A stretch of DNA of 64,000 bases, from positions 34,921-98,920 of the forward strand of contig JAWKSL010000001.1 in the NCBI GenBank assembly GCA_041389085.1, read 5' to 3'. A program made the translations under genes and the position numbers. The notes below the pieces were generated by a model. The model had not been told where the DNA came from and did no database searches. It worked only from the letters and a program-made list of their open reading frames with translations. Shown here one piece after another: positions 1-64,000 of the stretch (its first letter is position 1; every line of letters begins with the position of its first letter). This stretch comes from Minisyncoccota bacterium (lineage in GTDB: Bacteria > Patescibacteriota > Minisyncoccia > UBA6257 > 1-14-0-10-44-23).

Positions 1-1836
1 CTTTCTTATGTTTTCTTGAGCGGCCTTTTGAGCAGCCTGCCAGACTTCGCCAAGCACTGCGCTGGCGTCTATTACTTGGTCTCTTTCTTGGCCTAACTGG
101 GCTAAAAGCTGGCGTTCTACCTCAACTATTTGCTCACTGCTATGTACTCTCTCAAGAGCCTCTTTTTCGCGCCTCTGATAGCCTTCTAAGCGGCTTCTGC
201 CCTCTTCTCTTGTGAGATCTAGGGCTTTGCCCATAACGCCCTTAAAACCGCTTAAAACGGCCCTTATCGGCCTGCTGTGGCTGTCTCCAAACTCGTTGTC
301 TACTTGCGTATATGCGCTCCTAAATCCGTAGAGGAAGGCGCCTGCATAAGTGCGCTTGGCTACAAGCTCTTCGCGCGTCTCTTTTCTCTTTTCTCTCTCT
401 GCCTTTGCTGCGTCTCCCGCTTCTTGGCCTTTTGTTTTCTGCTGCTCTATCGTCTCCTCCTTTTCGGCTATACTCTGACGAGTACGCTCAAGCTCGTTGG
501 CTAGGAAGTAGTTTTCTCCTATGCTCTCAATGTCTTCTATGGCCTGTTTTTGGAATTTGATAACGAGCTGCTTTTCTAGCCCTTTTTCAATTTCTGCTCC
601 GTGTTCAACTTTAAATATATCCCTTGCATTTGCTACGAAGGCCTTAGCTAGCTCTGGCGCATTCTTATAGGCTACCCAAGAGCGCACCATCTGCTCGCTA
701 TGATCTATATCTGGACTTGTTTCATAGTGAGCTGAAAATGCCCCTACAAAGCCTTTATCTGCTAGCGCTTGATCGAGAAGCTTTTGTTCCTCTGTTTTTG
801 ACTGCTCTCTTCTTACCTGCTCAATTCTTTCCTGAACGTAGGTTATGCTGTCACTATCTCTTCGCCCTTCGTCAACTACTTCTAGAGAGTCATTAAATGC
901 TTCTTTTTCAGTAACCTCACCCTTTTCGAGGGCCTCCATAATTTGGTCTACCCTTCCTCTTTGCTCCTCTGTAAGAGGTATATCTCTGCTTTCCTGAACC
1001 GACTCTTCTGTCTTTTCTGGAGCCTCTATCCTTACTCTCTGAGGTTCTTTTCCCTCTAAGTCCTCTACCTTGAACTGTGTATTCTCTGCGCTTTCTTGTT
1101 CTTTCTTTTGCTCAATCTCCCTCTCTTTATCTGCTTCTTCCGGTATCTCCTGCTCTTCGAAGTGCTGATCTTCGTCCTTTTGCGTTGGCTCGTAGTCTAA
1201 AATATTTGTTACTATCTCGCTAAATCTCCTCTGCACGGGCATTGCGATTTTATCAACCTGAGCCTTGCTTAGACCCTCTTTTTCCGACAGGGTGTCTTTT
1301 GCTTCCTTAAGAATTTCTCTAAAACGCTCCTGGGCTTCTGTTTCATTTATTCTTTCTACTTCTAGCTCATCAAAAATTTCCCCAACACCTGCTTTTAGTG
1401 CATCTCTGAGTTCGTCTTTGTACCTTGAGAATTCTTTGCTTGATAAAGCCTTCCGTTTCACCGCAGCTTCTGGCTGCTCCGGAGTAATTTTCTGATAGGC
1501 TCTCTCTGCACGCTTAAAATCACTTTTGAATGATGTGACTATTTTCTCTGCATCTTCATCGCTGCACTTTCCCTCAAGAAGTCGCTTCACGTAGTCAGGT
1601 AGCTCAGCAATGAACCGCCCTGCCTCTTCTTTGGAAATTGCCCCTTTTTCGCAATCTGAATGAACCTCCCTAATGTGCACGTTTAGAGCCTTTCTTGTTT
1701 CTGCCCTTAATGCACTTACCTCGGGCGATCTTTCACGTTCTAAAATTTTTCTAGCAGCACTGAGCTTTTCTTCACTGATCTGATCTACATCTCCTGCAGC
1801 ATCTTGTATTTGCGCTAATTCTCCGCTTTTCTCCAT
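1..1836 (-). CDS. Large acidic, Glu/Lys-rich alpha-helical hypothetical protein. Its 5' part lies in the window (ATG at 1836) and it runs off the window start.
   Basis: Open minus-strand frame from ATG 1836 (MEKSGELAQIQ...) to position 1 with no stop codon. It is absent from the ORF track only because it is truncated. No recognisable catalytic motif. Confidence 0.5.
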   Translation of the reverse strand, partial: MEKSGELAQIQDAAGDVDQISEEKLSAARKILERERSPEVSALRAETRKALNVHIREVHSDCEKGAISKEEAGRFIAELPDYVKRLLEGKCSDEDAEKIVTSFKSDFKRAERAYQKITPEQPEAAVKRKALSSKEFSRYKDELRDALKAGVGEIFDELEVERINETEAQERFREILKEAKDTLSEKEGLSKAQVDKIAMPVQRRFSEIVTNILDYEPTQKDEDQHFEEQEIPEEADKEREIEQKKEQESAENTQFKVEDLEGKEPQRVRIEAPEKTEESVQESRDIPLTEEQRGRVDQIMEALEKGEVTEKEAFNDSLEVVDEGRRDSDSITYVQERIEQVRREQSKTEEQKLLDQALADKGFVGAFSAHYETSPDIDHSEQMVRSWVAYKNAPELAKAFVANARDIFKVEHGAEIEKGLEKQLVIKFQKQAIEDIESIGENYFLANELERTRQSIAEKEETIEQQKTKGQEAGDAAKAEREKRKETREELVAKRTYAGAFLYGFRSAYTQVDNEFGDSHSRPIRAVLSGFKGVMGKALDLTREEGRSRLEGYQRREKEALERVHSSEQIVEVERQLLAQLGQERDQVIDASAVLGEVWQAAQKAAQENIRK

Positions 1837-1976
1837 AAAAGCATTATACCTTAGAACTAGATTTTAGAGGCTCGATTTTAGACGTTGGAATAGCGCTCAA
1901 ACAAAACACTACAACAAATCCGGCCGGATATGATATAGTGCTTTTCTTGATTTGGCGGCTCCTGAGCGTACGCCCG

Positions 1977-2026
1977 CCCAGAACTTTAACGGCTCACACG
2001 TACGTGTGAGCCGTTAAAGTTCTGGG
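1977..2026. repeat. Perfect 50-bp palindrome (core 40 bp aactttaacggctcacacgt/acgtgtgagccgttaaagtt). Repeat family copy I, downstream of rpsR.
   Basis: Read directly: X + revcomp(X) with no mismatches. The same 40-mer recurs at 21909-21948 and 51622-51661. Confidence 0.85.
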
Positions 2027-2080
2027 CTAGAACGTAGTATTGATGCGCCCCTGTCCGTGTGAGGCGTTTAAATCAAATGC

Positions 2081-2290
2081 CTATCGGGTGGTGAATGGAA
2101 GAAGAGCCATGTGGCGAGCGCGCTTGATAGCTACTGCCAATTGACGCTGGTATTTTGCACTGGTGCCGGTGTACTTTGGGTCGATTATCTTCCCTTGTGC
2201 AGAAACGAAACGCTTAAGAAGATCGATGTCTTTGTAGTCGATGTACTTTATGTTTTGGCTTCTAAAGTGGCACTGCTTTTGTTTTTTCAT
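2081..2290 (-). CDS. rpsR: 30S ribosomal protein S18
   Basis: 69 aa with a typical S18 sequence (..[28 protein letters not shown]). Conserved rpsF-ssb-rpsR order. Confidence 0.9.
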
Positions 2291-2294
2291 ATAT

Positions 2295-2759
2295 CTAGAA
2301 TGGTAAATCTTCTGGCTTTATCTCATCGTCGAGGTCTATGGTTGGAATTTCTTCCTCTTTTACCTCTTGGCTTTGATTTTCTTGGCTTGCTACTGGCTTA
2401 CTGAATGAGGGGCTTGGACCTGAACTTCCCCCTCCTGCCTTGGCACCAAACTGTACTCTGTCGGCGATAATTTCAGTAACGTAGCGCTTGTTTCCTGACT
2501 GGTCTTCGTAGTTTCTGGTTTGAATTCTTCCCTCTACAAGGGCCTCTTGGCCTTTTTTGAGGTACTGCGCTGCTGTTTCTGCCTGCTTACCCCACACAAC
2601 AATGTTGTGGAACTCAGTCTCTTCTTGGCGCTGACCGTCTTTTGTCCAGTAGCGGTTTGTTGCTACTGAGAAACTTGCTACGCTCTGACCTGTTTTTGTT
2701 GATCTGAGCTGTGGGTCAGCTGTGAGTCTACCGATGATGTAAGCCTTGTTAAGATTCAT
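2295..2759 (-). CDS. ssb: Single-stranded DNA-binding protein
   Basis: OB-fold SSB N-terminus ([19 protein letters not shown]), Gly-rich linker and acidic C-terminal tail [11 protein letters not shown]. Confidence 0.9.
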
Positions 2760-3151
2760 TAACTTACGAGTTCTTCAAGCTTTTCTTCGAGCTTTTCGTT
2801 GCTTAGATTTTCGATATTTTCAACCTTGGTCTTTGCTGCCTTCTTTTGCTTCTTTTCTTTCGTTTCTGGCTTTGGAAGCTTGATTACAAGAATACGGAGC
2901 ACCTCAGGGGTCATTTCGAGCTTATCTGAAAGCACTTTGATGTTTTCTGGGTTTTCAGCGGTAAAGTGCAGATAGCCAAATTGTCCTGTGGTTTGCTTCT
3001 TTATTTCGTAGGCAAGGCGGATGTCTTTGAGCTCTCCCTCGTGTACAAGATCAAGTGAGCTTGCCTTTAGGAGGTCTAAAACAACGCTTTTTTCTACCCC
3101 GTCTTTGAGAAGGTAGCCAAGTTCGTAGATTGTCTTTGTTTCTTTTTCCAT
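2759..3151 (-). CDS. rpsF: 30S ribosomal protein S6 with a Lys/Glu-rich C-terminal extension
   Basis: S6-like core (YELGYLL..DIRLAYEIKK..GYLHF) and its position upstream of ssb-rpsR. Confidence 0.75.
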   Translation of the reverse strand: MEKETKTIYELGYLLKDGVEKSVVLDLLKASSLDLVHEGELKDIRLAYEIKKQTTGQFGYLHFTAENPENIKVLSDKLEMTPEVLRILVIKLPKPETKEKKQKKAAKTKVENIENLSNEKLEEKLEELVS

Positions 3152-3206
3152 TCTGTATGTTTTATTGGGTAAGCTTGAAATTAACAGATTTTGAGCTTCT
3201 GGTCAA

Positions 3207-6200
3207 CTAGGCTAGAGCCTCTTCGTCGTCTTCGCCAGTATCGTTGTTAAAGGCCTGATCTCCGAGGTAGTTGAGCCCTACTGGGATGGTGCGACCGATA
3301 ATAACGTTTTCCTTAAGACCGCGGAGCTTGTCTACCTTTCCGTCGAGGGCGCTTGCGATAAGAACGCGAGCGGTTTCTTGGAAGGATGCTGCTGAAAGGA
3401 AGCTTTCGGTTGAAAGTGCCACCTTGGTGATTCCCATAAGGATCTGCTTTGCCTTTGCAGGGGCTTTACCAGCCTTTTTCAGCTCTGCGTTCATTTCCTT
3501 AAACTGGCTTTTTTCGAGCACTTCACCGCGAACGAGGTCGCTGTCTCCTGCGTCTTGAATCTTTACGCGTGAAAACATTTGGCGAGCGATAAGCTCAATG
3601 TGCTTGTCGTTGATGTTTGCACCTTCGCTTGCGTACACTTGCTGTACTCCCTTTACGATTTCGCGCTCTACGTCGTCTGAACCTTTTGCTTCAAAGAGTT
3701 CGCGGAGGTCGAGGTTTCCTTCACAGAGTCTTTGCCCTGCTTTTACCTCGTCTCCTACGTTTACGAGAAGTTCGTTGCTGTTTGGAATTGGATATTCGTT
3801 TCCTTTTTCTTTCTTCGCAGCTCCTTCACGAACAACCTTAACGATACGAAGTCCTTCGCGCTGTTCGATGTCTACCACTACTCCGTCTTCCTTTGCTACG
3901 AAAGCCTTTCCTTTTGGAGGGCGTACTTCGAAAATTTCAACTACACGTGGAAGTCCGTGGGTAATGTCGGCTCCAGCAACTCCTCCGATGTGGAAGGTTC
4001 TCATGGTGAGCTGAGTTCCTGGCTCTCCGATTGACTGTGCTGCTACTACTCCTACTGCCTCTCCCTTTTCGATTGGCTTGTTCTTTCCAAGGTCGAATCC
4101 GTAACACTTTGCACAAAGTCCGTAGAGTGTGTTGCAGGTAAGTGGTGAGCGCACTACTACGTTGTCTGCTGTAGTCTTTTCTATTTCTTCTGCAACCTGG
4201 CGAGTGATGATTTCCCCTGCTTTTACGAGCGTCTTTTTACCATCCTTTACATCTGCTCCTGCAGTGCGTCCGAAGAGACGGTCTGCATAGCTTACGCCCT
4301 GAATACTGTCGCTATCTTCGCGGCGGAGTTCGATGGTTTTCTTTGTTTTACAGTCGTCTTCACGGATAACAAGGTCTTGAGACACGTCTACGAGCTTACG
4401 AGTAAGGTATCCAGCCTGCGCAGTCTTAAGAGCAGTGTCGGTGGTTCCTTTTCGAGCTCCGTGAGTTGAGTTGAAGTACTCAAGCACGTTGAACCCTTCT
4501 TTGAATGAAGACTTGATAGGAAGCTCAATGCTTTCTCCTTGTGAGTTCTGCACCATTCCTTTCATACCGGTAACCTGAGTGATCTGAGTCCAACTTCCAC
4601 GAGCTCCTGATGCAACGATTGAGTATACTGAACCGTTTTTGTCGAGTGTTTCTGGAACGAGCTTTGCCACCTCTTCTTTTGCATCGCGCCAAATTGAGGT
4701 AATTCTGGTGTGGCGCTCCTCGTCGGTAAGAAGCCCTTGGTTGAACTGATCCCAAACTTCTGCAACTTTCTTTGCTCCTTCTCCAAGAATTTCTTCTTTC
4801 TTTTCTGGAACAACAAGGTCGTCCATTGACCAGGTAATTCCTGATCTGGTTGCGTAGTGGAATCCGATCTTTTTAATAGTGTCGAGGTAGTGTGGTGCTT
4901 TATCTGCCCCGTAGGTGTCGATGATGCCTGAAACGATTTTCTTTAGCTTCTTCTTTCCTACTTCTTCGTTTACGAATGGGTATTCTACTGGAAGCGTTGA
5001 GTTAAACATAACGCGCCCTACTGAGGTTTCTACTTTTCCAATCTTTTCTCCGTAGATCTTGATGTTTGCGTTGATGTCGATGATGCCGTTTTCGTAGGCC
5101 AAAAGAGCCTCGTTTCGAGATGAGAATGCACGGCCCTCTCCCTTTGCTCCTTCTCTAATGCGGGTGAGGTAGTACACACCAAGCACGATATCTTGTGCTG
5201 GCACTACGATTGGGTCTCCGGTAGATGGTTTGAGGAGGTTTTTGCTTGAAAGCATAACTTCTCCTGCTTCACGCTGCGCTTCTGCTGAAAGTGGAAGGTG
5301 CACAGCCATCTGGTCTCCGTCGAAGTCGGCGTTAAACGCTGGACATACAAGCGGGTGAAGACGAATAGCAAAGTCTTCGATAAGGAGTGGCTCAAACGCC
5401 TGAATTCCGAGACGGTGGAGGGTTGGTGCACGGTTGAGAAGAACTTTTTTTCCGGCAATAACCTCTTCAAGGATTTCCCATACTTCTGGGCCCTTTGCGT
5501 CGATCAGCTTGTTTGAGTTCTTTACGTTGTGGGCAAGTTCGCGCTCGATTATCTTTGCGATAACAAATGGTCTAAAGAGCTCGAGAGCCATCTTCTTTGG
5601 AAGTCCACATTGGTGGAGCTTAAGCTCTGGACCTGCAACGATAACGCTTCGTCCTGAGTAGTCTACACGCTTACCAAGAAGGTTCTGGCGGAAGCGCCCT
5701 TGCTTTCCTTTAAGCATGTCTGAAATTGAACGGAGTGGGCGGCGCTGTGAGTTAAGCTGCTGACTTCCTTGGCGAGCAGAGTTGTCTACGAGTGCGTCTA
5801 CGGCTTCCTGGAGCATGCGCTTTTCGTTTATCAGAATAACCTCTGGCGCACGGAGCTCCATAAGCTTCTTAAGACGGTTGTTTCTGTTGATAACGCGGCG
5901 GTACAAGTCGTTTAAGTCGCTTGTCGCGTAACGTCCTCCGTCGAGTGCAACCATTGGGCGAAGGTCTGGTGGAATAACTGGGAGTACGGTAAGAATCATC
6001 CACTCTGGGCGCATATCTTCAGCAATCATTGAAGAAATCATCTTCAAGCGCTTAAGGTTTCGCACCTGACGAACTGAGTCTACTTTGTCCTTATCTATCT
6101 CTTTCTGAACTGCTTTTTTATATTCTTTAAGGTCTATCTTCTTAAGAATCTTTTGAATTGCTTCAGCTCCGATACCTGCCTCAAATACGTCTCCGAAACG

Positions 6201-6821
6201 AGCTGAGAGTGTGTAGTATTCGTTTTCTGAAAGCACCGCTCCTGGTACGAGAGCTTCAACTTCCTTCTTAGTGTCGGTTGCTGCCTTCTTAAGATCGGTA
6301 AGGTCGATACCTTCGTCTTTTACGGTCTTCTTTCGAGACTTAAACTCTGATTCGATTTGCTCAATAGCAGCTTTTTTCTTGTCTTCGTCGATGCTGGTAA
6401 CTATGTATGCTGCGTAGTAAATAACCTTCTCAAGCTTTGGAAGTGGAATATCGAGGAAAAGACTAAGCTTTGAAGGGATGTTTTTAAAGAACCAGATGTG
6501 CGCTACTGGAGCGGCAAGAGTGATGTGTCCCATGCGCTCACGGCGAACAACAGCGCGGGTAACTTCAACGTTACACTTATCGCACACTACTCCTTTGTAT
6601 CGAATTCGGCGGTACTTTCCACAGTAACACTCCCAATCTTTTGTTGGTCCGAAAATGCGCTCTGAAAAGAGTCCGTCTTTTTCTGGGCGCTGGGTTCGGT
6701 AGTTGATGGTCTCTGGCTTTATGACCTCTCCGTATGACCAGCCGAGAATGTTTTCTGGCGAAGCGATCTTAAGCTGGATCGCTTTGAATTGCTCTGGAGT
6801 CATTTTTGTTTTTAGTGCCAT
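3207..6821 (-). CDS. rpoC: DNA-directed RNA polymerase subunit beta' (short, 1204 aa)
   Basis: [12 protein letters not shown] catalytic motif, Zn-finger [19 protein letters not shown] near the N-terminus, bridge and trigger helices. Confidence 0.97.
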
Positions 6822-6842
6822 ATATTTTTATGTAAGCGCGAT

Positions 6843-9800
6843 TTATTTTTTCTTTGAACCCTTTGTCTTTGGACCTTTACTGAAGGGCTTGCCGTCTTCA
6901 TCGAGCATGATGAGGTTGAGCGAAAGCGCTTTAAGTTCGTTGAGCAACACGTTGAATGCCGCTGGTGCATTTGGGCTCTTTATTCTTTCTTGGCGGATGA
7001 TAGCCTCGTATGCACTTGCACGTCCGGTAACGTCGTCACTTTTAATAGTGAGCATTTCTTGAAGCACGGTTGGCACCGCGTATCCTTCAAGAGCCCACAC
7101 CTCCATCTCTCCGAATCTCTGTCCTCCTGACTGAGCTTTTCCTCCGAGTGGCTGCTGAGTAATAAGAGAGTATGGACCAATTGATCGCATGTGGATCTTG
7201 TCTTCTACAAGGTGGTTGAGCTTGAGCATGTAGATAATACCTACCGTAACCTTCTGATCGAATGGCTTTCCGGTGCGTCCGTCGATAAGCGTTACCTTTC
7301 CATCTGCTGGAAGCTTTGCTGCCTTGAGCTCGTCTTGAATGTCTTTCCAGCTTGCTCCTGAGAGTGATGGGGTTTGTGCTCGATATTCGAGTGTTTCAGC
7401 TGCCCATCCAAGACTGGTTTCCATGATCTGTCCGATGTTCATACGAGAAGCAACTCCGAGTGGGTTCAAAATAATGTCTACTGGAGTTCCGTCTTCCATG
7501 TGTGGCATGTCTTCTACTGGAAGAATCTTTGAGATAACACCTTTGTTTCCGTGTCGTCCTGCAAGCTTGTCTCCCACGCGCACTTTTCTAAGCTGAGCTA
7601 TCTCAACCTGAATGCGCTTAATAACTCCTGGCTCGAGCTTGTCTCCGCGCTCACGAGCAAAGATTTTTACTCCTACAACACGCCCACTCTTTCCGTGTGG
7701 CATGGTAAGACTGGTGTCTTTTACGTCGCGAGCTTTTTCACCAAAGATAGCGCGAAGAAGGCGCTCTTCACTGGTAAGTTCGCTCTCTCCTTTTGGAGAA
7801 ATCTTTCCTACGAGAATGTCGCCGCTGCGCACTTCTGCTCCGATGCGGATAATTCCCTCTTCGTCGAGGTTTTTGAGCTTGTCTTCGCTTACGTTTGGAA
7901 TGTCTGGAGTGGTTTGCTCAGGACCAAGCTTGGTGTCGCGCACGTCGATCGTAAAGTCGTCGATGTGGATTGAAGTAAAGCGATCTTCGTGTACTACGCG
8001 CTCTGAAAGAATGATAGCGTCTTCGTAGTTTGCTCCTCCCCATGAGAGGAAGGCTACGCGAAGGTTTTGTCCGAGCGCGAGCGCTCCGTTGTCGATACTT
8101 GGACCATCGGTCATTATCTGCCCCTTCTTAAGAGTCTGTCCTGGCTTCACGAGTGGCTTCTGGTTGATGGTGGTGTACTGGTTTGCTGCCTTAAACTTGG
8201 TGAGCTTGTACTCCTTCAGTGCTCCCTTTCCTTTTTCGCCCTTGAGTGAAAGCACTATTTTTGAAGCATCTACTTCCTTTACCGTAGCTTCTGATGGAGC
8301 GGTAAATACGTATCCACTGTCGAGTGCTGCTTTTTCTTCCATTCCGGTTCCTACGTATGGTGCGTCTGGAATAATTGAAGGAACTGCTTGGCGTTGCATG
8401 TTGCTTCCCATCAGTGCACGGTTTGCGTCGTCGTGCTCAAGGAATGGGATAAGTGAGGTAGCAACAGAAATAGTCTGGCGTGGTGCTACGTCGAAAAAGT
8501 CTACTTCGCTCTTCTTTACACTTACTGGCTCTCCTTTAACACGAGCGCTTACCGTTGGCTTAAGAATTTCTCCGGTGTCTTTTATTTCTGTACCTGCGTG
8601 AGCGATGATGTGGCTTTCTTCTTGGTGTGCGTTAAGCCAAGCAACTTTTCCTGTTACCTTTCCATCTTTTACTTCTAAGTATGCAGTTTCAACGAAACCA
8701 AAGTCGTTGAGGCGTGCGTAGTTTGCAAGCTGGTTTACCAACCCGATGTTTGGTCCTTCTGGGGTTTGGATTGGACAAATACGTCCGTAGTGGCTTCGGT
8801 GAACGTCGCGTACTTCGAATCCTGCGCGCTCGCGGGTAAGCCCTCCAGGACCCATCGCAGAAATACGGCGCTTGTGCTCGATTTCAGCAAGCGGGTTTAT
8901 CTGGTCCATGTACTGAGAGAGCTGTGAGCTTGAGAAGAAATCGCGGATGATTGAAATAACTGGGCGCGCGTTTACCAGCTGCACTGGGTTGAGAAGCTCT
9001 GGGTCGAGCGTACTCATTCTGTCTTGCACGATACGGCGAAGACGAGCCATTCCGATGCGGAGGCGGTTTTGAAGTTGCTCTCCTGCGGTACGAACGCGGC
9101 GGTTTCCAAGGTGGTCGATGTCGTCGCCTTCTGAAGTTGGGTCGTTGTTAAGACGGATAAGCTCGCGGATGATTGAAACGATGTCGTCCAAATCAAGAAG
9201 AAGGTTGTCTTTCTTCTTTATATTAAGTCTTTCGTTGAACTTAAATCGTCCTACTTTTGAAAGGTCGTAGCGGTCGTCGCGCTGGAACATCGCGTCGATA
9301 AGGCTCATCGCGTTTTCTGCAGTTGCGAGGTCTCCTGGGCGGATGCGGCGGTAAATTTCGATGTATGCGTCTTCTTTTGTCTTTACGCTGTCTTTCTTTA
9401 TAGTCTTTTCAATAGCACCTTCGGTGTCGATGTCTGCAAAAAGCTTTTGCATTTGGTCAGTTTCATTGAGACCAAAAATGCGAAGCAAGGTGCTTACTGG
9501 AGCTTTTCGGCGGCGGTCGATCTTAACGCTGAGCGATCCATCTGCGTCGGTTTCAAACTCGAGCCATGCTCCACGGCTTGGGATAACCTTTGCGCTAAAG
9601 CGCTTCTTTCCGCGTACGAGTGAGGCGCTGTAGTAAACACCTGGTGAGCGGATAAGCTGACTGATAACTACCTTTTCGTTTCCGTTGATAATAAAGGTAC
9701 CGCGGTCGGTCATAAGTGGAAGGTCACCAAAGTACACTTCCTGCTCTTTTGTTTCTTTTGTTTGTCCGTTTACCAGCTTTACCTTTACGCGAAGAGGAGC

Positions 9801-10091
9801 TTCGAAGGTAAGGTCTTTAAACTTTGCATACTCTTCATCGTACTTTGGCTCGTCGAAGTAGTAGTCGCCAAAATAAAGCTCGATGTTTTTGCCGGCGTAG
9901 TCAGTGATAGGAGATATTTCGTCGAAAAGCTCACGAAGACCCTCCTTCAATATCCACTCATATGAGTTAGTTTGGATTTCTGCCAAGTTTGGCTGGGCGA
10001 TGTCTTTTCCTCTAAATGAGGTAAACATCTTTGTCTTTACTGGAGTGCGCTTTCTTTCAGCGACTGCTCCTTTTGTGCTTTTCTTTTGCAT
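6843..10091 (-). CDS. rpoB: DNA-directed RNA polymerase subunit beta (1082 aa)
   Basis: Conserved beta-subunit blocks (GEMEVWALEGYA, NMQRQAVP, rifampicin-region motifs). Immediately upstream of rpoC. Confidence 0.97.
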   Translation of the reverse strand: MQKKSTKGAVAERKRTPVKTKMFTSFRGKDIAQPNLAEIQTNSYEWILKEGLRELFDEISPITDYAGKNIELYFGDYYFDEPKYDEEYAKFKDLTFEAPLRVKVKLVNGQTKETKEQEVYFGDLPLMTDRGTFIINGNEKVVISQLIRSPGVYYSASLVRGKKRFSAKVIPSRGAWLEFETDADGSLSVKIDRRRKAPVSTLLRIFGLNETDQMQKLFADIDTEGAIEKTIKKDSVKTKEDAYIEIYRRIRPGDLATAENAMSLIDAMFQRDDRYDLSKVGRFKFNERLNIKKKDNLLLDLDDIVSIIRELIRLNNDPTSEGDDIDHLGNRRVRTAGEQLQNRLRIGMARLRRIVQDRMSTLDPELLNPVQLVNARPVISIIRDFFSSSQLSQYMDQINPLAEIEHKRRISAMGPGGLTRERAGFEVRDVHRSHYGRICPIQTPEGPNIGLVNQLANYARLNDFGFVETAYLEVKDGKVTGKVAWLNAHQEESHIIAHAGTEIKDTGEILKPTVSARVKGEPVSVKKSEVDFFDVAPRQTISVATSLIPFLEHDDANRALMGSNMQRQAVPSIIPDAPYVGTGMEEKAALDSGYVFTAPSEATVKEVDASKIVLSLKGEKGKGALKEYKLTKFKAANQYTTINQKPLVKPGQTLKKGQIMTDGPSIDNGALALGQNLRVAFLSWGGANYEDAIILSERVVHEDRFTSIHIDDFTIDVRDTKLGPEQTTPDIPNVSEDKLKNLDEEGIIRIGAEVRSGDILVGKISPKGESELTSEERLLRAIFGEKARDVKDTSLTMPHGKSGRVVGVKIFARERGDKLEPGVIKRIQVEIAQLRKVRVGDKLAGRHGNKGVISKILPVEDMPHMEDGTPVDIILNPLGVASRMNIGQIMETSLGWAAETLEYRAQTPSLSGASWKDIQDELKAAKLPADGKVTLIDGRTGKPFDQKVTVGIIYMLKLNHLVEDKIHMRSIGPYSLITQQPLGGKAQSGGQRFGEMEVWALEGYAVPTVLQEMLTIKSDDVTGRASAYEAIIRQERIKSPNAPAAFNVLLNELKALSLNLIMLDEDGKPFSKGPKTKGSKKK

Positions 10092-10366
10092 GGGGTAAGT
10101 GAGGGTTATTTTTTAAACTTGGTGCAACACACTGGCTCCGCTTCCTTGGCGGAGTGCACCTTTTGTATCCTTACTAAAAAAGAAAATAGCCCATTTGGAA
10201 TGGGTTTTTGTTTCTCCTCTCTTTTTATAGAATGCCGGCTGACATTGAAAAATTCGAAGGATACACTACGGGGCGCTTTGTAGCTCCGTTAGTTGTCCAG
10301 TCAATTTAGCCTGTTTACATAAAAAGGTCAAGTGTCAAGACCCCCTTCTGGGGATAAGTCAGCCCC

Positions 10367-11305
10367 TTAGCGAAGGTGCTCTGCCCTTTTGGTGTCGTGC
10401 TCGTCGAAGGTCTCTGAGAAGAGCGTCTCCCCTGTTTCTGGCTGGCTAAGGTAGTAAAAATAGTTTGATGGGGTCGGGTTAAGCGCTGCTTCTATCGCCT
10501 CGAGGCCTGGATTTGCTATCGGAGTTGGTGGTAGGCCGGCAAACTGGTAGGTATCGTACGCTTCTCCGTAGTCTTTGGCGTAGATAAGGGTGGCGTCGAG
10601 CTGAAGCCCCATACCTATCTCAAGCCTGTTTTGAATAACGCCCGAGACAAGCTTTCTATCTTCTATGTGCGGAACTTCCTTTTCTATCATTGAAGCGATG
10701 ATGAGAGCGTCGTAGGGAGCCTTTGCTTCAGCAAGCATTGGGAGCGCCTTCTCTTCGAAGTTGCCCAAGAACCTTTGCAGTATTTCTTCTGGAAGAAGAG
10801 CTGGGCTGAGTTGGTAGGTGTCTGGGAACAAATACCCCTCAAGCGAAGTCCTGCCCTCTAAGAAGGGAAAGTCGCCCACAAGATCTTTGATTGGAAATTC
10901 TTTGATTTGCCCTCTTTTGATAAGGCCAAACTCTGCAAGACGCTCATCTATTTGGTCTACTGTCTTCCCTTCTTGAATAAGGAAGGTAACTTCGTTGTCT
11001 GGGCCGGAAATAAACTTCTCGGTGATTTCTTTTACGCTATTTGCTTTCGAAATAAGGTAAAGCCCTGGCTTAAGCTGGTGCGCTGTTCCTTTCAAGACAC
11101 TGTAGAGCTTAAAAAACTTTTTTGATCGTATAAGGCCTTGGTCTTCAAGGTGCGTAGCAATTTCGTCGAGACTTGAACCCTTTTCGATTGAGAACTCGTG
11201 GATCTTTGGATCGTTTGCTACTGGTCCAAAGTTGAACACTGCGTATGGCAACCAGAGAAGAAAGACTATAATTCCTAGCGAGAGTAGCTTGATGAGTGTT
11301 TTCAT
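10367..11305 (-). CDS. mltG: Endolytic murein transglycosylase MltG/YceG
   Basis: N-terminal TM anchor plus YceG signature LEGYLFPDTY and LQLDATLIY. Confidence 0.85.
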   Translation of the reverse strand: MKTLIKLLSLGIIVFLLWLPYAVFNFGPVANDPKIHEFSIEKGSSLDEIATHLEDQGLIRSKKFFKLYSVLKGTAHQLKPGLYLISKANSVKEITEKFISGPDNEVTFLIQEGKTVDQIDERLAEFGLIKRGQIKEFPIKDLVGDFPFLEGRTSLEGYLFPDTYQLSPALLPEEILQRFLGNFEEKALPMLAEAKAPYDALIIASMIEKEVPHIEDRKLVSGVIQNRLEIGMGLQLDATLIYAKDYGEAYDTYQFAGLPPTPIANPGLEAIEAALNPTPSNYFYYLSQPETGETLFSETFDEHDTKRAEHLR

Positions 11306-11336
11306 AACTTAATAAAGACTAGCAGATTCGGTGGGG

Positions 11337-12445
11337 CTAAAAAATAGAGCTGTGGATTGGGGCTATTTTAGGCGCATGTGCAAAGCGTTTGGCGCTTTGG
11401 ACTATGCCGACTAGTACTGCGTTCATAAGAATGCTCGACCCTCCGTAGCTAAAGAATGGGAAGGTAACTCCAATAACTGGCAGCATCCCCGTAGCAGACC
11501 CGACGTTGATAATAAACTGCACCAAAAACATAAATGCCACTCCAAGACAAAGCAGGCGGTAAAAGTTTGATTCGGAATTCATACCTATCTGCACAATTTT
11601 GAAAAGCATGGTGAAAAATGCGGCGAGCACTACTACTGCACCAAATAGTCCCCACTTTCTGAGAGCGCGGCAAAAATAAAGTCTGTTTCTGGCTCAGGGA
11701 GAAATCCGAGCTGCGTCTGCGTCCCCTGCCGAAATCCTTTTCCAAAAAATCCACCGCTGCCAATCGCTATCTTGGCTTGAATAGTTGAGTAGTTTACTCC
11801 GAGCGGGTCGTAGTCTGGCTGGAAAAATCCGATGATTCTTTCTTTCTGATATGGAGCGAATACAAAAAACCACGCGATAATCACGAGTAGTATGCCAACT
11901 CCGAGCCCGATTAAAATATGTTTTGGCCTAAGCCCGCTTACCAAAAGAAAGCCGATCCAGATTCCGGTGAGTACAATCATCGTTCCCATGTCTGGCTGAA
12001 GGAAGATAAAAATTGCCGGTAGTAGGTAGTAAAAGAATGATCGAGCTATATTGCTGAGCTTGGCAATACCAATGTGGTGACGGGCAAAATAGTAGGCAAG
12101 AATGATAATGAGAGCCACCTTCATAAGCTCGGCTACCTGGAACTGTACAGGGCCGATTACGAGCCAGCTGCGCGTATTCCTTATCACTGGCGCAAAAAGG
12201 CTTGTAAGGGCCAAAATAAGCAAAGAAACGAGGTATATAGCCCCAATAACGATTGGACGCGAGCTCAATGTACGCCAGTTTATATGGGCGCAGAAAATCA
12301 TGAGCGCGAGAGCAAGGATGACGGAAACTACCTGCTGAATTACAATCGGGCCTCCGATGCTAATGATCATCACAAGGCTGGCAAGCATGAGCGTCCAGGT
12401 AGCGCAGTAAAGTACTATGTCTTGTCTATTGAGAAAGGCGAGCAT
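11337..12445 (-). pseudogene. SEDS family peptidoglycan glycosyltransferase (FtsW/RodA) split into two ORFs (11633..12445 and 11337..11630) by a single-base frameshift in an A-run near 11655-11662
   Basis: Upstream ORF ends ..[16 protein letters not shown]. The alternative frame continues ..[24 protein letters not shown] (canonical SEDS C-terminus). One extra A in 'tcagaaag' restores a single 368-aa protein. Confidence 0.8.
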
Positions 12446-13230
12446 TATCTGGTTTGTATTTCAACATCCAGTATCGGCTCAAGTACGATATTTTGCAAAA
12501 CTGCCGGACTGACCGGAGTTATAAGCTCAAAGCTCTCTTCTTCAAACCCTGCAATGCTTTCAAGCTGGGTTTGAGAAACTGCGACGACTGCATCGTTGGC
12601 GTCGCGGTAGCGCGCTATTATTTCTGCACTTCGTAGGGTTTGTGCATTTTCATTTCTGAGTAGGCCGGTAAGGATGATGCGTGGCTTCAGCTCGCTTTCG
12701 TCTACAACCACTACCTCTTGGTTTCTAACTTCATACTTTGGGCGGGCGAAACTTTCGATTGGTTGCCACTGGCGCTCAGTCACCACCGCACTGATTGAAA
12801 CTATATCGCTTGCGGCAACGCTTATGTTTGGTATAAGAACTCCTTTTCTTTCTGATGGGTAGATAAAGGTTTGTTCGCTCAGGTTTAGCGCCGCTCCACT
12901 TTTGCGCTCTACGGTGACTTCAATGTTTACTTCAGTAGCACCGTAGCTGGCATTTGGGTTTTCAAGGCTTATGTAAATGCTTGAGCGCTCACTATCTTGC
13001 GCTGGAATTGCTATAGCGCCACTTGCAGTTAGCTCCTTTAGGGTGTTTATCGCGCAGTCTTGGCAGGAGCCTCCGCAGTCGATACCAGTTTCGTCTTGGT
13101 TTTTCTTTCCATCAGTACAGCTTGGAGCTGGCTTGAGCGTAGCTTGGTAAATTAAGAATCCGACACCTAAAAGGACGAGTAGGTAGAGGGCTCCGTAGAT
13201 AAGTTGCTTTATGATGCGCCTGGAACTCAT
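12445..13230 (-). CDS. Membrane-anchored hypothetical protein with a Cys-bracketed acidic motif ([22 protein letters not shown]) and beta-rich extracellular domains
   Basis: N-terminal TM helix. Overlaps the SEDS start by 1 nt (operon). No family assignment possible. Confidence 0.5.
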
Positions 13231-13315
13231 ATATGAATTATTTTAGCAGAAAGAAAGACAAGATTTTAGACGTTAGATTTTTGATTTTTGAAGACGCTGA
13301 ACTATACGAAACAGG

Positions 13316-13344
13316 TTTGACATAGCGCCCTTTATGTTTTATAG
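13316..13344 (+). promoter_or_regulatory. Sigma70-like promoter TTGACA-17-TATAGC for GC-rich cassette A
   Basis: Read directly. Equivalent element upstream of cassette B. Confidence 0.5.
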
Positions 13345-13348
13345 CTAT

Positions 13349-13436
13349 AGGAGTTTTTTGAAAGCTATTTGCTCGGTTTTTGGCCGCACGTTTTTGCTCT
13401 TTTTGAGAGTAGAAATGTGCGGCTAAGAGGGCCGCA
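13349..13436 (+). promoter_or_regulatory. Conserved structured leader (copy A), ggagttttttgaa...gccgcacRtttttgctcttttTgagagtagRaatgtgcggctaagagggccgc, with alternative hairpins
   Basis: About 85 % identical to 14197-14269. 9-bp stem GCCGCACAU/AUGUGCGGC. The shared GCGGC can alternatively pair with the downstream GCCGC. Confidence 0.5.
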
Positions 13437-13511
13437 AATATGGGCTACGAACACCTTGGCACGATGCTAAGTTAGTAGATGCCCGATAGACTCCGAAGAA
13501 AGGTTTCTATC

Positions 13512-14078
13512 ATGCAAGGTAAAAAGATCACAATCGATCAGGGCAAGGAAGCTCTTGATCTTCTGAGCCGGCTCAGCCCGGAGCAGTACCAGGAGAGACG
13601 CGCTTGGTTGGCGCGCATTAGCGATCCTCGCTTTAACCCCAACATGCTCAGGCTATTCTACCCCTTCAAGGCTAATCAACCGTTCCAGTGGAACTGCCGC
13701 GGAGTTGAGCGCGAAGGAGCTGTCTGCGAGGCGTCTGTCACCATCGCCGATCTTGAGCTCGTCCCCTTCCACAAGGATGGTGAGAAGTGGATCAGTGGCG
13801 AAGAGATGCGCACTCGCGCTGCCGACGAGGAGGCCTACCCGGGGTGCTCAGGCTTCGGCCAGCACCAGGCCGAGGACATTCTCGAGCGAGCCTCTGAGCT
13901 GCCCGAGGAGTTCCGTAAGTACGTGATCGTCTTCGCGGACTCCGTTCTTTTGGACGGCGTCTGTCATCGATACGTTCCGTTCCTCGCCTGGGATGGCGGC
14001 CGGTGGCAGCTGAACTGGCGCTGGATCGATAGCAGCTTCGAACGCGTCTGCCGATTCCCTCGGCTGCGGCGTGAGTAG
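13512..14078 (+). CDS. Hypothetical protein (188 aa) in high-GC cassette A, distantly related in its C-terminal half to the cassette B protein
   Basis: Long GC3-rich ORF and ATG at 13512 after an AAAGG SD-like site. The ORF-track start at 13479 is an upstream extension. No known domain recognised. Confidence 0.6.
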   Translation: MQGKKITIDQGKEALDLLSRLSPEQYQERRAWLARISDPRFNPNMLRLFYPFKANQPFQWNCRGVEREGAVCEASVTIADLELVPFHKDGEKWISGEEMRTRAADEEAYPGCSGFGQHQAEDILERASELPEEFRKYVIVFADSVLLDGVCHRYVPFLAWDGGRWQLNWRWIDSSFERVCRFPRLRRE

Positions 14079-14096
14079 GAGCCGCCCACAACAATG

Positions 14097-14139
14097 ACCC
14101 CGCGCGATGCAGTGCATCGCGCGGGGTTTGTTCTTTTTT
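14097..14139 (+). terminator. Rho-independent terminator (ccccgcgcgatgcagtgcatcgcgcgggg + tttgttctttttt) of cassette A
   Basis: GC-rich hairpin followed by a T-run. Near-identical to 14950-14989. Confidence 0.8.
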
Positions 14140-14162
14140 ACCGCTCTAGAGATCTGATTGGT

Positions 14163-14191
14163 TTGACTTAAGGTGCTTTATATTTTATAAC
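14163..14191 (+). promoter_or_regulatory. Sigma70-like promoter TTGACT-17-TATAAC for cassette B
   Basis: Read directly. Confidence 0.5.
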
Positions 14192-14196
14192 TATGG

Positions 14197-14269
14197 GAGT
14201 TTTTTGAAGATTTTTGCCGCACATTTTTGCTCTTTTTTGAGAGTAGGAATGTGCGGCTAAGAGGGCCGC
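14197..14269 (+). promoter_or_regulatory. Conserved structured leader (copy B)
   Basis: Matches 13349-13436. Confidence 0.5.
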
Positions 14270-14329
14270 GTTTGAACTGTCTGGGGCTGCATCGGTGTAG
14301 ATGTGGCTGGAGACAGTGGAGCAACAATC

Positions 14330-14926
14330 ATGTCTACAGACACCCGTTTAGATCTTGGAGCCGAACTCGACCGAAAGGTGCGAGAGAAGGGTGGCACGCG
14401 CGAAAATATCGCGCTCGTACTCAGGGAGCGGCCTGACATCATTGATGCTTGTGCCGCCCTGATTGTCGACGCAGCGCGTGAGACGAAGGTCAAGATTGAG
14501 CTCTCGATCGTCGTCGGCGAGGACGAGACTTTCGATAGTCTCGTAGCGGCCGGGCATTACGGCTCGAAGGGCGACTGGGTCACCGGAGAGCAGTTCCCTG
14601 TTCGTCCGAGCCAGCCTGGCGAGCGCCAGCTCGTGCTCTTGCACTTCGCCCGCGTCGTCTCCTCCGAGAATGCAATCGATGAGGCAGCCAAGCAGGGCTT
14701 GGAGCGTCCTACCTACGAAGACGCCTTGCGCTTCGGTGCTCAGCACCCTGAGGTGCAGTGCCAGTTCCCGGTCGTTTTCCTTCATGAACCCCTGCCGGAC
14801 GCGTACGACGGCCCGAGCGTCCTCTGCCTCGATTGTCGCGCCTCGGGGCGCGACCTGGACTACCGCTGGTTCGACGGCGGTTGGGGTTGCCTCTACCGCT
14901 TCGTCTTCGTCCGCCCTACAGCGTGA
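14330..14926 (+). CDS. Hypothetical protein (198 aa) in high-GC cassette B
   Basis: GC3-rich ORF with ATG at 14330 and GGAG 9 nt upstream. The 3' end and terminator module are shared with cassette A (gcgtgagtaggagccgNccacaacaatgacccc...). Confidence 0.6.
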   Translation: MSTDTRLDLGAELDRKVREKGGTRENIALVLRERPDIIDACAALIVDAARETKVKIELSIVVGEDETFDSLVAAGHYGSKGDWVTGEQFPVRPSQPGERQLVLLHFARVVSSENAIDEAAKQGLERPTYEDALRFGAQHPEVQCQFPVVFLHEPLPDAYDGPSVLCLDCRASGRDLDYRWFDGGWGCLYRFVFVRPTA

Positions 14927-14949
14927 GTAGGAGCCGACCACAACAATGA

Positions 14950-14989
14950 CCCCGCGCGATGCAGTGCCTCGCGCGGGGTTTGTTCTTTG
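14950..14989 (+). terminator. Rho-independent terminator of cassette B (one-base variant of the cassette A terminator)
   Basis: Hairpin plus T-run. Confidence 0.8.
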
Positions 14990-14992
14990 CTG

Positions 14993-15024
14993 CTCTAGAG
15001 TTATCTCTAGAGATAACTCTAGAG
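14993..15024. repeat. Perfect 32-bp palindrome ctctagagttatctctagagataactctagag between cassette B and the mraY stop
   Basis: Read directly. Related CTCTAGAG-containing palindromes lie at 14147-14160 and 62196-62215. Confidence 0.7.
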
Positions 15025-15030
15025 AGAGAT

Positions 15031-16083
15031 TTAGAAGAACTTGTTGAGGAAGAAGACTACGAGCCCCATACCCACGCTCATAACTGAAACTATCCAAAAG
15101 CGCATCGTTACTCGTGTTTCGTGCCAGCCGAGAGCTTCGAAATGGTGGTGAATTGGCGCTGAAAGGAAGACTTTCTTCTTCCTTATTTTTTTACTTAAAA
15201 CTTGGATGATGACTGAGCCGCTTTCGATGATGAAAATTGGGGCGAAAAGTGGAAGAAGGAGTGCTGTGTCTGTAAGCATGGCGATAACTCCGATAGTAAT
15301 TCCAAGCGGCATTGACCCTGTGTCGCCCATAAAGAAGCGGGCTGGATAAATGTTGAACCAAAGAAAGGCAAGAAGAGCGCCGATAATAACTCCGCCGAGC
15401 ACTGCGAGGTCGTAGCGACCGAGTGAGAAAGCTACAACGGTAAGGGCTACGTAGGTAAAGAGCATAACTCCTCCCGCAAGGCCGTCGAGGCCGTCTGTTT
15501 CGTTTGCTGAAAAGGCGCTGGCTACGAGCACAAAGATGAAAAGTGGAATGTACCAAACTCCGATGTTTACGTTTCCGAAAAACGGAATATTGAGTGTGTC
15601 CCAATCGAGCCTAAAGTAGAACCAGAGTGCTCCGAGGGTTGAAAAGATAGTGTAGACAAGAAGGCGGTGGCTCATCTTGAGCCCTCCCCCTTTTGGGCCG
15701 ATACCGCGAATACCAAACACGTCGTCTACATAGCCTACGAGGGCTGCGAGGAAAAGTGCTGCGAGTGGAAGGTATGTTTGCGCTCTATCGACAAAGTTTA
15801 GGTAGTCCCAGAAGCCGCCAAGCATTTTTGAAAGAAGGAAAATAGCTACTGCAAGAGAGACTACTGTCGCCCACACGATAATTCCTCCCATGGTCGGCGT
15901 GCCTACCTTGCCTTTGTGAAGGCTGTGAAATACTGGAGCGTCTTTTTTAGAACGAATTTGCTTTTTTGCGTTTTGAGTGTTGAGAAAGCTTAAAACTGGA
16001 CCGGTTATTAAAAATGCCATCACAAAAGCTAGAAGTGATAGCCCTATAACGCGAACTGCTTGTAAAACGGTAATACTAATCAT
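15031..16083 (-). CDS. mraY: Phospho-N-acetylmuramoyl-pentapeptide transferase
   Basis: Polytopic membrane protein with DDxxG/NETDGLDGLAGG and SAPIHHHFE motifs. Confidence 0.95.
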   Translation of the reverse strand: MISITVLQAVRVIGLSLLAFVMAFLITGPVLSFLNTQNAKKQIRSKKDAPVFHSLHKGKVGTPTMGGIIVWATVVSLAVAIFLLSKMLGGFWDYLNFVDRAQTYLPLAALFLAALVGYVDDVFGIRGIGPKGGGLKMSHRLLVYTIFSTLGALWFYFRLDWDTLNIPFFGNVNIGVWYIPLFIFVLVASAFSANETDGLDGLAGGVMLFTYVALTVVAFSLGRYDLAVLGGVIIGALLAFLWFNIYPARFFMGDTGSMPLGITIGVIAMLTDTALLLPLFAPIFIIESGSVIIQVLSKKIRKKKVFLSAPIHHHFEALGWHETRVTMRFWIVSVMSVGMGLVVFFLNKFF

Positions 16084-17054
16084 CTTGTACCAGAGTACTC
16101 GGTAAGGAGCGCTTCACTGTCGGCAAACCTGTCGTTGCTTCCAAGCACTATGACAATGAGTGGCTCGCTTGCGCCAATATTAAAGAGAGAAACAAGGTTT
16201 CCCTTTGCCTCATCAGTATAGCCTGTTTTACCGCCTAAAAAGTCTGGCCTCTGTGCAAACTTATTTATCGTTCCAAGCACTCTATTTGCCCCTGTTGAGT
16301 GCTCTACAAGAATTGTTTGACTCTGTGTAGCTGCGCTAAAAATTTGTGGGTGGTTTGCAAGCACATACTGCGCAAGGATGCGGATGTCTGAGAGCGTAGA
16401 CTGATTTAAATACGAAAGTCCGACTGGGTCGTCAAACTGAGTGTTGTACATACCTATTTCGTTTGCCTTCGCATTCATGAGCTCTACGAAATACTCGAAG
16501 CCAAACGGAGTTGCGATGGCCATCGCCGCATCGTTGCTGGACACTGTCATCATCGCGGCTATCAGGTCGTGGACTGAATAGATTTCTTGCGTGTTGAGTC
16601 CTCCTGAAACCCCTTCCTCATCTACTGCTGTTTGGCTAATGGTAATTGTTTCTTCAGGGCTAAAGTTTTCTAAAGCTATAACCGCGGTCATTATTTTTGT
16701 GAGCGAAGCGAGCGGCCAGCGCTTGTGGTCGTTGAGCGCTATTTCATTTCCATCTTGTGAATACAGAAGGCTTGCAAGCTGTGCAAACGGTGGCTCTTTT
16801 GGCTTTGGCTCTACTACCTCAAGCGGCCTTACCTCTTCTTGCTTCTTTGGCTCATTTTCAGCTACGAGCATTGTTTCTTCTGGTACTACCTTTGCTGCGA
16901 TGCTGGCGTTGGTAAGCGCTACAAGCTGAACTCTTTCTGCTTCTTTATTCACTTCCCTTTTAACAGAAATGCTAAAGACAAGCGAAAACGCTAAAAGAAG
17001 ACCTGAAAAGACAAAAAGATTTTTCCTAAAACTATTCATTTTCCTCGTCGGCAC
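16080..17054 (-). CDS. Serine-type D-Ala-D-Ala carboxypeptidase (peptidase S11, PBP5/DacA-like)
   Basis: SxxK (SLTKIMT), SxN (VSSNDAA) and KTG (GGKTGYT) motifs with an N-terminal signal/TM. Confidence 0.8.
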   Translation of the reverse strand: MPTRKMNSFRKNLFVFSGLLLAFSLVFSISVKREVNKEAERVQLVALTNASIAAKVVPEETMLVAENEPKKQEEVRPLEVVEPKPKEPPFAQLASLLYSQDGNEIALNDHKRWPLASLTKIMTAVIALENFSPEETITISQTAVDEEGVSGGLNTQEIYSVHDLIAAMMTVSSNDAAMAIATPFGFEYFVELMNAKANEIGMYNTQFDDPVGLSYLNQSTLSDIRILAQYVLANHPQIFSAATQSQTILVEHSTGANRVLGTINKFAQRPDFLGGKTGYTDEAKGNLVSLFNIGASEPLIVIVLGSNDRFADSEALLTEYSGTR

Positions 17055-17598
17055 CCTGCTCGTTTAAGTTTTTTGCCAGGGCAAAAAACTTCTCGTACTC
17101 TGGCAACTCTTTGAGCTCGGTGATACCGAGGTATTTTAGCAGATCGAAGCTGGGTTTATAAAGGAAGGAGTTTTTATTTGCCGGATCGGTACGGCGCTCG
17201 ATAAGCCCGCGGATGAGTAAGTTTTTTAATATAAAGCTTGAGTTTACCCCTCGGATATAGTCTATGTGTGCCCTACTGACTGGTGCGCTGTAACAAACTA
17301 TCGCGAGTGTTTCGAGGGCTGCTGGGCTCAGCGCATCGTTCATTTCTGCTTTGAGTACTGACTGCAAAAGAGTGGCGTACTCTGGCTTTGTGGTGAGCTG
17401 AAACTTGTCTTCAATGTGGGTAAGGCTGAGCGCTAAGCTGCTTTCTTGCAAGTTTGTTTTAAGAAGCTCTACTGCTGCGTCAAAATCTTCGTCGCTGAGC
17501 TCAAGAAGTTTTTTGAGCCTGTTTTTTGAAATAGGCTCTCCGTAAATAAAAAGGAGGCTTTGAATTTTCCCTGCGTTGTCTTTACTGGCTTGGCTCAT
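17032..17598 (-). CDS. scpB: Segregation and condensation protein B
   Basis: ScpB-like tandem winged-helix (LLFIYGEPIS...). Overlaps scpA. Confidence 0.85.
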   Translation of the reverse strand: MSQASKDNAGKIQSLLFIYGEPISKNRLKKLLELSDEDFDAAVELLKTNLQESSLALSLTHIEDKFQLTTKPEYATLLQSVLKAEMNDALSPAALETLAIVCYSAPVSRAHIDYIRGVNSSFILKNLLIRGLIERRTDPANKNSFLYKPSFDLLKYLGITELKELPEYEKFFALAKNLNEQGADEENE

Positions 17599-18328
17599 GC
17601 TCGTTTTTCTTTGAAATCGTTATACTTCCAAAACCTTGGTCCTGCTTCACTTCAAGAAGCTTGTTTGCAAATAGGTGAAGAATAGCTAAAAACAATACTA
17701 CCACCTCTTGCCTATCCTTTCCTTCGCTTAGTCTTGAAAAGTCTTGCGTAGCTACTCGCTCAAGTGTTTGCTTAAGCTCGGCCATTTTATCCTGCAAACT
17801 GGTGAGCTTAATCTTAATCTCTGCTTTTTGGGGAAGCAAATCTTTAAGTGAAGCAAAAAGAGTGCGCAGGCTAGTTTGTAGATGCTCTGGCTTTAAATTT
17901 TTTGGCGGGTAAAACAAATTCTCTGCAAAAAGCTGTTGAAGCATCTGCCGGCTATAGCTCTTTTCTTTTCTTTGCCAGAGCTTGTCTACGTGTGCCGCTG
18001 CGTTGTCGCTCTTCCCCTGCTTTACGCTGAAGTGTTGGTAGAGCATAAGGCGAGCTTCAAGGTCGGCTATGTCGGCTTCTTCTTCAGTGCTGAGCTCAAG
18101 AGTTGGAAGGAGCGATTTTGACTTGATAAGGAGCAGCCTGCTCGCTGTTTGCACAAAGTCGGCTAAAAGAATTGGCTGCACGTTTTCTAAGCTCTCTACG
18201 TAACTGATAAAGTCTTGAGTAACGCTGGCTAGCCCGAGCCTGTTTATATCTATTTTCTTTTCTTGAATAAGGCTAAGAAGCTTGTCTAAGGGCCCGGAAA
18301 ACTGCTCTGTCTTTACTTGATACTGCAT
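17582..18328 (-). CDS. scpA: Segregation and condensation protein A (kleisin)
   Basis: ScpA N-terminus FSGPLDKLLSLIQEKKIDI and operon with scpB. Confidence 0.85.
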   Translation of the reverse strand: MQYQVKTEQFSGPLDKLLSLIQEKKIDINRLGLASVTQDFISYVESLENVQPILLADFVQTASRLLLIKSKSLLPTLELSTEEEADIADLEARLMLYQHFSVKQGKSDNAAAHVDKLWQRKEKSYSRQMLQQLFAENLFYPPKNLKPEHLQTSLRTLFASLKDLLPQKAEIKIKLTSLQDKMAELKQTLERVATQDFSRLSEGKDRQEVVVLFLAILHLFANKLLEVKQDQGFGSITISKKNEHEPSQ

Positions 18329-18398
18329 TTCTACTCTATTGTATTATTATTTTCGCTGCTGTGTAGGGCGCCTTTTGTATAATGATTTCCTGCGTTCT

Positions 18399-18483
18399 CC
18401 CCGCGTGCTTCGCGCGCTGCAGCAAAGCCAACGAGTCTTCGCTCGGGCTTGCTGCGGGACAGGCGCCGCATCCACCTGGATGC
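18399..18483. repeat. Structured hairpin element, copy 1 of 3 (related to 34536-34636 and 37226-37325)
   Basis: Hairpin ctgcagcaaagcc/gggcttgctgcgg with loop AACGAGTC.., then GGGACAGG. Stems differ between copies by compensatory changes. Confidence 0.5.
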
Positions 18484-18490
18484 ATTTATG

Positions 18491-19777
18491 CTAACTTTCG
18501 TCTTCATGGCTTCGTAAAGCTTCTTTAGTATATCTATTACTTGCATTCCATAGCATCCAGCCAGATACGTATTTTGAGCAGGCTCTTTTTTCTGTAAGTG
18601 TTTGGCAGTCTGAATACTTTGCTGCGCTGTCTTCTATAGCTTGAATTTGCGCCCGTACTTTTGCGGCATCGTAGTCTGCTCCAAGATCGAAGTCTTGAAT
18701 CCACGGTCGCATAGTTGGCTGCACTGGGAAACTTCTTACTTGAGCTGGAACCTGCGGCGTAGCGCTCGCGGTTGCTGTTTCTGGGGTAGACGGCGTCGGA
18801 GTATACACAAGGTTTAGACGCGCAAGCGCTTCGTCTATTGAATACTTCATAACTTCGTAAGGATACTCTGCTGGGTTGTCGTAGCCGATAAAGCCGTCTG
18901 CATAGTGGCTTGGGTAAGTCATTGGCGCAATTGCGTTTATATACGGCATAGCATCTTCAAGTACTTGGCCGATGCCTATGTCTCTTCTCGCGTAGGCAAC
19001 TTCGCCAAAAAGGTCTGCGCTTATCATGGCGTTTGGTAAACTTTCGCGTACGTATTTAAAGAAGCTTTTTAAAATATCTCTCTTTGGCGTTACCTCGTCG
19101 TAAAACGGGTAGGCTATATCGTCTGTATTGCCATCGGTAGCAAAGCGAATGTAGTCAAAATTTACCTCATCGAAGCCTCTGTCTAAAATGTCTTTGGCTA
19201 TCGCTATATTGTAGTCCCAGACTTCTTTGCTGGAAGTATCCATCCAGTGCACATCTTTTCTGTCGCCCCAAATGCCGCCCTTGCTTTTACTTTGAATGGC
19301 TAAGTCTTGTCTCGCGTTTGCCAGCTTATTGTCTTGAAAAGTAGAGATGCGCGCTATAAGGTAAATGCCGTTTTTGTGGAACTTGCGAATGAGCGCGTCT
19401 ATGTCGGGAATGCGATTTTCAAACGCCTCGTACTCTACAACTGCTTCAACGTCTGGCTTGTACGAAACAACACCGGTGTAGTCTTTTATATCTATAACGA
19501 TGGCGTTGAGCTCTGTGGAATTTATCAAATCGATAAAACCATCTACTCGCTCGCTGTTTCCCGCAGAAAACGCTGTGGCGTATATTGCCTTCACTACCTC
19601 TGGCGGATTTTTCAGCTTTTGGAGGAGTGGGTCTTTTTCTTCTTTTTTCTCCTCTTGGTGCTTTGTGGCGTTTTCCGCATTGAGCGTAAACGACACTGAG
19701 TTGTCTTTTGCTACTACTATCAGCACAAAGAGGAAAATAAGGACTATCGCGATAATAATGAGGTTTCTTCGCGTCAT
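18491..19777 (-). CDS. Membrane-anchored putative glycoside hydrolase (GHL10/YddW-YngK-like TIM barrel)
   Basis: N-terminal TM, GFDEVNFDYIRF block reminiscent of the GHL10 G-DG-LDY-R-P motif. Family recalled from memory, not searched. Confidence 0.5.
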   Translation of the reverse strand: MTRRNLIIIAIVLIFLFVLIVVAKDNSVSFTLNAENATKHQEEKKEEKDPLLQKLKNPPEVVKAIYATAFSAGNSERVDGFIDLINSTELNAIVIDIKDYTGVVSYKPDVEAVVEYEAFENRIPDIDALIRKFHKNGIYLIARISTFQDNKLANARQDLAIQSKSKGGIWGDRKDVHWMDTSSKEVWDYNIAIAKDILDRGFDEVNFDYIRFATDGNTDDIAYPFYDEVTPKRDILKSFFKYVRESLPNAMISADLFGEVAYARRDIGIGQVLEDAMPYINAIAPMTYPSHYADGFIGYDNPAEYPYEVMKYSIDEALARLNLVYTPTPSTPETATASATPQVPAQVRSFPVQPTMRPWIQDFDLGADYDAAKVRAQIQAIEDSAAKYSDCQTLTEKRACSKYVSGWMLWNASNRYTKEALRSHEDES

Positions 19778-19825
19778 TAGCCTTTAGTATCTTTTAGTTT
19801 GCGTGTATGGGCAAGTGGCTGTTTG

Positions 19826-19854
19826 ATAGGATGGGCCGCTTTGGATATACTCAA
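19826..19854 (+). promoter_or_regulatory. Promoter TTGATA-17-TATACT upstream of dnaX
   Basis: Read directly, 10 nt before the ATG. Confidence 0.4.
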
Positions 19855-19863
19855 TAAAAACCT

Positions 19864-20970
19864 ATGGCTCTGGCCTTATACCGCAAATACAGACCTAAAA
19901 ACTTTTCTGACATTTTTGGGCAGGAGAGCGTCGTTGAGGTATTGAAGAATGCAGGAAAACTGGACCGCATCGGGCATGCATACCTTTTCTACGGTCCGCG
20001 AGGAACTGGGAAAACCACCATTGCCCGCCTTTTGGCCAAGCTTGCTGTTTGCAAAACTCGAGAGACTGACAAAAAGTTTCAGACTAAAGGAGAACCTTGC
20101 AACAAGTGCGATGCTTGCACTGCAATCGATGCTGGGCGTGCAATCGACGTTGTTGAAATTGACGCTGCGACCAACACGGGGGTAGACGAAATTCGTGAGC
20201 TTAAAGAAGGCATTCGCCTTGCACCTTCATACTTTTCTCGCAAGGTAGTAATTCTTGACGAGGTACACATGCTCTCAAAGAGTGCCTTCAACGCCCTGCT
20301 TAAAACACTTGAAGAGCCGCCAGCTCACGTACTTCTTATTCTTGCTACTACTGAGTTTGATAAGCTTCCAGCTACGGTAACTAGCCGTACACAGCGCTAC
20401 CACTTTAAAAAGCTTACAAACGCGCAAATTACTGAAAAGCTTGGTGCAATTGCAAAAGAAGAGGAAATAGACGCTGATACTGAGGCGCTTGAGCTCATCG
20501 CAAGCCTTTCTGAGGGAAGTTTGCGCGATGCTGAAAGTCTACTCGACCAAGTACGCTCTGTATCTGCAAAAGTAGATGTGGAGAGCGTAGAGAAAAACCT
20601 TGGGAAAGTAGGGCTTGTACGCGTTGGCGAATTTAGCGCACTACTCCTGAGAGAAGACTTAAAAGGAGCCCTTGCCTATATACAGGAGCTTGAAGAGCTT
20701 GGATACAACACTACTGAGTTTACCCGCGAACTTATACACTACTTGCGCCGCGTTATCACTCTGGCATTTAACAGCGACCTAGAAGTAGAGTTTTCAAAAG
20801 AGTTTAGTTCTAAGGAACTTGCGATGCTTAAGGAGCACTCAGCTCTGGTAGCAAAAGAAAAGCACCTTCCTTTGCTTAAAGGACTCATACTTGCCTACTC
20901 ACAAATGCGCTACAGCCCGTTTGCTGCTATACCGCTCGAAGTAGCCCTTATAGAACGATTTAGTAAATAG
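19864..20970 (+). CDS. dnaX: DNA polymerase III subunit gamma/tau (short form, 368 aa)
   Basis: YRP..F.D..GQ, Walker A GPRGTGKTT, Zn module CNKCDAC, SRC-like TVTSRTQ. Confidence 0.85.
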   Translation: MALALYRKYRPKNFSDIFGQESVVEVLKNAGKLDRIGHAYLFYGPRGTGKTTIARLLAKLAVCKTRETDKKFQTKGEPCNKCDACTAIDAGRAIDVVEIDAATNTGVDEIRELKEGIRLAPSYFSRKVVILDEVHMLSKSAFNALLKTLEEPPAHVLLILATTEFDKLPATVTSRTQRYHFKKLTNAQITEKLGAIAKEEEIDADTEALELIASLSEGSLRDAESLLDQVRSVSAKVDVESVEKNLGKVGLVRVGEFSALLLREDLKGALAYIQELEELGYNTTEFTRELIHYLRRVITLAFNSDLEVEFSKEFSSKELAMLKEHSALVAKEKHLPLLKGLILAYSQMRYSPFAAIPLEVALIERFSK

Positions 20971-20971
20971 T

Positions 20972-21835
20972 ATGAATTCCTCAAAAGATACTCACGAATT
21001 TGAAGCTATAAAAAAGAACCGCCACGTTGAAGTTGAGTATCCTCCTGAGCTTCTTGCCCCAATCCAGAGAAATACCCAAGCATGGAGCGATCTTTGCGCT
21101 CTCAGCCCAGAGATTAAGCAAAAGCTTCGTTTCGTTGAAGATCCTCGCTACCTTGACGGCGAAGGATACGAACTTAAAACAACCCCAGGAGACAACCTCG
21201 ATCTTAAAGAGAACTTTCACTTCACCCTCAGTGCCTACGAAAGACTTGCCGAGAGTGCCAAAGCACATCCGGTACTTCAAGAGTTTATTGAAAGCTCCCG
21301 GTCATTAATTGAGAGCTCGGCTGAGCGCATTGTTGCCTTTGCTTCCGAGCTTGAGATTTCTGGTAACATGCCGGGGTTAGCTGATGAAGTTGCGAGTGGC
21401 AAGAACCGCTGGATCCTTAGAAACCTTCACTACTTTCCTGGGCACGACCAAGACATCGTTGCTGGAGCACATACCGACAAAGCTGGCTTCACTCTCCACC
21501 TTTTTGAAGACAAGCCTGGGCTTGAATTTTACGATGGAGTAAACTGGCAGCCTTTTCCTACTGGGCCTGGTCACACCGTTATCTTGCCAGATATACAAAT
21601 GCAGTACCGAAGTGGTGGGCTCATTGAAGCCACATGGCACCGCGTAGTCGCAAACGCTGACGTTAAGGCTCAGGGGCGTAAGTCTGCTGTAATGTTTATC
21701 CCTTTTCACAAGACTCCATACTTCGACAAAGTACGCTTCGGACGACAGCAAGACCTCCCTCTTGGGTTTAACTACGGTATGCCGTTTGAGAAGTTTAGAG
21801 AAATGTTCCGGGACTCTCCTTTTCAAGAAGGATAA
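20972..21835 (+). CDS. 2OG-Fe(II) oxygenase superfamily protein (isopenicillin-N-synthase-like)
   Basis: HTD...H facial triad candidates (AHTDKAG..., WHRV) and double-stranded beta-helix-like pattern. Family-level only. Confidence 0.5.
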   Translation: MNSSKDTHEFEAIKKNRHVEVEYPPELLAPIQRNTQAWSDLCALSPEIKQKLRFVEDPRYLDGEGYELKTTPGDNLDLKENFHFTLSAYERLAESAKAHPVLQEFIESSRSLIESSAERIVAFASELEISGNMPGLADEVASGKNRWILRNLHYFPGHDQDIVAGAHTDKAGFTLHLFEDKPGLEFYDGVNWQPFPTGPGHTVILPDIQMQYRSGGLIEATWHRVVANADVKAQGRKSAVMFIPFHKTPYFDKVRFGRQQDLPLGFNYGMPFEKFREMFRDSPFQEG

Positions 21836-21865
21836 GTAATATAAGAAATATCGATCGCGAAGCTA

Positions 21866-22000
21866 AATGGCCGTGCCTACGGCAGATAAACTCACACATA
21901 TCGCCTTCAACTTTAACGGCTCACACGTACGTGTGAGCCGTTAAAGTTCTAGTCTAGGATGTAGTATCCATGCGCCCCTTTCCGTGTGAGGCGTTTGTGG
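21866..22000. repeat. Mosaic repeat copy II: small hairpin + aaactcacac + 40-bp perfect palindrome (21909-21948) + conserved tail ...gtagtatccatgcgcccctttccgtgtgaggcgttt
   Basis: Palindrome identical to copy I. The tail matches 2022-2072. The head (ggccgtgcctacggcagataaactcacac) matches 51524-51552. It sits between convergent genes (bidirectional terminator position). Confidence 0.8.
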
Positions 22001-22018
22001 ACTAAGGAATCTATTGCG

Positions 22019-22441
22019 TTATTTGCGTCTGAGCCAACGCTTCCCTTTTCCTGGGAAACCGTAGAAAGCGAGGAGTGCAAGTGGAGCGCCCCAGTTTGCC
22101 CAACGCTCAAAGAAGTCCCAAATTGGATCAGGGCCAATTGGCCACCTGATCATGGCAGTCCAGAGACCCCATAGAGCCATCCATGCAAGAGCGAGTCTGA
22201 ATGGTACAAAAAGAACAATGATCGCAAGCAATATATCCATAACGCCAATGTATGGCATTAGGGTGTTTGCGGTGGCATCTGATATACCTACAGAGTTGAA
22301 GTACTTTAACCACCCTGCTTTTTGCTGGAGAGCAAAGACTCCGTGTCCCAAGAACTCTCCAAATATACCAATCCTTAGAGCCCACTCAATTACTTTCTTG
22401 TTCATTTTTTTTAAGAAAAAATTATTGACCCCGAGGCTCAC
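22019..22441 (-). CDS. Small polytopic membrane protein (DoxX-like, low confidence)
   Basis: Three or four TM helices. No catalytic motif. Confidence 0.45.
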   Translation of the reverse strand: MSLGVNNFFLKKMNKKVIEWALRIGIFGEFLGHGVFALQQKAGWLKYFNSVGISDATANTLMPYIGVMDILLAIIVLFVPFRLALAWMALWGLWTAMIRWPIGPDPIWDFFERWANWGAPLALLAFYGFPGKGKRWLRRK

Positions 22442-22501
22442 CTCTTCTAGAGTCGTGTTTCGCCCCAGTACTTATATTTTACTCCTTTTAAAACCCTCCC
22501 T

Positions 22502-23665
22502 CTACTGAGTTGTGGAGAGGTGCATTTGGTTCACGCTTGGAAGTGAGGCAATGTCGTCTTCAAATATAAAGCGATATTGGTCAAACCCTGAGAAAAGAAT
22601 TGTAAGAATGATAATTGCTCCAAAAATAGTTCCCCAGAAGTAGGATATTCCACCGAAAAACTTTCGCTTTAAACTGCGGAATACCGCCCAAAGAATTAGG
22701 AGATAGAGGGTGATGTGTAGCGCAAGCAATGCAAGGAAGTAAAATACTGGCATTTTAATGATTGGCATAAAAAGTAGGTCTGCACTGCCAATCGTTAGGT
22801 AGAGAATGTATGTTACAAAGATTGACACGAGGAATGCGACAAAGATCGGCACGGCAAAATACAGAAGTGCTTTCTTTGATAGACCGCTACTGCCCCTTCC
22901 AATCAAGCTGCGCGTTTCTTTTATTGCCTCTTTATAGTTTCTTGGACGTGTGTGTGGGTGGCGTCTATTTTCAACAATAAAGGCGATTATTGCTCCCGCG
23001 ATAAACGCTACGAGCGTACCAAGCCAAGAAAGCAGAACTCCTGAGGCGCTTAGCCCTCTTGGGCCGGCAACTTGATCTGTGTATTCTGCAGAGGTCATAA
23101 GGAGCGGTCGCACTTCTGTTGGCACACAATCAATTCCCACACAGTCTTCGCGCGGCTCAATAGTAAGTGAAACTCCTTTTAGCCCGGACAGTACGTTTGT
23201 AGCGCTTCCGTCGTGTGCTAGAACCTCACCACTTGCAAGCTCAAACTTTGCCTCTCCTGCTTGAAGCGCTCGAAATGTAGCAGAAAAGATGTGGCCGCTT
23301 GCTGCTCTAAACCCTCCATCCTTCAAGAGGATACCTTCAAAGGTTATAAGGCTTGTTGCCGGGTCGTACTCTGGCTCTTTTATCCAAAAAGAAACTGCTG
23401 AATCCTCCAGGTCTGTTGTAACGAAATCGAAGTGCTCAAACGGCACAAAGACTGACCCAGAGATGGCATTTATAGCGGTGAAGTTTTCTTTTAGCTGAAC
23501 CCCTACTTTAATAATCTGACCCTCTTTAAGGTTTGAGACCCTTGACTCAAGAGAAATAATCGCTGCATCGGTAGGCTGAGGAGCGAGAAGCACCGTAACG
23601 GCGGCGATAAGTAGGACGGTCTTAGCGAATATCTTTTTTATGTCTGAAGAGTACACGATAGGCAA
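22502..23665 (-). CDS. Polytopic membrane protein with an N-terminal signal peptide and a cohesin-like extracellular beta-sandwich domain
   Basis: Signal peptide, extracellular domain paralogous to the neighbouring 283-aa protein, then multiple TM helices. TTG/GTG start. Confidence 0.5.
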   Translation of the reverse strand: MPIVYSSDIKKIFAKTVLLIAAVTVLLAPQPTDAAIISLESRVSNLKEGQIIKVGVQLKENFTAINAISGSVFVPFEHFDFVTTDLEDSAVSFWIKEPEYDPATSLITFEGILLKDGGFRAASGHIFSATFRALQAGEAKFELASGEVLAHDGSATNVLSGLKGVSLTIEPREDCVGIDCVPTEVRPLLMTSAEYTDQVAGPRGLSASGVLLSWLGTLVAFIAGAIIAFIVENRRHPHTRPRNYKEAIKETRSLIGRGSSGLSKKALLYFAVPIFVAFLVSIFVTYILYLTIGSADLLFMPIIKMPVFYFLALLALHITLYLLILWAVFRSLKRKFFGGISYFWGTIFGAIIILTILFSGFDQYRFIFEDDIASLPSVNQMHLSTTQ

Positions 23666-24473
23666 GTGTGGTTACTGCTAATACTGCTAGTGCGACTGCC
23701 AGCCATACATAAATAAATCCGTGCTTGCTGAGAGTAAAGACTGCTGAGTTCCCTGCTACGTCAAACACTCTCGCTTGGTATGGAGGCTCGCTACCCTTCA
23801 TTATATAAGGGTTTTGAGCTTTTTTCCACCCTGACCAGGGCCATTTTTTTATCTGGAAGCCTGCTATACCCGACTGTCTGTCTTCTGCATACAAGAATAA
23901 AAGTGACTCACCTTGCTGCTGAGTGTTTTCTACAATTTCAAATTGTAGCTCCCTTGGTGGAGTTGTGTCTTTTGGTTTTTCAAAATAGTCACCGCTTCCC
24001 GCGTTGATACTAATTTTTTCCTGGAGAGAAACAAGTGTTCCTTCGCCGTCGCTCTTTGCCACCTGAGAGCCTTCGAGCACGGTGGCTACAACATCTCCCT
24101 TGCTTTTACCGACTACTGTAAACAAATAGCCATTCATCTGCATAAGGCTTTGCTGGGCATAGCTCTGAGAGTTGTAGCCGCCAGGAATAATGCCCGCGAG
24201 CGAAACTGTGCCCTCCTTCACTAAAGGAGCTTGTATCCATGTAGGAATAATGCTTTCTCCGTATGAGATGCTTTCTACTTCTATGTTTACGAGCCCTATT
24301 TTGAGCTCAGCAGCGTTTATTTCTTCCGACTGAGTATCTATGAAGAAGCTTAGCTCTGTGCGATCTCCCTGAGAAGTTTTCAGGTTTTTTGCTTTCGCAA
24401 AAATTGAAGCTGCGCTTGCTTGATGCGCTATGAGAAGAAAAGCTACGGCGATGAGAGAAATTGTTCGTTTCAT
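23622..24473 (-). CDS. Secreted C-terminally TM-anchored protein with a cohesin-like domain
   Basis: Signal peptide (..HQASA), beta-sandwich with cohesin-like alternating hydrophobic pattern (ELSFFIDTQSEEINAAELKIGLVNIEVESISYG), C-terminal TM. Confidence 0.5.
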   Translation of the reverse strand: MKRTISLIAVAFLLIAHQASAASIFAKAKNLKTSQGDRTELSFFIDTQSEEINAAELKIGLVNIEVESISYGESIIPTWIQAPLVKEGTVSLAGIIPGGYNSQSYAQQSLMQMNGYLFTVVGKSKGDVVATVLEGSQVAKSDGEGTLVSLQEKISINAGSGDYFEKPKDTTPPRELQFEIVENTQQQGESLLFLYAEDRQSGIAGFQIKKWPWSGWKKAQNPYIMKGSEPPYQARVFDVAGNSAVFTLSKHGFIYVWLAVALAVLAVTTLAYRVLFRHKKDIR

Positions 24474-24474
24474 A

Positions 24475-25326
24475 CTATCCTGTCCAGTAGTAAGCCAAAA
24501 TACTAAAATCTCGTAGAGTAATTCTGCCGTCTCCGCTCAGAATTCCAAGCTCTGCTTGGCGAATAGTTTCTGGAAAGTCTAATCTATTCATCCAATATAC
24601 AAGAATGGAGAAGTCTTTCAGATTTACCCTATTGTCGCTGTTTAAGTCTCCTCTTGTCTGGCTGGTCATTTTTGAAGCATCGACATCGCTTATCACTGCC
24701 TGGCTCGACTGGGAGTTTTCAACTGGAAAGCTTTGATTGAGTGACCTTAAATTTCCTGTGCTGGCGTTGATAGTGTAGGTATAAATTCCAAGTGGTTGAC
24801 TGGCTACAATGATTTGAAAGCTTCCCGCTTCGTCGGCTTGCGCGGTTGCAACAATAAGACCGTTCCGAAGAATAGTTACTGTGGCGTTTGGCAAAGTTTG
24901 CCCACTAAACTCAACTGAGCTATTTGCGTCGCTTGGGATATTTTGTCCAGGTTGTGCGACTTGGCTCGATCCTGTGCCACCGTAACTACCAGAAACTGCT
25001 CCTGTTGATTCTTGTGTTGCATTAACCTCGCTGTCATCTGAGCTTGATTCACAGCCAGGATCGGCTGGATAGTCGGTAAGCCCATCGCCGTCATTATCTA
25101 TACCGTCTTCACAGAGACTGAGCGGAGGAGCTTCGCTATCGTCGGTTGCTGAATCGCAATCTGCGTCGCTGGGATAGTCGGTAAAACCATCAGCATCGTT
25201 ATCGCTTCCATCTGAGCACTCAAAAACAGCGACTGTAACGCTTACGCTGACTGTTGCTGCAAGAGCCCGCCCGGCAAGGAAGGTAAGGAATAGTGCGAGA
25301 ACTAGAGTCCATTTACTCTTTGCCAC
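24475..25326 (-). CDS. Secreted protein with two Cys-bracketed acidic repeats (TSP3-like) and a C-terminal type-I dockerin-like domain
   Basis: CSDGSDNDADGFTDYPSDADC and CEDGIDNDGDGLTDYPADPGC repeats. Dockerin duplicated segments GDLNSDNRVNLKDFSILVYWM and ILSGDGRITLRDFSILAYYW. Confidence 0.6.
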   Translation of the reverse strand: MAKSKWTLVLALFLTFLAGRALAATVSVSVTVAVFECSDGSDNDADGFTDYPSDADCDSATDDSEAPPLSLCEDGIDNDGDGLTDYPADPGCESSSDDSEVNATQESTGAVSGSYGGTGSSQVAQPGQNIPSDANSSVEFSGQTLPNATVTILRNGLIVATAQADEAGSFQIIVASQPLGIYTYTINASTGNLRSLNQSFPVENSQSSQAVISDVDASKMTSQTRGDLNSDNRVNLKDFSILVYWMNRLDFPETIRQAELGILSGDGRITLRDFSILAYYWTG

Positions 25327-25330
25327 ACGA

Positions 25331-26212
25331 CTATCGTCTTTTTCTTCGCTTAAGTTTTAGGAAGGCAAACACAATAACTATAAGCCCTAAAAGACTAGCT
25401 CCTACAGATAGATAGGTTTTATTTTTTTCAAAAAATGTCTTCTCGAGCACATTGAAGACTGTGCGCTGCTCGGCTACAACATCGTTTCCCTCAAAAACTT
25501 TTACATGCCCCCAATACTCACCAACTCCAAGCTTAACGTCTATCGGGAAAAGCATATCAATAGCTTCTTCGCTAAATGCTGGAATTCTTTTTACGTCATC
25601 TATCGACGTGTATGCAAGGCGAACGTCGCCAAACTTACTAAAGAGCTCAAAAGTAACAGCGTCTGGCCCACCTGGTACGTTTCCTGTGTTTTCTACCAGA
25701 ATTCGTGCATGCGGGAAATCGTTTTCTTTCACCGAAAGGAGGTCTATCTTCTTAACTTCGTAGCTAGAAAAAACATCATCTCCTACGGTAAGTTCGAGGC
25801 GAATGTTTGCTCCAAGAGCAATGGAAACTTGGCCATTTTCCGTTGCCGCTTCTGGAATAGTGGTAACGTTTAGCTGCCCTTCGTAAATACCAAGATCTGC
25901 ATCATCTGGGATTTTGATCTTTACTTTTAGTGGGAACTGCTGAGCTCCTGCAGGAATAGTAAACTTCTCCCCTTGAGTAACGCTAAGCCAGCCCTCGATC
26001 TCTTTTGGCACGTCGAAAATTGCTTGCACTGGCAGCGGTTTATCTGTATTACCCTGTACAAGATATACCTGCTTTTCGATGGTGATACCTGGTACGAGCC
26101 TATCTTCTTTTATCAGGGGAGGAGAAACTCCAAAACCCGCTTTAGCGCTCTGTGGAAGTAATACCGCCAGTGCGAGCAAGATTGTTGGGAAAAGCTTAAT
26201 ATAGGCCTTCAT
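25331..26212 (-). CDS. Cell-surface protein with signal peptide, two beta-domains, C-terminal TM anchor and basic tail
   Basis: Signal peptide begins at the ATG at 26212 (MKAYIKLFPTILLALAVLL..). The ORF-track GTG at 26242 is a likely extension. Confidence 0.5.
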   Translation of the reverse strand: MKAYIKLFPTILLALAVLLPQSAKAGFGVSPPLIKEDRLVPGITIEKQVYLVQGNTDKPLPVQAIFDVPKEIEGWLSVTQGEKFTIPAGAQQFPLKVKIKIPDDADLGIYEGQLNVTTIPEAATENGQVSIALGANIRLELTVGDDVFSSYEVKKIDLLSVKENDFPHARILVENTGNVPGGPDAVTFELFSKFGDVRLAYTSIDDVKRIPAFSEEAIDMLFPIDVKLGVGEYWGHVKVFEGNDVVAEQRTVFNVLEKTFFEKNKTYLSVGASLLGLIVIVFAFLKLKRRKRR

Positions 26213-26228
26213 TGTGTGCTTAATGCTA

Positions 26229-27185
26229 TCAGTATTCCTCACGGATGGGAAGCTTACTTACTACTGGGCAGTTCCTGCTAGTAATAGTGTTTGTTCCGGT
26301 ATAGGTTCCTGCTGCAGTTGCCGGTGGTACTCCAAGTCCCCACGAAATTGTATCTGTTGTTGTCGGGTTTCCGTCGTTTGTCGGTTGAGGAAGGGTAATG
26401 TTGATGTAGGTTGGCGTTGTAGAAAGGTCGGTTCCTGCGCTGTAAACGAAGGGATCAGCATCGTACTCCTGGTTTCCTACGGTAAGAGTATCTCCACCGC
26501 TTGTCATGTTAGTACCTGAAAGCTGTGGGTCCATATCTACGTTCCCTGTGTTGGTAACAGTAGTTGTAGAGTTTTGATCTGCAGAGTCTGATCCTGCAGC
26601 GAGTGTTCCATAGGCTATGGAAGCGGTAACGTCGAGTGCCTGCAGGGTGTTAATTTCGGTGGTTCCGGTGCTGTCTGTTGATGTTGCAGTACCATCTCCT
26701 GCTTTGAGAGTTGCTACCCAGTTTTGTGCGCTAAATGAACCAGTGTCGGTAGGGTCTGCATAGTACTGAATTGGTACTCCGCACCCATAAGCTGCTGAAG
26801 TGTCTGAGCCACCGTCGCAGGTGTTTGAGTCGAGCACAACACAGGTTACTTGCGCGTAGCAATTGTTGTTGTCTGACTCTCCGCTCGTGTCGCAACCCGT
26901 TGCAGTTATACCTGAGCGATAAAAGTCGAGCGTAACAGCAAAAATCTCACCACAGCCGTTTGTGTCGGTAACGGTAAGCGTGGTTGTGGCTACGGTAATA
27001 ATCCCCTCTGTTAGGGTAATGTTGCTTCCACTGTTTACTGAAACGCTAGAAATAGATGGAGTGGCGTTTCCGACAGTAACTGAGGTGCTTACTGAGTCTG
27101 CTGATACTAAGGTTGCTGAGAAAATCATGACTGCTGAAATGACAACTGCCAGCAGAATGTTCTTCGTAGTACTTGAAATGCTCAT
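26229..27185 (-). CDS. Secreted Thr/Ser/Gly-rich Cys-containing protein, paralogous to the C-terminal 300 aa of the 765-aa protein
   Basis: Signal peptide begins at the ATG at 27185 (MSISSTTKNILLAVVISAV..). C-terminal about 100 aa nearly identical to the C-terminus of 27260..29557. Confidence 0.55.
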   Translation of the reverse strand: MSISSTTKNILLAVVISAVMIFSATLVSADSVSTSVTVGNATPSISSVSVNSGSNITLTEGIITVATTTLTVTDTNGCGEIFAVTLDFYRSGITATGCDTSGESDNNNCYAQVTCVVLDSNTCDGGSDTSAAYGCGVPIQYYADPTDTGSFSAQNWVATLKAGDGTATSTDSTGTTEINTLQALDVTASIAYGTLAAGSDSADQNSTTTVTNTGNVDMDPQLSGTNMTSGGDTLTVGNQEYDADPFVYSAGTDLSTTPTYINITLPQPTNDGNPTTTDTISWGLGVPPATAAGTYTGTNTITSRNCPVVSKLPIREEY

Positions 27186-27259
27186 ATTTATTTTTTTATG
27201 TGTTGTTGTAGGTAATTTTACCCCAAACTCGAATTTAAGCCTCTTTTTTTTGTGGAAAA

Positions 27260-29557
27260 CTACTGCCCCGCTCCTGCAGTAATAGTGTTTGTTCCGGTAT
27301 AGGTTCCTGCTGCAGTTGCCGGTGGTACTCCAAGGCCCCATGAAATGGTGTCGGTGGTTGTCGGGTTTCCGTCGTTTGTCGGTTGAGGAAGGGTAATGTC
27401 GAGTGCGGCACTAAGACCAGATAAGCTCGTGCCTGCTCCATAAGTAAATGCGTCTGCAGCATACTCTATGTTTGATGCTGAAATTGAGTTTGCGCCGCTT
27501 GTCATGTTAGTACCTGAAAGAAGTGGGTCCATGTCTACGTTTCCAGTGTTGGTAATAGTTGTTGTACTATTTGAACCGCCCGTATCGTTTCCTGGGTCGA
27601 TAGTGCCAAAGTCGATGGTGCTTTCCGTAATTTCTAAGGCAAGAAGTGAAGCCATTTCAATAGTGTCGCTACTTGTTGTTCCTGCACCATCGCCGTCGCT
27701 TGGCGTTAGCGTACATGTCCAGGTATCGCTTGCATTTGGCGAGCCTGCATCGGTAGCGTCTGCATAGTAGTAGACCGGGATAGTGCACGTATACGTTTCG
27801 CTATTCCCTGACCCACCTGATGGGACGCACTCGCTATCGCCCGATTCTTGATAGTGGCTATTGTTGTCGAGCCCTGAACCAATTCCTACTGATGTTCTAA
27901 ATAAGTCTGCCTTCACTGAGTCTATGTCTGCATAACCATCCGCATCCGTTACCGTGCCGGCGCAGACTACGTTTTTTGTTGTTCCTTCGGTAAGGGTTAT
28001 CGACGATGCATCTGAGTCTATCGAAATTGCACTTGCGATTGGCGCTGTGTTTCCACTCGATGTAGCAAAGGTTGCAACGTTGATGGCGAAGAAGCCTACT
28101 GTATTTGCTTGTGTTCGATCTGTCCCTCCACCCTCTGTTCCTGTAATCGGATTCATATCAAGACCGATGTCGTGGCCGTCAGTAGCTACAAAATATATAG
28201 CTCCTGGGTGGAAGCTTCCTGCAAATGTGTCTTGACTTCCCTGGTTTCCGCGCGTGTAGGCACCGTGTCTGCCGAGCGTTTGCTGAGTGCCATTTACGGT
28301 GATCGATCCGTACGCGGTCAATCGCTGCCCAGCACTTACGTTGTTTCGTGCTGTCCATACGTTTGCCCAAGCTAAAACATCGGTTGAGTTTACAACATTC
28401 ATCGCTGAGTTGCTTGCTTTTGTAAAACTTTCAGAGTCGTTAAATTCTACGTCGCGCATAGCGTTCAGCGTTACCGCGCTGGTGATATTTTGGAGCCCTG
28501 TTGAGTCGTGTGACTTAAACACTTCTACGTTGTCTGGTAGCTCTAGCACCACTATTTGACCATTCCCATCAAGGTCAAACGATCCGTCTACATCTGCACC
28601 TCCTTGGTCTGCAGATACACCCGGACCTCTAAATACCTCTACCTGAATGTCGATGTCCGATGTGCTTGTTTCGATAAGATCCATAGAGCCGATACCGCAG
28701 TACTCGTTTGCACTGCTTCTCTGATAGCAGTATGAGCGCGTTGATAGTGCGTCTGTGCCTCCATACTCAAGGTGCCCAATTCTTTGAGTTCTTGAACCCC
28801 CTGTATCTCCTGATATTCCCCAGGCAATAAGGTAGCGCTTATTATCTCCCTTTACGGTTACAGTGTCTGCTGAGGTGTTTACTTCTATAGCGCTGGAGTT
28901 TGATTGCACAACAGTTCCTGTGAGGTCCATTGTATTTGGAGTTGTGCCTCCTGCTGCTCCACTTGTCGCTCCGTAGTTATATATACCCCAGTTTTCTGGG
29001 TTTATTCTTACAATCTGAAGGTTTGATAAGCCAGCAACACTTCCTCCTGTAGCTTCGTCTGTGTCTCGCCTTGTTTGTATTTCTACTCGCGAGTTTGCGG
29101 TTGCACCAATAATGACCCCGACAGCTCGGCTCCAGTACTCATCTTCTGAGTTGTCGCGAGAATATCCGGTCATATAGGTTGTAAATACTGATCCGCTTCC
29201 TGAGGTTTGTACCACTTTTGACTGAATGTTGTTTCTTCCGTTTGAAGTATCGTTTCCTCGTGTTGTAGCCAAAATAAGATAGCTTCCTGCTTCATCGAGC
29301 TCAATTGTTGAGCTGCTTATTTGCGTATAGATGCCGTCGTTTCGAATTTCAGTATCGTATTCGTACGCGGCAAAGCTTGTACCCGCAGTCTGGCTTCCCG
29401 TTTGGTCTTGCCAGTGCCCAATGTCTCCGACAGCTGCCTCTACACTCTCAGGTCTAGGAGGAAAATTAAGGTCGCCCCAAACTTGAGGCCATCCTGCAAA
29501 AATCCAAGCAAGAACCAGGGCGAATATCGCTATGTTTCTTCCGAGCCTTAATTTCAT
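27260..29557 (-). CDS. Large secreted Ser/Thr/Gly-rich surface protein (765 aa)
   Basis: N-terminal signal peptide, low-complexity T/S/G-rich composition, paired Cys. Shares a C-terminal module with the downstream gene. Confidence 0.6.
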   Translation of the reverse strand: MKLRLGRNIAIFALVLAWIFAGWPQVWGDLNFPPRPESVEAAVGDIGHWQDQTGSQTAGTSFAAYEYDTEIRNDGIYTQISSSTIELDEAGSYLILATTRGNDTSNGRNNIQSKVVQTSGSGSVFTTYMTGYSRDNSEDEYWSRAVGVIIGATANSRVEIQTRRDTDEATGGSVAGLSNLQIVRINPENWGIYNYGATSGAAGGTTPNTMDLTGTVVQSNSSAIEVNTSADTVTVKGDNKRYLIAWGISGDTGGSRTQRIGHLEYGGTDALSTRSYCYQRSSANEYCGIGSMDLIETSTSDIDIQVEVFRGPGVSADQGGADVDGSFDLDGNGQIVVLELPDNVEVFKSHDSTGLQNITSAVTLNAMRDVEFNDSESFTKASNSAMNVVNSTDVLAWANVWTARNNVSAGQRLTAYGSITVNGTQQTLGRHGAYTRGNQGSQDTFAGSFHPGAIYFVATDGHDIGLDMNPITGTEGGGTDRTQANTVGFFAINVATFATSSGNTAPIASAISIDSDASSITLTEGTTKNVVCAGTVTDADGYADIDSVKADLFRTSVGIGSGLDNNSHYQESGDSECVPSGGSGNSETYTCTIPVYYYADATDAGSPNASDTWTCTLTPSDGDGAGTTSSDTIEMASLLALEITESTIDFGTIDPGNDTGGSNSTTTITNTGNVDMDPLLSGTNMTSGANSISASNIEYAADAFTYGAGTSLSGLSAALDITLPQPTNDGNPTTTDTISWGLGVPPATAAGTYTGTNTITAGAGQ

Positions 29558-29591
29558 TTTACTTTGTCATATTATACAGGAGCGAGCGCTT

Positions 29592-29627
29592 AAAAATCTA
29601 GGTTGATTCTCACTTGTCATTTTGCCT
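29592..29627 (+). promoter_or_regulatory. Promoter TTGATT-18-TATAAT upstream of tRNA-Gln
   Basis: Read directly. Confidence 0.45.
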
Positions 29628-29659
29628 TATAATCATTAGAATATACCCTGTCCGTATAG

Positions 29660-29733
29660 TGCCCGGTGGTGTAATGGCAGCACGTCTGGTTTTGGTCCAG
29701 GAGATTGGGGTTCGATTCCCTGCCGGGCAACCG
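29660..29733 (+). tRNA. tRNA-Gln (anticodon UUG)
   Basis: Cloverleaf folded by hand: acceptor tgcccgg/ccgggca, U8, D-arm gtgt/gcac with GG, anticodon stem tctgg/ccagg with loop ttTTGgt, T-arm tgggg-ttcgatt-ccctg, discriminator A. Confidence 0.8.
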
Positions 29734-29735
29734 CT

Positions 29736-30149
29736 ATGAAAAACAGTCGCGAAGATTTGGTTCGTAAGCTTCATGAAGCATTTTCTCTGCCTGTAGGAGA
29801 AGAGCCGAGTGCTTCTCTTTTAGAGCTTCGTATCCGCCTTATTCATGAAGAGGCTCAAGAGCTCTTTAAAGAGATGAATGAAGCTGTCGCTCTTATATCT
29901 TCTGGAAAGGAAGTACCGAAAGAGCTTTACGCTAACATGCTTAAAGAACTTGCTGATCTGCAATATGTACTTTCTGGAACTGCAGTTTCCCTTTTTCCAC
30001 TTTCCAATCTTCAAGAGGCATTTGAAAGGGTGTATGAGTCAAACATGAGCAAGCTTGATGAGAATGGGAAACCGATCATGCGAGAAGATGGAAAATTTTT
30101 AAAGAGCGATAGATATTTTGCTCCCAACTTGAACGACTTGATTGAGTAA
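29736..30149 (+). CDS. MazG-like all-alpha nucleoside triphosphate pyrophosphohydrolase (low confidence)
   Basis: EExxE-type acidic helices (IHEEAQELFKEM ... ELADLQYVL), about 137 aa. Starts 2 nt after the tRNA. Confidence 0.45.
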   Translation: MKNSREDLVRKLHEAFSLPVGEEPSASLLELRIRLIHEEAQELFKEMNEAVALISSGKEVPKELYANMLKELADLQYVLSGTAVSLFPLSNLQEAFERVYESNMSKLDENGKPIMREDGKFLKSDRYFAPNLNDLIE

Positions 30150-30153
30150 GAGC

Positions 30154-31152
30154 TTACTGCGGTAAAAAATCGAGAGTGAATATATCCTCGACTTCAAGCT
30201 CATCTTTGACCACTCCTCTTTGCTTCATTACCTGATAGAAGCGCTGCCAGCTCTCTTTTGTCATTTTCCCAATTGCAAAGTCTTCTGACGGCTTAATAAG
30301 TGGCTCGCTTTGTTTAAGAATATATGCCTGATAGTCTCTATCTTTGTAATCTTCATGGGTTACGTAGCCAAGCACTATGTCGAGAGCTTCGTCTTGATGT
30401 GCGAACGCATATTCCCATCCTTCAATGCTTGCTGCAATAAAACGCTTTATCATTTCCGGCCTCTTCTCGACTGTATCGCGGCGCGCCACCAAAACGTCGT
30501 TATAAAACGCTGCACCGTACTGCTCAGGATAAATTATGTTGTAGTTACTATCTTCTTGTTCGAGCTGGTAGAGTCGCGTTCGATAAAAACCGATTACATC
30601 TACTGTACCGCTCTTTAAATCCTGGTATTCTAAGCCCTCGAGTGGTAGATATTTTATTGTTACATCTTCTAGTGATAGCCCTGCTGCTTCGAGTAGTAAG
30701 CCAAGAATTGGCTCTCCCTCTGCTCCGCTACCACCCTTTACACCAAGAACTTTTCCTTTGAGCTGTCGAGGCGACGTTATTCCTGATTCTTCAAGGGAGG
30801 CTACTATATATGGAGAGTTTTGATAAAAAGCTGCAACTGCGACAAGATCTTCTCCTTCGGCAATGTGTTGTAGATATTCATTTGCACTCATTAAGCCTAG
30901 ATCTGTTTTCTTTGCCTTTAAGTCTTTTAAAACTGATCCGCCAAACTCAAACTCTTTAAAATCTACATTAATTCCATTCGTTTGATAGAAGCCTTTGTCC
31001 TTTGCGGTAAAGTACCCGGCAAACTGCGCTTGATTGACCCACTTTAGACCAAAGGTTATATTTTGATCGTTCTCTAAGGTTTTACCTCCAAGTATGGCTA
31101 ATACAGTAATGCTTACTGCAACTATAAATACTGCCAGAAATACCTTTTTCAT
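30154..31152 (-). CDS. ABC-transporter substrate-binding protein, NMT1/THI5 (SsuA/ThiY-like) family
   Basis: Signal/TM anchor and periplasmic-binding-protein type II pattern. Family-level inference. Confidence 0.55.
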   Translation of the reverse strand: MKKVFLAVFIVAVSITVLAILGGKTLENDQNITFGLKWVNQAQFAGYFTAKDKGFYQTNGINVDFKEFEFGGSVLKDLKAKKTDLGLMSANEYLQHIAEGEDLVAVAAFYQNSPYIVASLEESGITSPRQLKGKVLGVKGGSGAEGEPILGLLLEAAGLSLEDVTIKYLPLEGLEYQDLKSGTVDVIGFYRTRLYQLEQEDSNYNIIYPEQYGAAFYNDVLVARRDTVEKRPEMIKRFIAASIEGWEYAFAHQDEALDIVLGYVTHEDYKDRDYQAYILKQSEPLIKPSEDFAIGKMTKESWQRFYQVMKQRGVVKDELEVEDIFTLDFLPQ

Positions 31153-31206
31153 TCTTTTGATAATTATACACGCTGTGAAAAAACCGCGCGGTGCGCGGTT
31201 TTTCTT

Positions 31207-31437
31207 TTACAGCAAAGCTTCAATTTTATCTTTATCAAATCCTACTGTTGCTTGCCCATCTATTTCGATTACTGGTACTCCGAGCTGACCGGTTTTTTCA
31301 ACCATCTCTTTTCTTTTATCCATATCTGCTGCTACGTCGTACTCGGTGTACTCAATTCCTTTTTCTTGGAAGAACTCTTTTGCCATGTGGCAGAAGTGAC
31401 ACGTTGGCGTAGAGTAAATGACTACTTTTTTACTCAT
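31207..31437 (-). CDS. Glutaredoxin-like protein (CHFC active site)
   Basis: 76 aa, VVIYSTPTCHFCHMAKEF.., thioredoxin fold. Confidence 0.8.
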   Translation of the reverse strand: MSKKVVIYSTPTCHFCHMAKEFFQEKGIEYTEYDVAADMDKRKEMVEKTGQLGVPVIEIDGQATVGFDKDKIEALL

Positions 31438-31487
31438 ATGTTTTAAGATGAATTTATATTGGTGTTTTATTGTAGCAAACTTTTAGT

Positions 31488-32240
31488 TTATTTTGCATTA
31501 CTTATACCAAGAGCTTTTAACAGCTCTGCAACTTCTGGCTTTGTAAGTTTTTTTAGCTCGCCAGACTTCATATCGGTAGCTCTAAATCCCAAAATTGCAG
31601 TACGGGAAAGGTCTTCTACTTCGTAGCCGAATATTGCGCACATTCTTCTAATTTGATGGTGCTTGCCTTCGGTAATCGAAATGCTAAATGCTTTTGGCCC
31701 TAGCTTTTTAACTTTTGCTGGCTTTGTTTTATAGCCATCTTCGAGTGTTACACCCTCTTCCAAGTGCATTAGAAATCCTGGACGAAGAATTTTATTTACT
31801 TTTACCTTATATTCTTTCGCGTGGTTAAACTCTGGGCTGAGGAGCTTCTTGGTAATGCGCCCATCGTTACTGAGCAAAACAAGCCCTGTCGAAAGCTTGT
31901 CGAGCCTACCGATTGGAACCACGCCTTTTTCTAGAGAAACAATGTCGCGTATTTCCTTGTCGCTTCCTTGCGCGTTTACCGTTACGATACCCTTTGGTTT
32001 AAAAAAGAGTAAATAGGCTCTTTCTTTCTCAAAGCCCTTTTTCGCCTCTCTTTTTAAAGAAACCTCATCGCCTTTTTCTACTTTTTGACCAAGCTCGGCT
32101 CTTTTCCCGTTTATTAAAACGGCGCCGCGAGCGATAAGCCTGTCGGCCTCTTTCCGCGAGCACATTCCTTCGTTCGCTAGATATTTATTTATTCGAATAG
32201 GGAAGTCCATTTTTATTTTTTGAAAAATGATAGTATCCAC
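31488..32240 (-). CDS. rRNA pseudouridine synthase (RsuA/RluB family) with N-terminal S4 domain
   Basis: S4 motif INKYLANEGMCSRKEADRLI and catalytic GRLDKLSTGLVLLSNDG. Confidence 0.85.
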   Translation of the reverse strand: MDTIIFQKIKMDFPIRINKYLANEGMCSRKEADRLIARGAVLINGKRAELGQKVEKGDEVSLKREAKKGFEKERAYLLFFKPKGIVTVNAQGSDKEIRDIVSLEKGVVPIGRLDKLSTGLVLLSNDGRITKKLLSPEFNHAKEYKVKVNKILRPGFLMHLEEGVTLEDGYKTKPAKVKKLGPKAFSISITEGKHHQIRRMCAIFGYEVEDLSRTAILGFRATDMKSGELKKLTKPEVAELLKALGISNAK

Positions 32241-33121
32241 GCGAAAAATCTTTGAAACACATTTTGCTCTGGCTGGCTTGGACTCAGAACCTCACTTTCT
32301 TCGCTGCTACTTGCCGCTTCTGCGCTTGGCTCGTTTGTAGTCGTGCTTACTTCAGTGCTGGTTGAATATATGCCTTGTTCGTATGTCGCAATTCCCTCTT
32401 TGTTAAAGGTGAGGCGATAGCTTACTTGAGCACTTCCACCAAACGGGAAAAATTTTTGTGGATCTATACCCTCTTGGTGATGCACTGCGCTAAAGAGTTT
32501 AATTTCTTGAACTATTTTGTTTGCTGGTTGGACCGACTGGGTTGGTACAAGTTCGTAGTCTTTTTCGCGCAGTGAAAATAGTGCTTTTGTCTTACAGCTA
32601 TACCCACTACACTCCATCGGTTCTGACGCTCCAACTTTTATGTTTTCTCCTTTGAACGAGTAGTTATTAAAGCTATCTGATATAAAAGCATACTTTGCCA
32701 CTCCATCTTCGTTAAAGATTCCGGTAAAGCGATAGTCGCAGACTTCAAGCGGTGGCGCTTTTATAACCGCGTCTTCCTTTTCAAGGACGATACCGTTTGC
32801 CATATCGGCAGGAATTTTAATAGTAAACGCATCCCAGTCTGCATCCTCGTCTACTTTTTCAAAAGCATCAAGGTCGTTTGCTTGGTAGGCCTCGATGAGC
32901 GCTTGATAACTGTCGATATCGAAGTGTACTGTCGCTGCTGAGTCAAAGGTGTATACCCACTTAAGGTCGAGAATGTAGTCGCCGTTGTCTTGTATGCGAA
33001 TGTCTTCCACGGTACCAAGCAGTGGATAAGTCTTTATGCATGAAAGAGCCTGGGTGCTTGGAAGTACGTACACTCCAATCGCAAGAAGGAGCGTGAGAGC
33101 ACTGATTTGTATAAGCCTCAT
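32213..33121 (-). CDS. Secreted Cys-containing hypothetical protein with Ser/Glu-rich tail
   Basis: Signal peptide. No known motif. Confidence 0.45.
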   Translation of the reverse strand: MRLIQISALTLLLAIGVYVLPSTQALSCIKTYPLLGTVEDIRIQDNGDYILDLKWVYTFDSAATVHFDIDSYQALIEAYQANDLDAFEKVDEDADWDAFTIKIPADMANGIVLEKEDAVIKAPPLEVCDYRFTGIFNEDGVAKYAFISDSFNNYSFKGENIKVGASEPMECSGYSCKTKALFSLREKDYELVPTQSVQPANKIVQEIKLFSAVHHQEGIDPQKFFPFGGSAQVSYRLTFNKEGIATYEQGIYSTSTEVSTTTNEPSAEAASSSEESEVLSPSQPEQNVFQRFFAWILSFFKK

Positions 33122-33200
33122 ATTGCCTTGGAGTATAGCGCACTTGTGCTTTCGTCTCCATTGGCATTTTTTCCTTAGGACAGGTAGAATTTAAGGCACT

Positions 33201-33965
33201 ATGGAAAACAACACACTTTCGAAAAAGCAACAAAAACGCCTTGCGCGTGCTGCTAAAAAGCAGGCTCAAATGCAAAATCAGAAGACTGGCCGTGCAGTTA
33301 AAAGCACTGCTACTTGGGCAATTACCCTCCTTGTAATAGTAGGAATTGTATACGGACTTGTGCTCCTCGTACGCAATTCTTCAACAAATGAACTTATCGG
33401 AGTAGATACCGATCTTTCAATTGAAAGCACTGATTGGACGATTGGAGAGGCTGAGGCTCCTGTACAGCTGATCGAGTTTTCAGATTTCCAGTGCCCAGCA
33501 TGTGCGGCATACCACAGCGTGGTTAAGCAGGTGATTAGTGAATACCCAAGTGATGTACTTTTTGCCTACCGCCACTACCCTCTTAGCCAGATTCACCCAC
33601 ACGCGGAACTTGCTGGTCGCGCTGCGGAAGCTGCTGGAATCCAGGGTAAGTTCTGGGAAATGCACGATAAGCTTTTTGAGACTCAGGCAAGCTGGTCTGC
33701 TCGCGCAAGCGTAAAAGACCTCTTTGTCGAGTTTGCTAGTGAACTTGGCCTGGACGTTACCCGCTTTGAAGCCGACATTGATAGCGATGAGGTGAAGGAC
33801 GCTGTAGAAGGCGAAGCTCTTCAGGCTCGTGCGCTCAACCTTCCTGGAACCCCAAGCTTTATCGTGAACGGAGTATACGTTCAGAACCCACCAAGCATTG
33901 ATGCGTTTCGCGCAATAATAGAAGATGCAATTGCAAATGCAGGAGCAGACACCACAACTGAGTAA
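33201..33965 (+). CDS. Membrane-anchored DsbA/BdbD-like thiol:disulfide oxidoreductase
   Basis: N-terminal TM, thioredoxin fold with FSDFQCPACAAYH (CPAC active site). Confidence 0.8.
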   Translation: MENNTLSKKQQKRLARAAKKQAQMQNQKTGRAVKSTATWAITLLVIVGIVYGLVLLVRNSSTNELIGVDTDLSIESTDWTIGEAEAPVQLIEFSDFQCPACAAYHSVVKQVISEYPSDVLFAYRHYPLSQIHPHAELAGRAAEAAGIQGKFWEMHDKLFETQASWSARASVKDLFVEFASELGLDVTRFEADIDSDEVKDAVEGEALQARALNLPGTPSFIVNGVYVQNPPSIDAFRAIIEDAIANAGADTTTE

Positions 33966-34389
33966 GAAGCTCGTACTCCTTTTTGGGCTCTTCGCCTTTA
34001 TTGGATTTCTCGATGCGGCGTATCTTACGGTAGTTCACTTCTCAGACATACCACTTCTTTGTGGTGCGAATAGTGGCTGCGAAACAGTAACTACAAGCGT
34101 ATACTCCGCTATCGCTGGCATTCCTGTAGCTCTTCTTGGAGCGCTCTACTATATTGGACTTCTTTTCCTTACTATCTTTTATCTTGATAGAAAGAACTCA
34201 ACCGTTATGCATCTTGCACTTCGCTTGAGCGCTATCGGGCTTGTCGCTTCACTATACTTTGTTGGCCTGCAGCTTTTTGTGCTCAAAGCGCTCTGCATCT
34301 ACTGCATGGCAAGCGCCATAAGCTCGACTACACTGTTTGTGATTGGGCTCTTCGGTAGACGCGCTGCTCTTAAAACTGTTGTACAATAA
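33925..34389 (+). CDS. Vitamin K epoxide reductase (VKOR)/DsbB-like membrane protein
   Basis: 4-TM protein with CGANSGC loop cysteines and a CIYC active site. Overlaps the dsbA end (coupled pair). Confidence 0.7.
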   Translation: MQLQMQEQTPQLSKKLVLLFGLFAFIGFLDAAYLTVVHFSDIPLLCGANSGCETVTTSVYSAIAGIPVALLGALYYIGLLFLTIFYLDRKNSTVMHLALRLSAIGLVASLYFVGLQLFVLKALCIYCMASAISSTTLFVIGLFGRRAALKTVVQ

Positions 34390-34447
34390 AGACATGAAAA
34401 AATTTGGCGACAACATGGGCCTTTTTGCAGACTACTGCATCTAGGCA

Positions 34448-34478
34448 CTAAAAAGCGCCCCTTGCGGGGCGCTTTTAT
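34448..34478. terminator. Bidirectional rho-independent terminator aaaagcgccccttgcggggcgcttttatttt
   Basis: GC hairpin flanked by A-run and T-run, between convergent genes. Confidence 0.8.
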
Positions 34479-34535
34479 TTTCAATACTCATTAAACACTT
34501 TTGAGTTCTACTCTACGGCTAGCTTCGAATTTCTA

Positions 34536-34636
34536 CCCCGCATGCTTACGCGTGCTTGCAGTAGAGCCAACGAATCAAGTTCGGGCTCACTGCAGGGCAG
34601 GACTCTTTCACTCTATCCTGGATTCCCAAAGATAAG
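34536..34636. repeat. Structured hairpin element copy 2 in the 3' region of the adhesin gene
   Basis: Stem tgcagtagagcc/ggctcactgca, loop AACGAATCAAGTTCG, tail GGGCAGGACTCTTTCACTCTA shared with copy 3. Confidence 0.5.
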
Positions 34637-34657
34637 ATTAAGAGTGGTTTGAAGTTT

Positions 34658-36112
34658 CTAGCTTCTTATCTCTACTGGGCCGTGAGTTGATACATGCGTA
34701 GTCTTTCTACCGCTTAGCAAGAGGTATACGAGCAACGCAATGATTATCAGGATAAGGAACCATGGGCTGAAGATGAGGTACCCAAGTGCAGAGAATGCAC
34801 TTGCGAATGCCACATCGTTTCGAACACCAGTTTCAATAACGGTAGTGTTTGTTCCAAGCACTCCATTAGTGATGATTCCTTCTGGGAGTTGCACGAATGC
34901 AAGCTCTCCGGTGGTATCAGTCTGCTTACCTGCTACGGCGTGAGCCTTTAGGTAGTAGGTAGTGTTCATTGGAAGACGACCAAGGTTCACTTGGTGGTAG
35001 GTGGTTGTTCCACCTGCGCTTCGAACGAACTCGTAGGCTGATAGTCCTTGCTCCTCATCGTCAACGTGTGAGCTGAGCGAGTAATATACGCTTCCTTGTG
35101 CTGGAATGGTGGTTTGGAAGCTTACGATTACGTTGAGGTTTGCATCGTTTTCAACCCGAAGGTCGAAGATGTCCAAGTCTGCTACTGCAGGCTCAACTAC
35201 TACTGTAGGGCCTGGTACGTAGATGATTTGGCGCCCCTGTACGTATACAGAGAAGCTCTGAGTGGTAAATGCCTTTCCATCAAACGCCTGTACGGTTACC
35301 GCGTGTGATGTGTTTGCAAGACCACCTGCAGCAGTCCAACTGATAAATCCAGTACTTGGATTAATAGTCATTCCTGCTGGAGCTTGAACAAGCGCGAACA
35401 CTACAACATCGCCGTCTGCATCAAATGCGTTTACGTCGTAGCTGTATGAAGTTCCTGCTTGAACAAGAGTAACTGGGCTAGAGATGATTTGAGGAGCACG
35501 GTTGCCTGTGCTTGGGTTGTCGTTTCCTTCGCCAACGCGCACCGTTGAACAGCGGTCGCTGTCGCGGTTTCCGTTTGCATCGGTAACTTCTACCTCTACA
35601 TCATACTCACCAGTTCGGTTGAAACGAACTGACTCTTCGTCGTCGTTTCCACTAATGTCTCCATCCCAATCGATGTCGTATGGAGCTCTTCCGCCACTAA
35701 TCTTTACCTCAAAGTCCACACGGTCTCCTGCCTCGATACGAGTATCAGAAACCTCACAGCGAACTGAAAGATTGTTTGTTGGTGGTGGGGTGGTTGGAGT
35801 ACCACATGAAACACATGTGTTGTTGGTGTTTGTCCAACCTGAGTTTGTGTTTGTGTTACTTACTACACCTCCTCCCTGCTCAGCATTGATCGTTGGATCA
35901 TAGCTGTTTGGGTTGTTTGCATTCCAGTCTGTGTGACAAGCTGGATCTTGGCTATCGATAAGACCGTTTTGGTTGTTATCGTAGTTATCAGAACACTGGG
36001 TGAAGCCAGCGGCAGTTCCGACCAAAAGTGCTGTACCTGAAAGAGACACTATTGTTACAAGCATCACAATCAGGACAGTCATTGCCTTTCCTATTGATTT
36101 TCGGTTTTTCAT
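34658..36112 (-). CDS. Multi-domain surface adhesin-like protein (signal peptide, Cys-bracketed acidic motif, PKD-like, Ig/cadherin-like, FN3-like, C-terminal TM anchor)
   Basis: RVDFEVKISGG..YDVEVEVTDANGN (PKD-like), APQIISSPV..FDADGD (He_PIG-like), FN3-like YYLKAH segment, C-terminal TM. Paralog of 37347..38810. Confidence 0.6.
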   Translation of the reverse strand: MKNRKSIGKAMTVLIVMLVTIVSLSGTALLVGTAAGFTQCSDNYDNNQNGLIDSQDPACHTDWNANNPNSYDPTINAEQGGGVVSNTNTNSGWTNTNNTCVSCGTPTTPPPTNNLSVRCEVSDTRIEAGDRVDFEVKISGGRAPYDIDWDGDISGNDDEESVRFNRTGEYDVEVEVTDANGNRDSDRCSTVRVGEGNDNPSTGNRAPQIISSPVTLVQAGTSYSYDVNAFDADGDVVVFALVQAPAGMTINPSTGFISWTAAGGLANTSHAVTVQAFDGKAFTTQSFSVYVQGRQIIYVPGPTVVVEPAVADLDIFDLRVENDANLNVIVSFQTTIPAQGSVYYSLSSHVDDEEQGLSAYEFVRSAGGTTTYHQVNLGRLPMNTTYYLKAHAVAGKQTDTTGELAFVQLPEGIITNGVLGTNTTVIETGVRNDVAFASAFSALGYLIFSPWFLILIIIALLVYLLLSGRKTTHVSTHGPVEIRS

Positions 36113-36246
36113 GATTTGTTGATAAAAAATCAGCCTTCCTATGGAGCTGAATGTATAAATATTGTAATAGCCACTTCTGGCTTCTGGCCTTGTTTTATCA
36201 GAAAAAGCGCCCTTTTGTCAATGATTTGCCCTATAAAAAGTTTTGA

Positions 36247-36276
36247 GGCGCGATACATTGCTGTATCGCGCCTCAG
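36247..36276 (-). terminator. Rho-independent terminator (gaggcgcgatacagcaatgtatcgcgcctc + aaaactttttat) of the GC-rich gene
   Basis: Hairpin plus U-run on the minus strand. Confidence 0.75.
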
Positions 36277-36289
36277 CGTCTTGGATAGC

Positions 36290-36982
36290 TCACTCGCGCG
36301 GAGCGAGGAACTTGTCCATGGGAACACCCATGCCGTTGAGCGTCAGGCTGTGAGGCCCGACCCCGGCGGCACTGCTCCAGTCGATGGCGAACTTGTCGCC
36401 AGGGCTCACCGTGCCTTCCCAACGAGCCTCATCGCCGTTTGCGAAGTGGATGAGCAGGCGTCCGTGCCTTGGCCCGTAGAGCCAGACCGGCTGCCCGTTC
36501 TGGAAAGCCCAGATCTGGTTGCAGTTCTTGTCCTGCGGGGTGTTGAAGTACCCATTGTCCGGGTAGATCATGCGGTCGATGCCAACCCCTGTGTAGAACC
36601 CTGTCTCCGGATCGCGGATGGCCTGAGGGCCACCGTACATCCAGTTACCACCACCGACGCTGTAGTCGCACCAAGCGTAGCCATCGATGGCGCATTCGGC
36701 GTTGGGCCGGATGCAGACACAGAAGTCTGTAGGCTGGGGCGCGGTAGGCGGAGGCGGCGGGGGCGGCGGGGGCTGAGTGCAGTTACGGCAGGGGCGAGGC
36801 CCGCTGTCGTCGTCGTCCAGATCAAGGAAGTAGCCGCCGACGATGACACCACCGACGAACTCGATGAGCCCGCAGGGGATGCAGCCAAGGGCTGCGAGGA
36901 ATCCGCCAGCACCGCATCCGCCGATGATGACACCGGAGGTGATGAGGACTGCTGCGGTCGCGTTGCGCAAGGCGTTGAGCAT
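36290..36982 (-). CDS. High-GC secreted/membrane-anchored hypothetical protein (230 aa): Gly-rich hydrophobic N-terminus, poly-Pro (P9) linker, Cys-containing C-terminal domain
   Basis: ATG at 36982 preceded by AAAGGAGG. The ORF-track 37120 start is an upstream extension. About 65 % GC versus the 45 % surroundings. Confidence 0.6.
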   Translation of the reverse strand: MLNALRNATAAVLITSGVIIGGCGAGGFLAALGCIPCGLIEFVGGVIVGGYFLDLDDDDSGPRPCRNCTQPPPPPPPPPTAPQPTDFCVCIRPNAECAIDGYAWCDYSVGGGNWMYGGPQAIRDPETGFYTGVGIDRMIYPDNGYFNTPQDKNCNQIWAFQNGQPVWLYGPRHGRLLIHFANGDEARWEGTVSPGDKFAIDWSSAAGVGPHSLTLNGMGVPMDKFLAPRE

Positions 36983-37043
36983 GGTTAGCTCCTCCTTTGG
37001 GCGCCCTGCGCCCAGAAGTTGGGGTGAATTTGAAAGATCTCTC

Positions 37044-37073
37044 ACTAACTCGCAAGAGCTAGTGTTGAGCCAA
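37044..37073 (-). promoter_or_regulatory. Promoter TTGACA-18-TAATAT for the GC-rich gene
   Basis: Read directly on the minus strand. Confidence 0.55.
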
Positions 37074-37111
37074 ATATTAGCATATAAGTTTGTATTTGTC
37101 AATAGATAACT

Positions 37112-37137
37112 AAAAAGCACCCGAAAGGGTGCTTTTT
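37112..37137. terminator. Bidirectional terminator aaaaagcacccgaaagggtgcttttt
   Basis: Read directly. Confidence 0.8.
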
Positions 37138-37225
37138 AGAATCTCGTGTAAGAATGGCTTTTAGCCTGTCTTTATCTCTCGATAAACTCGAGATGAGACG
37201 TCGGCTTTAACCAATCTCAACCCTT

Positions 37226-37325
37226 GCCCCGCCGAAGGCGGGGCTCGCACCAAATCTAACGGTCAAGCCAGAGATTGGTGCGGGGCAGGACTCTTTCACT
37301 CTACCTTTGGATTTCCAATGATAGG
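37226..37325. repeat. Structured hairpin element copy 3
   Basis: ccccgccgaaggcgggg hairpin, stem gcaccaaatct/agattggtgc with loop AACGGTCAAGCCAG, tail GGGGCAGGACTCTTTCACTCTA. Confidence 0.5.
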
Positions 37326-37346
37326 AGCGAAGAGTAACAGGAAGTT

Positions 37347-38810
37347 TTAGCCTCCTATTTCTACCTGTGCTGGCTGCTGATAAACAGCTACATGGCTTTC
37401 CTTTCTCTTGAAGATAATCAAGAGAAGAAGAGCTATGATAACCAGCAGCAAGAAGAATGGGTTGAAGATAAGGAATCCAAGAGCAGCTATTGCTGAACCA
37501 AGTGCTACAGAATTAATAGAGTTTGCACTGTTGAGCATGATAAAGCTTCTCTCTTCTGAAACCTTAACCTGAGTACCTACTTCGCTTACGATGCGGAAGT
37601 AGTATGTACGGTCAGACTGAAGGTTTCCGAGCCATACCTTGTGAGAGGTAGATATAGCGGTGCTTTGTGGGCTGCTATATTCGTAACGATAGTTTTGTAC
37701 GTTTGGTTGGCTTGCAAGTCCGTAGACTACATATCCACGTGATGGCTTGCTTGTCTCCCAGATAACATACACGTTGTCGTTCTCGTCCTTTTCTACACGG
37801 ATGTTGAACTGTGAAAGATCGATGTTTGAGTCCACTTCAACTACTTGCGCGGTGCGCTCTACCACTACAGTACGGGTTACTGGAACCTGAACGATAGTTG
37901 GGGTAATTGGAGCTGGAACGTTGATCTGCGGAATAGTTGGGTATGAAGGAATTTGCACAGTTGGGGTGGTGTTTCGAACACGGTCAGCCTCAACAGTAAT
38001 TTTAATGTCTCCCTCACACTCTGAGTATCCATCGGTAGCTGAGTATTCGAATCGGTATGTATCCTCATCGCCTACTTCAGTAGTCCAGCTAAAACGACCA
38101 GTGTTCTTATTGAAGTCTGAACCACGTGGCTCATCATCAATGTCGTAATCAATGTCGTTTGTAACTGATCCACGTACATCCACTTTGAAACTTACGCGCT
38201 CTCCCTCGTCTACACGCACGCTCTCGTCTTTACAAACAAGGTTGCTTGTAGCTGGATTTGGCGCTGGACTTGGTTGTGGCTGTGGGGTAGGATCTACTAC
38301 CTGGTTTATCTTATAGATACTAAGAGTTACTTTCTGACTTCCGTTTCGGTTGTCAGTGATTGGGCTATCCTTAAGCCAAAGCCAAAGGTTTGTACCCGAT
38401 CCTGAGATGGTAATAGTCTTTGACTTACCAGCTCCTGCCTGACTAGCAGAATATTGGTCTTGGAAGTATCCAGGAGCTATATCGATGGCCTTTTGAAGAC
38501 CAGTTTCAGATATATACTGAATGTTTGCACGTGGTACCCATGTACCAGTAGTTGTGTACTGGCTAGCACCTTTATCTTGGTCGCTTGACCATGGGCTCCA
38601 TGAACCTCCTTCGTGTTCGATCACGTAAGTTCCTGGTTCAAGAGAAAACCCGTTTACGTTCCCTGGGGCTGCGGTAGCGCTGCTACGAGCATCGAGGGTA
38701 ACGCGTTGTATAAACTGCTTTGTAGTAGCAGCATCTGCCGGCATTGAAGCTGAAAGTGCTACGAAGAGCACAAGCCCAAACGCAAGGCTAAATTTTACGA
38801 GATTATTCAT
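37347..38810 (-). CDS. Surface adhesin-like paralog (signal peptide, Ig-like, FN3-like, C-terminal TM anchor)
   Basis: Same architecture and C-terminal anchor (GFLIFNPFFLLLVIIALLLLIIFKRK) as 34658..36112. Confidence 0.6.
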   Translation of the reverse strand: MNNLVKFSLAFGLVLFVALSASMPADAATTKQFIQRVTLDARSSATAAPGNVNGFSLEPGTYVIEHEGGSWSPWSSDQDKGASQYTTTGTWVPRANIQYISETGLQKAIDIAPGYFQDQYSASQAGAGKSKTITISGSGTNLWLWLKDSPITDNRNGSQKVTLSIYKINQVVDPTPQPQPSPAPNPATSNLVCKDESVRVDEGERVSFKVDVRGSVTNDIDYDIDDEPRGSDFNKNTGRFSWTTEVGDEDTYRFEYSATDGYSECEGDIKITVEADRVRNTTPTVQIPSYPTIPQINVPAPITPTIVQVPVTRTVVVERTAQVVEVDSNIDLSQFNIRVEKDENDNVYVIWETSKPSRGYVVYGLASQPNVQNYRYEYSSPQSTAISTSHKVWLGNLQSDRTYYFRIVSEVGTQVKVSEERSFIMLNSANSINSVALGSAIAALGFLIFNPFFLLLVIIALLLLIIFKRKESHVAVYQQPAQVEIGG

Positions 38811-38865
38811 AATTTTTAGGTTGAGATTGTTAAGCCAGGCCCTTCGACTGAGCCTGTTACTTCAT

Positions 38866-38894
38866 ATTATATACCTATTTGACTTATTTGTCAA
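38866..38894 (-). promoter_or_regulatory. Perfect-consensus sigma70 promoter TTGACA-17-TATAAT for the adhesin paralog
   Basis: Read directly. Confidence 0.6.
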
Positions 38895-38932
38895 GTATTG
38901 GCTTTTTAGGCTATTTTTGCTATATTCCCTCT

Positions 38933-39270
38933 TAGTAGCAGGGCAACTACTCTAGATTGTTTACATTCTAGGGAGGAAAGTCCGGACTCCCTTTCCCCTT
39001 TCGGGGTCAAAAATGTAGTAGCTAACAGCTATCACAGGTGACTGAGAGATGCGAGCAGAGACGCTGGCGCAGAAATGCTGCCAGGACCCTTATCTCAAGC
39101 TAAACGGGTCAATCCAGCCATAGAGACAAGAAAGCTGGGGTGAAACGGCTAAATTCTTACAGGGTGCAAGGCCGTGTCCCGCTTTGCGGGAAGTGCCGCT
39201 TGAGGGCTGTGGCGACACAGCTCCTAGGTAAATTGTTGCCAAGAACAGAATCCGGCTTACTCGCTACTAA
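38933..39270 (+). ncRNA. rnpB: RNase P RNA (bacterial type A)
   Basis: P4 halves GAGGAAAGUCCGG (38974-38986) and ACAGAAUCCGGCUUAC (39244-39259). P1 pairing AGUAGC../..GCUACU. Followed by a terminator. Confidence 0.85.
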
Positions 39271-39273
39271 CTA

Positions 39274-39297
39274 AAAAGCCCCTTTCGGGGTTTTTTA
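39274..39297. terminator. Bidirectional terminator aaaaagcccctttcggggtttttt
   Basis: Read directly. Serves rnpB (+) and the DHH gene (-). Confidence 0.8.
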
Positions 39298-40143
39298 GTT
39301 TTTATACTTCCACGGAAAGGGCTTATTTATGTGCCAGTGAAATCCGGCCGAATACCGGTGCCCTCCCCCGCCATATTTCTTGGCTATTTTCATAACGTCT
39401 GCTTTTGTGCCCACTTTTGCTCTTAGGCTCACTTTTGGTCTTCCTTCGTCTAAGTAAACTACGACGGCAATGTTCCCAGGGAATGCTTCGTAGAGCGCTG
39501 CACCGATGTGTGTGCGGAGCGCTGAAATTCCGTATGTAAAGCGAGCTTTCTGGCCTTCGAAAATTATTGGCACACTGCTTTCTACGGCAGAGTGTACAAT
39601 ATTGCTTTCTCGGGCAAGAATTTTCTGGCCCTCCTTTTCATATTGTTTAAGCTTTTTCTTATCTTCAAAGGCTCTAATAAGCTTTGGCACATCATCGAGT
39701 GACTTAAGCTCCAGGCTTGCAGATGCAAGAGTGCCTATTTGCCCCTCTGTTTGCTTTTGCCAAAGATCACTTTTTTGAACTTGGCTTACGAACTTTGGCA
39801 TTTTCTTTTTTGGGAAGAAATATTTCCACGCTAAACCTGCACCAGAATAGTTCAGGTTATAGACTCCCTTTTTGTGAACCTTAAACTGCTCTGCTGCAGT
39901 TGGATGGTGGTCGAGGATAAAAACTTCGTTGCTTTTATGTATCTCTACAAAGTCCTTGAGTAGCGGAACAGCGTCTATGAAAAATATGGTTTTATTTCTT
40001 AGCTTCTTAAAACCAGTGTAGGTAAAAGGCATTGGCACATACTCTGCCTTGTTTTTGAGTGCCATTTTTGCGATACCAGCTCCTACAAAACCGTCTCTGC
40101 AGCCCTTGTGGTAGTACACTACTATTTTCTTCTCTGTCTTCAT
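39295..40143 (-). CDS. DHH/DHHA1 phosphoesterase (NrnA-like oligoribonuclease/pAp phosphatase)
   Basis: ILDHH motif and DHHA1 GGGGH motif. Confidence 0.75.
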   Translation of the reverse strand: MKTEKKIVVYYHKGCRDGFVGAGIAKMALKNKAEYVPMPFTYTGFKKLRNKTIFFIDAVPLLKDFVEIHKSNEVFILDHHPTAAEQFKVHKKGVYNLNYSGAGLAWKYFFPKKKMPKFVSQVQKSDLWQKQTEGQIGTLASASLELKSLDDVPKLIRAFEDKKKLKQYEKEGQKILARESNIVHSAVESSVPIIFEGQKARFTYGISALRTHIGAALYEAFPGNIAVVVYLDEGRPKVSLRAKVGTKADVMKIAKKYGGGGHRYSAGFHWHINKPFPWKYKN

Positions 40144-41253
40144 TTAAGAAATGTACTTCTTGCGCCTGAGCGCGTCAATTCCTGGCATTTTTTTGCCAGC
40201 GAGAAATGCGAGCATCGCTCCGCCGCCAGTAGAAAGAAAGCTTACTGAGTTTTGCTTGTTCATTTCCTCTATCAGAGTGCCTGTTTCTCCCCCTCCTACA
40301 ACCGAATAAATTCCTTTTTTAGTAATTGCGCGCGCTATCATCTCTGAACCCTTGCGAAACTCTTGTTGCTCAAAGTAACCAACTGGGCCGTTCCACACTA
40401 CCGTTTGAGACTTGCGAATGATCTGTAAAAATTCTTGGCGCGCTTTTCTACCAAGGTCGTATATCTTCCCGTGCGGCCCAAACTCGAAGTCTACTGGCAA
40501 AACTATCTTTTTCTTTTTAAGCCACGGCTTTATGTGGTGCAGAAGGCTTTCATCTACAACTGACTGCCCAACATTTTGGCCCGCTGCGAAAAGGAAGGTG
40601 TTTGCGAGCACTCCTCCTACTAAAATTTTATTTACTTTTGGATAAAGCTTTTCAATTACTGCAAATTTATCTGCCGCCTTGCCTCCACCCAAAATAAGAG
40701 TGAATGGCTTCTTGGGGCTTTTCATTACCTTTGAAAGGTTTTCAACCTCCTCCATTAAAAGGAGCCCTGCATAGCTTGGAAGATAGTTTGTTATTGCCTC
40801 TACTGAGGCATGCGCTCTATGGCAGGATGCAAATGCATCGTTTACATACATGTCTGCGAGCCCTGCAAGCCTGTGGGCGAAGGTATGGTCGTTTTCCTCC
40901 TCGCCCCTGTTGAAGCGAAGGTTCTCAAGTAGAAATATTTTTCCGGGACGACCTCTTTTTATCGCTACTTCTAGCTCCGCAAAGTCCCACTCTGGCAGGA
41001 ACTGCACTGGTTTTTTAAGAAGCTTTCTGAGAGCTGAGGCTGTACTCTTTAGGCTCTCTTTCTCTACTCGTTTTCCGTGAGGCTTTCCTTTGTGGGAGGC
41101 TACGATAACTATCGCCCCCTTGCGGACGAGAAACTTTATTGTGTTAATGGCGCGGTGGACTTTGTATGAATCCTTTAGGTTTTCAGTATTTAAATCTGCC
41201 CGTAACAATACGCGCTTTCCTTTTAAGCTTTTTGCGTTCTCTACCGCCTTCAT
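40144..41253 (-). CDS. pgk: Phosphoglycerate kinase
   Basis: PGK N- and C-terminal blocks (..GGGAMLAFLAGKKMPGIDAL). Confidence 0.9.
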   Translation of the reverse strand: MKAVENAKSLKGKRVLLRADLNTENLKDSYKVHRAINTIKFLVRKGAIVIVASHKGKPHGKRVEKESLKSTASALRKLLKKPVQFLPEWDFAELEVAIKRGRPGKIFLLENLRFNRGEEENDHTFAHRLAGLADMYVNDAFASCHRAHASVEAITNYLPSYAGLLLMEEVENLSKVMKSPKKPFTLILGGGKAADKFAVIEKLYPKVNKILVGGVLANTFLFAAGQNVGQSVVDESLLHHIKPWLKKKKIVLPVDFEFGPHGKIYDLGRKARQEFLQIIRKSQTVVWNGPVGYFEQQEFRKGSEMIARAITKKGIYSVVGGGETGTLIEEMNKQNSVSFLSTGGGAMLAFLAGKKMPGIDALRRKKYIS

Positions 41254-41317
41254 ATTGTCTAATAATAACGCAAAAGCCCCAACGTGTGGGGCTTTTTGTA
41301 TACACAGATTTTTCTTT

Positions 41318-42577
41318 TTAGTACTCGCGGATAGAAACTTGTGATTCTATTTGGCGGTATGTTTCGAGCGCCACTGAAACTACGATGAGCAATGCGGTAC
41401 CTCCGATCGAAAGTGTGTTGGTGTTGGTAAATGCTTGCGTAATGATTGGAAGCACTGCGATAAGACCAAGGAAGACTGCTCCAAAGAGGGTGATTTTTCC
41501 GGTAGTGCTCTTGAGATATCGCTCGGTTGGCTTTCCTGGGCGAATTCCAGGGATAAATCCTCCTGAGTGCTGAAGATTCTTTGAGAGCTCTTCAGGGTTG
41601 AAGGTGATAGCAGTGTAGAAGTAGGTAAACACAGCTACGAGTACGAAATAGGTCAGTCCATAGGCAAGATGGTTTGCGGTAAAGGCTGCAAGGATTCCTT
41701 GAAGTTTTACTGCGAAGCCACTTGAGAATGCGGTTAGGATTTGTGCAAGAAACTGTGGGAAGAGCAAGATAGAGATCGCAAAGATGATCGGAATAACTCC
41801 TGCTTGGTTCACCTTTAGTGGAAGATAGGTGCTGGCACCTCCATATACTTTGTTTCCGCGTACGCGCTTTGAGTATACTACTGGAATTTTGCGCTCTCCT
41901 TCCGTTACAAACACAACTCCAGCGATAATTGCTACTGCTACTGCAGCAAATACGAGGTAGCTAATAAGAAGGTCTTCGTTGTATGAGAAGAATGCTGTTT
42001 GAATGGCACTTGGAAGTTGCGCTACGATACCAGCGAAAATGATAAGGCTGATTCCGCTTCCAATCTTTTGCTCGCTCATAAGTTCTCCTATCCACATAAG
42101 CAGCACTGATCCAGCAGTTACAATGAGCACGTTTTGGAATATCTGCGCGCTACTAAATGGACCAATAAGGCCTTGGCTCTGGAAAAGATTCAAAAGTCCG
42201 TACCCCTGCAATGCTGCAAATGGAACAGTGAGCCAGCGGCTAATGCGGTTGAACTTCGCGCGACCAATAGCCCCCTGCTCGTAGTAGAGCTCTTTGAGGT
42301 TTGGGAAGATCATGGTCAGAAGCTGCATGACGATGGTGGCGGTAATGTATGGCCCTACACCAAGCATCATGATAGAAAGATTGTCGAGTCCTCCTCCTGC
42401 AAATAGGTTCAAGAAGCCAAAGAATTGGTTTCCTGCGAGGAAGTTTCGAAGCTGCTCTACGTTGATTCCTGGAATCGGGATAGCAGCAAATAGGCGGAAT
42501 ACTGCGAGCAGTCCGAGTATGATAAGTATCTTTTTGCGTGTCTCTGGGATCTTAAATGCTTGGAATAGTGTTTTCAT
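41318..42577 (-). CDS. secY: Preprotein translocase subunit SecY
   Basis: 10-TM SecY pattern and position after rplO. Confidence 0.95.
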   Translation of the reverse strand: MKTLFQAFKIPETRKKILIILGLLAVFRLFAAIPIPGINVEQLRNFLAGNQFFGFLNLFAGGGLDNLSIMMLGVGPYITATIVMQLLTMIFPNLKELYYEQGAIGRAKFNRISRWLTVPFAALQGYGLLNLFQSQGLIGPFSSAQIFQNVLIVTAGSVLLMWIGELMSEQKIGSGISLIIFAGIVAQLPSAIQTAFFSYNEDLLISYLVFAAVAVAIIAGVVFVTEGERKIPVVYSKRVRGNKVYGGASTYLPLKVNQAGVIPIIFAISILLFPQFLAQILTAFSSGFAVKLQGILAAFTANHLAYGLTYFVLVAVFTYFYTAITFNPEELSKNLQHSGGFIPGIRPGKPTERYLKSTTGKITLFGAVFLGLIAVLPIITQAFTNTNTLSIGGTALLIVVSVALETYRQIESQVSIREY

Positions 42578-42612
42578 TTTCGTATAAGATACTGACTGTT
42601 ATCTGGAGCTAG

Positions 42613-43086
42613 CTACTCAGCTTTATCCTCTGACTTTTTCTTAGTCTTTGGAAGAGTTACGCTTCCTCCAGCCTTTTCAATCTTTTCCTTTGCCTTTGCT
42701 GAAACTTGAACGTTTTCTACGGTAATCTTTCGGCTTATTTCTCCCGTGTTGAGAATCTTTGCAGACTCCTTTCTCTTGAGAAGACCTTCCTTGCGAAGAG
42801 CTTCGTTGGTGATTTTGTCGATTGAAAGCTTTTCGAGGGTTGAAAGACTAATAGCGCGAGCTTTGAGCTTTTCTGAGTCTACAGTTCGAGCGCGGTTCTT
42901 TCCGTATCCACGGCGCTTTGGCAAACGTTGAACAAGGTCACGGATTGCTGGACGAATTCTGTGTCCTGCACGTGCTTTTTGTCCTTTTGTACCCTTACCT
43001 GCGGTAGTACCTCTCTTTCCTCCTCGTCCTACGCGTGGGCGCTTTGTTTGGTTTCCTTTTGGTCGCTTTAGATTGTGAGTTTGCAT
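42613..43086 (-). CDS. rplO: 50S ribosomal protein L15
   Basis: Gly/Lys-rich N-terminus GRGGKRGTTAGKG, conserved order. Confidence 0.9.
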   Translation of the reverse strand: MQTHNLKRPKGNQTKRPRVGRGGKRGTTAGKGTKGQKARAGHRIRPAIRDLVQRLPKRRGYGKNRARTVDSEKLKARAISLSTLEKLSIDKITNEALRKEGLLKRKESAKILNTGEISRKITVENVQVSAKAKEKIEKAGGSVTLPKTKKKSEDKAE

Positions 43087-43094
43087 ATATTTCT

Positions 43095-43772
43095 TTACTT
43101 ACTTTCCTTTGCAACTTTTTTCTTTGGAGCAACCTTTTTCTCTACTACTGGCTTTGCTGCCTCTTTCTTCTTTGATTTTCGCGCAGGTTTAAGCTGCTTG
43201 AGTGCATCGATTGTTGCAAGTGCGTTGGTAACCTTGTTTGTAGTGCGTCCAAGGCACTTTGCTGTTGCATCGTTTACTCCTGCAAGGTGAAGTACTGTTC
43301 GTACCGCTCCTCCTGCTACGAGTCCGTTTCCTTCTTTTGCTGGCTTGATAAGTACGCGAGCTGCTGAGTACTTTGCGTCTACTTGATGTGGGATTGTTCC
43401 TTTGTTCATCTGCACGATGATAAGGTTTTTCTTTGCTTTGTTCTTTGCCTTCTGGATTGACTGCTGTACGTCTCCTCCCTTACCCATTCCAATTCCAACG
43501 CGGCCCTTCTTGTCTCCGATAACAAGGGTTGCTCGGAAGCGGAAGCGCTTTCCTCCAGCCATAACACGCACAACGCGGCGAAGGTCGATTACTTGCTCTT
43601 CAAATTCTGGCTTTTGGCGAACGAATGGCTTTCGGTCTTGTCCGCGACGTCCGCGGCGTTGACCTCTGCCTCCGTGGTTTCCACCGCGACCTCTTTGAGG
43701 GCCTCTCTTTTCAGCTGCTGGTGCTGCTGATTCTGGCTTTGCTTCTTTTTGTACTGCTTTTACTTCTGTCAT
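43095..43772 (-). CDS. rpsE: 30S ribosomal protein S5 with a basic N-terminal extension. No L30 gene follows.
   Basis: S5 dsRBD/C-terminal blocks (VVRVMAGGKRFRFRATLVIGD, GIGMGKG). 8-nt gap to rplO. Confidence 0.9.
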   Translation of the reverse strand: MTEVKAVQKEAKPESAAPAAEKRGPQRGRGGNHGGRGQRRGRRGQDRKPFVRQKPEFEEQVIDLRRVVRVMAGGKRFRFRATLVIGDKKGRVGIGMGKGGDVQQSIQKAKNKAKKNLIIVQMNKGTIPHQVDAKYSAARVLIKPAKEGNGLVAGGAVRTVLHLAGVNDATAKCLGRTTNKVTNALATIDALKQLKPARKSKKKEAAKPVVEKKVAPKKKVAKESK

Positions 43773-43784
43773 GGGTTTGTTTGG

Positions 43785-44153
43785 CTAGATCTTAAGTCCT
43801 GCTTCTTTTACTCCATCAGCAAGCGCCTTGACCTTTCCGTGAAACGCGTACTGCCCTCTGTCGAATACGACTTCGGTTACTTTTTTCTCTGCTGCCTTTT
43901 GTGCGAGCTGCTTTCCTGCTTCAAATGCCTTTGCTATTCCTGCGCTCATACCTTCAGCTGCCTTTGCGGTGATTCCTTTAGTTGAGATTGATGCGAGAGT
44001 TGTTCCGGTTTTATCGTCGATGATTTGTGCGTAAATTTCTTTGTTAGAACGAAATACACTCATGCGTGGGCGGGTGCTCAAAGTACGTACTTTTGCTCGG
44101 GTACGGTTCTTTCGACGTGCTGCGGTTTGGTTTTTTTGCTTTGATCGATTCAT
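43785..44153 (-). CDS. rplR: 50S ribosomal protein L18
   Basis: Family match and order. Confidence 0.9.
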   Translation of the reverse strand: MNRSKQKNQTAARRKNRTRAKVRTLSTRPRMSVFRSNKEIYAQIIDDKTGTTLASISTKGITAKAAEGMSAGIAKAFEAGKQLAQKAAEKKVTEVVFDRGQYAFHGKVKALADGVKEAGLKI

Positions 44154-44164
44154 ATTTTTATATG

Positions 44165-44707
44165 CTATTCAGAGCCAACCTTCTTACCGGCCTTTCGTCT
44201 AATGTATTCGCCTTTGTATCGCACTCCCTTTCCTTTGTATGGTTCTGGTTTGCGGATCTTTCGAATTTCTGCTGCTACCTGTCCTACTGCTTGCTTGTCT
44301 ATACCTTTAATAACAATAGTGTTTTGGTCTGGAGCGGTAAGTTCTATTCCTTCTGGTGCTGGAAACTTTACTGGGTGTGAAAAGCCAAGGTTAAGGGTAA
44401 GCCCCTTTCCGTCTTGTGCTACTCGGTATCCAACTCCTTCTATTTCAAGAGTCTTTTCGTAACCGTTTGAAACTCCCTCAACTGCGTTTTCGGTAAGTGA
44501 TGCTACTGTTCCCCAGTTGCTTCGAGACTGCTTCCCTTCTCCTGCGAGTGCAAAAGTTACCTCCTTGTCAGCGATGTTTACTGAAACACCTCCTAGAAGG
44601 GTTACTTTCTGTTCTCCTTTCGGCCCTTTTACGAGGAGCTGGTTGTTTTCTTGGCTTACCTCTACTCCGTCTGGAAGACTAATTGGTTTTTTTCCTATCT
44701 TGCTCAT
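44165..44707 (-). CDS. rplF: 50S ribosomal protein L6
   Basis: Family match and order. Confidence 0.9.
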   Translation of the reverse strand: MSKIGKKPISLPDGVEVSQENNQLLVKGPKGEQKVTLLGGVSVNIADKEVTFALAGEGKQSRSNWGTVASLTENAVEGVSNGYEKTLEIEGVGYRVAQDGKGLTLNLGFSHPVKFPAPEGIELTAPDQNTIVIKGIDKQAVGQVAAEIRKIRKPEPYKGKGVRYKGEYIRRKAGKKVGSE

Positions 44708-44711
44708 ATGT

Positions 44712-45095
44712 TTACCAAATTTCGAATAACATTTGTCCTCCGACTTTTTCTTTTCGTGCTTGCTGTTCGTTCATGATTCCTTTTGAGGTTGAAACAACAG
44801 CCATTCCGTATCCTTGGCGTACTGACTTCATATCTTTGTATCCTACGTAAAGTCTGCGGCTTGGTTTGCTTACAAAGCGAACTCCTTGAATTGATCCGTT
44901 TCCGTTTTCGTCGTAGTTGAGTGCTACATCGATAACACGCTTTGGCATTCGCCCCTTCTTCTCTACTGCACCTACAAAGCCACGCTTTGAAAGAAGCTCG
45001 AGAATAGCGAGGTTCATGTTTGAAAATGGGAGTTTTACGCTCTCCTTTCCAGCTGCCTGTGCATTTCTAATTTGTGTAAGTATTTCTGTGTACAT
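44712..45095 (-). CDS. rpsH: 30S ribosomal protein S8 (start at ATG 45095; longer ORF-track start rejected)
   Basis: MYTEILTQIRNAQAAGK matches the S8 N-terminus. Upstream extension would overlap rpsZ. Confidence 0.85.
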   Translation of the reverse strand: MYTEILTQIRNAQAAGKESVKLPFSNMNLAILELLSKRGFVGAVEKKGRMPKRVIDVALNYDENGNGSIQGVRFVSKPSRRLYVGYKDMKSVRQGYGMAVVSTSKGIMNEQQARKEKVGGQMLFEIW

Positions 45096-45102
45096 AAACG
45101 TT

Positions 45103-45288
45103 TTACCAGCTTGCTTTCTTAACTCCTGGGATTTCTCCGCGTGATGCCATTTCTCTAAAGCAGATTCTGCAGATTCCAAAATCTCTCATGTATCCGTGGC
45201 GGCGTCCGCATGCGAAGCAGCGACGAATAACCCGAGTTGAGAACTTAGGCTTTCTGTTCGCTTTTGCTATCATTGATTTCTTTGCCAT
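45103..45288 (-). CDS. rpsZ: 30S ribosomal protein S14 type Z (Zn-binding)
   Basis: 61 aa with CxxC...CxxC ([20 protein letters not shown]). Confidence 0.9.
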
Positions 45289-45307
45289 ATGTTTCTTTTA
45301 AAATGAT

Positions 45308-45808
45308 TTATTTTGCGGTGCTTACTTCACGCTCAAGTGGAACACCAAGTTCTTTATAGAACTTAATAGCGTCCTCCTTGCTCATTGGTTTTTGAGGCAC
45401 GAGAGTAACTTGTAGACCGAAGGTGACCTTTGTCTCTTCGAGTATGATTTCTGGAAATACAGTGTGCTCTTTGATACCAAAGCTCAAGTTTCCGTCTGAG
45501 TCGATGTTGTTGATCTTTATTCCCTGGAAGTCGCGGATACGTGGGATAACGATGTTGGTAACACGGCTAAGGAAATCCATCATTCTCTTGTGGCGCAAGG
45601 TTGTGCGCATACCGATAACAACACCTTGGCGAAGCTTAAACCCGGCGATAGCCTTCTTTGAAGGTCGCTCTTGTGGCTTTTGTCCGGTGATCTTTGCAAG
45701 ATCGGCAGCAACTGCAGGCTTAAGAGTTTTTTCAAACTCTGAAAGCGTGCTCATTCTACCAAGCCCGGTGTTTACAACTATCTTTTTTAGTGGGTATTTG
45801 CTTATCAT
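45308..45808 (-). CDS. rplE: 50S ribosomal protein L5
   Basis: Family match and order. Confidence 0.9.
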   Translation of the reverse strand: MISKYPLKKIVVNTGLGRMSTLSEFEKTLKPAVAADLAKITGQKPQERPSKKAIAGFKLRQGVVIGMRTTLRHKRMMDFLSRVTNIVIPRIRDFQGIKINNIDSDGNLSFGIKEHTVFPEIILEETKVTFGLQVTLVPQKPMSKEDAIKFYKELGVPLEREVSTAK

Positions 45809-45813
45809 GGTGT

Positions 45814-46047
45814 TTATTTTCCTTGAACTTCAAGATTTGATGTGTGAATGGTTCGTGGAACACTTACGATCTCTCCTTTTTGCCCCTGCTTTGTTGGACG
45901 CTTGTGCTTCTTATACATGTTTACTCCTTCTATAAGAGCGCGGGTCTTGTCTTTGGTAACCTTAAGCACCTTGCCGGTTTTTCCTTTGTCCTTACCTGCA
46001 AGAACTTTTACTGTTACTCCTTTTTTCAATGCTTTCTTGAGTTTCAT
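45814..46047 (-). CDS. rplX: 50S ribosomal protein L24 (start at ATG 46047)
   Basis: KOW motif MKLKKALKKGVTVKVLAGKDKGKTGKV. The longer ORF would overlap rplN. Confidence 0.85.
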   Translation of the reverse strand: MKLKKALKKGVTVKVLAGKDKGKTGKVLKVTKDKTRALIEGVNMYKKHKRPTKQGQKGEIVSVPRTIHTSNLEVQGK

Positions 46048-46051
46048 ATTT

Positions 46052-46420
46052 TTATACGATTTCTTCTGCCATTGAAAAGACCTTTTCAAATCCTTTTGCT
46101 TTGATTTCGCGAGGAATTGGTCCGAAAACACGAGTTGATTTTGGCTCTTTCTTGTCGTCCACGATTACTACTGCGTTCTCGTCAAAACGAACTACTGATC
46201 CGTTTACTCTCTTAAGCGGGTTTCGAGTACGCACAACAACACACTTTACAATGTCCTTTTTCTTAACATTCTTGCGTGGCTCTGCTGTTTGCACTGATGC
46301 GATAACGATGTCGCCGATGCGAGCGTATCGCTTGCGGGTTCCACCAGGAAGGTGAAATACGCGCACTGTCTTTGCGCCACTGTTGTCTGCTACTTTTGCT
46401 ATTGATTGTGCTTGCAACAT
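46052..46420 (-). CDS. rplN: 50S ribosomal protein L14
   Basis: MLQAQSIAKVADNSGAK.. family match. Confidence 0.92.
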   Translation of the reverse strand: MLQAQSIAKVADNSGAKTVRVFHLPGGTRKRYARIGDIVIASVQTAEPRKNVKKKDIVKCVVVRTRNPLKRVNGSVVRFDENAVVIVDDKKEPKSTRVFGPIPREIKAKGFEKVFSMAEEIV

Positions 46421-46424
46421 ATGT

Positions 46425-46667
46425 TTATTTCTCCTCTCCTACCATTGAAATGATAGTAAAGTGCTTGTCTTTTGAGAGTGGACGAGTTTCTTCCATTACA
46501 ACCATGTCTCCGACCTTGTACTTGTTTTCTGGATTGTGCGCCTTAAAGCGTTTGGTCACCTTAAAGTGCTTAAGATACTTTGAGTGCTTCTTTAAACGAG
46601 CAACCTCAACAACCGCAGTGAGCTGCATTTTGTCTGAAACAACTTTTCCTTCTATTTTTCTTTTCAT
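46425..46667 (-). CDS. rpsQ: 30S ribosomal protein S17
   Basis: Family match and order. Confidence 0.9.
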   Translation of the reverse strand: MKRKIEGKVVSDKMQLTAVVEVARLKKHSKYLKHFKVTKRFKAHNPENKYKVGDMVVMEETRPLSKDKHFTIISMVGEEK

Positions 46668-46697
46668 ATTATTGCGATTGCGAATTGCGAAATTCTA

Positions 46698-46925
46698 CTA
46701 TTTTTCTTCTTTTTTGGCAACCATCTCCTCTTTTCTCTTATGAGTGATAATTGTCTTTGTTTGCGCTATGTCTTGGCGGATAGCTCTTATCAAATGAGCA
46801 TTTTTCTCCTTGCCGTTGTGGATTGCTTCCATGGTTTTGTAGAGCTTATCTTTGAGAGCTGCTACATCCTTTTCAAGCGCTGCAAGTGACTTCCCTTTTA
46901 CTTTTTCGAGTTCTTTCTTTTTCAT
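46698..46925 (-). CDS. rpmC: 50S ribosomal protein L29
   Basis: Family match and order. Confidence 0.85.
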   Translation of the reverse strand: MKKKELEKVKGKSLAALEKDVAALKDKLYKTMEAIHNGKEKNAHLIRAIRQDIAQTKTIITHKRKEEMVAKKEEK

Positions 46926-46929
46926 AGGC

Positions 46930-47340
46930 CTACTTGCTTACGATCTTAGTTTTTACTGGAAGCTTGTGTCCTGCTCGGCGGAGCGCTTCTGTTCCTGTTT
47001 CGTTTGCAACTCCGCTGATTTCGAACATGATGCGACCTGGGCGTACTGGGAATACGTAGTGATCTACTGATCCCTTACCCTTACCCATTCCCACTTCTGG
47101 TGGCTTCTTTGTTACTGGCTTGTCTGGGAAGATGCGAATCCATACGCGTCCTTCACGCTTCATGTAGTTTGTCATTGCTCGACGAGCAGCTTCTATCTGG
47201 CGTGAGTTTATCCATGCGCTTGTAGTAGCCTTAATACCCACGCTTCCGTGAAGCAGTTCTGTTCCGCGTAGTTCAACGGTGCGCCCTTTACGGCGACCCT
47301 TGTTCCACTTTCTGTGTTTTACTTTCTTTGGTACTAGCAT
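46930..47340 (-). CDS. rplP: 50S ribosomal protein L16
   Basis: Family match and order. Confidence 0.92.
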
Positions 47341-47358
47341 GGTATTTTAATATCGAAT

Positions 47359-48072
47359 TTATTTTTCCTGTCTGCGATGGGTGGTAACTTTCTGTGTTTT
47401 TTCTTTATCGAATACAAGACCCTTATAAACCCATACTTTGATTCCGATACTTCCGTATGTGGTTTTTGCGGTTGCGTGTGCGTAGTCAATGTTTGCACGG
47501 AGTGTCTGGAGAGGGAGCTTTCCATCTGAAAGCACCTCTGCACGAGCGATTTCTGCTCCGTTAAGTCGTCCTGATACGCGGATCTTTACTCCTTCAACGT
47601 CGCGGTTTTGCATCGCGTTTTCGATAGACTTCTTCATCACGCGACGGAACGGCATACGGCGTTCGATGTCGAATGCTACTTGAAGCGCAATGTTTTGTGC
47701 TGAAATTTCGTTGCGCTTGAGCTCCTCAACGTTGAGTGAGAGGTTTACTCTTGGCGCTTGGTTTCCTTGGCGGCGAAGGAGACTTTCAAGCTTTCCTTTT
47801 AGAAGCTTGCTGAGCTCTTCGATTCCTTGCCCTCCGCGACCGATTATGAGTCCTGGACGAGCTGCCTTTACGATTACTCGGTAGGCGTCGTTTCCAGTGC
47901 GCTCAATTTCGGTGCTGATAATTCCTGCGTTTGCGATTTTTTCTTGGATGGTACGGCGAATAACCAAGTCTTGCTCAAGGCGGTGTGGATATTTTGACTT
48001 TCCAAACCATCGGCTCTTCCAGTCCTTGATGATTCCTAGTCTTAGTACGTCAGGTCGAATTTTCTGTCCCAT
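47359..48072 (-). CDS. rpsC: 30S ribosomal protein S3
   Basis: KH domain and GRGGQGIEEL.. blocks. Confidence 0.92.
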   Translation of the reverse strand: MGQKIRPDVLRLGIIKDWKSRWFGKSKYPHRLEQDLVIRRTIQEKIANAGIISTEIERTGNDAYRVIVKAARPGLIIGRGGQGIEELSKLLKGKLESLLRRQGNQAPRVNLSLNVEELKRNEISAQNIALQVAFDIERRMPFRRVMKKSIENAMQNRDVEGVKIRVSGRLNGAEIARAEVLSDGKLPLQTLRANIDYAHATAKTTYGSIGIKVWVYKGLVFDKEKTQKVTTHRRQEK

Positions 48073-48086
48073 AGTATTGTTTTATT

Positions 48087-48626
48087 TTAGATGGACTTAC
48101 GGCGGAACATTTTGTTTACTACTCCACCACTTTTCTTCTGACCTTTTGCTTTTGTTTCAGTTGTTTTCTTTTCAGCTTTTTTCTTTGACTCTTCTGCCTT
48201 TTCTGCTTTTGCTGGCTTTGCTGCTTTCTTTTCAGTCTTTGCTTTCTTTTCCTTTGCCACCATCGTGAAGCGAGCTGGCTTTACTGAGTCGCTTTCTTCA
48301 AGAGTAAGGGTGATGTGGCTCATTCTCTTCAAAATTGGAGTTGCGTTTCCTTGCGCACGTGGAAGGAAGCGCTTGAGTGAAGGACCTCCATCTACTGTTA
48401 CGCTCTTTACTACGAGGCGTGACACGTCGATGTCGGTGTTGTTTTTTGCGTTTGCTACGGTTGACTTAAGAAGCTCAAGTATTTGAGGAGCGCTTCTTTG
48501 GCTTCGCTGCATAAGCTGGCTTTGTGCTTGCCACACAGGAAGTCCTTTGAGTGACTTAGCTACAAGACGCACCTTGCGAGGAGCGATTCGTACATATCTT
48601 AGTTTTCCTACTTGTTGCTTCTTCAT
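48087..48626 (-). CDS. rplV: 50S ribosomal protein L22 with a Lys-rich C-terminal extension
   Basis: Family match and order. Confidence 0.88.
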   Translation of the reverse strand: MKKQQVGKLRYVRIAPRKVRLVAKSLKGLPVWQAQSQLMQRSQRSAPQILELLKSTVANAKNNTDIDVSRLVVKSVTVDGGPSLKRFLPRAQGNATPILKRMSHITLTLEESDSVKPARFTMVAKEKKAKTEKKAAKPAKAEKAEESKKKAEKKTTETKAKGQKKSGGVVNKMFRRKSI

Positions 48627-48636
48627 ATGTCTTTAA

Positions 48637-48951
48637 CTATTTCTTTGCTGCTGGTGCTGCTGGTTGAGCTGCTGCTGCTTCAAGCTGCTTTTGCATCTTT
48701 CCTCCGTGCTTAGTGAACTTACGGGTAGGAGAAAACTCTCCAAGACGGTGACCAACCATCTCTTCTTTTACGAGCACTTCGATAAATGACTTTCCGTTGT
48801 GTACACCAAAGGTGTATCCGATCATTTCAGGTGAAATTTGGCTTGAGCGTGCCCAGGTTTTGATAACCTTTCTGTCTCCAGGCTTAATATCCGCTATCTT
48901 CTTGAGAAGCTTTGGGTCAACGTATGGTCCTTTTTTAATTGATCGTGACAT
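48637..48951 (-). CDS. rpsS: 30S ribosomal protein S19
   Basis: [12 protein letters not shown].. family match. Confidence 0.92.
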
Positions 48952-48966
48952 AGTTTTCTAATTAAA

Positions 48967-49812
48967 TTATTTACCTCCGTTTCTCTTTACTGGGCGACGC
49001 TTAAGAATAAGCTTGTTTGACCACTTCTTCCGTCCACGAGTTTTGCGACCACCAGTAACGTTTCCCCAAACGTCCTTTGGACGCTTTGTTCCACGTGGCT
49101 GTACTTGCTCTCCTCCTCCGTATGGGTGGTCTACTGGGTTCATAGCGGTACCACGAACGGTAGGGCGAATTCCGCGCCATCGGCTACGTCCTGCCTTTCC
49201 AAGGCTGATAAGGTTGTAGTCTGGGTTTGAAACTTGTCCGATGCTTGCAAAGCAGTTTTCGCTTACGCGACGAACTTCTTTTGAAGGCATGCGAAGGTCG
49301 GTAAATCCGTTTGATGTTCCAAGAACTTCAAGGTAGCTTCCTGCGCTGCGTGCAAGCTTTCCTCCGCTCTTTTCACGAATTTCTACGTTGTATACAAATT
49401 GTCCGATTGGAATGTTCTTAAGCTGAAGGCGGTTTCCTGTTTTAAGCTCAGCTTTTGCTGAAGTTACAATAGAGTCTCCTACGTTAAGTTTTTGAGGAGC
49501 GAGAATGTAGCGGCGCTCTCCGTCTTTATAAACTACCTGTGCGATAAATGCGCTGCGGTATGGGTCGTACTCGATTGACTCGATCTTTGCTGGAATATCA
49601 AGCTTGTCTTGCTTGAAGTCGATCATACGATAAAGCTTTTTGTGACCAGCTCCTTGGTGGCGCATAGTGATGCGTCCTTGGTTGTTGCGACCAGCGTGCT
49701 GCTTTATTTTCTTGGTAAGCTTCTTGTTTGGTTTTGTGCGTGTCAAAACCTTGCTGTACTCAATGTCAGTTCGCTGTCTAACTCCTGGGCTTGTTGGTCT
49801 AAACTTTTTCAT
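48967..49812 (-). CDS. rplB: 50S ribosomal protein L2
   Basis: Family match (GGGEQVQPRG.. region). Confidence 0.95.
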   Translation of the reverse strand: MKKFRPTSPGVRQRTDIEYSKVLTRTKPNKKLTKKIKQHAGRNNQGRITMRHQGAGHKKLYRMIDFKQDKLDIPAKIESIEYDPYRSAFIAQVVYKDGERRYILAPQKLNVGDSIVTSAKAELKTGNRLQLKNIPIGQFVYNVEIREKSGGKLARSAGSYLEVLGTSNGFTDLRMPSKEVRRVSENCFASIGQVSNPDYNLISLGKAGRSRWRGIRPTVRGTAMNPVDHPYGGGEQVQPRGTKRPKDVWGNVTGGRKTRGRKKWSNKLILKRRPVKRNGGK

Positions 49813-49816
49813 TGTT

Positions 49817-50104
49817 TTATTGGCTTACCGTTGGCAATACATCAAGGGTTTGACCTTTCTTAAGCTGCACGATCGCCTTCTTGTATCCTGGCTTTTCTGA
49901 AATGTTTCGTCCAAGGCGGCGCTTCTTTGGCTTGGTGTTGATTATCTTTACACCAGTTACGGTTACTTTGTGTTCAGTCTGAATAAGCTTCTTTATCTCT
50001 GACTTGGTTGCTTTTTTGTCTACCAAAAACATGTACTGTCCGATTGCTCCAAGGTCAGTAGACTTTTCTGAAATGATTGGGTTTTTGATAAGAAACTTGT
50101 TCAT
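49817..50104 (-). CDS. rplW: 50S ribosomal protein L23
   Basis: Family match and order. Confidence 0.88.
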   Translation of the reverse strand: MNKFLIKNPIISEKSTDLGAIGQYMFLVDKKATKSEIKKLIQTEHKVTVTGVKIINTKPKKRRLGRNISEKPGYKKAIVQLKKGQTLDVLPTVSQ

Positions 50105-50108
50105 AAAA

Positions 50109-50732
50109 CTACTTTATTTCTTCTACCGCTGATTTTTCGATAATAACGTTTTTGTGGTTGAGCACATCAACAAGGCTGATTGACTGGGTTGGGCTTGTTG
50201 AAACTCCCTTTATGTTTTTCGCTGCGCGTGCAACTGCTTTGTTTTCCTTTGCAGCGATTATAAGGGTGCTTGGCATCTTTTTTTCGTCTTTATAAAACTC
50301 CTTCAGTGAAGCTGAGAATACTTTTGTCTTTGAATCCTTCACATCAAGACCGTCTACAAACATAAGCTCACCATCTGCAAGCTTCTTTGAAAGTGCAGTA
50401 AAGAGGGCAGCCTTTTTCATCTTCTTGTTTATCTTCTTTGAGTAGTCGCGGTCGTTGCGTGGCCCGTGAGTTACACCTCCTCCAACCCAAATAGGGCTGC
50501 GGGTAGATCCGTGACGTGCGCGCCCGGTTCCCTTCTGGCGCCATGGCTTCTTTCCTCCTCCGCTTACTTCACCGCGGTTCTTTGTGTGTGCCCATGGGCG
50601 GCGAGTGTTTGCGAGCATTGAAGTAAACACTTGATGAACAAGGTCGTTGTTCCACTTTCGTGCAAAGATCGCATCGTTTAGCTCGATGCTTCCTTTCTCT
50701 TCTCGTTTAAGGTTTAGTACGCTCGCTTTCAT
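50109..50732 (-). CDS. rplD: 50S ribosomal protein L4
   Basis: Family match and order. Confidence 0.9.
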   Translation of the reverse strand: MKASVLNLKREEKGSIELNDAIFARKWNNDLVHQVFTSMLANTRRPWAHTKNRGEVSGGGKKPWRQKGTGRARHGSTRSPIWVGGGVTHGPRNDRDYSKKINKKMKKAALFTALSKKLADGELMFVDGLDVKDSKTKVFSASLKEFYKDEKKMPSTLIIAAKENKAVARAAKNIKGVSTSPTQSISLVDVLNHKNVIIEKSAVEEIK

Positions 50733-50752
50733 ATTAAAAAAGATATTAGATT

Positions 50753-51346
50753 TTAGACGTTAGATTTTTGATCTGCTTCTTCAACCTTCTCGTCTTTTTT
50801 CTCTTTTGTTTTTTCTGCTTCGCTTGGTTGTGCTGGTGATTGTTCTGTCTCAGCGCCTTCTGGATTTTCTTCACCTACCTCTTGAGTCTGAACACTTACC
50901 TCTATCTCAGATGGTCCTTCAAGGTCGGCAAAAAGCTCAACTTCGCGCCCTACTATTCCTGGTGCGCTTCCGTGAAGCATTACAATCTTGTTTTCTGCGT
51001 CTATTTCAGCAATTTTAATACCCTTGTAAGTAATGGTTTCCATACCGTAGCGTCCTCCCATTTTTCGTCCTGGGACTACGCGAGCCATTTGCTTGCTTCC
51101 GATAGAACCTGGTGCGCGGTGGTAGTGCTTCTGACCGTGAGTCTTTGGCCCTCCGCGGAAGTTCCAACGCTTAATAACGCTCGCAAATCCGTGTCCTTTA
51201 GACTTTCCGGTTACTTTGAGCGGCATTCCAGCCTCTACACCTTCAAGGTTTGCTTTTTCTGAAAGCTTAATAGGGGTGACACCAAGGGCGCTCCCATCCT
51301 TAAAGATTTGAGTCATTTTTAGCTTTTTTCCAGTAAGTTTTCGCAT
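50753..51346 (-). CDS. rplC: 50S ribosomal protein L3 with an acidic C-terminal extension
   Basis: N-terminus MRKLTGKKLKMTQIF matches the L3 consensus. Confidence 0.92.
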   Translation of the reverse strand: MRKLTGKKLKMTQIFKDGSALGVTPIKLSEKANLEGVEAGMPLKVTGKSKGHGFASVIKRWNFRGGPKTHGQKHYHRAPGSIGSKQMARVVPGRKMGGRYGMETITYKGIKIAEIDAENKIVMLHGSAPGIVGREVELFADLEGPSEIEVSVQTQEVGEENPEGAETEQSPAQPSEAEKTKEKKDEKVEEADQKSNV

Positions 51347-51474
51347 CTTTCGATGAATATCTCAGCTATCTATTCAGCTGTGATTTTATCTCGGGTATTA
51401 GAGCCACCGAGCTTGGGCTTGAACAAAAATAGCTATCCAGAGGACTGGATACCTATTCCAATTCCGTAGCGAGT

Positions 51475-51502
51475 ATTATACACACCCTCAAAAATAATGC
51501 AA
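51475..51502 (-). promoter_or_regulatory. Promoter TTGCAT-16-(TGTG)TATAAT (extended -10) upstream of rplC, inside the rpsJ-rplC insert
   Basis: Read directly on the minus strand. Confidence 0.5.
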
Positions 51503-51519
51503 GCCCCCTACTGACTTTA

Positions 51520-51661
51520 ACGGCCATGCCCGCGGCAGGTAAACTCACACTGAACGCCAAGGAAGTACCGAATCTCGAAACTTTAACGGCTCACAAACGC
51601 CAAGGAAGTACCGAATCTCGAAACTTTAACGGCTCACACGTACGTGTGAGCCGTTAAAGTT
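51520..51661. repeat. Mosaic repeat copy III: head ggccatgcccgcggcaggtaaactcacac, a 43-bp tandem duplication (51553-51595 / 51596-51638) and the 40-bp perfect palindrome (51622-51661)
   Basis: Palindrome identical to copies I and II. Tandem duplication read directly. Confidence 0.8.
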
Positions 51662-51745
51662 GGCTAGGCATCCCCAGTCTTGGCTGTCTTTCGCCCCTTC
51701 GGGGCTCAAGACGAAGACTGTGAAGCCGTTAAAGTCCCCTGCCGA

Positions 51746-51773
51746 GGCACCAAAAAGCCGCCCTTTCGGGCGG
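51746..51773 (-). terminator. Rho-independent terminator directly after rpsJ (gccgcccgaaagggcggc + UUUUU on the minus strand)
   Basis: Read directly. Separates rpsJ from rplC. Confidence 0.7.
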
Positions 51774-51803
51774 CTTTGTATGCTTCTTAGCCTGGCAGAG
51801 GCT

Positions 51804-52154
51804 TTAGAGCATTTTGATTTCTACGTCTACACCAGCTGGGAGGTTTAGGTTCGAGAGCGCTTCGATTATCTCAGGTTTTGGGTTGAGAATGTCGATAAGG
51901 CGCTTGTGAATTCTAAGCTCAAACTGTTCACGGCTGTCTTTGTGAACAAAGGTTGAGCGGTTCACTGTGTACTTGTGAAACTGAGTTGGAAGCGGAATAG
52001 GACCGCGAATTTCAACGTCGTGTTTCTTTGCAGTGTCTACGATGAGCTTAGCGCTGTTGTCGATAAGCTTGGTGTCGTAGGCTTTTATCTTTAGTCGGAT
52101 TTTTGCTCCTTCCTCTTTTTTTGCTGGCATATGTTTTGGAGTGGTATTTTTCAT
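51804..52154 (-). CDS. rpsJ: 30S ribosomal protein S10
   Basis: [17 protein letters not shown] matches the S10 N-terminal consensus. Confidence 0.9.
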
Positions 52155-52191
52155 CGCGCCAGTTGGCGGACGCCTATACCGTTATCTGGTG

Positions 52192-53388
52192 TTACTTAGT
52201 AATCTTTGTAACAACTCCTGCTCCGACTGTTTTACCACCTTCACGAATCGCGAAGCGCTGTTGCTCTTCAAGAGCTACTGGGTTGATGAGCTTCACGTTT
52301 AGCTTGATGGTGTCTCCTGGCATAACCATTTCAGTTCCCTCTGGGAGGATAACTTCTCCGGTGATGTCAGTAGTTCTGATGTAGAACTGTGGCTTGTATC
52401 CTTTAAAGAATGGGGTGTGACGTCCACCTTCGTCCTTTGAAAGAACGTAGATTTCACACTCAAATTCTGTGTGTGGCTTTACAGATCCTGGTACAGCAAG
52501 TACCTGTCCGCGCTCGATGTCTTCTTTCTTAAGACCACGAAGGAGAAGTCCTACGTTGTCTCCTGCCTCTCCGCTGTCGAGAAGTTTGTTGAACATCTCA
52601 ACTCCGGTAACAGTTGTCTTTTGGGTGTCGCGGATTCCAACGATTTCGATTTCTTCGTTTACCTTTACGGTTCCACGCTCAATACGTCCGGTAACAACAG
52701 TTCCACGTCCTTCGATTGAGAAGATGTCTTCTACTGGCATAAGGAATGGCTTGTCGGTTTCACGAACTGGGTCTGGAACGAAGTTGTCGAGGGCTTCGAT
52801 AAGGTCAACAACTGGCTTGGTAGCTGGATCATCTAGGCTCGTAGCTTCAAGTGCTTTAAGACCTGATCCGCGGATAACTGGAGTGTCGTCTCCTGGGTAT
52901 TCGTACTTGGTAAGAAGTTCACGAACCTCAGCTTCAACGAGGTCTACGAGTTCTGCGTCGTCTACCTGGTCGATCTTGTTGAGGAATACCACGATTGAAG
53001 GAACTCCAACCTGGCGTGCAAGAAGTATGTGCTCTCGGGTTTGAGGCATAGGACCGTCGGTAGCACTGATAACGAGGATTGCTCCGTCCATCTGTGCAGC
53101 TCCGGTGATCATGTTCTTGATGTAGTCAGCGTGTCCTGGCGCATCGATGTGTGCGTAGTGACGCTTTTCTGACTGATACTCTTGGTGAGAAAGTGCGATG
53201 GTAATTCCACGCTCCTTTTCTTCTGGTGCGTTGTCGATTGCATCAACTGCTTTCTCTTCTGCAAATCCCTTCATGTGAAGGACGTGCATGATAGCCGCGG
53301 TAAGGGTGGTCTTTCCGTGGTCAACGTGACCGATGGTACCAACGTTTACGTGTGGCTTTGTGCGTTCAAATTTTGCTTTTTCTGCCAT
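52192..53388 (-). CDS. tuf: Elongation factor Tu
   Basis: [22 protein letters not shown] motifs. Confidence 0.98.
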
Positions 53389-53482
53389 ATTTTTTTAATT
53401 AATTTACTTTATTTTTAATCTGCGAACAATTTTAAAGTCTTGTTATTCTATATAACTTGACTGCTTTGTCAATAAACCTTTT

Positions 53483-55603
53483 CTACTTTTTCCTTCCTGC
53501 AATGATCTCTTCCGCCACGTTTCGTGGGGCTTCTTCGTAGGCATGGAATTCCATGCTGAAGTTTCCTCGACCTTGCGTCATCGATCTGAGCTTTGTCGCA
53601 TATCCGAACATTTCAGATAGTGGGACAAAAGAATCGATAACTTTTACTAGAGGTCTGTCTTCCATTCCGTCAATTCTTCCTCTTCGTGAATTGATGTCTC
53701 CGGTTACGTCTCCCATGAATTGCTCAGGAACGATGATCTGCACTTTCATAACTGGCTCAAGAATTACTGGGTTTGCGATCTGAGCTGCTTCTCTGAAGGC
53801 CATCGATGCTGCAAGTTTGAAGGCTGCTTCGGAACTGTCCACATCGTGGTAGCTTCCATCGTAAAGTGTTGTCTTTACATCTACTACTTGGTATCCAGCG
53901 TTGATACCGCGAGTCATTGCTTCTTTTATACCTTTCTCTACCGCTGGAATGTATTCCTGAGGAATGTTTCCTCCCTTAACTTCGTTTACAAACTCGAAGC
54001 CACTTCCTGGTTCGAGAGGTTCGATACGGATCTTAACGTGTCCGTATTGTCCGCGACCTCCAGACTGCTTCGCATACTTGTGGTCTGCCTGTGATTCTTT
54101 TCGGATTGTTTCTCGGTATGAAACTTGTGGGCGGCCAACGTTTGCTTGAACGTTGAACTCTCTCTTGAGGCGGTCAACGATAATTTCAAGGTGAAGCTCT
54201 CCCATTCCTGCGATAAGGGTTTCTCCTGTTTCTGGGTCTGACACAACTTTGAATGTTGGGTCTTCTTCTGCGAGCTTCTTAAGCGCGATACCCATTTTTT
54301 CTTGGTCACCCTTTGAATTTGGTTCAATGCGGATAGAGATAACTGGCTCTGGCACGTCGATACCTGCAAGAAGGATTGGCTTTTCTTCTTCGCAGAGAGT
54401 GTCTCCGGTGGTGGTGTCTTTCATTCCCACGAGCGCACCGATTCCTCCTGCGTACATTTCTTCTACTTCTTCACGGTCGTTTGCGTGCATACGGAGAATG
54501 CGTCCTACGCGCTCCTTCTCACCCTTACTTGAGTTATATACGTAGCTTCCGCGCTTGAGCGTTCCAGAATACACACGGAAAAATGTAAGTGCTCCTACGA
54601 ATGGGTCGTTTGCAACCTTAAACGCAAGTGCTGAAAATGGAGCCTCGTCGCTTGCTTCACGGCTCTCTTCTTGGTTGGTGTCTGGGTTTACTCCCTTTAC
54701 GGCTTCAATATCGGTTGGAGCTGGAAGGTAGTCGATAACAGCGTCGAGAAGAATTTGCACTCCTTTGTTCTTAAGTGCAGTACCGGTAAATACAGGGATG
54801 ATTTCGTTTTTAAGAGTACCTTTTCGAAGTGCTGCTTTGAGCTCGTCGAGTGAAAGCTCTTGGCCTTCAAGGTACTTGTTCATCAAGTTCTCGTCTTGCT
54901 CTACGATCTTTTCGATAAGAGTCTGACGGTCCTTTTCTGCACGCTCTTTAAGATCTGCTGGGATTTCTCCTACGGTTACCTGCTCTCCCTTGTCTCCCTC
55001 CCAGATACGAGCCTTCATGGTAAGAAGGTCTACTACTCCTTTGAAATCTGACTCAGCACCAATTGGCACCTGCATAGCAACTGCGTTTGGGTTTAGTCTG
55101 TCTTTGATTGACTGCAAGCTCTTGTCGAAGCTTGCTCCGGTTCGGTCGAGCTTGTTGATAAAGCAGATGCGAGGAACTTTGTACTCGTCTGCGTAGCGCC
55201 AGTTTGTTTCACTCTGTGGTTCTACTCCGCTTACTCCGTCGAATACTGCAACTCCTCCGTCAAGAATACGGAGTGAGCGCTTTACCTCAACGGTGAAGTC
55301 GATGTGTCCTGGGGTGTCGATGATGTTGATGCGGTAGGTGTGGTCTTTGCGGTTTGCAAGCTCTGCTTCTGTTTTGTAGGTTGGAACCCAAAAACACGTA
55401 GTAGCTGCTGAGGTGATAGTAATTCCACGCTCACGCTCCTGCTCCATCCAGTCCATCTGAGTGTCTCCCTCGTGCACCTCACCGATCTTGTGGCTTACTC
55501 CGGTATAAAAAAGAATACGCTCGGTTACGGTTGTTTTACCTGCGTCGATGTGGGCAAAGATTCCTATGTTTCTTGTTCGGTCGAGTGGATATTCGCGTGG
55601 CAT
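53483..55603 (-). CDS. fusA: Elongation factor G
   Basis: [22 protein letters not shown] plus EF-G domains III-V. Confidence 0.98.
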
Positions 55604-55665
55604 TTTTTTATGTTCTGATATTTATGTGAATTAACAAAAACAATAGGTGAGTACCATTTGAGGAA

Positions 55666-56136
55666 TTATCGGCGCGCGAAGTGTGCAAACGCGCGGTTTG
55701 CTTCTGCCATTTTGTGCACGTCTTCTTTTTTCTTAATTGCAGCTCCTTCTCCCTCTGCTGCTTCCATTATTTCTTTTGCAAGAAATTCTGCGGTTGATTT
55801 TCCGGTTCCGCCTTGTGCTGCAGCAACGATCCAGCGAACAGCAAGCATAAACTTTCGCTCTGGGCGAACTTCGATTGGCACTTGGTAGTTTGCACCTCCT
55901 ACGCGGCGGCGAGAAATTTCGAGTGTTGGCATTACCTTATCAAGAGCAAGGTGAAACACTTCAAGAGGCTTCTTCTTGGTTTTCTTTTCGATTATGTCGA
56001 AGGCATCGTATACAACTTTTTCTGCCTTTCCTTTCTTTCCTTCGCGCATAATAACGTTAATGAAGCGGGTTACCGCTACGTCGTTGTACTTCACGTCTGG
56101 AAGAAATTCTCTTTTGTAGTTTCGCTTTCGTCGCAT
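55666..56136 (-). CDS. rpsG: 30S ribosomal protein S7
   Basis: Family match and str-operon order. Confidence 0.92.
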   Translation of the reverse strand: MRRKRNYKREFLPDVKYNDVAVTRFINVIMREGKKGKAEKVVYDAFDIIEKKTKKKPLEVFHLALDKVMPTLEISRRRVGGANYQVPIEVRPERKFMLAVRWIVAAAQGGTGKSTAEFLAKEIMEAAEGEGAAIKKKEDVHKMAEANRAFAHFARR

Positions 56137-56148
56137 TGCTCTTTAGTT

Positions 56149-56571
56149 TTATTCTGCTTTTTTCTTTGGTTTCTTAGCTCCGTACTTTGATCGGCGTTGT
56201 CCACGTCCCTCAACTCCTCCTGCGTCAAGAACTCCACGTACGATGTGGTAGCGAACACCTGGAAGGTCTTTTACACGTCCTCCACGGATCATTACTACTG
56301 AGTGCTCCTGCAAGTTGTGTCCCATTCCTGGGATGTAAGCGGTAACTTCCATTCCGTTGGTAAGACGAACACGTGCAACTTTTCGGATAGCTGAGTTTGG
56401 TTTCTTTGGAGTGGTGGTAAACACCTTGGTGCATACTCCGCGCTTAAATGGCGCGTCAGTCGCAACTGGGCGGTTTTTTATGAAATTAAAAGTTCGTCGC
56501 ATTGCTGGCGACTTAGATTTTACTTCCGGTGTTTTGCGCTTCTTTTTGAGAAGCTGGTTTACTGTTGGCAT
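56149..56571 (-). CDS. rpsL: 30S ribosomal protein S12
   Basis: PKKPNSALRK and [13 protein letters not shown] blocks. Confidence 0.95.
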
Positions 56572-56647
56572 TTCTTAAAAGATACTCCGCTAAAATTTAG
56601 CGGCAAATTAACATAAAACAAATCCGCAATCGCGGACTAGTAAAGGA

Positions 56648-56676
56648 ATACTATTCGATCACTCTTTATTTGTCAA
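56648..56676 (-). promoter_or_regulatory. Promoter TTGACA-17-TAGTAT for the rpsL-rpsG-fusA-tuf operon
   Basis: Read directly. The following 5' UTR carries two small hairpins. Confidence 0.5.
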
Positions 56677-56764
56677 CCCGGTGGAACAACTTTGTAGGTA
56701 TAAAAACTCCCCTTCGATTAGAGCTACTAGGGTCAGCTCAAAGTAGTGCCACCGGGTCAATGCT

Positions 56765-57403
56765 TTAGAAGAGCGTTGCGAGTGCCTGCCCGACTAATAA
56801 CTTGTGGGTACCTAAAACGAGCGGCTCTAAGAAGGGAATATTGGCGAAGAATACGAGAAAAATAAGGATGTAAAAACCGTACTGGTTAAGAAATCGCTGA
56901 ATACCTCCGCCAAGGCGTGCTGGGAAGAAGTAAAAGAGGATTTTTGAGCCGTCGAGCGGGGGAATCGGAATAAGGTTGAAGAAGCCTAGAATAAGGTTGA
57001 TTATCACTATTATATTGAAGAGTACGAGCACCATTCCGCCTCCGACCATGAGTAGGTCGAAAAATGCCATAGCTCGTATCAACACGGCAAAGATTATCGC
57101 AAGGATAAAGTTACTTCCTGGACCGGCCGCTGCTATGAGCGCTGCTCCCCTTTTTGGATTTTTCAAATTATACGGGTTATATGGAACTGGCTTTGCATAC
57201 CCAAAAACAGGCAAACCAGATATGGCAAGTAAAAGAGGCAAAATTACTGAACCAAACGGATCGAGATGTTTTGCCGGGTTTAGACTTAGCCTGCCCTGTA
57301 TTTGAGCTGTCTTGTCCCCTAGCCTGAGAGCGGCAAGCCCGTGGCTCACTTCGTGGATGATTGCCGAGAAGAGAAGGACTATGATTTGAAAAACTATCAG
57401 CAT
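56765..57403 (-). CDS. Site-2 protease family zinc metalloprotease (peptidase M50)
   Basis: HEVSHG (HExxH) in a TM helix and LIPIPPLDGS motif. Confidence 0.8.
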   Translation of the reverse strand: MLIVFQIIVLLFSAIIHEVSHGLAALRLGDKTAQIQGRLSLNPAKHLDPFGSVILPLLLAISGLPVFGYAKPVPYNPYNLKNPKRGAALIAAAGPGSNFILAIIFAVLIRAMAFFDLLMVGGGMVLVLFNIIVIINLILGFFNLIPIPPLDGSKILFYFFPARLGGGIQRFLNQYGFYILIFLVFFANIPFLEPLVLGTHKLLVGQALATLF

Positions 57404-57405
57404 GT

Positions 57406-57984
57406 TTAAAATTCTACGTTTTCAATTGCTTCTTTACCCTGGTTGTACGGGTGCTTTATTTCTTTCATTTCGGTAACCAAGTCTGCCTTGTCGATAAACT
57501 CCTGAGGAGCTCCTCTGCCAGTAAGTACAAGAATTTTTTGCTCCGGAAAGTTATGTACTACTTCCTGTAGTACTTCTTCAACTTCAATGAGGTCGAGACT
57601 AACTGCTACGTTTACCTCGTCGAGAATTATAAAATCCCAGTAGCCTGAGTCTATTTCTTTTTTAGCAAGAGAAAGCGCGTCGCGCGCTGCATTCTTATGG
57701 TCTTCAAGTGGAAGCTTGTCGCCTAAGATGCCGACAAAGCCAAGCCCCTTCTTTATGAGCTTAAATTCTCCGCCGCCCGATCTTTGATTGGGCGAGCCTT
57801 CGCTTTTTTTAAAGGCAGGGCTATTTGCTGCTGTTTGTAAGTCTATAAAGTCTTCGCCGCTCTTCCATGGGCCTTTTATAAACTGAATCATTAAAACTTT
57901 CTGTCCACGCCCCACAGCGCGAAGCGCAGCTCCAAGAGCTGCTGTAGTCTTTCCTTTCCCATTTCCCGTGTTTACTACAATCAT
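57406..57984 (-). CDS. ATP:cob(I)alamin adenosyltransferase (CobO/BtuR/CobA family)
   Basis: TGNGKGKTTAALG...QFIKG P-loop block characteristic of the family. Confidence 0.75.
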   Translation of the reverse strand: MIVVNTGNGKGKTTAALGAALRAVGRGQKVLMIQFIKGPWKSGEDFIDLQTAANSPAFKKSEGSPNQRSGGGEFKLIKKGLGFVGILGDKLPLEDHKNAARDALSLAKKEIDSGYWDFIILDEVNVAVSLDLIEVEEVLQEVVHNFPEQKILVLTGRGAPQEFIDKADLVTEMKEIKHPYNQGKEAIENVEF

Positions 57985-58096
57985 TTGTCTCTATTATAGC
58001 AAAACAAAAAAACTTGACAGTTTCTTTGTTTTTATATATTTTATTTCTAATTCCGATCGCAAATTGGTGCGCGGAGTTAAAACGAAAGGAGGCTAT

Positions 58097-58261
58097 ATGC
58101 CTCGAGACAAGAGTGGCAACGCCGATCGTCGATCCAAGGATCGTGACAAGAGGCGCACCCCCAAGGGCCCTCAGACCCACAAGAGTGGCGGGCGTCAGCG
58201 CAACGTCGGGCACCCCCGTGGCGAGGAACACTCGCGCATTGCCAAGGGTAACCGCGGCTAG
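58097..58261 (+). CDS. High-GC small basic Gly/Arg/Lys-rich protein (54 aa) immediately upstream of the M16 peptidase gene
   Basis: ATG preceded by AAGGAGG (58086-58092) with GC3-rich codons. MPRDKSGNADRRSKDRDKRRTPKGPQTHKSGGRQRNVGHPRGEEHSRIAKGNRG. Confidence 0.55.
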   Translation: MPRDKSGNADRRSKDRDKRRTPKGPQTHKSGGRQRNVGHPRGEEHSRIAKGNRG

Positions 58262-58271
58262 CCCTCTCACG

Positions 58272-58310
58272 GCCTGCTATGGTTTAAAACTATGGCAGGC
58301 TAATTTTTTA
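58272..58310 (+). terminator. Rho-independent terminator (gcctgctatgg..ctatggcaggc + taatttttt)
   Basis: Hairpin with two G-U pairs plus a T-run. Confidence 0.65.
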
Positions 58311-58342
58311 CCAAATAAAGCTATACTTAAAAAGTATATAAT

Positions 58343-59587
58343 ATGAACTCTTGGCCCACCCTTATTTATCTTCCATCAGACAATCCCTTTGTTACCATGA
58401 AGGTCTATTTTCGTACTGGTCCACGCTATGAAAGCCTAAGACATCGTGGATTGTCTCATATTATTGAACATATTGTTTCTGATCTATTCGAGAAAAAGCT
58501 TTCAAGAGCTACTCGCCTACCAGCCTGGATTCGCCCCTTCTCTCTAGACACCTTTTCTGCCAGCACTCATTTTGAGTTTTGCTCTTATGAAATTTCGATT
58601 GATCAAAAAAACTTTTGGAAGTCAGCCAGCTCTCTTATATCTTCCTTCGCCCCACGGAAGATCACCAACTCATTTCTCTCCAAGCAAAAGAAAATTGTTG
58701 CTTCTGAGGCGCATGAGAGTATGCAGGCGAATGGTTTTGCGCTTGCTGCACAGAAAGCACATTTCCAAGGAAGTTCTTTGGAAAGGAGATTTATCTCTAA
58801 CCAAGATTATTTAAAAGATATTACCGCTAATAATGTATTTGATTACTGGCATCAAACATATCAAGCACGGCACTGCACTGTTATGATATCTGGGAACCTC
58901 ACACGCAATACTCTTCTCAGACTCAAGAAACTACTCGTCAAATCCCTACCCTCTCAACTCGAGATGAGCTTGCCTGATGACTTCTCTATAGACCTTAAGA
59001 GAAATATCCTTCATCTTTCGCAAGATTCTCTTCCTGGCACCTCTATCGAGGCTTCTTTTCTGCGCCCTGCAACAAAACCCTACGACATTCTATTGGCACA
59101 ATTTTCTATGTACCTCCTTGTTGAATATTTGGAGTACCAGCTCCGCGAAAAGCTGGGTATATTGTATTCCGTTAAAACAGATGTTATATCGGGAAGTGAC
59201 TTTGTTTACAATTCTTTCGCCCTTGATTCACCAAGCTCCCCGCTGGAAACCATACAAAAGCTTCATAAGTCCTTAAAATCTTTCCCGAGGATAATTACAA
59301 AAGACGTTTTTTCCAAAGCCCTTCAAAATCATAATCTTGCGCTAAGTAGGCAGGCGGGCGACCATAATTCTTTTTTACGTATGCTTGAGTCTTTTATCCC
59401 GCTATCTTCAAGCTCAATCCCCTCAGATAAATCTGAATATTTGAAGATTGCCCGCTCCCTGAAATTTGTTGACTTTCAAATCTTTGCTAAGTCTCTTTCG
59501 CAACACCTTAATCTTTCTGTTGCGGGAAAGATATCGAAAGCGTCTGCTGAGACCCTCTCGCGGCAACTTGGACTTGATATTATCTAA
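58343..59587 (+). CDS. Peptidase M16 (pitrilysin/insulinase) family protein
   Basis: Inverted zinc-binding motif HIIEH (HxxEH) near the N-terminus. Two-domain size (414 aa). Confidence 0.75.
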   Translation: MNSWPTLIYLPSDNPFVTMKVYFRTGPRYESLRHRGLSHIIEHIVSDLFEKKLSRATRLPAWIRPFSLDTFSASTHFEFCSYEISIDQKNFWKSASSLISSFAPRKITNSFLSKQKKIVASEAHESMQANGFALAAQKAHFQGSSLERRFISNQDYLKDITANNVFDYWHQTYQARHCTVMISGNLTRNTLLRLKKLLVKSLPSQLEMSLPDDFSIDLKRNILHLSQDSLPGTSIEASFLRPATKPYDILLAQFSMYLLVEYLEYQLREKLGILYSVKTDVISGSDFVYNSFALDSPSSPLETIQKLHKSLKSFPRIITKDVFSKALQNHNLALSRQAGDHNSFLRMLESFIPLSSSSIPSDKSEYLKIARSLKFVDFQIFAKSLSQHLNLSVAGKISKASAETLSRQLGLDII

Positions 59588-59676
59588 AGTAATTTTACTA
59601 TACTCTAAAAAGTGCGAAGCCCTGCCGAGTGATTGCTCACTGGCAGGGCTTGCTGTGATCGGAAAGTAGCGTGGGG

Positions 59677-60114
59677 CTACTCCTCGATCTCTTGGAAGGC
59701 CGGCTTGCGCAGACCGTCTACCTCCATTTGGAGGTGAGGCTGGCCCGGGACGAACCAGACGTCTTCGCTCCAGATGACTTCGCCGTCCTGGAACTCTGCG
59801 CCGATCTGAATCCAACCACCCTCGGGTGGTAGATTCTTCTCGACGATGTCTCGGTTCCAGACCTTACCGACATAGCCGACCTGAACGCCTACACCCCCGA
59901 CACCAACCCCTCCGGTCGTCAAGAAACTTCCGTCAGGGTCGCGCACCGGGAAAGCGTAGATCTCGCGACCCATGCTGTCCATGTTGAGCACAGATGCAAC
60001 CTGGGTCGCATGGACGTCGATGGGAACGGGGGTTCCGCTCCCGGCCGACCCACCACCGCAGGCGGTGAGGGTGAGTGCCAGCGCGAGGCTGGCGAGGATG
60101 AAGTAGATGCGCAT
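59677..60114 (-). CDS. High-GC lipoprotein (signal peptide with LTAC lipobox), hypothetical
   Basis: ATG at 60114 preceded by GGAAGGAGG. The ORF-track start at 60135 actually spans the SD. MRIYFILASLALALTLTACGGGS. Confidence 0.6.
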   Translation of the reverse strand: MRIYFILASLALALTLTACGGGSAGSGTPVPIDVHATQVASVLNMDSMGREIYAFPVRDPDGSFLTTGGVGVGGVGVQVGYVGKVWNRDIVEKNLPPEGGWIQIGAEFQDGEVIWSEDVWFVPGQPHLQMEVDGLRKPAFQEIEE

Positions 60115-60200
60115 TCGCGCCTCCTTCCCCAGCATGTGCTGGCTTCTAACTTGCCTTGAGCGCTACCCACCGTGGGCTGCGCTTTCGCAAGACTAATTTT

Positions 60201-60235
60201 TGTATAGCAAATAATTATTGTTTTGTCAATGTCAA
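60201..60235 (-). promoter_or_regulatory. Promoter with tandem TTGACA boxes, 17-nt spacer and TATACA for the GC-rich lipoprotein gene
   Basis: Read directly on the minus strand. Confidence 0.5.
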
Positions 60236-60334
60236 GTCATTGGCTGTGGATAATTATTATCCCCTTTTTCAGCGCTTTTGAATGCCTAAAACTGCTACAA
60301 TAGTAGGTAGATAATTAATCGTATATACGTTTTC

Positions 60335-60892
60335 ATGGACCCAATTCAAACTCAGCAAGGGCCAGTACAACCTGCTGCCCCTTTGCAAGCTGCTCCGAGC
60401 GCACCAATGCCTGTAGCAGAATCTGCTCCGCATAAGCGCGGAGGGCATATCGTTCTCTTTATAATTATTTTTATACTTGGCATTGTGCTCGGTGGCTTCC
60501 TTGGCTACCTCTGGCGAGGCATGAAAATAGACGAAAGCCTTATTTATGATCAGGCAGCTCTGGAGAGTGCTGCTGCGGAGGCTCACTCTCGTGTTCTCTC
60601 TGAGATTGAAGCAGAAAAATCCGCTGCTTTAAAAAGTGCAATTGGGGAGGTCCTCAGTGTTGAAGCGACCAGTATTCGTATACGGTTTTCTCGAGAAGGG
60701 ATTGGGGAAGATTTGCTACTACTTACCGATGAGAATACAAAATTTTCTTCTTTTGATAACTCAACAGATATCCCAACTCCGGTTGAAATAACTGCTGCAG
60801 ATATAGTGGTGGGAGATACAGTAACTGCCAACTTTAATGAAAGTGTCGAACAAAACCTAGAACTATACGCATATGAAATCATTAAGATATAA
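60335..60892 (+). CDS. Single-pass membrane protein with Pro/Ala/Gln-rich N-terminus, hypothetical
   Basis: One TM (IVLFIIIFILGIVLGGFLGYLW). No motif. Confidence 0.45.
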   Translation: MDPIQTQQGPVQPAAPLQAAPSAPMPVAESAPHKRGGHIVLFIIIFILGIVLGGFLGYLWRGMKIDESLIYDQAALESAAAEAHSRVLSEIEAEKSAALKSAIGEVLSVEATSIRIRFSREGIGEDLLLLTDENTKFSSFDNSTDIPTPVEITAADIVVGDTVTANFNESVEQNLELYAYEIIKI

Positions 60893-62168
60893 AAAGAAAA
60901 AGCAGCACCCACTCGCTGTAGCGCTCTGCCTACTCTTTCTTTCCTTTGCAGCCTTCGTTGTAGTTAAAAACGCTTCAGCAGTAGAGCTCAATGGTCAGGC
61001 AGACTTTCGCCTTTCCATTCAACTTAACGATAAAACCTGTGGTCAGCAAAATGGCACTCCGCGATCTGCTGGATTTTTAAGTCAAGGAGCCGGATATGCT
61101 CAATCGGATTGGGCGACTGACTCAAATGGTTTTGATCCTGACTGTGCTCGTCTAGGCCTTGAATCTCAAGGTGGAAACACTGTTCCGACTACCGACTTTC
61201 GGGTATGTATACAAGTAAGTGATGATATTGCTTATAGCTTTATGAGCCAAAGAGTAGTTAATGTGAACCAAGTCGGTATTGAGCGTTGCACCCCATATGT
61301 TAGTGAGGGTGGTGGTTGGAGTGAGTGGGCTTACGATGGAGGTACTGGGTCCGATCGAGCATTTGATCCTGATGCTGTCCGTCTTCGAATAGAAGCTAAT
61401 AGCACTCCTTTAGAGGGTATTGAAATTGATAATATGAGATTCGGCATTCAACTCTCTGATGATCAATGTACGGGCCAGTTTGGAGCGCCGGAGTTTACTC
61501 CTTGGCTTGTAGATGTTGGGATGAATAGCGCCTCTGAGCACTGGTCAAACTGGGCAAAGGATGGGGGGCCAAACTACAAAGACCCTGACTGTGTACGCAT
61601 AAAAATGGAAGTCATCACAAACCCAGTTGGTAATAATGAGGACGAAGAGCTTCCTGACACTCCTGCATGTTCTGATGGTATAGACAACGACAGTGATGGT
61701 TCAGCTGACTATCCAAGCGATCCTGGATGCGCCAGCGCTGACGACAATAGTGAAGCTGATAATGCTCAGAATGCTTGCGAAAACGGCGAAGACGATGATG
61801 GAGATGGCCTTGTAGACATGAACGACCCTGGCTGTGCTAGCCCAAGCGATGATGACGAGACCGACCCTATTGCCTGCAACTTTGCTGCAAACCCAACTTC
61901 GCTCGTAAAAGGAATTGGTACGAGTAAACTTACCTGGGACTGCCGACACAGCGACGGAACAGTTATGACCGGTACCGTATCTATTGTTGACGACAACGCT
62001 GCGCAAACATTTGCTGGCCTTGGAAACAACCTTGGTGCAGCAGGGTCTGTAAACGTTGCTCCTGAACAGACTACACGCTTTACTCTCAGCCCATCTCTCT
62101 CAGGACTTATTCCTGAAACAGCAACGGTGCGTATAGAAAACAGTAGCTTCGATGAAGATATTCCGTAG
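60873..62168 (+). CDS. Secreted protein with three copies of a ~85-aa novel repeat followed by Cys-bracketed acidic (TSP3-like) repeats
   Basis: Signal peptide. Repeats DFRLSIQLNDKTCG.. / DFRVCIQVSDD.. / NMRFGIQLSDDQCTG... CSDGIDNDSDGSADYPSDPGC and CENGEDDDGDGLVDMNDPGC. Confidence 0.55.
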   Translation: MKSLRYKKKKQHPLAVALCLLFLSFAAFVVVKNASAVELNGQADFRLSIQLNDKTCGQQNGTPRSAGFLSQGAGYAQSDWATDSNGFDPDCARLGLESQGGNTVPTTDFRVCIQVSDDIAYSFMSQRVVNVNQVGIERCTPYVSEGGGWSEWAYDGGTGSDRAFDPDAVRLRIEANSTPLEGIEIDNMRFGIQLSDDQCTGQFGAPEFTPWLVDVGMNSASEHWSNWAKDGGPNYKDPDCVRIKMEVITNPVGNNEDEELPDTPACSDGIDNDSDGSADYPSDPGCASADDNSEADNAQNACENGEDDDGDGLVDMNDPGCASPSDDDETDPIACNFAANPTSLVKGIGTSKLTWDCRHSDGTVMTGTVSIVDDNAAQTFAGLGNNLGAAGSVNVAPEQTTRFTLSPSLSGLIPETATVRIENSSFDEDIP

Positions 62169-62189
62169 GAACTTATAAAACGATCTAAC

Positions 62190-62221
62190 AAAAAACTCTA
62201 GAGTTAACTCTAGAGTTTTTT
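62190..62221. terminator. Bidirectional terminator aaaaaaCTCTAGAGTTAACTCTAGAGtttttt
   Basis: Perfect 10-bp stem flanked by an A-run and a T-run between convergent genes. Confidence 0.8.
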
Positions 62222-62222
62222 G

Positions 62223-63461
62223 TTACGCGCTTATCTTTGGATCTTTTTTCGAGAAAACTGTGATTGATCTGTTTTCTTTTTTGAATATCTCCTTCGCTAA
62301 ACTCATCACCTTCTCTGGTTTTATATTTTTTAGCTCTTTGAGGAATTTCTCACCTGTCGCTCCCCTTCCATGAATTGCAATATTTTTGTACCACCAAATT
62401 CTTTCTGTAATGTCTGTATCATCCGAAAGCGTAGATGTGGTTAATGAGTTTTTGTGGTTTTCGAGCTCACCTTTGTTGAGATCTTTCTTTATTTTTTCTA
62501 GCTCTTGATTTATGAGGCTTATAGCTTTCTCTGCATTCTTGTTTTCAGCACTAAACCTAAATAAAACTGTTGATACATCAGCATACATGTCGAAATAGTC
62601 ACTTACCCAATAGGTTAGATTCTCTTCTATGCGAAGCTTTTTGTTCAATCTGCCAATCCAACTTCCTGCTAGCGCGCTCATTAGGGTTGCTGTAAGGACC
62701 TGCTTTTCTACCTCCTTTATCTGAGGCATTCTAAAGCTCACTGCGATTATCGAATTGCTAATATCTTTTTTTACAAATGAATATGCCTTTGGCTCTTTAA
62801 ACTTTTCCTTCCTTGCTTTTAAGGCTTTCCCCTTTATTACTCCTGCTGTTAGCTTTTCTAGCTCCTTTTCTATTTTCTTTTGATTGAAGTTTCCTGTTAT
62901 TACAAACACCGTGTTTGAGAGGGTGTAGTACCTTTTATACCAATCCTGAATATCCTTCTTGCTTATCGCGCGGATACTTTTTTTACTCCCGAGAACACTT
63001 CTAAACGATGACATTGGAAATAAATTCTCCAATGCAACTTCTGCTATCTGATCCTCTGGAGAATTTTCTCTGCTCGCTTGCTCGTCGATTATCGCCCCTG
63101 CCTCCTCTCTTACGTCTTGCTCTGTAAATTCACTGCTAAACATTCCATCTACAAAGACCTCTAGTGATTCACTTGTAGCCTCTTTTCTTTGAAGGTGATA
63201 GTAGTAGCTGTATTCGCTTCCAGTGTATGCGTTAAATTGAATTCCCTTTTCTGCAAGAAAATTAAGCCTATCTTGATAGATTGGAAACATTTTTGTTTTT
63301 TTCATGAGCACGTGCTCAAAGAAATGAGCTAATCCCTCTTTCCCTTTTATATCTTCGCGTGCTCCTACATTTACCCACGCAGAAATAAGCGAAAGCTTTT
63401 CACTTGGCTCGTTTACAAAAATTACTCTTGCACCTGATTTTAATGTTTTTTCGTTTTTCAT
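62223..63461 (-). CDS. Peptidase M16 family protein (second copy). Start at ATG 63461; the ORF-track N-terminal extension through the GC-rich segment is rejected.
   Basis: HFFEH (HxxEH) motif. The N-terminus MKNEKTLKSGARVIFVNEP.. is M16-typical. Confidence 0.75.
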   Translation of the reverse strand: MKNEKTLKSGARVIFVNEPSEKLSLISAWVNVGAREDIKGKEGLAHFFEHVLMKKTKMFPIYQDRLNFLAEKGIQFNAYTGSEYSYYYHLQRKEATSESLEVFVDGMFSSEFTEQDVREEAGAIIDEQASRENSPEDQIAEVALENLFPMSSFRSVLGSKKSIRAISKKDIQDWYKRYYTLSNTVFVITGNFNQKKIEKELEKLTAGVIKGKALKARKEKFKEPKAYSFVKKDISNSIIAVSFRMPQIKEVEKQVLTATLMSALAGSWIGRLNKKLRIEENLTYWVSDYFDMYADVSTVLFRFSAENKNAEKAISLINQELEKIKKDLNKGELENHKNSLTTSTLSDDTDITERIWWYKNIAIHGRGATGEKFLKELKNIKPEKVMSLAKEIFKKENRSITVFSKKDPKISA

Positions 63462-63497
63462 AAAAAGATGAGCGCACCCTTCAAGGAAGGGGCGCTC
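63462..63497 (-). terminator. Rho-independent terminator/attenuator (gagcgcccc..ggggtgcgctc + aucuuuuu) ending at the M16 start codon
   Basis: Hairpin plus U-run on the minus strand between the small-peptide gene and the M16 ATG. Confidence 0.55.
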
Positions 63498-63511
63498 TGT
63501 TGTTGCCCGGG

Positions 63512-63628
63512 CTACTTCCCGCGCTTGCCGGAGCCGCCGCCCGAGCTTCCGCCCTTGCCGCCGCGCTGGCCGCCGGAACCACTCCGGCCCTTGCCGCTCC
63601 CACCGGAGCCCTTGCTCTTCTTGCTCAT
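63512..63628 (-). CDS. High-GC tiny Gly-rich basic peptide (38 aa) upstream of the second M16 peptidase
   Basis: ATG 63628 preceded by AGAGGAGG. MSKKSKGSGGSGKGRSGSGGQRGGKGGSSGGGSGKRGK. Below the ORF-track size cut-off. Confidence 0.45.
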   Translation of the reverse strand: MSKKSKGSGGSGKGRSGSGGQRGGKGGSSGGGSGKRGK

Positions 63629-63720
63629 CACGCCTCCTCTCTTGGGGGTTTACTACCTGCAGACTATCTACCGGTAGTGATGGCACCCCTATATTCAGTT
63701 TTATTTACTTATTTGTCAAG

Positions 63721-64000
63721 TTATTTTCTTATATTTTCTTCTGTGCCGTCTTGATTGAGGCGGATTACTTTTGACGCCTGTGCGCCATCGCACTGGCCTT
63801 CGTCTACGTATACTGCGATTTTGTCTGAAAAATATTTCTTCGCCTCTTCTATATTTTTTGCCGGGGGCTGGCCTTCTATGTTTGCACTTGGTGCTATGAG
63901 CGGGCCGGTCTTTTTTAGCAGCTTTTTTAAATCTTTCTTTGCTGGGAGGCGGAAGGCGAGGCTTTTGTTTCCTCTGTGTAGATATTCGAGCTCTCTTGGC
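63721..64000 (-). CDS. tsaC: L-threonylcarbamoyladenylate synthase (TsaC/YrdC/Sua5 family). Only the 3' part is in the window.
   Basis: Minus-strand frame without a start in the window translates to ..LIAPSANIEGQPPAKNIEEAKKYF..VDEGQCDGAQASKVIRL.., matching the SANxSG and C-terminal YrdC blocks. Confidence 0.6.
   Translation of the reverse strand, partial: PRELEYLHRGNKSLAFRLPAKKDLKKLLKKTGPLIAPSANIEGQPPAKNIEEAKKYFSDKIAVYVDEGQCDGAQASKVIRLNQDGTEENIRK

Follow-up and report, generated by a model that had tools for sequence, protein, structure and literature searches.

The GC-rich gene that lies between two adhesin genes in a Parcubacteria-type genome of the Paceibacterota (candidate phyla radiation, CPR; genome GC ~46%) is best explained as a native gene that is kept GC-rich at equilibrium by a force acting at the nucleotide level, most likely selection on the RNA, and we put the probability of this explanation as a whole at about one half. 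Composition and codon usage of the gene, designated isl36, are atypical for the host genome (GC3 of 0.79 versus 0.43 +/- 0.05, n = 45). This foreign-looking composition has been kept at one orthologous locus in lineages whose housekeeping proteins are ~50% identical, even though the silent sites of the gene have been fully rewritten. Compositional islands are routinely taken for footprints of horizontal gene transfer (HGT) which, according to amelioration theory, fade with time; detectors of HGT that rely on GC content or codon usage will mis-call genes of the isl36 type in CPR genomes.

Anatomy of the isl36 locus

Positions are given in the numbering of the window, the 64-kb stretch of DNA that was analyzed. 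The isl36 transcription unit and its neighbors comprise the following features:

33201-33965, plus strand: DsbA-like thioredoxin, one half of an extracytoplasmic disulfide-forming pair with VKOR
33925-34389, plus strand: VKOR, the partner of DsbA in this pair
34658-36112, minus strand: downstream adhesin-like paralogue, 484 aa, with PKD, He_PIG and FN3-like domains and a C-terminal transmembrane segment
36235-36275, minus strand: intrinsic terminator of isl36, with a 14-bp stem (TGAGGCGCGATACA/TGTATCGCGCCTCA) and a 4-nt loop, then AAACTTTTTA
36290-36982, minus strand: isl36 coding sequence, a GC-rich ORF for a 230-aa protein of no known function
36983-37066, minus strand: predicted 5′ UTR of isl36, ~85 nt, GC 0.53, its start placed from the -10 box
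37074-37102, minus strand: sigma-70-type promoter of isl36, 10/12 consensus matches, TG extension
37347-38810, minus strand: upstream adhesin-like paralogue, 487 aa, with a signal peptide, a He_PIG/Big_9 Ig domain, an FN3/Pur_ac_phosph_N-like domain and a C-terminal transmembrane segment

The isl36 promoter combines a -35 box, TTGACA (37102-37097), with a 17-nt spacer ending in TG and a -10 box, TAATAT (37079-37074), all within a stretch of 31-36% GC. The first-pass annotation of this DNA had recognized these near-consensus sigma70 boxes, although the coordinates that it gave, 37044-37073, were ~30 nt off. The host-type promoter, strong Shine-Dalgarno sequence (SD) and GC-rich terminator that it ascribed to the island were all located: the SD, AAAGGAGG, lies at 36998-36991, and the terminator stem, at 36275-36244, is followed by a T-run. 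A hairpin, GGGCGC-AGG-GCGCCC (37013-36999), directly precedes the SD in the leader, and hairpins with other stem sequences occupy the same position in the L001, L004 and L006 orthologues. These are hairpins of the individual sequences; RNAalifold returned no consensus structure for five orthologous 5′ UTRs because their alignment is too divergent. As predicted from these signals, isl36 is a monocistronic unit consisting of promoter, hairpin leader, SD, ORF and terminator. Perfect promoters of the form TTGACA-N16-18-TAnnn[T/A] occur only six times within the 64 kb, three of them serving GC islands and the others tuf, the rpsL operon and an adhesin gene. The best reading is that genes of the isl36 class would be strongly transcribed.

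A known cis-regulatory RNA (riboswitch or leader) was rejected, as no Rfam match falls in the island leader or its flanks. At the gathering threshold, Rfam identified RNase P and tRNA only in the whole window, and permissive scans of 36000-37450 and 13200-15100 yielded only sub-threshold matches at chance level.

The position of the island between two paralogous adhesin genes, as first described, was borne out by their alignment (29% identity, E 6e-20). The downstream adhesin matches PF05345 (He_PIG) at 51 bits, above the curated threshold of 24. The upstream one scores below the Pfam cut-offs (He_PIG, 21.5 against 24 bits; Pur_ac_phosph_N, 27 against 30 bits) and is tied to its paralogue by this alignment; a separate consensus promoter (38894) and terminator (37110-37139) serve this upstream gene.

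Composition and codon usage

The window as a whole has a GC content of 46.3%. In 100-nt windows, GC reaches 0.59-0.73 across ~36250-37000 and is 0.35-0.36 on either side. The rise in GC tracks the transcription unit in the islands, from the promoter (0.21-0.43) through the 5′ UTR (0.46-0.59) and coding sequence (0.60-0.67) to the GC-rich terminator, after which GC returns to ~0.35. The coding sequence has a GC content of 0.64, with GC1/2/3 of 0.62/0.52/0.79 and A3 of 0.06; background GC3 averages 0.429 +/- 0.046 and nowhere exceeds 0.53 (45 genes of the window). Re-encoding the isl36 protein with background codon usage yields a GC of 0.52 and a GC3 of 0.43, indicating that amino-acid composition accounts for only part of the GC excess.

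Codon choice in the islands is inverted relative to the background, and also relative to tuf and the ribosomal-protein genes. From background to island, Pro CCA goes from 0.67 to 0.06, Ile ATA from 0.23 to 0 and Gly GGA from 0.50 to 0.13, with Val GTC rising from 0.07 to 0.59 and Phe TTC from 0.38 to 0.97; the L001 orthologue of isl36 shows the same shift. GC pressure extends to amino-acid choice, R/(R+K) being ~0.70 in islands versus 0.41 in the background (p = 3e-6) and GARP 0.30-0.38 versus 0.23-0.26. A long ORF on the opposite strand (36116-36988, plus, 290 aa), which arises because isl36 avoids TTA, CTA and TCA codons, shares its codon register with isl36 and was rejected as a gene.

Further GC islands in the window

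Five further units in the window have an anatomy like that of isl36:

13314-14136, plus strand: cassette 1, with promoter TTGACA-17-TATAGC, a shared leader hairpin (GCCGCAC...GTGCGGC) and a shared 73-nt 3′ terminator module; ORF 13479-14078 (plus), 199 aa, GC3 0.71
14160-14988, plus strand: cassette 2, with promoter/leader 84-97% and 3′ module 95% identical to those of cassette 1; ORF 14330-14926 (plus), 198 aa, GC3 0.73, NCBI locus tag R3B52_00215
58014-58310, plus strand: small island encoding a very basic 54-aa peptide (58097-58261), with promoter TTGACA-17-TATTTT, SD AAAGGAGG and a terminator
59611-60235, minus strand: isl59, encoding a 145-aa lipoprotein (59677-60114; GC3 0.75; lipobox LTAC), with a tandem TTGACATTGACA promoter, a ~90-nt 5′ UTR and a terminator
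63480-63720, minus strand: small island encoding a 38-aa Gly/Ser/Lys-rich peptide (63512-63628; GC3 0.90), with a promoter-like TTGACA at ~63716, SD GAGGAGG and a terminator

Windowed GC and GC3 confirmed the original description of GC-rich islands that each hold one ORF of no known function, and the tandem TTGACATTGACA-17-TATACA reported upstream of the isl59 lipoprotein gene is present. Searches with all island proteins against Pfam, NCBIfam, PHROGs, PADLOC and PDB sequences returned nothing meaningful. The isl59 orthologue in L002 is 81% identical and likewise forms a GC island; read from the two sequences, its 5′ UTR stem differs from that of the window by one compensatory change, C:G to U:A.

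The ORFs of the two cassettes share only 23% identity. Similarly, L001 and L004 carry a 75-nt 3′ module that is ~96% identical behind ORFs that are ~35% identical; a metagenome-contig scan with this module gave zero matches. The tandem cassettes at 13.3-15.0 kb resemble integron cassettes in being short single-ORF modules with unrelated ORFs and a conserved imperfect 3′ hairpin. Integron cassettes, however, carry an attC site (R''/R' cores RYYYAAC...GTTRRRY), lie near an IntI integrase and are usually promoterless, whereas the island units have their own TTGACA promoter and leader, a 3′ hairpin with a T-run and no RYYYAAC/GTTRRRY core, and no integrase ORF near 13-15 kb or 36-37 kb; an integron origin was rejected on these grounds.

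Conservation of isl36 across lineages

An HMM search of 1.84 billion (1.84e9) representative proteins, drawn from 15e9 proteins, identified only eight members of the isl36 family, one of which is annotated as Candidatus Harrisonbacteria. All seven members with retrievable context lie in the same Parcubacteria locus, with the shared order ribosomal proteins, SecY, PGK, DHHA1, RNase P, adhesin, isl36 gene, adhesin, VKOR, DsbA. They represent seven lineages (the window, L001, L004, L006/L007/L011, L008, L009 and L010), between which identities are 46-52% for PGK, 39-50% for DsbA and 32-46% for the isl36 protein, with no anomalously similar pair. One lineage was recovered from four assembly sources, namely ENA (L006), JGI (L007), NCBI (L011, GCA_002773475.1) and Logan (L012), to all of which the isl36 arrangement is common, and six further lineages carry the gene in the same context. 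Among contig scans, a genome-contig profile scan with the family alignment found nothing, one with the syntenic 302-aa protein re-found the L004 contig only, and a metagenome-contig scan with a sub-family alignment gave zero matches.

The isl36-family genes have a GC content of 0.60-0.67 and a GC3 of 0.72-0.92 in 7/7 lineages; the GC3 of their neighbors is 0.37-0.47 in six of the seven loci and 0.55-0.69 in L008. At conserved residues of the isl36 orthologues, four-fold sites differ in 66.4% of 824 comparisons, compared to 69.0% for random draws. Since these sites are saturated and GC3 is nevertheless high in every lineage, the high GC content is a maintained equilibrium rather than a relic. 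The presence/absence polymorphism among related genomes that had been envisaged was not observed, isl36 occupying the same syntenic slot in seven genomes with PGK identities of 46-52%. Instead, synteny and maintained GC3 support the other possibility that the first-pass annotation had raised, namely that small genes with a GC bias form a class specific to this lineage.

Folding of island messages

The full isl36 mRNA folds more stably than its dinucleotide shuffles (z = -3.78; DsbA mRNA, z = +0.58). Against synonymous-codon shuffles, 12 island coding sequences gave a mean z of -3.63 versus -1.25 for 18 background genes (p = 3e-4), with two island genes inside the background range (13a, -1.1; L002_59, -1.9), and folding controls at 51-56% GC gave z near 0. 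Excess folding is not limited to the islands, as the two adhesin genes, which have normal GC, show z of ~-4.4 over their 5′-terminal 900 nt. Translation-initiation regions have a folding energy of -16.4 kcal/mol in islands versus -4.7 kcal/mol in the background; relative to the internal windows of their own genes, those of the islands are no more structured than those of the background (p = 0.12), indicating that overall GC largely accounts for the stable island start region. Gating of translation at the start codon was accordingly dropped as a separate feature.

Forces that may keep the islands GC-rich

Under the preferred explanation, isl36 would be a native, vertically inherited Parcubacteria/Paceibacterota gene with no recent import, on which a nucleotide-level force would act at every codon position as well as in the UTRs, steadily opposing the AT-leaning drift of the genome while being confined to the interior of these transcription units. 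The same equilibrium would extend to five or more other single-gene units with strong promoters in the window, as well as to similar units in related genomes. We infer that the force is most probably selection on the structure or stability of the mRNA, with GC-biased gene conversion (gBGC) as its main rival. Such RNA-level selection would produce GC-rich, unusually structured and presumably long-lived mRNAs whose translation start lies inside stable structure, and the outcome, in organisms with few transcription factors, could be a group of abundant messages under post-transcriptional control.

Bacterial mRNAs that are long-lived because of shielding by 5′ stem-loops or strong SDs include those with the ompA 5′ UTR, the Bacillus STAB-SD and the leaders of S-layer genes. 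By analogy, the islands appear similar in their long 5′ UTR with an SD-adjacent hairpin, their strong SD, terminator and promoter, their monocistronic organization and their envelope or surface products. The analogy would hold only in part, since in those systems UTR elements protect a coding region of normal codon usage, whereas in the islands the entire message is high in GC. RNA-level selection does not obviously explain why the trait is common to unrelated proteins (surface proteins, cytosolic proteins and tiny basic peptides), and gBGC would give an identical compositional pattern.

More tentatively, and with somewhat less than even odds, Parcubacteria/Paceibacterota may maintain a dedicated compositional gene class of single transcription units with very strong promoters, ~20 GC points (~35 GC3 points) above the genome over phylum-scale time, in which the entire message is recoded to be hyper-structured and long-lived. 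As part of the same tentative reading, this class might constitute a regulon defined by mRNA composition that covers surface proteins and small stress-type proteins in organisms with almost no transcription factors.

gBGC at recombination hot spots, which we consider unlikely, would have these units recombine with unusual frequency, for instance with DNA imported by these naturally competent cells, with the promoter/leader and terminator modules acting as homology arms and heteroduplex repair directed towards G/C. The GC shift at all three codon positions and in amino-acid choice is that expected of a coding-blind force, and near-identical modules do frame divergent ORFs, both in the cassettes (84-97% flanks, 23% ORFs) and between L001 and L004 (~96% and ~35%). 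In addition, synonymous divergence of isl59 is not below that of its neighbors: between the window and L002, the sole close pair, four-fold divergence is 28% in isl59 and 27% and 48% in the two alignable neighbors, giving no clear sign of extra synonymous constraint; L006 and L011, with essentially zero differences, are too close for such a test. Lassalle et al. 2015 (PMC4450053) present gBGC as a plausible source of the GC heterogeneity found within bacterial genomes, which is ascribed to gBGC or to selection for GC. With that heterogeneity the islands would share a force favoring G/C against AT-biased mutation at coding and non-coding sites, with GC differing from gene to gene inside a single genome.

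On the other side, recombination tracts are not expected to match transcript ends, yet the island edges are sharp at promoter and terminator; no conserved flanking module that the isl36 unit of the window shares with its orthologues was detected; and RNA folding in excess of that of synonymous shuffles is not a prediction of gBGC. The effect on GC3 is +0.35, and we know of no bacterial gBGC effect as large. The reported effect of recombination on bacterial GC is a modest, graded correlation, unlike the bimodal jump of ~35 GC3 points seen here in single strongly promoted genes and kept at orthologous loci across phylum-level CPR lineages. With a strong local G/C-favoring force beside genes at an AT-leaning equilibrium in the same cell, selection and gBGC, the candidates for what counteracts AT-biased mutation in bacteria, could be told apart using metagenomic population data; if the proposed equilibrium is real, the islands offer a natural experiment on this question, because two compositional equilibria lie adjacent under one mutation spectrum.

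Control of translation through codons and tRNAs is improbable as the cause. Under it, translation of the islands would rely on particular tRNAs or tRNA modifications of their own, which would slow elongation or make output dependent on conditions, consistent with a set of C/G-ending codons that differs from that of bulk and ribosomal-protein genes and recurs in the L001 orthologue, and with the strong promoters and SDs of the islands. Pure codon selection, however, does not predict GC-rich UTRs and terminators or the replacement of Lys by Arg.

Horizontal transfer out of a high-GC partner or host organism, whether once in the distant past or on several occasions, with later domestication under promoters of the recipient, would make the GC content a residue of the donor. 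The islands do resemble horizontally acquired or 'alien' genes in how sharply their GC, GC3 and codon usage depart from the surroundings, the codon usage being like that of an organism of ~60-65% GC, in their ORFans (zero matches in Pfam, NCBIfam, PHROG and PADLOC), and in AT-rich, host-like promoters that are unlike the ORFs. For isl36, this explanation is already largely refuted, and we assign it a very small probability. None of the eight family members among the 1.84e9 representatives has a non-CPR context, so the HMM check for homologues in high-GC taxa came back negative and no donor homologue is in evidence. No relatives were found for the isl36 family in viral contigs, or for the cassette proteins in viral-contig, phage and plasmid collections, on which basis a phage or plasmid origin was rejected. 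The ORF list for 33-41 kb has no integrase or transposase, neither a tRNA nor direct repeats flank isl36 (the sole tRNA in the window is tRNA-Gln(UUG), at 29660), and a repeat search found no repeat family flanking it. Rather than being patchy or non-syntenic, the gene is found at one and the same locus across the seven deeply diverged genomes, and each island corresponds to exactly one transcription unit. A single old transfer should have ameliorated, yet saturated synonymous sites are still GC-rich in every lineage, such that a past transfer cannot explain the GC content without a continuing force; independent transfers from unsampled donors into one slot in seven lineages would be unparsimonious. 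The repeated acquisition of high-GC genes originally proposed is thus unsupported for isl36, given a Parcubacteria-only family, synteny in 7/7 and saturation.

A diversity-generating retroelement target was also considered and rejected, as no repeat involves 36290-36982 and no reverse transcriptase domain occurs in neighboring genes.

Chimeric assembly or contaminant reads inside a CPR contig, for which nothing speaks beyond the compositional contrast itself, are excluded, as the same gene, context and GC jump recur in independent assemblies (NCBI, ENA, JGI, Logan) and in six further lineages, and the island edges coincide with promoter and terminator signals.

The isl36 protein as a predicted part of a cell-surface locus

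At its N terminus, the isl36 protein has a hydrophobic segment that bears a conserved lipobox-like GGC motif; next come a second hydrophobic helix, containing CIPC, an acidic patch (DDDD) and a proline linker (PPPPPPPPP), and a ~150-aa Cys/Trp-containing beta-sandwich domain forms the C-terminal part. The criterion for a lipoprotein was a signal peptide at the N terminus that closes with a lipobox, [LVI][ASTVIG][GAS]C; in 8/8 family members the hydrophobic segment is followed by [LVT][GTPA]GC with an invariant G22-C23-G24, and a second hydrophobic helix lies past the Cys. Because there are two hydrophobic segments, membrane topology is ambiguous, and the product is predicted, from its sequence, to be membrane-anchored. 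An AF2 model of the protein has a mean pLDDT of 60 (moderate confidence). Among the closest known systems are surface proteins with Ig-like or transthyretin-like beta-sandwiches, namely type V fimbrial subunits, Bacteroides 'putative cell adhesion proteins' and CBMs.

The isl36 protein belongs invariably to a predicted cell-surface locus that comprises two Ig/FN3-type adhesin paralogues and the DsbA/VKOR machinery, the latter being syntenic with the adhesins and the island in every relative whose sequence reaches that far. Most likely, its role would be that of an accessory subunit at the surface or in adhesion. More broadly, the compositional class marks probably abundant, uncharacterized proteins, including this partner of the adhesin/Dsb locus, lipoproteins and tiny basic peptides, which are promising candidates for a part in the episymbiotic life of these uncultured bacteria.

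A GC-rich single-gene island among housekeeping genes

The window carries rpoB/rpoC, the str/S10/spc ribosomal-protein operons, SecY, PGK, RNase P RNA and one tRNA, and has an overall GC content of 46.3%. In 100-nt windows, GC rises from 0.35–0.36 to 0.59–0.73 across ~36250–37000 and returns to the lower level beyond. The single convincing ORF in this region, termed isl36, encodes 230 aa, and its product matches "hypothetical protein R3B52_00335", from a Candidatus Paceibacterota MAG, at every residue, which makes the host a CPR (Patescibacteria/Parcubacteria) bacterium. A 290-aa plus-strand ORF spanning the island was rejected, as its codons line up with the true ones and it is no more than a result of TTA/CTA/TCA avoidance. 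The gene, its signals (promoter and terminator from a consensus scan) and its flanks are:

37347-38810, minus strand: upstream adhesin-like gene
37102-37074, minus strand: promoter, TTGACA-17-TAATAT with TG extension
8 nt upstream of the ATG: SD, AAAGGAGG
36982-36290, minus strand: isl36
36275-36244, minus strand: terminator, 14-bp stem
34658-36112, minus strand: downstream adhesin-like gene

The strong SD and dedicated GC-rich terminator claimed in the first-pass annotation were thus recovered; the promoter also exists, although its placement at 37044-37073 was ~30 nt off. As that annotation held, the flanking genes are paralogues (29% identity, E 6e-20), both with He_PIG/PKD and FN3-like domains and a C-terminal TM segment. 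The 3′ UTR at 37140-37340 (minus strand), which belongs to the upstream adhesin mRNA, looks structured, with an inverted repeat CACCAATCTC...GAGATTGGT around hairpin GCCCCGCCTTCGGCGGGGC, and ends at a terminator (37110-37139); it has no Rfam family match and could be a 3′-UTR-derived sRNA.

The isl36 ORF has a GC content of 0.64 (GC1/2/3 = 0.62/0.52/0.79), with A at only 6% of third codon positions, placing its GC3 ~8 SD from the background of 45 genes (0.429 +/- 0.046, maximum 0.53). Recoding the protein with background codon usage yields 52% GC (GC3 0.43), so that amino-acid composition accounts for less than half of the excess. Codon choice is inverted relative to background: Pro CCA falls from 0.67 to 0.06 and Ile ATA from 0.23 to 0, while Val GTC rises from 0.07 to 0.59 and Phe TTC from 0.38 to 0.97.

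Conservation of the island protein and its locus

A word-indexed search of 5.8e9 clusters returned only isl36 itself and one relative at 39% identity; when a family profile was run with HMMER against all 1.84e9 representatives, eight members emerged in total. The protein was not recognized by Pfam, NCBIfam, PHROGs, PADLOC or PDB, and relatives were absent from viral-contig scans. All eight members are built alike. A positively charged N-terminus leads into a hydrophobic segment that closes with a lipobox-like [LVT][GTPA]GC, its G-C-G being invariant; next come a second hydrophobic helix with CxP(C), an acidic D/G patch and a linker rich in Pro, and finally a ~150-aa domain with Cys, Trp, Met and Pro residues that never vary.

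Genomic context was obtained for seven members, each of which sits in the neighborhood that surrounds isl36: r-protein operon, SecY, PGK, DHHA1, (RNase P), adhesin, island gene, adhesin, VKOR and DsbA, followed by genes for a 300-aa protein and for a pseudouridine synthase. One related locus (L004) differs in that the island gene lies ahead of both adhesins rather than between them. The mis-assembly that the first-pass annotation wished to exclude is ruled out, because the same arrangement in one lineage, annotated Candidatus Harrisonbacteria, was assembled independently by ENA, JGI, NCBI and Logan. Judged by protein identities (PGK 46–52%, DsbA 39–50%, island protein 32–46%), with no pair unusually similar by any of the three, these genomes are far apart.

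High GC as a maintained equilibrium

The island gene has 60–67% GC and a GC3 of 0.72–0.92 in all seven genomes, whereas its neighbors have a GC3 of 0.37–0.47 in six; in the seventh (L008), the background is richer (0.55–0.69) and the island gene still higher (0.74). Where residues are conserved between orthologues, 824 pairwise comparisons of four-fold degenerate third positions show a difference in 66.4%, essentially equal to the 69.0% expected from independent draws at the observed base frequencies. Silent sites have thus been fully rewritten since the lineages split while remaining G/C-rich throughout, and on this comparative evidence the high GC of isl36 is a maintained equilibrium.

Acquisition of such genes, repeatedly and from a high-GC partner, was favored in the first-pass annotation and is not supported, given the shared locus, the saturated silent sites and the lack of donor homologues. 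Had there been one ancient transfer, its composition would have ameliorated, and seven separate transfers into the same slot, all from donors missing from 15 billion proteins, are not credible. isl36 resembles a horizontally transferred island in composition only: its occurrence is not patchy, donor homologues and mobility signatures are missing, and its composition has not ameliorated. An integron cassette (the gene has its own promoter; attC cores and integrase are absent), a DGR target (no TR/VR pair, no RT) and a known RNA element were also rejected. What is supported, and sharpened, is the first-pass alternative of GC-biased genes forming a class specific to the lineage; none of the seven same-locus genes had host-like composition. 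A literature search found no paper on conserved GC-rich gene classes in CPR genomes.

Other GC-rich islands

The other islands named in the first-pass annotation are also real. A lipoprotein gene at 59677-60114 (isl59) behaves like isl36 in one close relative (L002), whose orthologue is 81% identical with a GC of 0.64 against 0.44–0.48 for its neighbors. Further single-gene islands with the same TTGACA promoter/terminator anatomy occur in L008 (9247-9705, within 9160-9770) and L006 (18730-19062, within 18700-19100), one being a 152-aa ORFan (GC3 0.84) and the other a 110-aa lipoprotein (GC 0.67), which suggests that the class is general within this clade. Overall, the GC islands are single-gene units under strong promoters, native to the lineage and syntenic, with a high GC that is actively kept at equilibrium.

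In several unrelated island genes, a short GCGC...GCGC hairpin just past the SD has the start codon within or at its loop (e.g., GGAGGCGCGAAUGCGC; window 60085-60145, L001 ~4800-4850, L006 ~9980-10030, L008 ~3580-3630); once normalized for overall GC, this recurrent hairpin is indistinguishable from background.

Candidate forces acting on the islands

The GC force is not confined to synonymous sites, since Arg replaces Lys (R/(R+K) ~0.70 in islands versus 0.41 in background, p=3e-6) and GARP residues are enriched. Island 5′ UTRs (GC 0.46–0.59) and terminators are also raised while promoters stay low (0.21–0.43), indicating that the anomaly tracks the transcribed unit. Only six perfect TTGACA-N16-18-TAnnn[T/A] promoters occur in the window, three driving islands and the others tuf, the rpsL operon and an adhesin gene; by these signals, the island units look strongly transcribed.

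The full isl36 mRNA is 41 kcal/mol more stable than its dinucleotide shuffles (z=-3.78; DsbA mRNA, z=+0.58). Against synonymous-codon permutations, island CDSs have a mean z of -3.63 (n=12; L004 -7.9, L006 -7.3), compared with -1.25 for background genes (n=18; p=3e-4), and nine controls with 51–56% GC have a folding z near zero. Folding energy over the initiation region (-30 to +30) is -16.4 kcal/mol in islands versus -4.7 kcal/mol; after normalization to each gene's interior, island start regions are not special. Both adhesin mRNAs, of normal GC (0.46–0.47 over the first 900 nt), reach z ~ -4.4 against synonymous-codon shuffles over that stretch, so that excess mRNA structure at this locus is not limited to GC islands. 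The most likely driving force is selection on the structure or stability of the mRNA; acting at the RNA level, it would favor GC-rich, highly structured, long-lived island messages. Stable envelope-protein mRNAs carry a 5′ hairpin, strong SD and strong terminator, an expression anatomy like that of isl36, whose whole-message recoding to high GC lies outside that paradigm.

GC-biased gene conversion (gBGC) is a serious rival, ranking second. It would account for a GC push at all sites and fits near-identical flanking modules around divergent ORFs, as in the window cassettes and the 3′ module shared by two related loci (L001 and L004). We know of nothing of comparable magnitude or sharpness for bacterial gBGC. 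Between the two close isl59 orthologues, synonymous divergence reaches 28%, no lower than the 27% of one neighbor. For bacteria, gBGC is documented as a candidate cause of GC heterogeneity within genomes (PMC4450053). Codon/tRNA control would rank third; island codon usage is opposite to that of tuf and the r-protein genes.

Flanking modules and repeats

13314-14136 and 14160-14988, plus strand: two tandem GC-rich single-ORF cassettes
1975-2069, 21902-21996 and 51615-51709: dispersed ~95-nt repeat family
26280-26404 and 27278-27402: 125-nt direct repeat, two copies

The cassette flanks are 84–97% identical around ORFs of only 23% identity. They comprise a promoter-plus-leader module (84–97% identical; hairpin GCCGCAC...GTGCGGC, alternative GCGGC...GCCGC pairing) and, on the 3′ side, a terminator module of 73 nt (95% identical); no Rfam match was obtained. 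By eye, the leader contains a short upstream ORF (TTG...ATGTGCGGCTAA) whose length is 22 or 18 codons depending on the cassette, with two indels (13 and 1 nt) restoring the frame. A palindromic run, CTCTAGAGTTATCTCTAGAGATAACTCTAGAGAGAG, directly follows the second terminator (14990-15030).

The 75-nt 3′ UTR/terminator module of L001 (5660-5735) and L004 (1090-1165) is ~96% identical and forms a long hairpin, GGGGCGCGGCGTGTGTGAT...ATCACAC..CGCCGCGCCCC, plus a T-run; the ORFs just upstream are ~35% identical and the adhesins ~32%. It is absent from the window and had no exact match among metagenome contigs.

The ~95-nt repeats center on a perfect palindrome, AACTTTAACGGCTCACACGTACGTGTGAGCCGTTAAAGTT, and are intergenic, as with REP-like or shared bidirectional-terminator elements; a 43-nt tandem repeat lies at 51553-51638. 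The 125-nt direct repeats (94% identical, 998 nt apart) adjoin or fall inside a large surface-protein gene region (25.3–29.6 kb).

Follow-up and report, generated by a model that had tools for sequence, protein, structure and literature searches.

A conserved glycine-rich peptide gene linked to M16 and C39-like peptidase genes in CPR bacteria

Two M16 peptidase genes and two GC-rich small ORFs

In the 64,000-nucleotide stretch of Minisyncoccota bacterium DNA that was analyzed (the window), two convergent M16 peptidase genes lie 2.6 kb apart, and each is preceded on its own strand by a small ORF with its own Shine-Dalgarno (SD) sequence and terminator. This arrangement raises the question of whether the small ORFs, here called smORF1 and smORF2, are genes, and whether the peptides they encode are substrates of the neighboring peptidases. 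A preliminary description had read the locus as symmetric substrate/protease pairs. All of the features and coordinates it listed are present in the sequence, including the convergent peptidase genes with HxxEH motifs, the small ORF with SD and terminator ahead of each, and the genes for a lipoprotein, a membrane protein and a secreted repeat protein between them.

The peptidase encoded by M16-1 (58343-59587, plus strand) contains HIIEH, which is HVIEH in the close relative L002, and the Pfam domains Peptidase_M16 (PF00675, 29.6 bits) and Peptidase_M16_C (PF05193, 42.2 bits) both scored above their curated cut-offs. It is divergent, and its best PDB match reached only E = 9e-5. M16-2 (62223-63461, minus strand) scored 73.6 bits for PF00675 (cut-off 22.3) and 89.6 bits for PF05193 (cut-off 23), and has the domain content of an M16B-type zinc peptidase, a class defined here as proteins of about 410-430 aa that combine Peptidase_M16 with Peptidase_M16_C. 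Using published descriptions of the M16 motifs (PMC12731061), we placed by eye HFFEH, EAGAIIDEQ about 77 residues later with the distal Glu, and LRIEENLTYWV with the R/Y pair. The gene has no SD and its product has no signal peptide. The best PDB relative of M16-2 was 3hdi (E = 2.5e-24, residues 2-393), the homodimeric M16 enzyme of B. halodurans (PMC12731061), followed by the beta subunit of the mitochondrial processing peptidase (MPP) at E = 1e-20.

Between the peptidase genes lie an orphan lipoprotein gene with an LTAC lipobox (59677-60135, minus strand), a gene for a protein with a single transmembrane segment (60335-60892), and a gene for a signal-peptide repeat protein (60873-62168) with a match below cut-off to the acidic double-disulfide repeat model NF033662. 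A palindromic terminator (62186-62225) is common to the secreted-protein gene and M16-2 and is kept in the closest relative, L001. None of the three intervening genes was found in the relatives compared. The local GC peaks are smORF1, smORF2 and the lipoprotein gene (0.60-0.72 versus a window mean of 0.46), with third-position GC of 0.73, 0.90 and 0.75, respectively, and 0.33-0.40 in the neighboring genes. The lipoprotein gene probably lies outside the module proposed below.

Two unrelated families of small coding genes

The first small ORF, smORF1 (58097-58261, plus strand), encodes a small basic protein of 54 aa, MPRDKSGNADRRSKDRDKRRTPKGPQTHKSGGRQRNVGHPRGEEHSRIAKGNRG. Its SD (AAGGAGG, 58086-58092, plus strand) is preceded by a promoter-like site (58014-58042, plus strand; TTGACA, 17 nt, TATTTT) within a non-coding stretch of ~112 nt that is 96% identical in L002, and it is followed by an intrinsic terminator (58271-58309, plus strand; hairpin 58271-58301, then a T-run; -21.2 kcal/mol, z = -3.8) whose stem is maintained in L002 by paired changes. 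The 54-aa orthologue carries no indels, and dN/dS is 0.27, the lowest of the six frames. No Pfam or NCBIfam family matched at E <= 1. An exhaustive library search returned 14 matches at E <= 1e-3, one of them an insect cuticle-domain protein and the other 13 family-like. The pattern of the family is MPRDKSGN..EDRxKRR..KGP..GRERNVGHxxGEEHSRVxKGNRG (alignment A3).

The second, smORF2 (63512-63628, minus strand), encodes a 38-aa peptide, MSKKSKGSGGSGKGRSGSGGQRGGKGGSSGGGSGKRGK, and is a divergent member of a Gly-rich family that was unannotated until now. We assembled 23 non-redundant loci of this family, from CPR lineages and a few other bacteria; a DNA pattern for the peptide only, searched in 185k species genomes and JGI metagenomes, gave 19 informative non-redundant loci. 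Members are 33-54 aa long, typically roughly 35 residues. Their N-termini differ in length, and the 32 C-terminal residues form a nearly invariant core with RGK at its end. None contains Cys. The C-terminal signature is ...GSGGQxGGxGGSxGGGxGxRGK-stop, within a core of G(S/K)GGHGxG(N/R)xGSGGQ(S/R)GGxGGSxGGG(T/S)GxRGK-stop, and the 22 members aligned share 16 invariant columns (alignment A4). The window copy has the core, the SD and the terminator and fits every invariant column; the near-invariant His of GGHG is missing. As the preliminary description had noted of both peptides, no leader/core motif is recognizable, and alignment A4 bears this out for smORF2.

Entropies at the three codon positions of the Gly-rich family were 0.41/0.44/1.50 over the 12 codons that the search pattern left free, third positions vary freely, and invariant Ser positions are encoded by both TCN and AGY across the family, so that it is the peptide on which selection acts. 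The smORF2 family is thus real, coding and conserved as a peptide. No Pfam or NCBIfam model describes it, with no family at E <= 1 for any member tested, and there was no exact-sequence match in a collection of 15 billion proteins; gene callers either miss the gene or wrongly call it as an N-terminal extension of the M16 protein.

It could be argued that both ORFs are chance openings in GC-rich insertions, or structured RNAs, since several frames are open in the GC-rich patches, no protein family matches, and smORF2 is absent from L001. This reading is effectively refuted by sequence comparison: the substitution patterns across codon positions are of the coding type, length and stop position are conserved, the 13 family-like matches of smORF1 and the 22 smORF2-family members stand against it, and an Rfam search gave no match. 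The preliminary description had allowed that the small ORFs might not be conserved as coding sequence; both are, smORF1 by its dN/dS and family-like matches and smORF2 by its codon-position entropies and Ser codon switches.

Linkage of the small genes to peptidase genes

In the family loci, the first gene that follows the Gly-rich peptide gene on its strand encodes an M16-2-type peptidase in 14 cases and a C39-like cysteine peptidase in three. Counted from the peptide side, an M16 gene lies immediately downstream on the same strand in 10 of the 19 informative loci, and a PF11814 "Peptidase_C39 like" protein is next in another 3/19. Counted from the M16 side, the peptide gene is upstream of five of six sampled M16-2-type genes (those of the window, L003, L005, L037 and L038; not L001). 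The co-occurrence of smORF2 with M16 genes that the preliminary description had suggested is therefore present, and comparison of these loci strongly supports a conserved linkage in many CPR bacteria. The peptide-linked M16 proteins are only 20-41% identical to the M16-2 protein of the window and keep an intact zinc motif (HFFEH or HFTEH). For the C39-like genes (L009, L011 and L029), PF11814 scores of 25.2 and 30.3 bits were borderline against a cut-off of 25, the L029 protein is 39% identical to that of L011 by tblastn, and the Cys motif LHC(F/E)QA and downstream His/Asp motifs were read directly. Two unrelated peptidase folds are thus found downstream of the same peptide core, and outside the peptide-peptidase pair the flanks share nothing between loci by tblastx.

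The linkage is not obligatory in either direction. L001, whose M16-2 is 82% identical to that of the window, has no peptide gene at the site, indicating that the M16 gene needs no neighboring copy. Four loci from GC-richer, apparently non-CPR organisms have the peptide gene and no downstream peptidase, and in two others it is followed by an unknown 114-117-aa gene, so that the peptide has a function for which no neighboring peptidase is needed.

For smORF1 the picture is different. Only the window and L002 have it ahead of M16-1; three distant members of its family stand alone, with no M16 in the vicinity, and by hhalign (probability 0.3%) the two families of peptides are not related. smORF1 is a separate conserved small basic protein gene whose position beside M16-1 is lineage-specific, and we take that position to be incidental. 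The idea of symmetric pairs in the preliminary description is therefore half right: the smORF2 linkage holds, that of smORF1 is not supported, and the mirrored layout is coincidental.

That description had further proposed that both small ORFs encode substrates or precursors of the adjacent M16 enzymes, which would act as an M16B processing pair in a RiPP-like cluster. The symmetric layout in the window, the presence of smORF1 upstream of the M16-1 orthologue in L002, and the short, basic, unstructured nature of both peptides, as is found in M16 substrates (PMC12731061), speak for this model. We nevertheless consider it improbable, given the distant smORF1 relatives that have no M16 nearby and the unrelatedness of the two peptides. 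A heterodimer of M16-1 and M16-2 does not fit the locus: in such pairs the two genes stay together and typically one protein is active and the other inactive, but here both proteins carry HxxEH, the genes are convergent, and those between them are absent from relatives. The premise of a pair is also weak more widely: in most loci with a peptide-linked M16-2-type gene, the 2.4-6.4 kb that follow contain no further M16, most of these genes have none within 5-6 kb, and the best solved relative, 3hdi, is homodimeric. Of the surrounding genes only that of the peptidase is conserved, with no modifying enzyme or transporter among them, and the Pfam tables of the contexts contain no rSAM, YcaO, LanM or ATP-grasp protein. 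Nor does the peptide have the layout of a RiPP precursor, in which the leader is conserved and the core, with its modifiable residues, varies: its N-terminus is variable in length, its C-terminus is nearly invariant, and it has no Cys.

Expression signals and a candidate peptide-peptidase module

In the window, smORF2 has the SD GAGGAGG (63633-63639, minus strand), read directly, and a TTGACA -35-like hexamer (63714-63719, minus strand) just past the stop codon of a Sua5/YciO-family gene; a promoter scan found no good -10 partner for it. The hexamer is kept in L001, where it stands directly ahead of M16-2. The intrinsic terminator (63462-63497, minus strand) consists of a hairpin (63470-63497) followed by ATCTTTTT. 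As the preliminary description had stated, it ends at the start codon of M16-2: the T-run (63462-63469) abuts the ATG (63459-63461), leaving M16-2 no room for a promoter or SD of its own. The hairpin alone folds at -19.8 kcal/mol, and a 66-nt stretch containing it at -25.5 kcal/mol (z = -2.8).

The same signals recur across the family. A strong SD (GGAGG) and a hairpin terminator accompany each copy, and a TTGACA-type promoter is present in most of those whose upstream sequence is readable. In 21/21 loci examined, a hairpin of -12 to -34 kcal/mol ends 18-63 nt past the stop codon, and in most of them a T-rich tail follows. In the window, L006, L011, L014, L015 and L029, <=14 nt separate the hairpin from the next start codon; the next gene is a peptidase in five of these six loci and the unknown 117-aa gene in L015. 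This spacing, in the window and at least five other loci, suggests that the peptidase is transcribed only by read-through and poorly translated. TATAAT-like boxes lie between the terminator and the M16 start in L007, L010, L020 and L026, so that co-transcription is not universal.

A terminator abutting the regulated gene, behind a short ORF with about 60% Gly codons, recalls trpL, hisL and leuL, which are short ORFs rich in one amino acid. If smORF2 were such a cis-acting leader, ribosomes stalled on its Gly codons would govern the terminator and, in the trpL/hisL manner, expression of the peptidase. We find this highly improbable. A leader that functions only in cis would be free to vary in sequence outside its regulatory codons, but here the peptide is strongly selected, with H, Q, S, T and the RGK end conserved as well as Gly, while Gly codons are used synonymously. 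The sequence is also the same in stand-alone copies, which have no gene downstream. Dot-bracket strings usually place the terminator stem proper about 6-34 nt beyond the stop codon, as at an ordinary gene end, which argues against ribosome occlusion, and no obvious antiterminator was seen by eye.

The best explanation of the smORF2 product is a predicted abundant, intrinsically unstructured Gly-rich mini-protein. We propose, with a probability of roughly 0.45, that it forms a two-gene module in which it is the dedicated substrate of the peptidase that follows. The strong SD, the terminator and, in most copies, the TTGACA-type promoter would give high peptide output, and read-through may set the stoichiometry, with much peptide and little enzyme. 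The scarce, dedicated partner would usually be an M16B peptidase from the M16-2 clade, cytoplasmic and with its HxxEH intact, and in some lineages a C39-like cysteine peptidase; it may trim the peptide to a shorter product or turn it over. M16 chambers take unstructured peptides of up to about 65-70 residues, and the cavities of MPP-type enzymes are acidic and bind basic peptides (PMC12731061). The absence from the peptide of Cys and of an export signal, the lack of a modifying enzyme nearby, and the atypical window copy with its missing His count against a substrate role.

The peptide may instead be an independent, highly expressed hydrophilic protein, stress- or nucleic-acid-associated and hydrophilin-like, whose promoter the peptidase exploits by read-through or with which it is co-regulated, neither substrate nor ligand tying the two together. 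The four stand-alone copies, the two ahead of a non-peptidase gene and the M16 of L001 with no peptide would agree with this, as would units that look monocistronic, with strong promoter, SD and terminator, and a hydrophilic, basic peptide that is predicted to lack structure. YciG and GsiB (hydrophilins, KGG-repeat) and RMF-like proteins are known examples of small proteins, hydrophilic and either Gly-rich or basic, that come from monocistronic genes with strong expression signals, and by analogy they offer the best comparison for smORF1; neither small ORF has a match to PF10685 or to any other Pfam or NCBIfam model, or a sequence relationship to these proteins that would place it among them. 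We consider an independent protein somewhat unlikely for smORF2, as promoter hitch-hiking fails to explain why a peptidase is downstream in 13/19 of the loci found through the peptide, or why two unrelated peptidase folds occupy that place while other neighbors vary.

Known systems offer partial precedents for the substrate reading. In sboA-albABCDEFG, as here, the gene for a small peptide immediately precedes M16B gene(s), and the hairpin between them is expected to give an excess of peptide transcript. The M16B pair AlbE/AlbF acts on a dedicated ribosomal peptide, subtilosin A (PMC12731061). Unlike that system, the loci described here have no radical-SAM enzyme, transporter or immunity gene, usually one M16, and a peptide with neither Cys nor leader/core; an AlbF homologue is only a weak PDB match to M16-2 (E = 1e-8). 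PqqA is likewise a tiny ribosomal peptide, and the M16 protease PqqF(G) accommodates it in its chamber (PMC12731061), whereas here there are no pqqBCDE genes and the peptide lacks the Glu/Tyr pair. M16-2 itself was rejected as PqqF (42 bits versus the TIGR02110 cut-off of 320).

Among solved structures, the best relatives of M16-2 are MPP and 3hdi, whose substrates are short, basic and unstructured, and the invariant RGK end of the Gly-rich peptide could, by analogy, fit the Arg-at-P2 rule. Unlike in MPP, the candidate substrate is a free-standing gene product and not a targeting sequence. C39-type peptidases cleave behind Gly-Gly, as in the processing of McbA (the microcin B17 precursor) and other Gly/Ser-rich bacteriocin precursors, which the peptide resembles in being Gly/Ser-rich and full of GG. 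It differs from them in the absence of Cys, a cyclodehydratase, a conserved N-terminal leader and an ABC transporter, and the C39-like protein is a stand-alone soluble PF11814 member. The conserved placement of the Gly-rich peptide gene directly ahead of a peptidase, seen in many ultra-small (CPR) bacteria, suggests a dedicated peptide-peptidase pair.

Two M16 genes and their surroundings

All features named in the preliminary description, which tentatively read this region as two symmetric substrate/protease pairs, are present in the window. The two M16 peptidase genes, M16-1 (58343-59587, + strand, HIIEH) and M16-2 (62223-63461, - strand, HFFEH), both encode proteins above the Pfam cut-offs for Peptidase_M16 and Peptidase_M16_C. 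Exact protein look-ups with the window's M16-1 and M16-2 returned nothing, as did a first scan of genome contigs with M16-2 as single query; NCBI proteins 100% identical to each of the two exist. M16-2 is a bona fide M16B peptidase; among solved structures, the homodimeric B. halodurans enzyme 3hdi is closest to it. A conserved heterodimeric pair of M16-1 and M16-2 was not supported. Upstream of them lie the small ORFs smORF1 (58097-58261, + strand, 54 aa, SD AAGGAGG) and smORF2 (63512-63628, - strand, 38 aa, SD GAGGAGG), which together with a lipoprotein gene form three GC peaks (0.60-0.72 against a window mean of 0.46), with a GC3 of 0.73-0.90 compared to 0.33-0.40 in neighbouring genes.

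Four complete GC3-rich orphan genes were identified in the window (13479-14078 and 14303-14926 on the + strand, 36290-37120 and 59677-60135 on the - strand). Their GC3 is 0.71-0.79 against 0.33-0.40 in their neighbours, lysine is encoded almost exclusively by AAG, and none has a match in Pfam or NCBIfam. They are discrete GC islands of foreign-looking composition and were possibly acquired horizontally. The gene at 60873-62168 (+), which shares 20 nt at its start with the end of the membrane-protein gene before it, encodes a secreted 431-aa protein with acidic Cys-containing repeats; its match to the acidic double-disulfide repeat NF033662 (35.9 bits) is under the cut-off of 41.

A Gly-rich gene linked to peptidases

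smORF2 belongs to a family of small proteins with a core ending in GSGGQxGGxGGSxGGGxGxRGK. Distant M16-2 homologues (30-32% identity) are immediately preceded, in the same orientation, by a near-identical small ORF, including those in the homologous loci L005 (MGKGGKGGHGSGNAGSGGQSGGSGGSTGGGTGTRGK) and L003 (MKSFGKGGSGGHGNGNAGSGGQSGGKGGSSGGGTGARGK). For a census from the peptide side, we used a degenerate DNA pattern for GSGGQxGGxGGxxGGGxGxRGK, which carries no information on neighbouring genes. The pattern matched 10 loci in 185,579 species genomes (Moraniibacteriota, Wildermuthbacteria, Kerfeldbacteria, Taylorbacteria, unnamed Patescibacteria, and one Tepidisphaerales) and 15 loci in JGI metagenomes, and removal of duplicates from both sets yielded 19 informative loci.

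Comparison of the members indicates that the Gly-rich gene is protein-coding and selected at the peptide level. The 12 codons that precede the pattern, unconstrained by the search, have entropies of 0.41/0.44/1.50 by codon position. Both TCN and AGY codons occur at the invariant serines, and glycine codons vary synonymously (GGC 165, GGT 129, GGA 72, GGG 13). Sixteen columns are invariant across 22 members, S28 and the C-terminal RGK among them, and the N-terminus is variable in length. The high GC of the smORF2 ORF is mostly a consequence of its GGN codons. Members were also found on contigs with a GC of 0.53-0.59 (L012, L018, L025, L027, and L028), one of which is labelled Tepidisphaerales (Planctomycetota), so the family is not restricted to CPR. 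In L018 a distant M16 gene lies downstream, and the other four are stand-alone.

Pfam, NCBIfam and PDB profile searches found no relative of the Gly-rich family, none of 10 smORF2-family sequences had an exact match in a collection of 15 billion proteins, and literature searches by motif strings and keywords gave no match. Viral contigs scanned for the motifs of both the smORF1 and smORF2 families contained neither. The Gly-rich family is effectively unannotated, and both it and its peptidase linkage appear to be undescribed. Gene callers skip the gene or read through it in another frame; it has no stops in its other frames, and one alternative frame stays open into the M16 gene, which results in falsely N-terminally extended M16 models. 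Examples are the 487-aa ORF at 62223-63686 (-) in the window, a 479-aa model in L003 (4797-6236), and the 478-aa database protein P0004 on the L026 contig. The gene caller of L003 additionally called a false 152-aa ORF across the peptide gene.

The next same-strand gene encodes an M16 peptidase in 10 of the 19 loci, with its start 75-165 nt past the peptide stop, and its best match was always M16-2 and never M16-1. Three loci have a PF11814 "Peptidase_C39 like" gene instead (25.2 and 30.3 bits against a cut-off of 25, the third assigned via 39% identity), two have a gene for a conserved 114-117-aa protein, and four, on GC-richer and apparently non-CPR contigs, have no same-strand gene next. 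In the other direction, the peptide gene lies upstream of five of the six M16-2-type genes sampled, among them those of the variants L037 and L038, which the pattern had missed. Flanks beyond the peptide-peptidase pair are not conserved between loci, and we estimate chance adjacency at well below 1% per locus, given roughly two M16 genes per CPR genome; the linkage of the Gly-rich gene to M16 is therefore real. The 114-117-aa proteins (L015:3448-3801 and L024:591-935) share the sequence MK..KNKYPLV+VVWRDSNIYR.QDS..., and no relative was found in Pfam, or in the PDB with the 117-aa protein. Rfam searches of the window region and six related loci returned nothing except a tmRNA in L003 (3612-4017, - strand, RF00023, 117 bits), which adjoins smpB just upstream of the peptide-M16 pair and is taken to be unrelated to it.

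The closest relative found, the Logan contig L001, has an M16-2 orthologue of 82% identity but no peptide gene at this site. It shares with the window a Sua5/YciO-family gene followed by a TTGACA hexamer, and then has a 40-nt spacer with GGAG ahead of M16. This spacer and the other GC3-rich orphans of the window had suggested that smORF2 is a lineage-specific GC-rich insertion, an idea that was rejected because distant M16 homologues carry the same peptide gene. Loss of the gene in L001 is thus the more parsimonious reading.

Each of the 21 examined loci has a strong hairpin (-12 to -34 kcal/mol) that ends 18-63 nt past the peptide stop, in most cases with a T-rich tail, and a TTGACA-type promoter and GGAGG SD are present in most loci with enough upstream sequence. 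The terminator hairpin of smORF2 reaches -19.8 kcal/mol alone and -25.5 kcal/mol in its enclosing 66-nt stretch (z = -2.8), and its T-run stops exactly at the M16-2 ATG. Folds of the smORF1 and smORF2 5'UTRs had no significant stability (z = -1.6 and -2.0). At most 14 nt separate the hairpin from the start codon of the next gene in L006, L011, L014, L015, L029, and the window; that gene encodes a peptidase in five of these six and the 117-aa protein in L015. Such spacing cannot accommodate a promoter or leave an SD free, and the downstream gene is therefore predicted to be expressed weakly, by read-through only. TATAAT-like boxes lie between terminator and start in L007, L010, L020, and L026, so co-transcription is not universal. 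As read from the sequences, the linked pair consists of a strong gene and, behind its terminator, a weak one. That the Gly-rich ORF works as a Gly-codon attenuator is unlikely, since its non-Gly residues are conserved equally and copies without a downstream gene exist.

smORF1 and its family

smORF1 is preceded by a promoter-like TTGACA-17-TATTTT, and its terminator hairpin folds at -21.2 kcal/mol (z = -3.8). The Logan contig L002, with an M16-1 orthologue of 65% identity, contains a 54-aa smORF1 orthologue (40/54 identical, no indels), and the terminator stem is kept there via paired changes. In this comparison the annotated frame had a dN/dS of 0.27, the lowest of six frames, with substitutions of 11:5:14 by codon position. 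Conservation as coding sequence, whose absence would have counted against the preliminary description, was borne out for both small ORFs.

When smORF1 was searched exhaustively with phmmer against 1.84 billion representatives, 14 matches at E <= 1e-3 were obtained, of which P0065 is an insect cuticle-domain protein. Most others have 49-60 aa and share the motif MPRDKSGN..EDRxKRR..KGP..GRERNVGHxxGEEHSRVxKGNRG. Pfam and NCBIfam have no family for smORF1, and neither a word-indexed protein search with smORF1 nor a PDB profile search with its family found anything. Three members are stand-alone genes with no M16 nearby, and remote homology between smORF1 and smORF2 was rejected (hhalign probability 0.3%). 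The symmetric layout therefore arose by coincidence, from two small-protein genes of different kinds. The substrate/protease interpretation retains its footing for smORF2, with its conserved peptidase linkage, and loses it for smORF1.

The smORF1 promoter and 5'UTR (57985-58096) are about 96% identical to L002:29-140, with 4 differences in about 112 nt, and dS between window and L002 is saturated at 2.9 in the adjacent M16-1 and just 0.50 in smORF1, which points to either strong regulatory constraint or recent cassette exchange. The C-terminal motif of the smORF1 family, RERNVxHPxGEEHSRVxKGNR preceded by KGSENRQP, is also embedded in four longer proteins (P0067, P0068, P0070, and P0071), three of which have long hydrophobic stretches after it. 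Pfam detects nothing on this motif in the four proteins. P0071 contains RHS-repeat remnants and a YDPETGRF core end, a hint of a mobile module that polymorphic-toxin-like proteins use as well. In L002, a 17-nt string (ttttactacaatcattt / gtttactacaatcattt) bounds the M16-1 locus on either side, with one copy at the start of a cobA-like gene (15-31) and the other just past the M16-1 stop (1644-1660); M16-1 is followed there by a gene that the window lacks. The repeat could be due to chance, to a scar left by recombination, or to a join made during assembly.

Possible roles of the Gly-rich peptide

Taken together, comparative evidence shows a Gly-rich mini-protein that is translated, highly constrained, and linked to active-site-intact peptidases of two unrelated folds. 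On the leading reading, the peptide would be made in excess over the scarce peptidase encoded behind it, and would be that peptidase's dedicated substrate, to be processed or turned over. C39-type peptidases have specificity for Gly-Gly, which would fit such a role. So would the acceptance by M16 enzymes of unstructured, often basic peptides of up to about 65-70 residues (PMC12731061). By analogy, the module would work most like the precursor-peptide/peptidase pairs sboA with AlbE/AlbF and PqqA with PqqF. It falls outside RiPP clusters, as a modifying enzyme is absent and the conservation pattern is reversed.

Stand-alone copies, the peptide-free site in L001, and the lack of leader/core logic, modifying enzyme, and export signal all speak against a dedicated substrate. 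In the strongest competing reading, the peptide is an abundant hydrophilic protein of independent function, with a neighbour that is co-regulated and no more. We put at roughly one in five the probability that stand-alone cytoplasmic M16B/C39-like peptidases in CPR have this widespread ribosomal mini-protein as their natural, dedicated substrate, in a minimal two-gene peptide-maturation module without a modifying enzyme. A defined Gly-rich product could be released by processing of the variable N-terminus or by a cut at a GG site. ATCUN is a classic amino-terminal Cu/Ni-binding end, and a cut just before the conserved GGH would create one in most members; the window copy has no His. Another possibility is a role in trans, in which the peptide would assist or regulate the peptidase in the way of the MPP-alpha glycine-rich loop.

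CPR/Patescibacteria have small genomes with many genes of unknown function. The Gly-rich gene adds to these a very strongly conserved coding gene that annotation misses or mis-merges into the neighbouring M16, and many of the "long" M16 models in databases, such as P0004, are artefacts. The peptide is a concrete, testable candidate for a natural partner of bacterial stand-alone M16B peptidases, few of whose physiological substrates are known. If the substrate relationship is true, no simpler dedicated pair of this sort would be known, and the pair would offer an entry point to the role of such peptidases in organisms that are not culturable alone.
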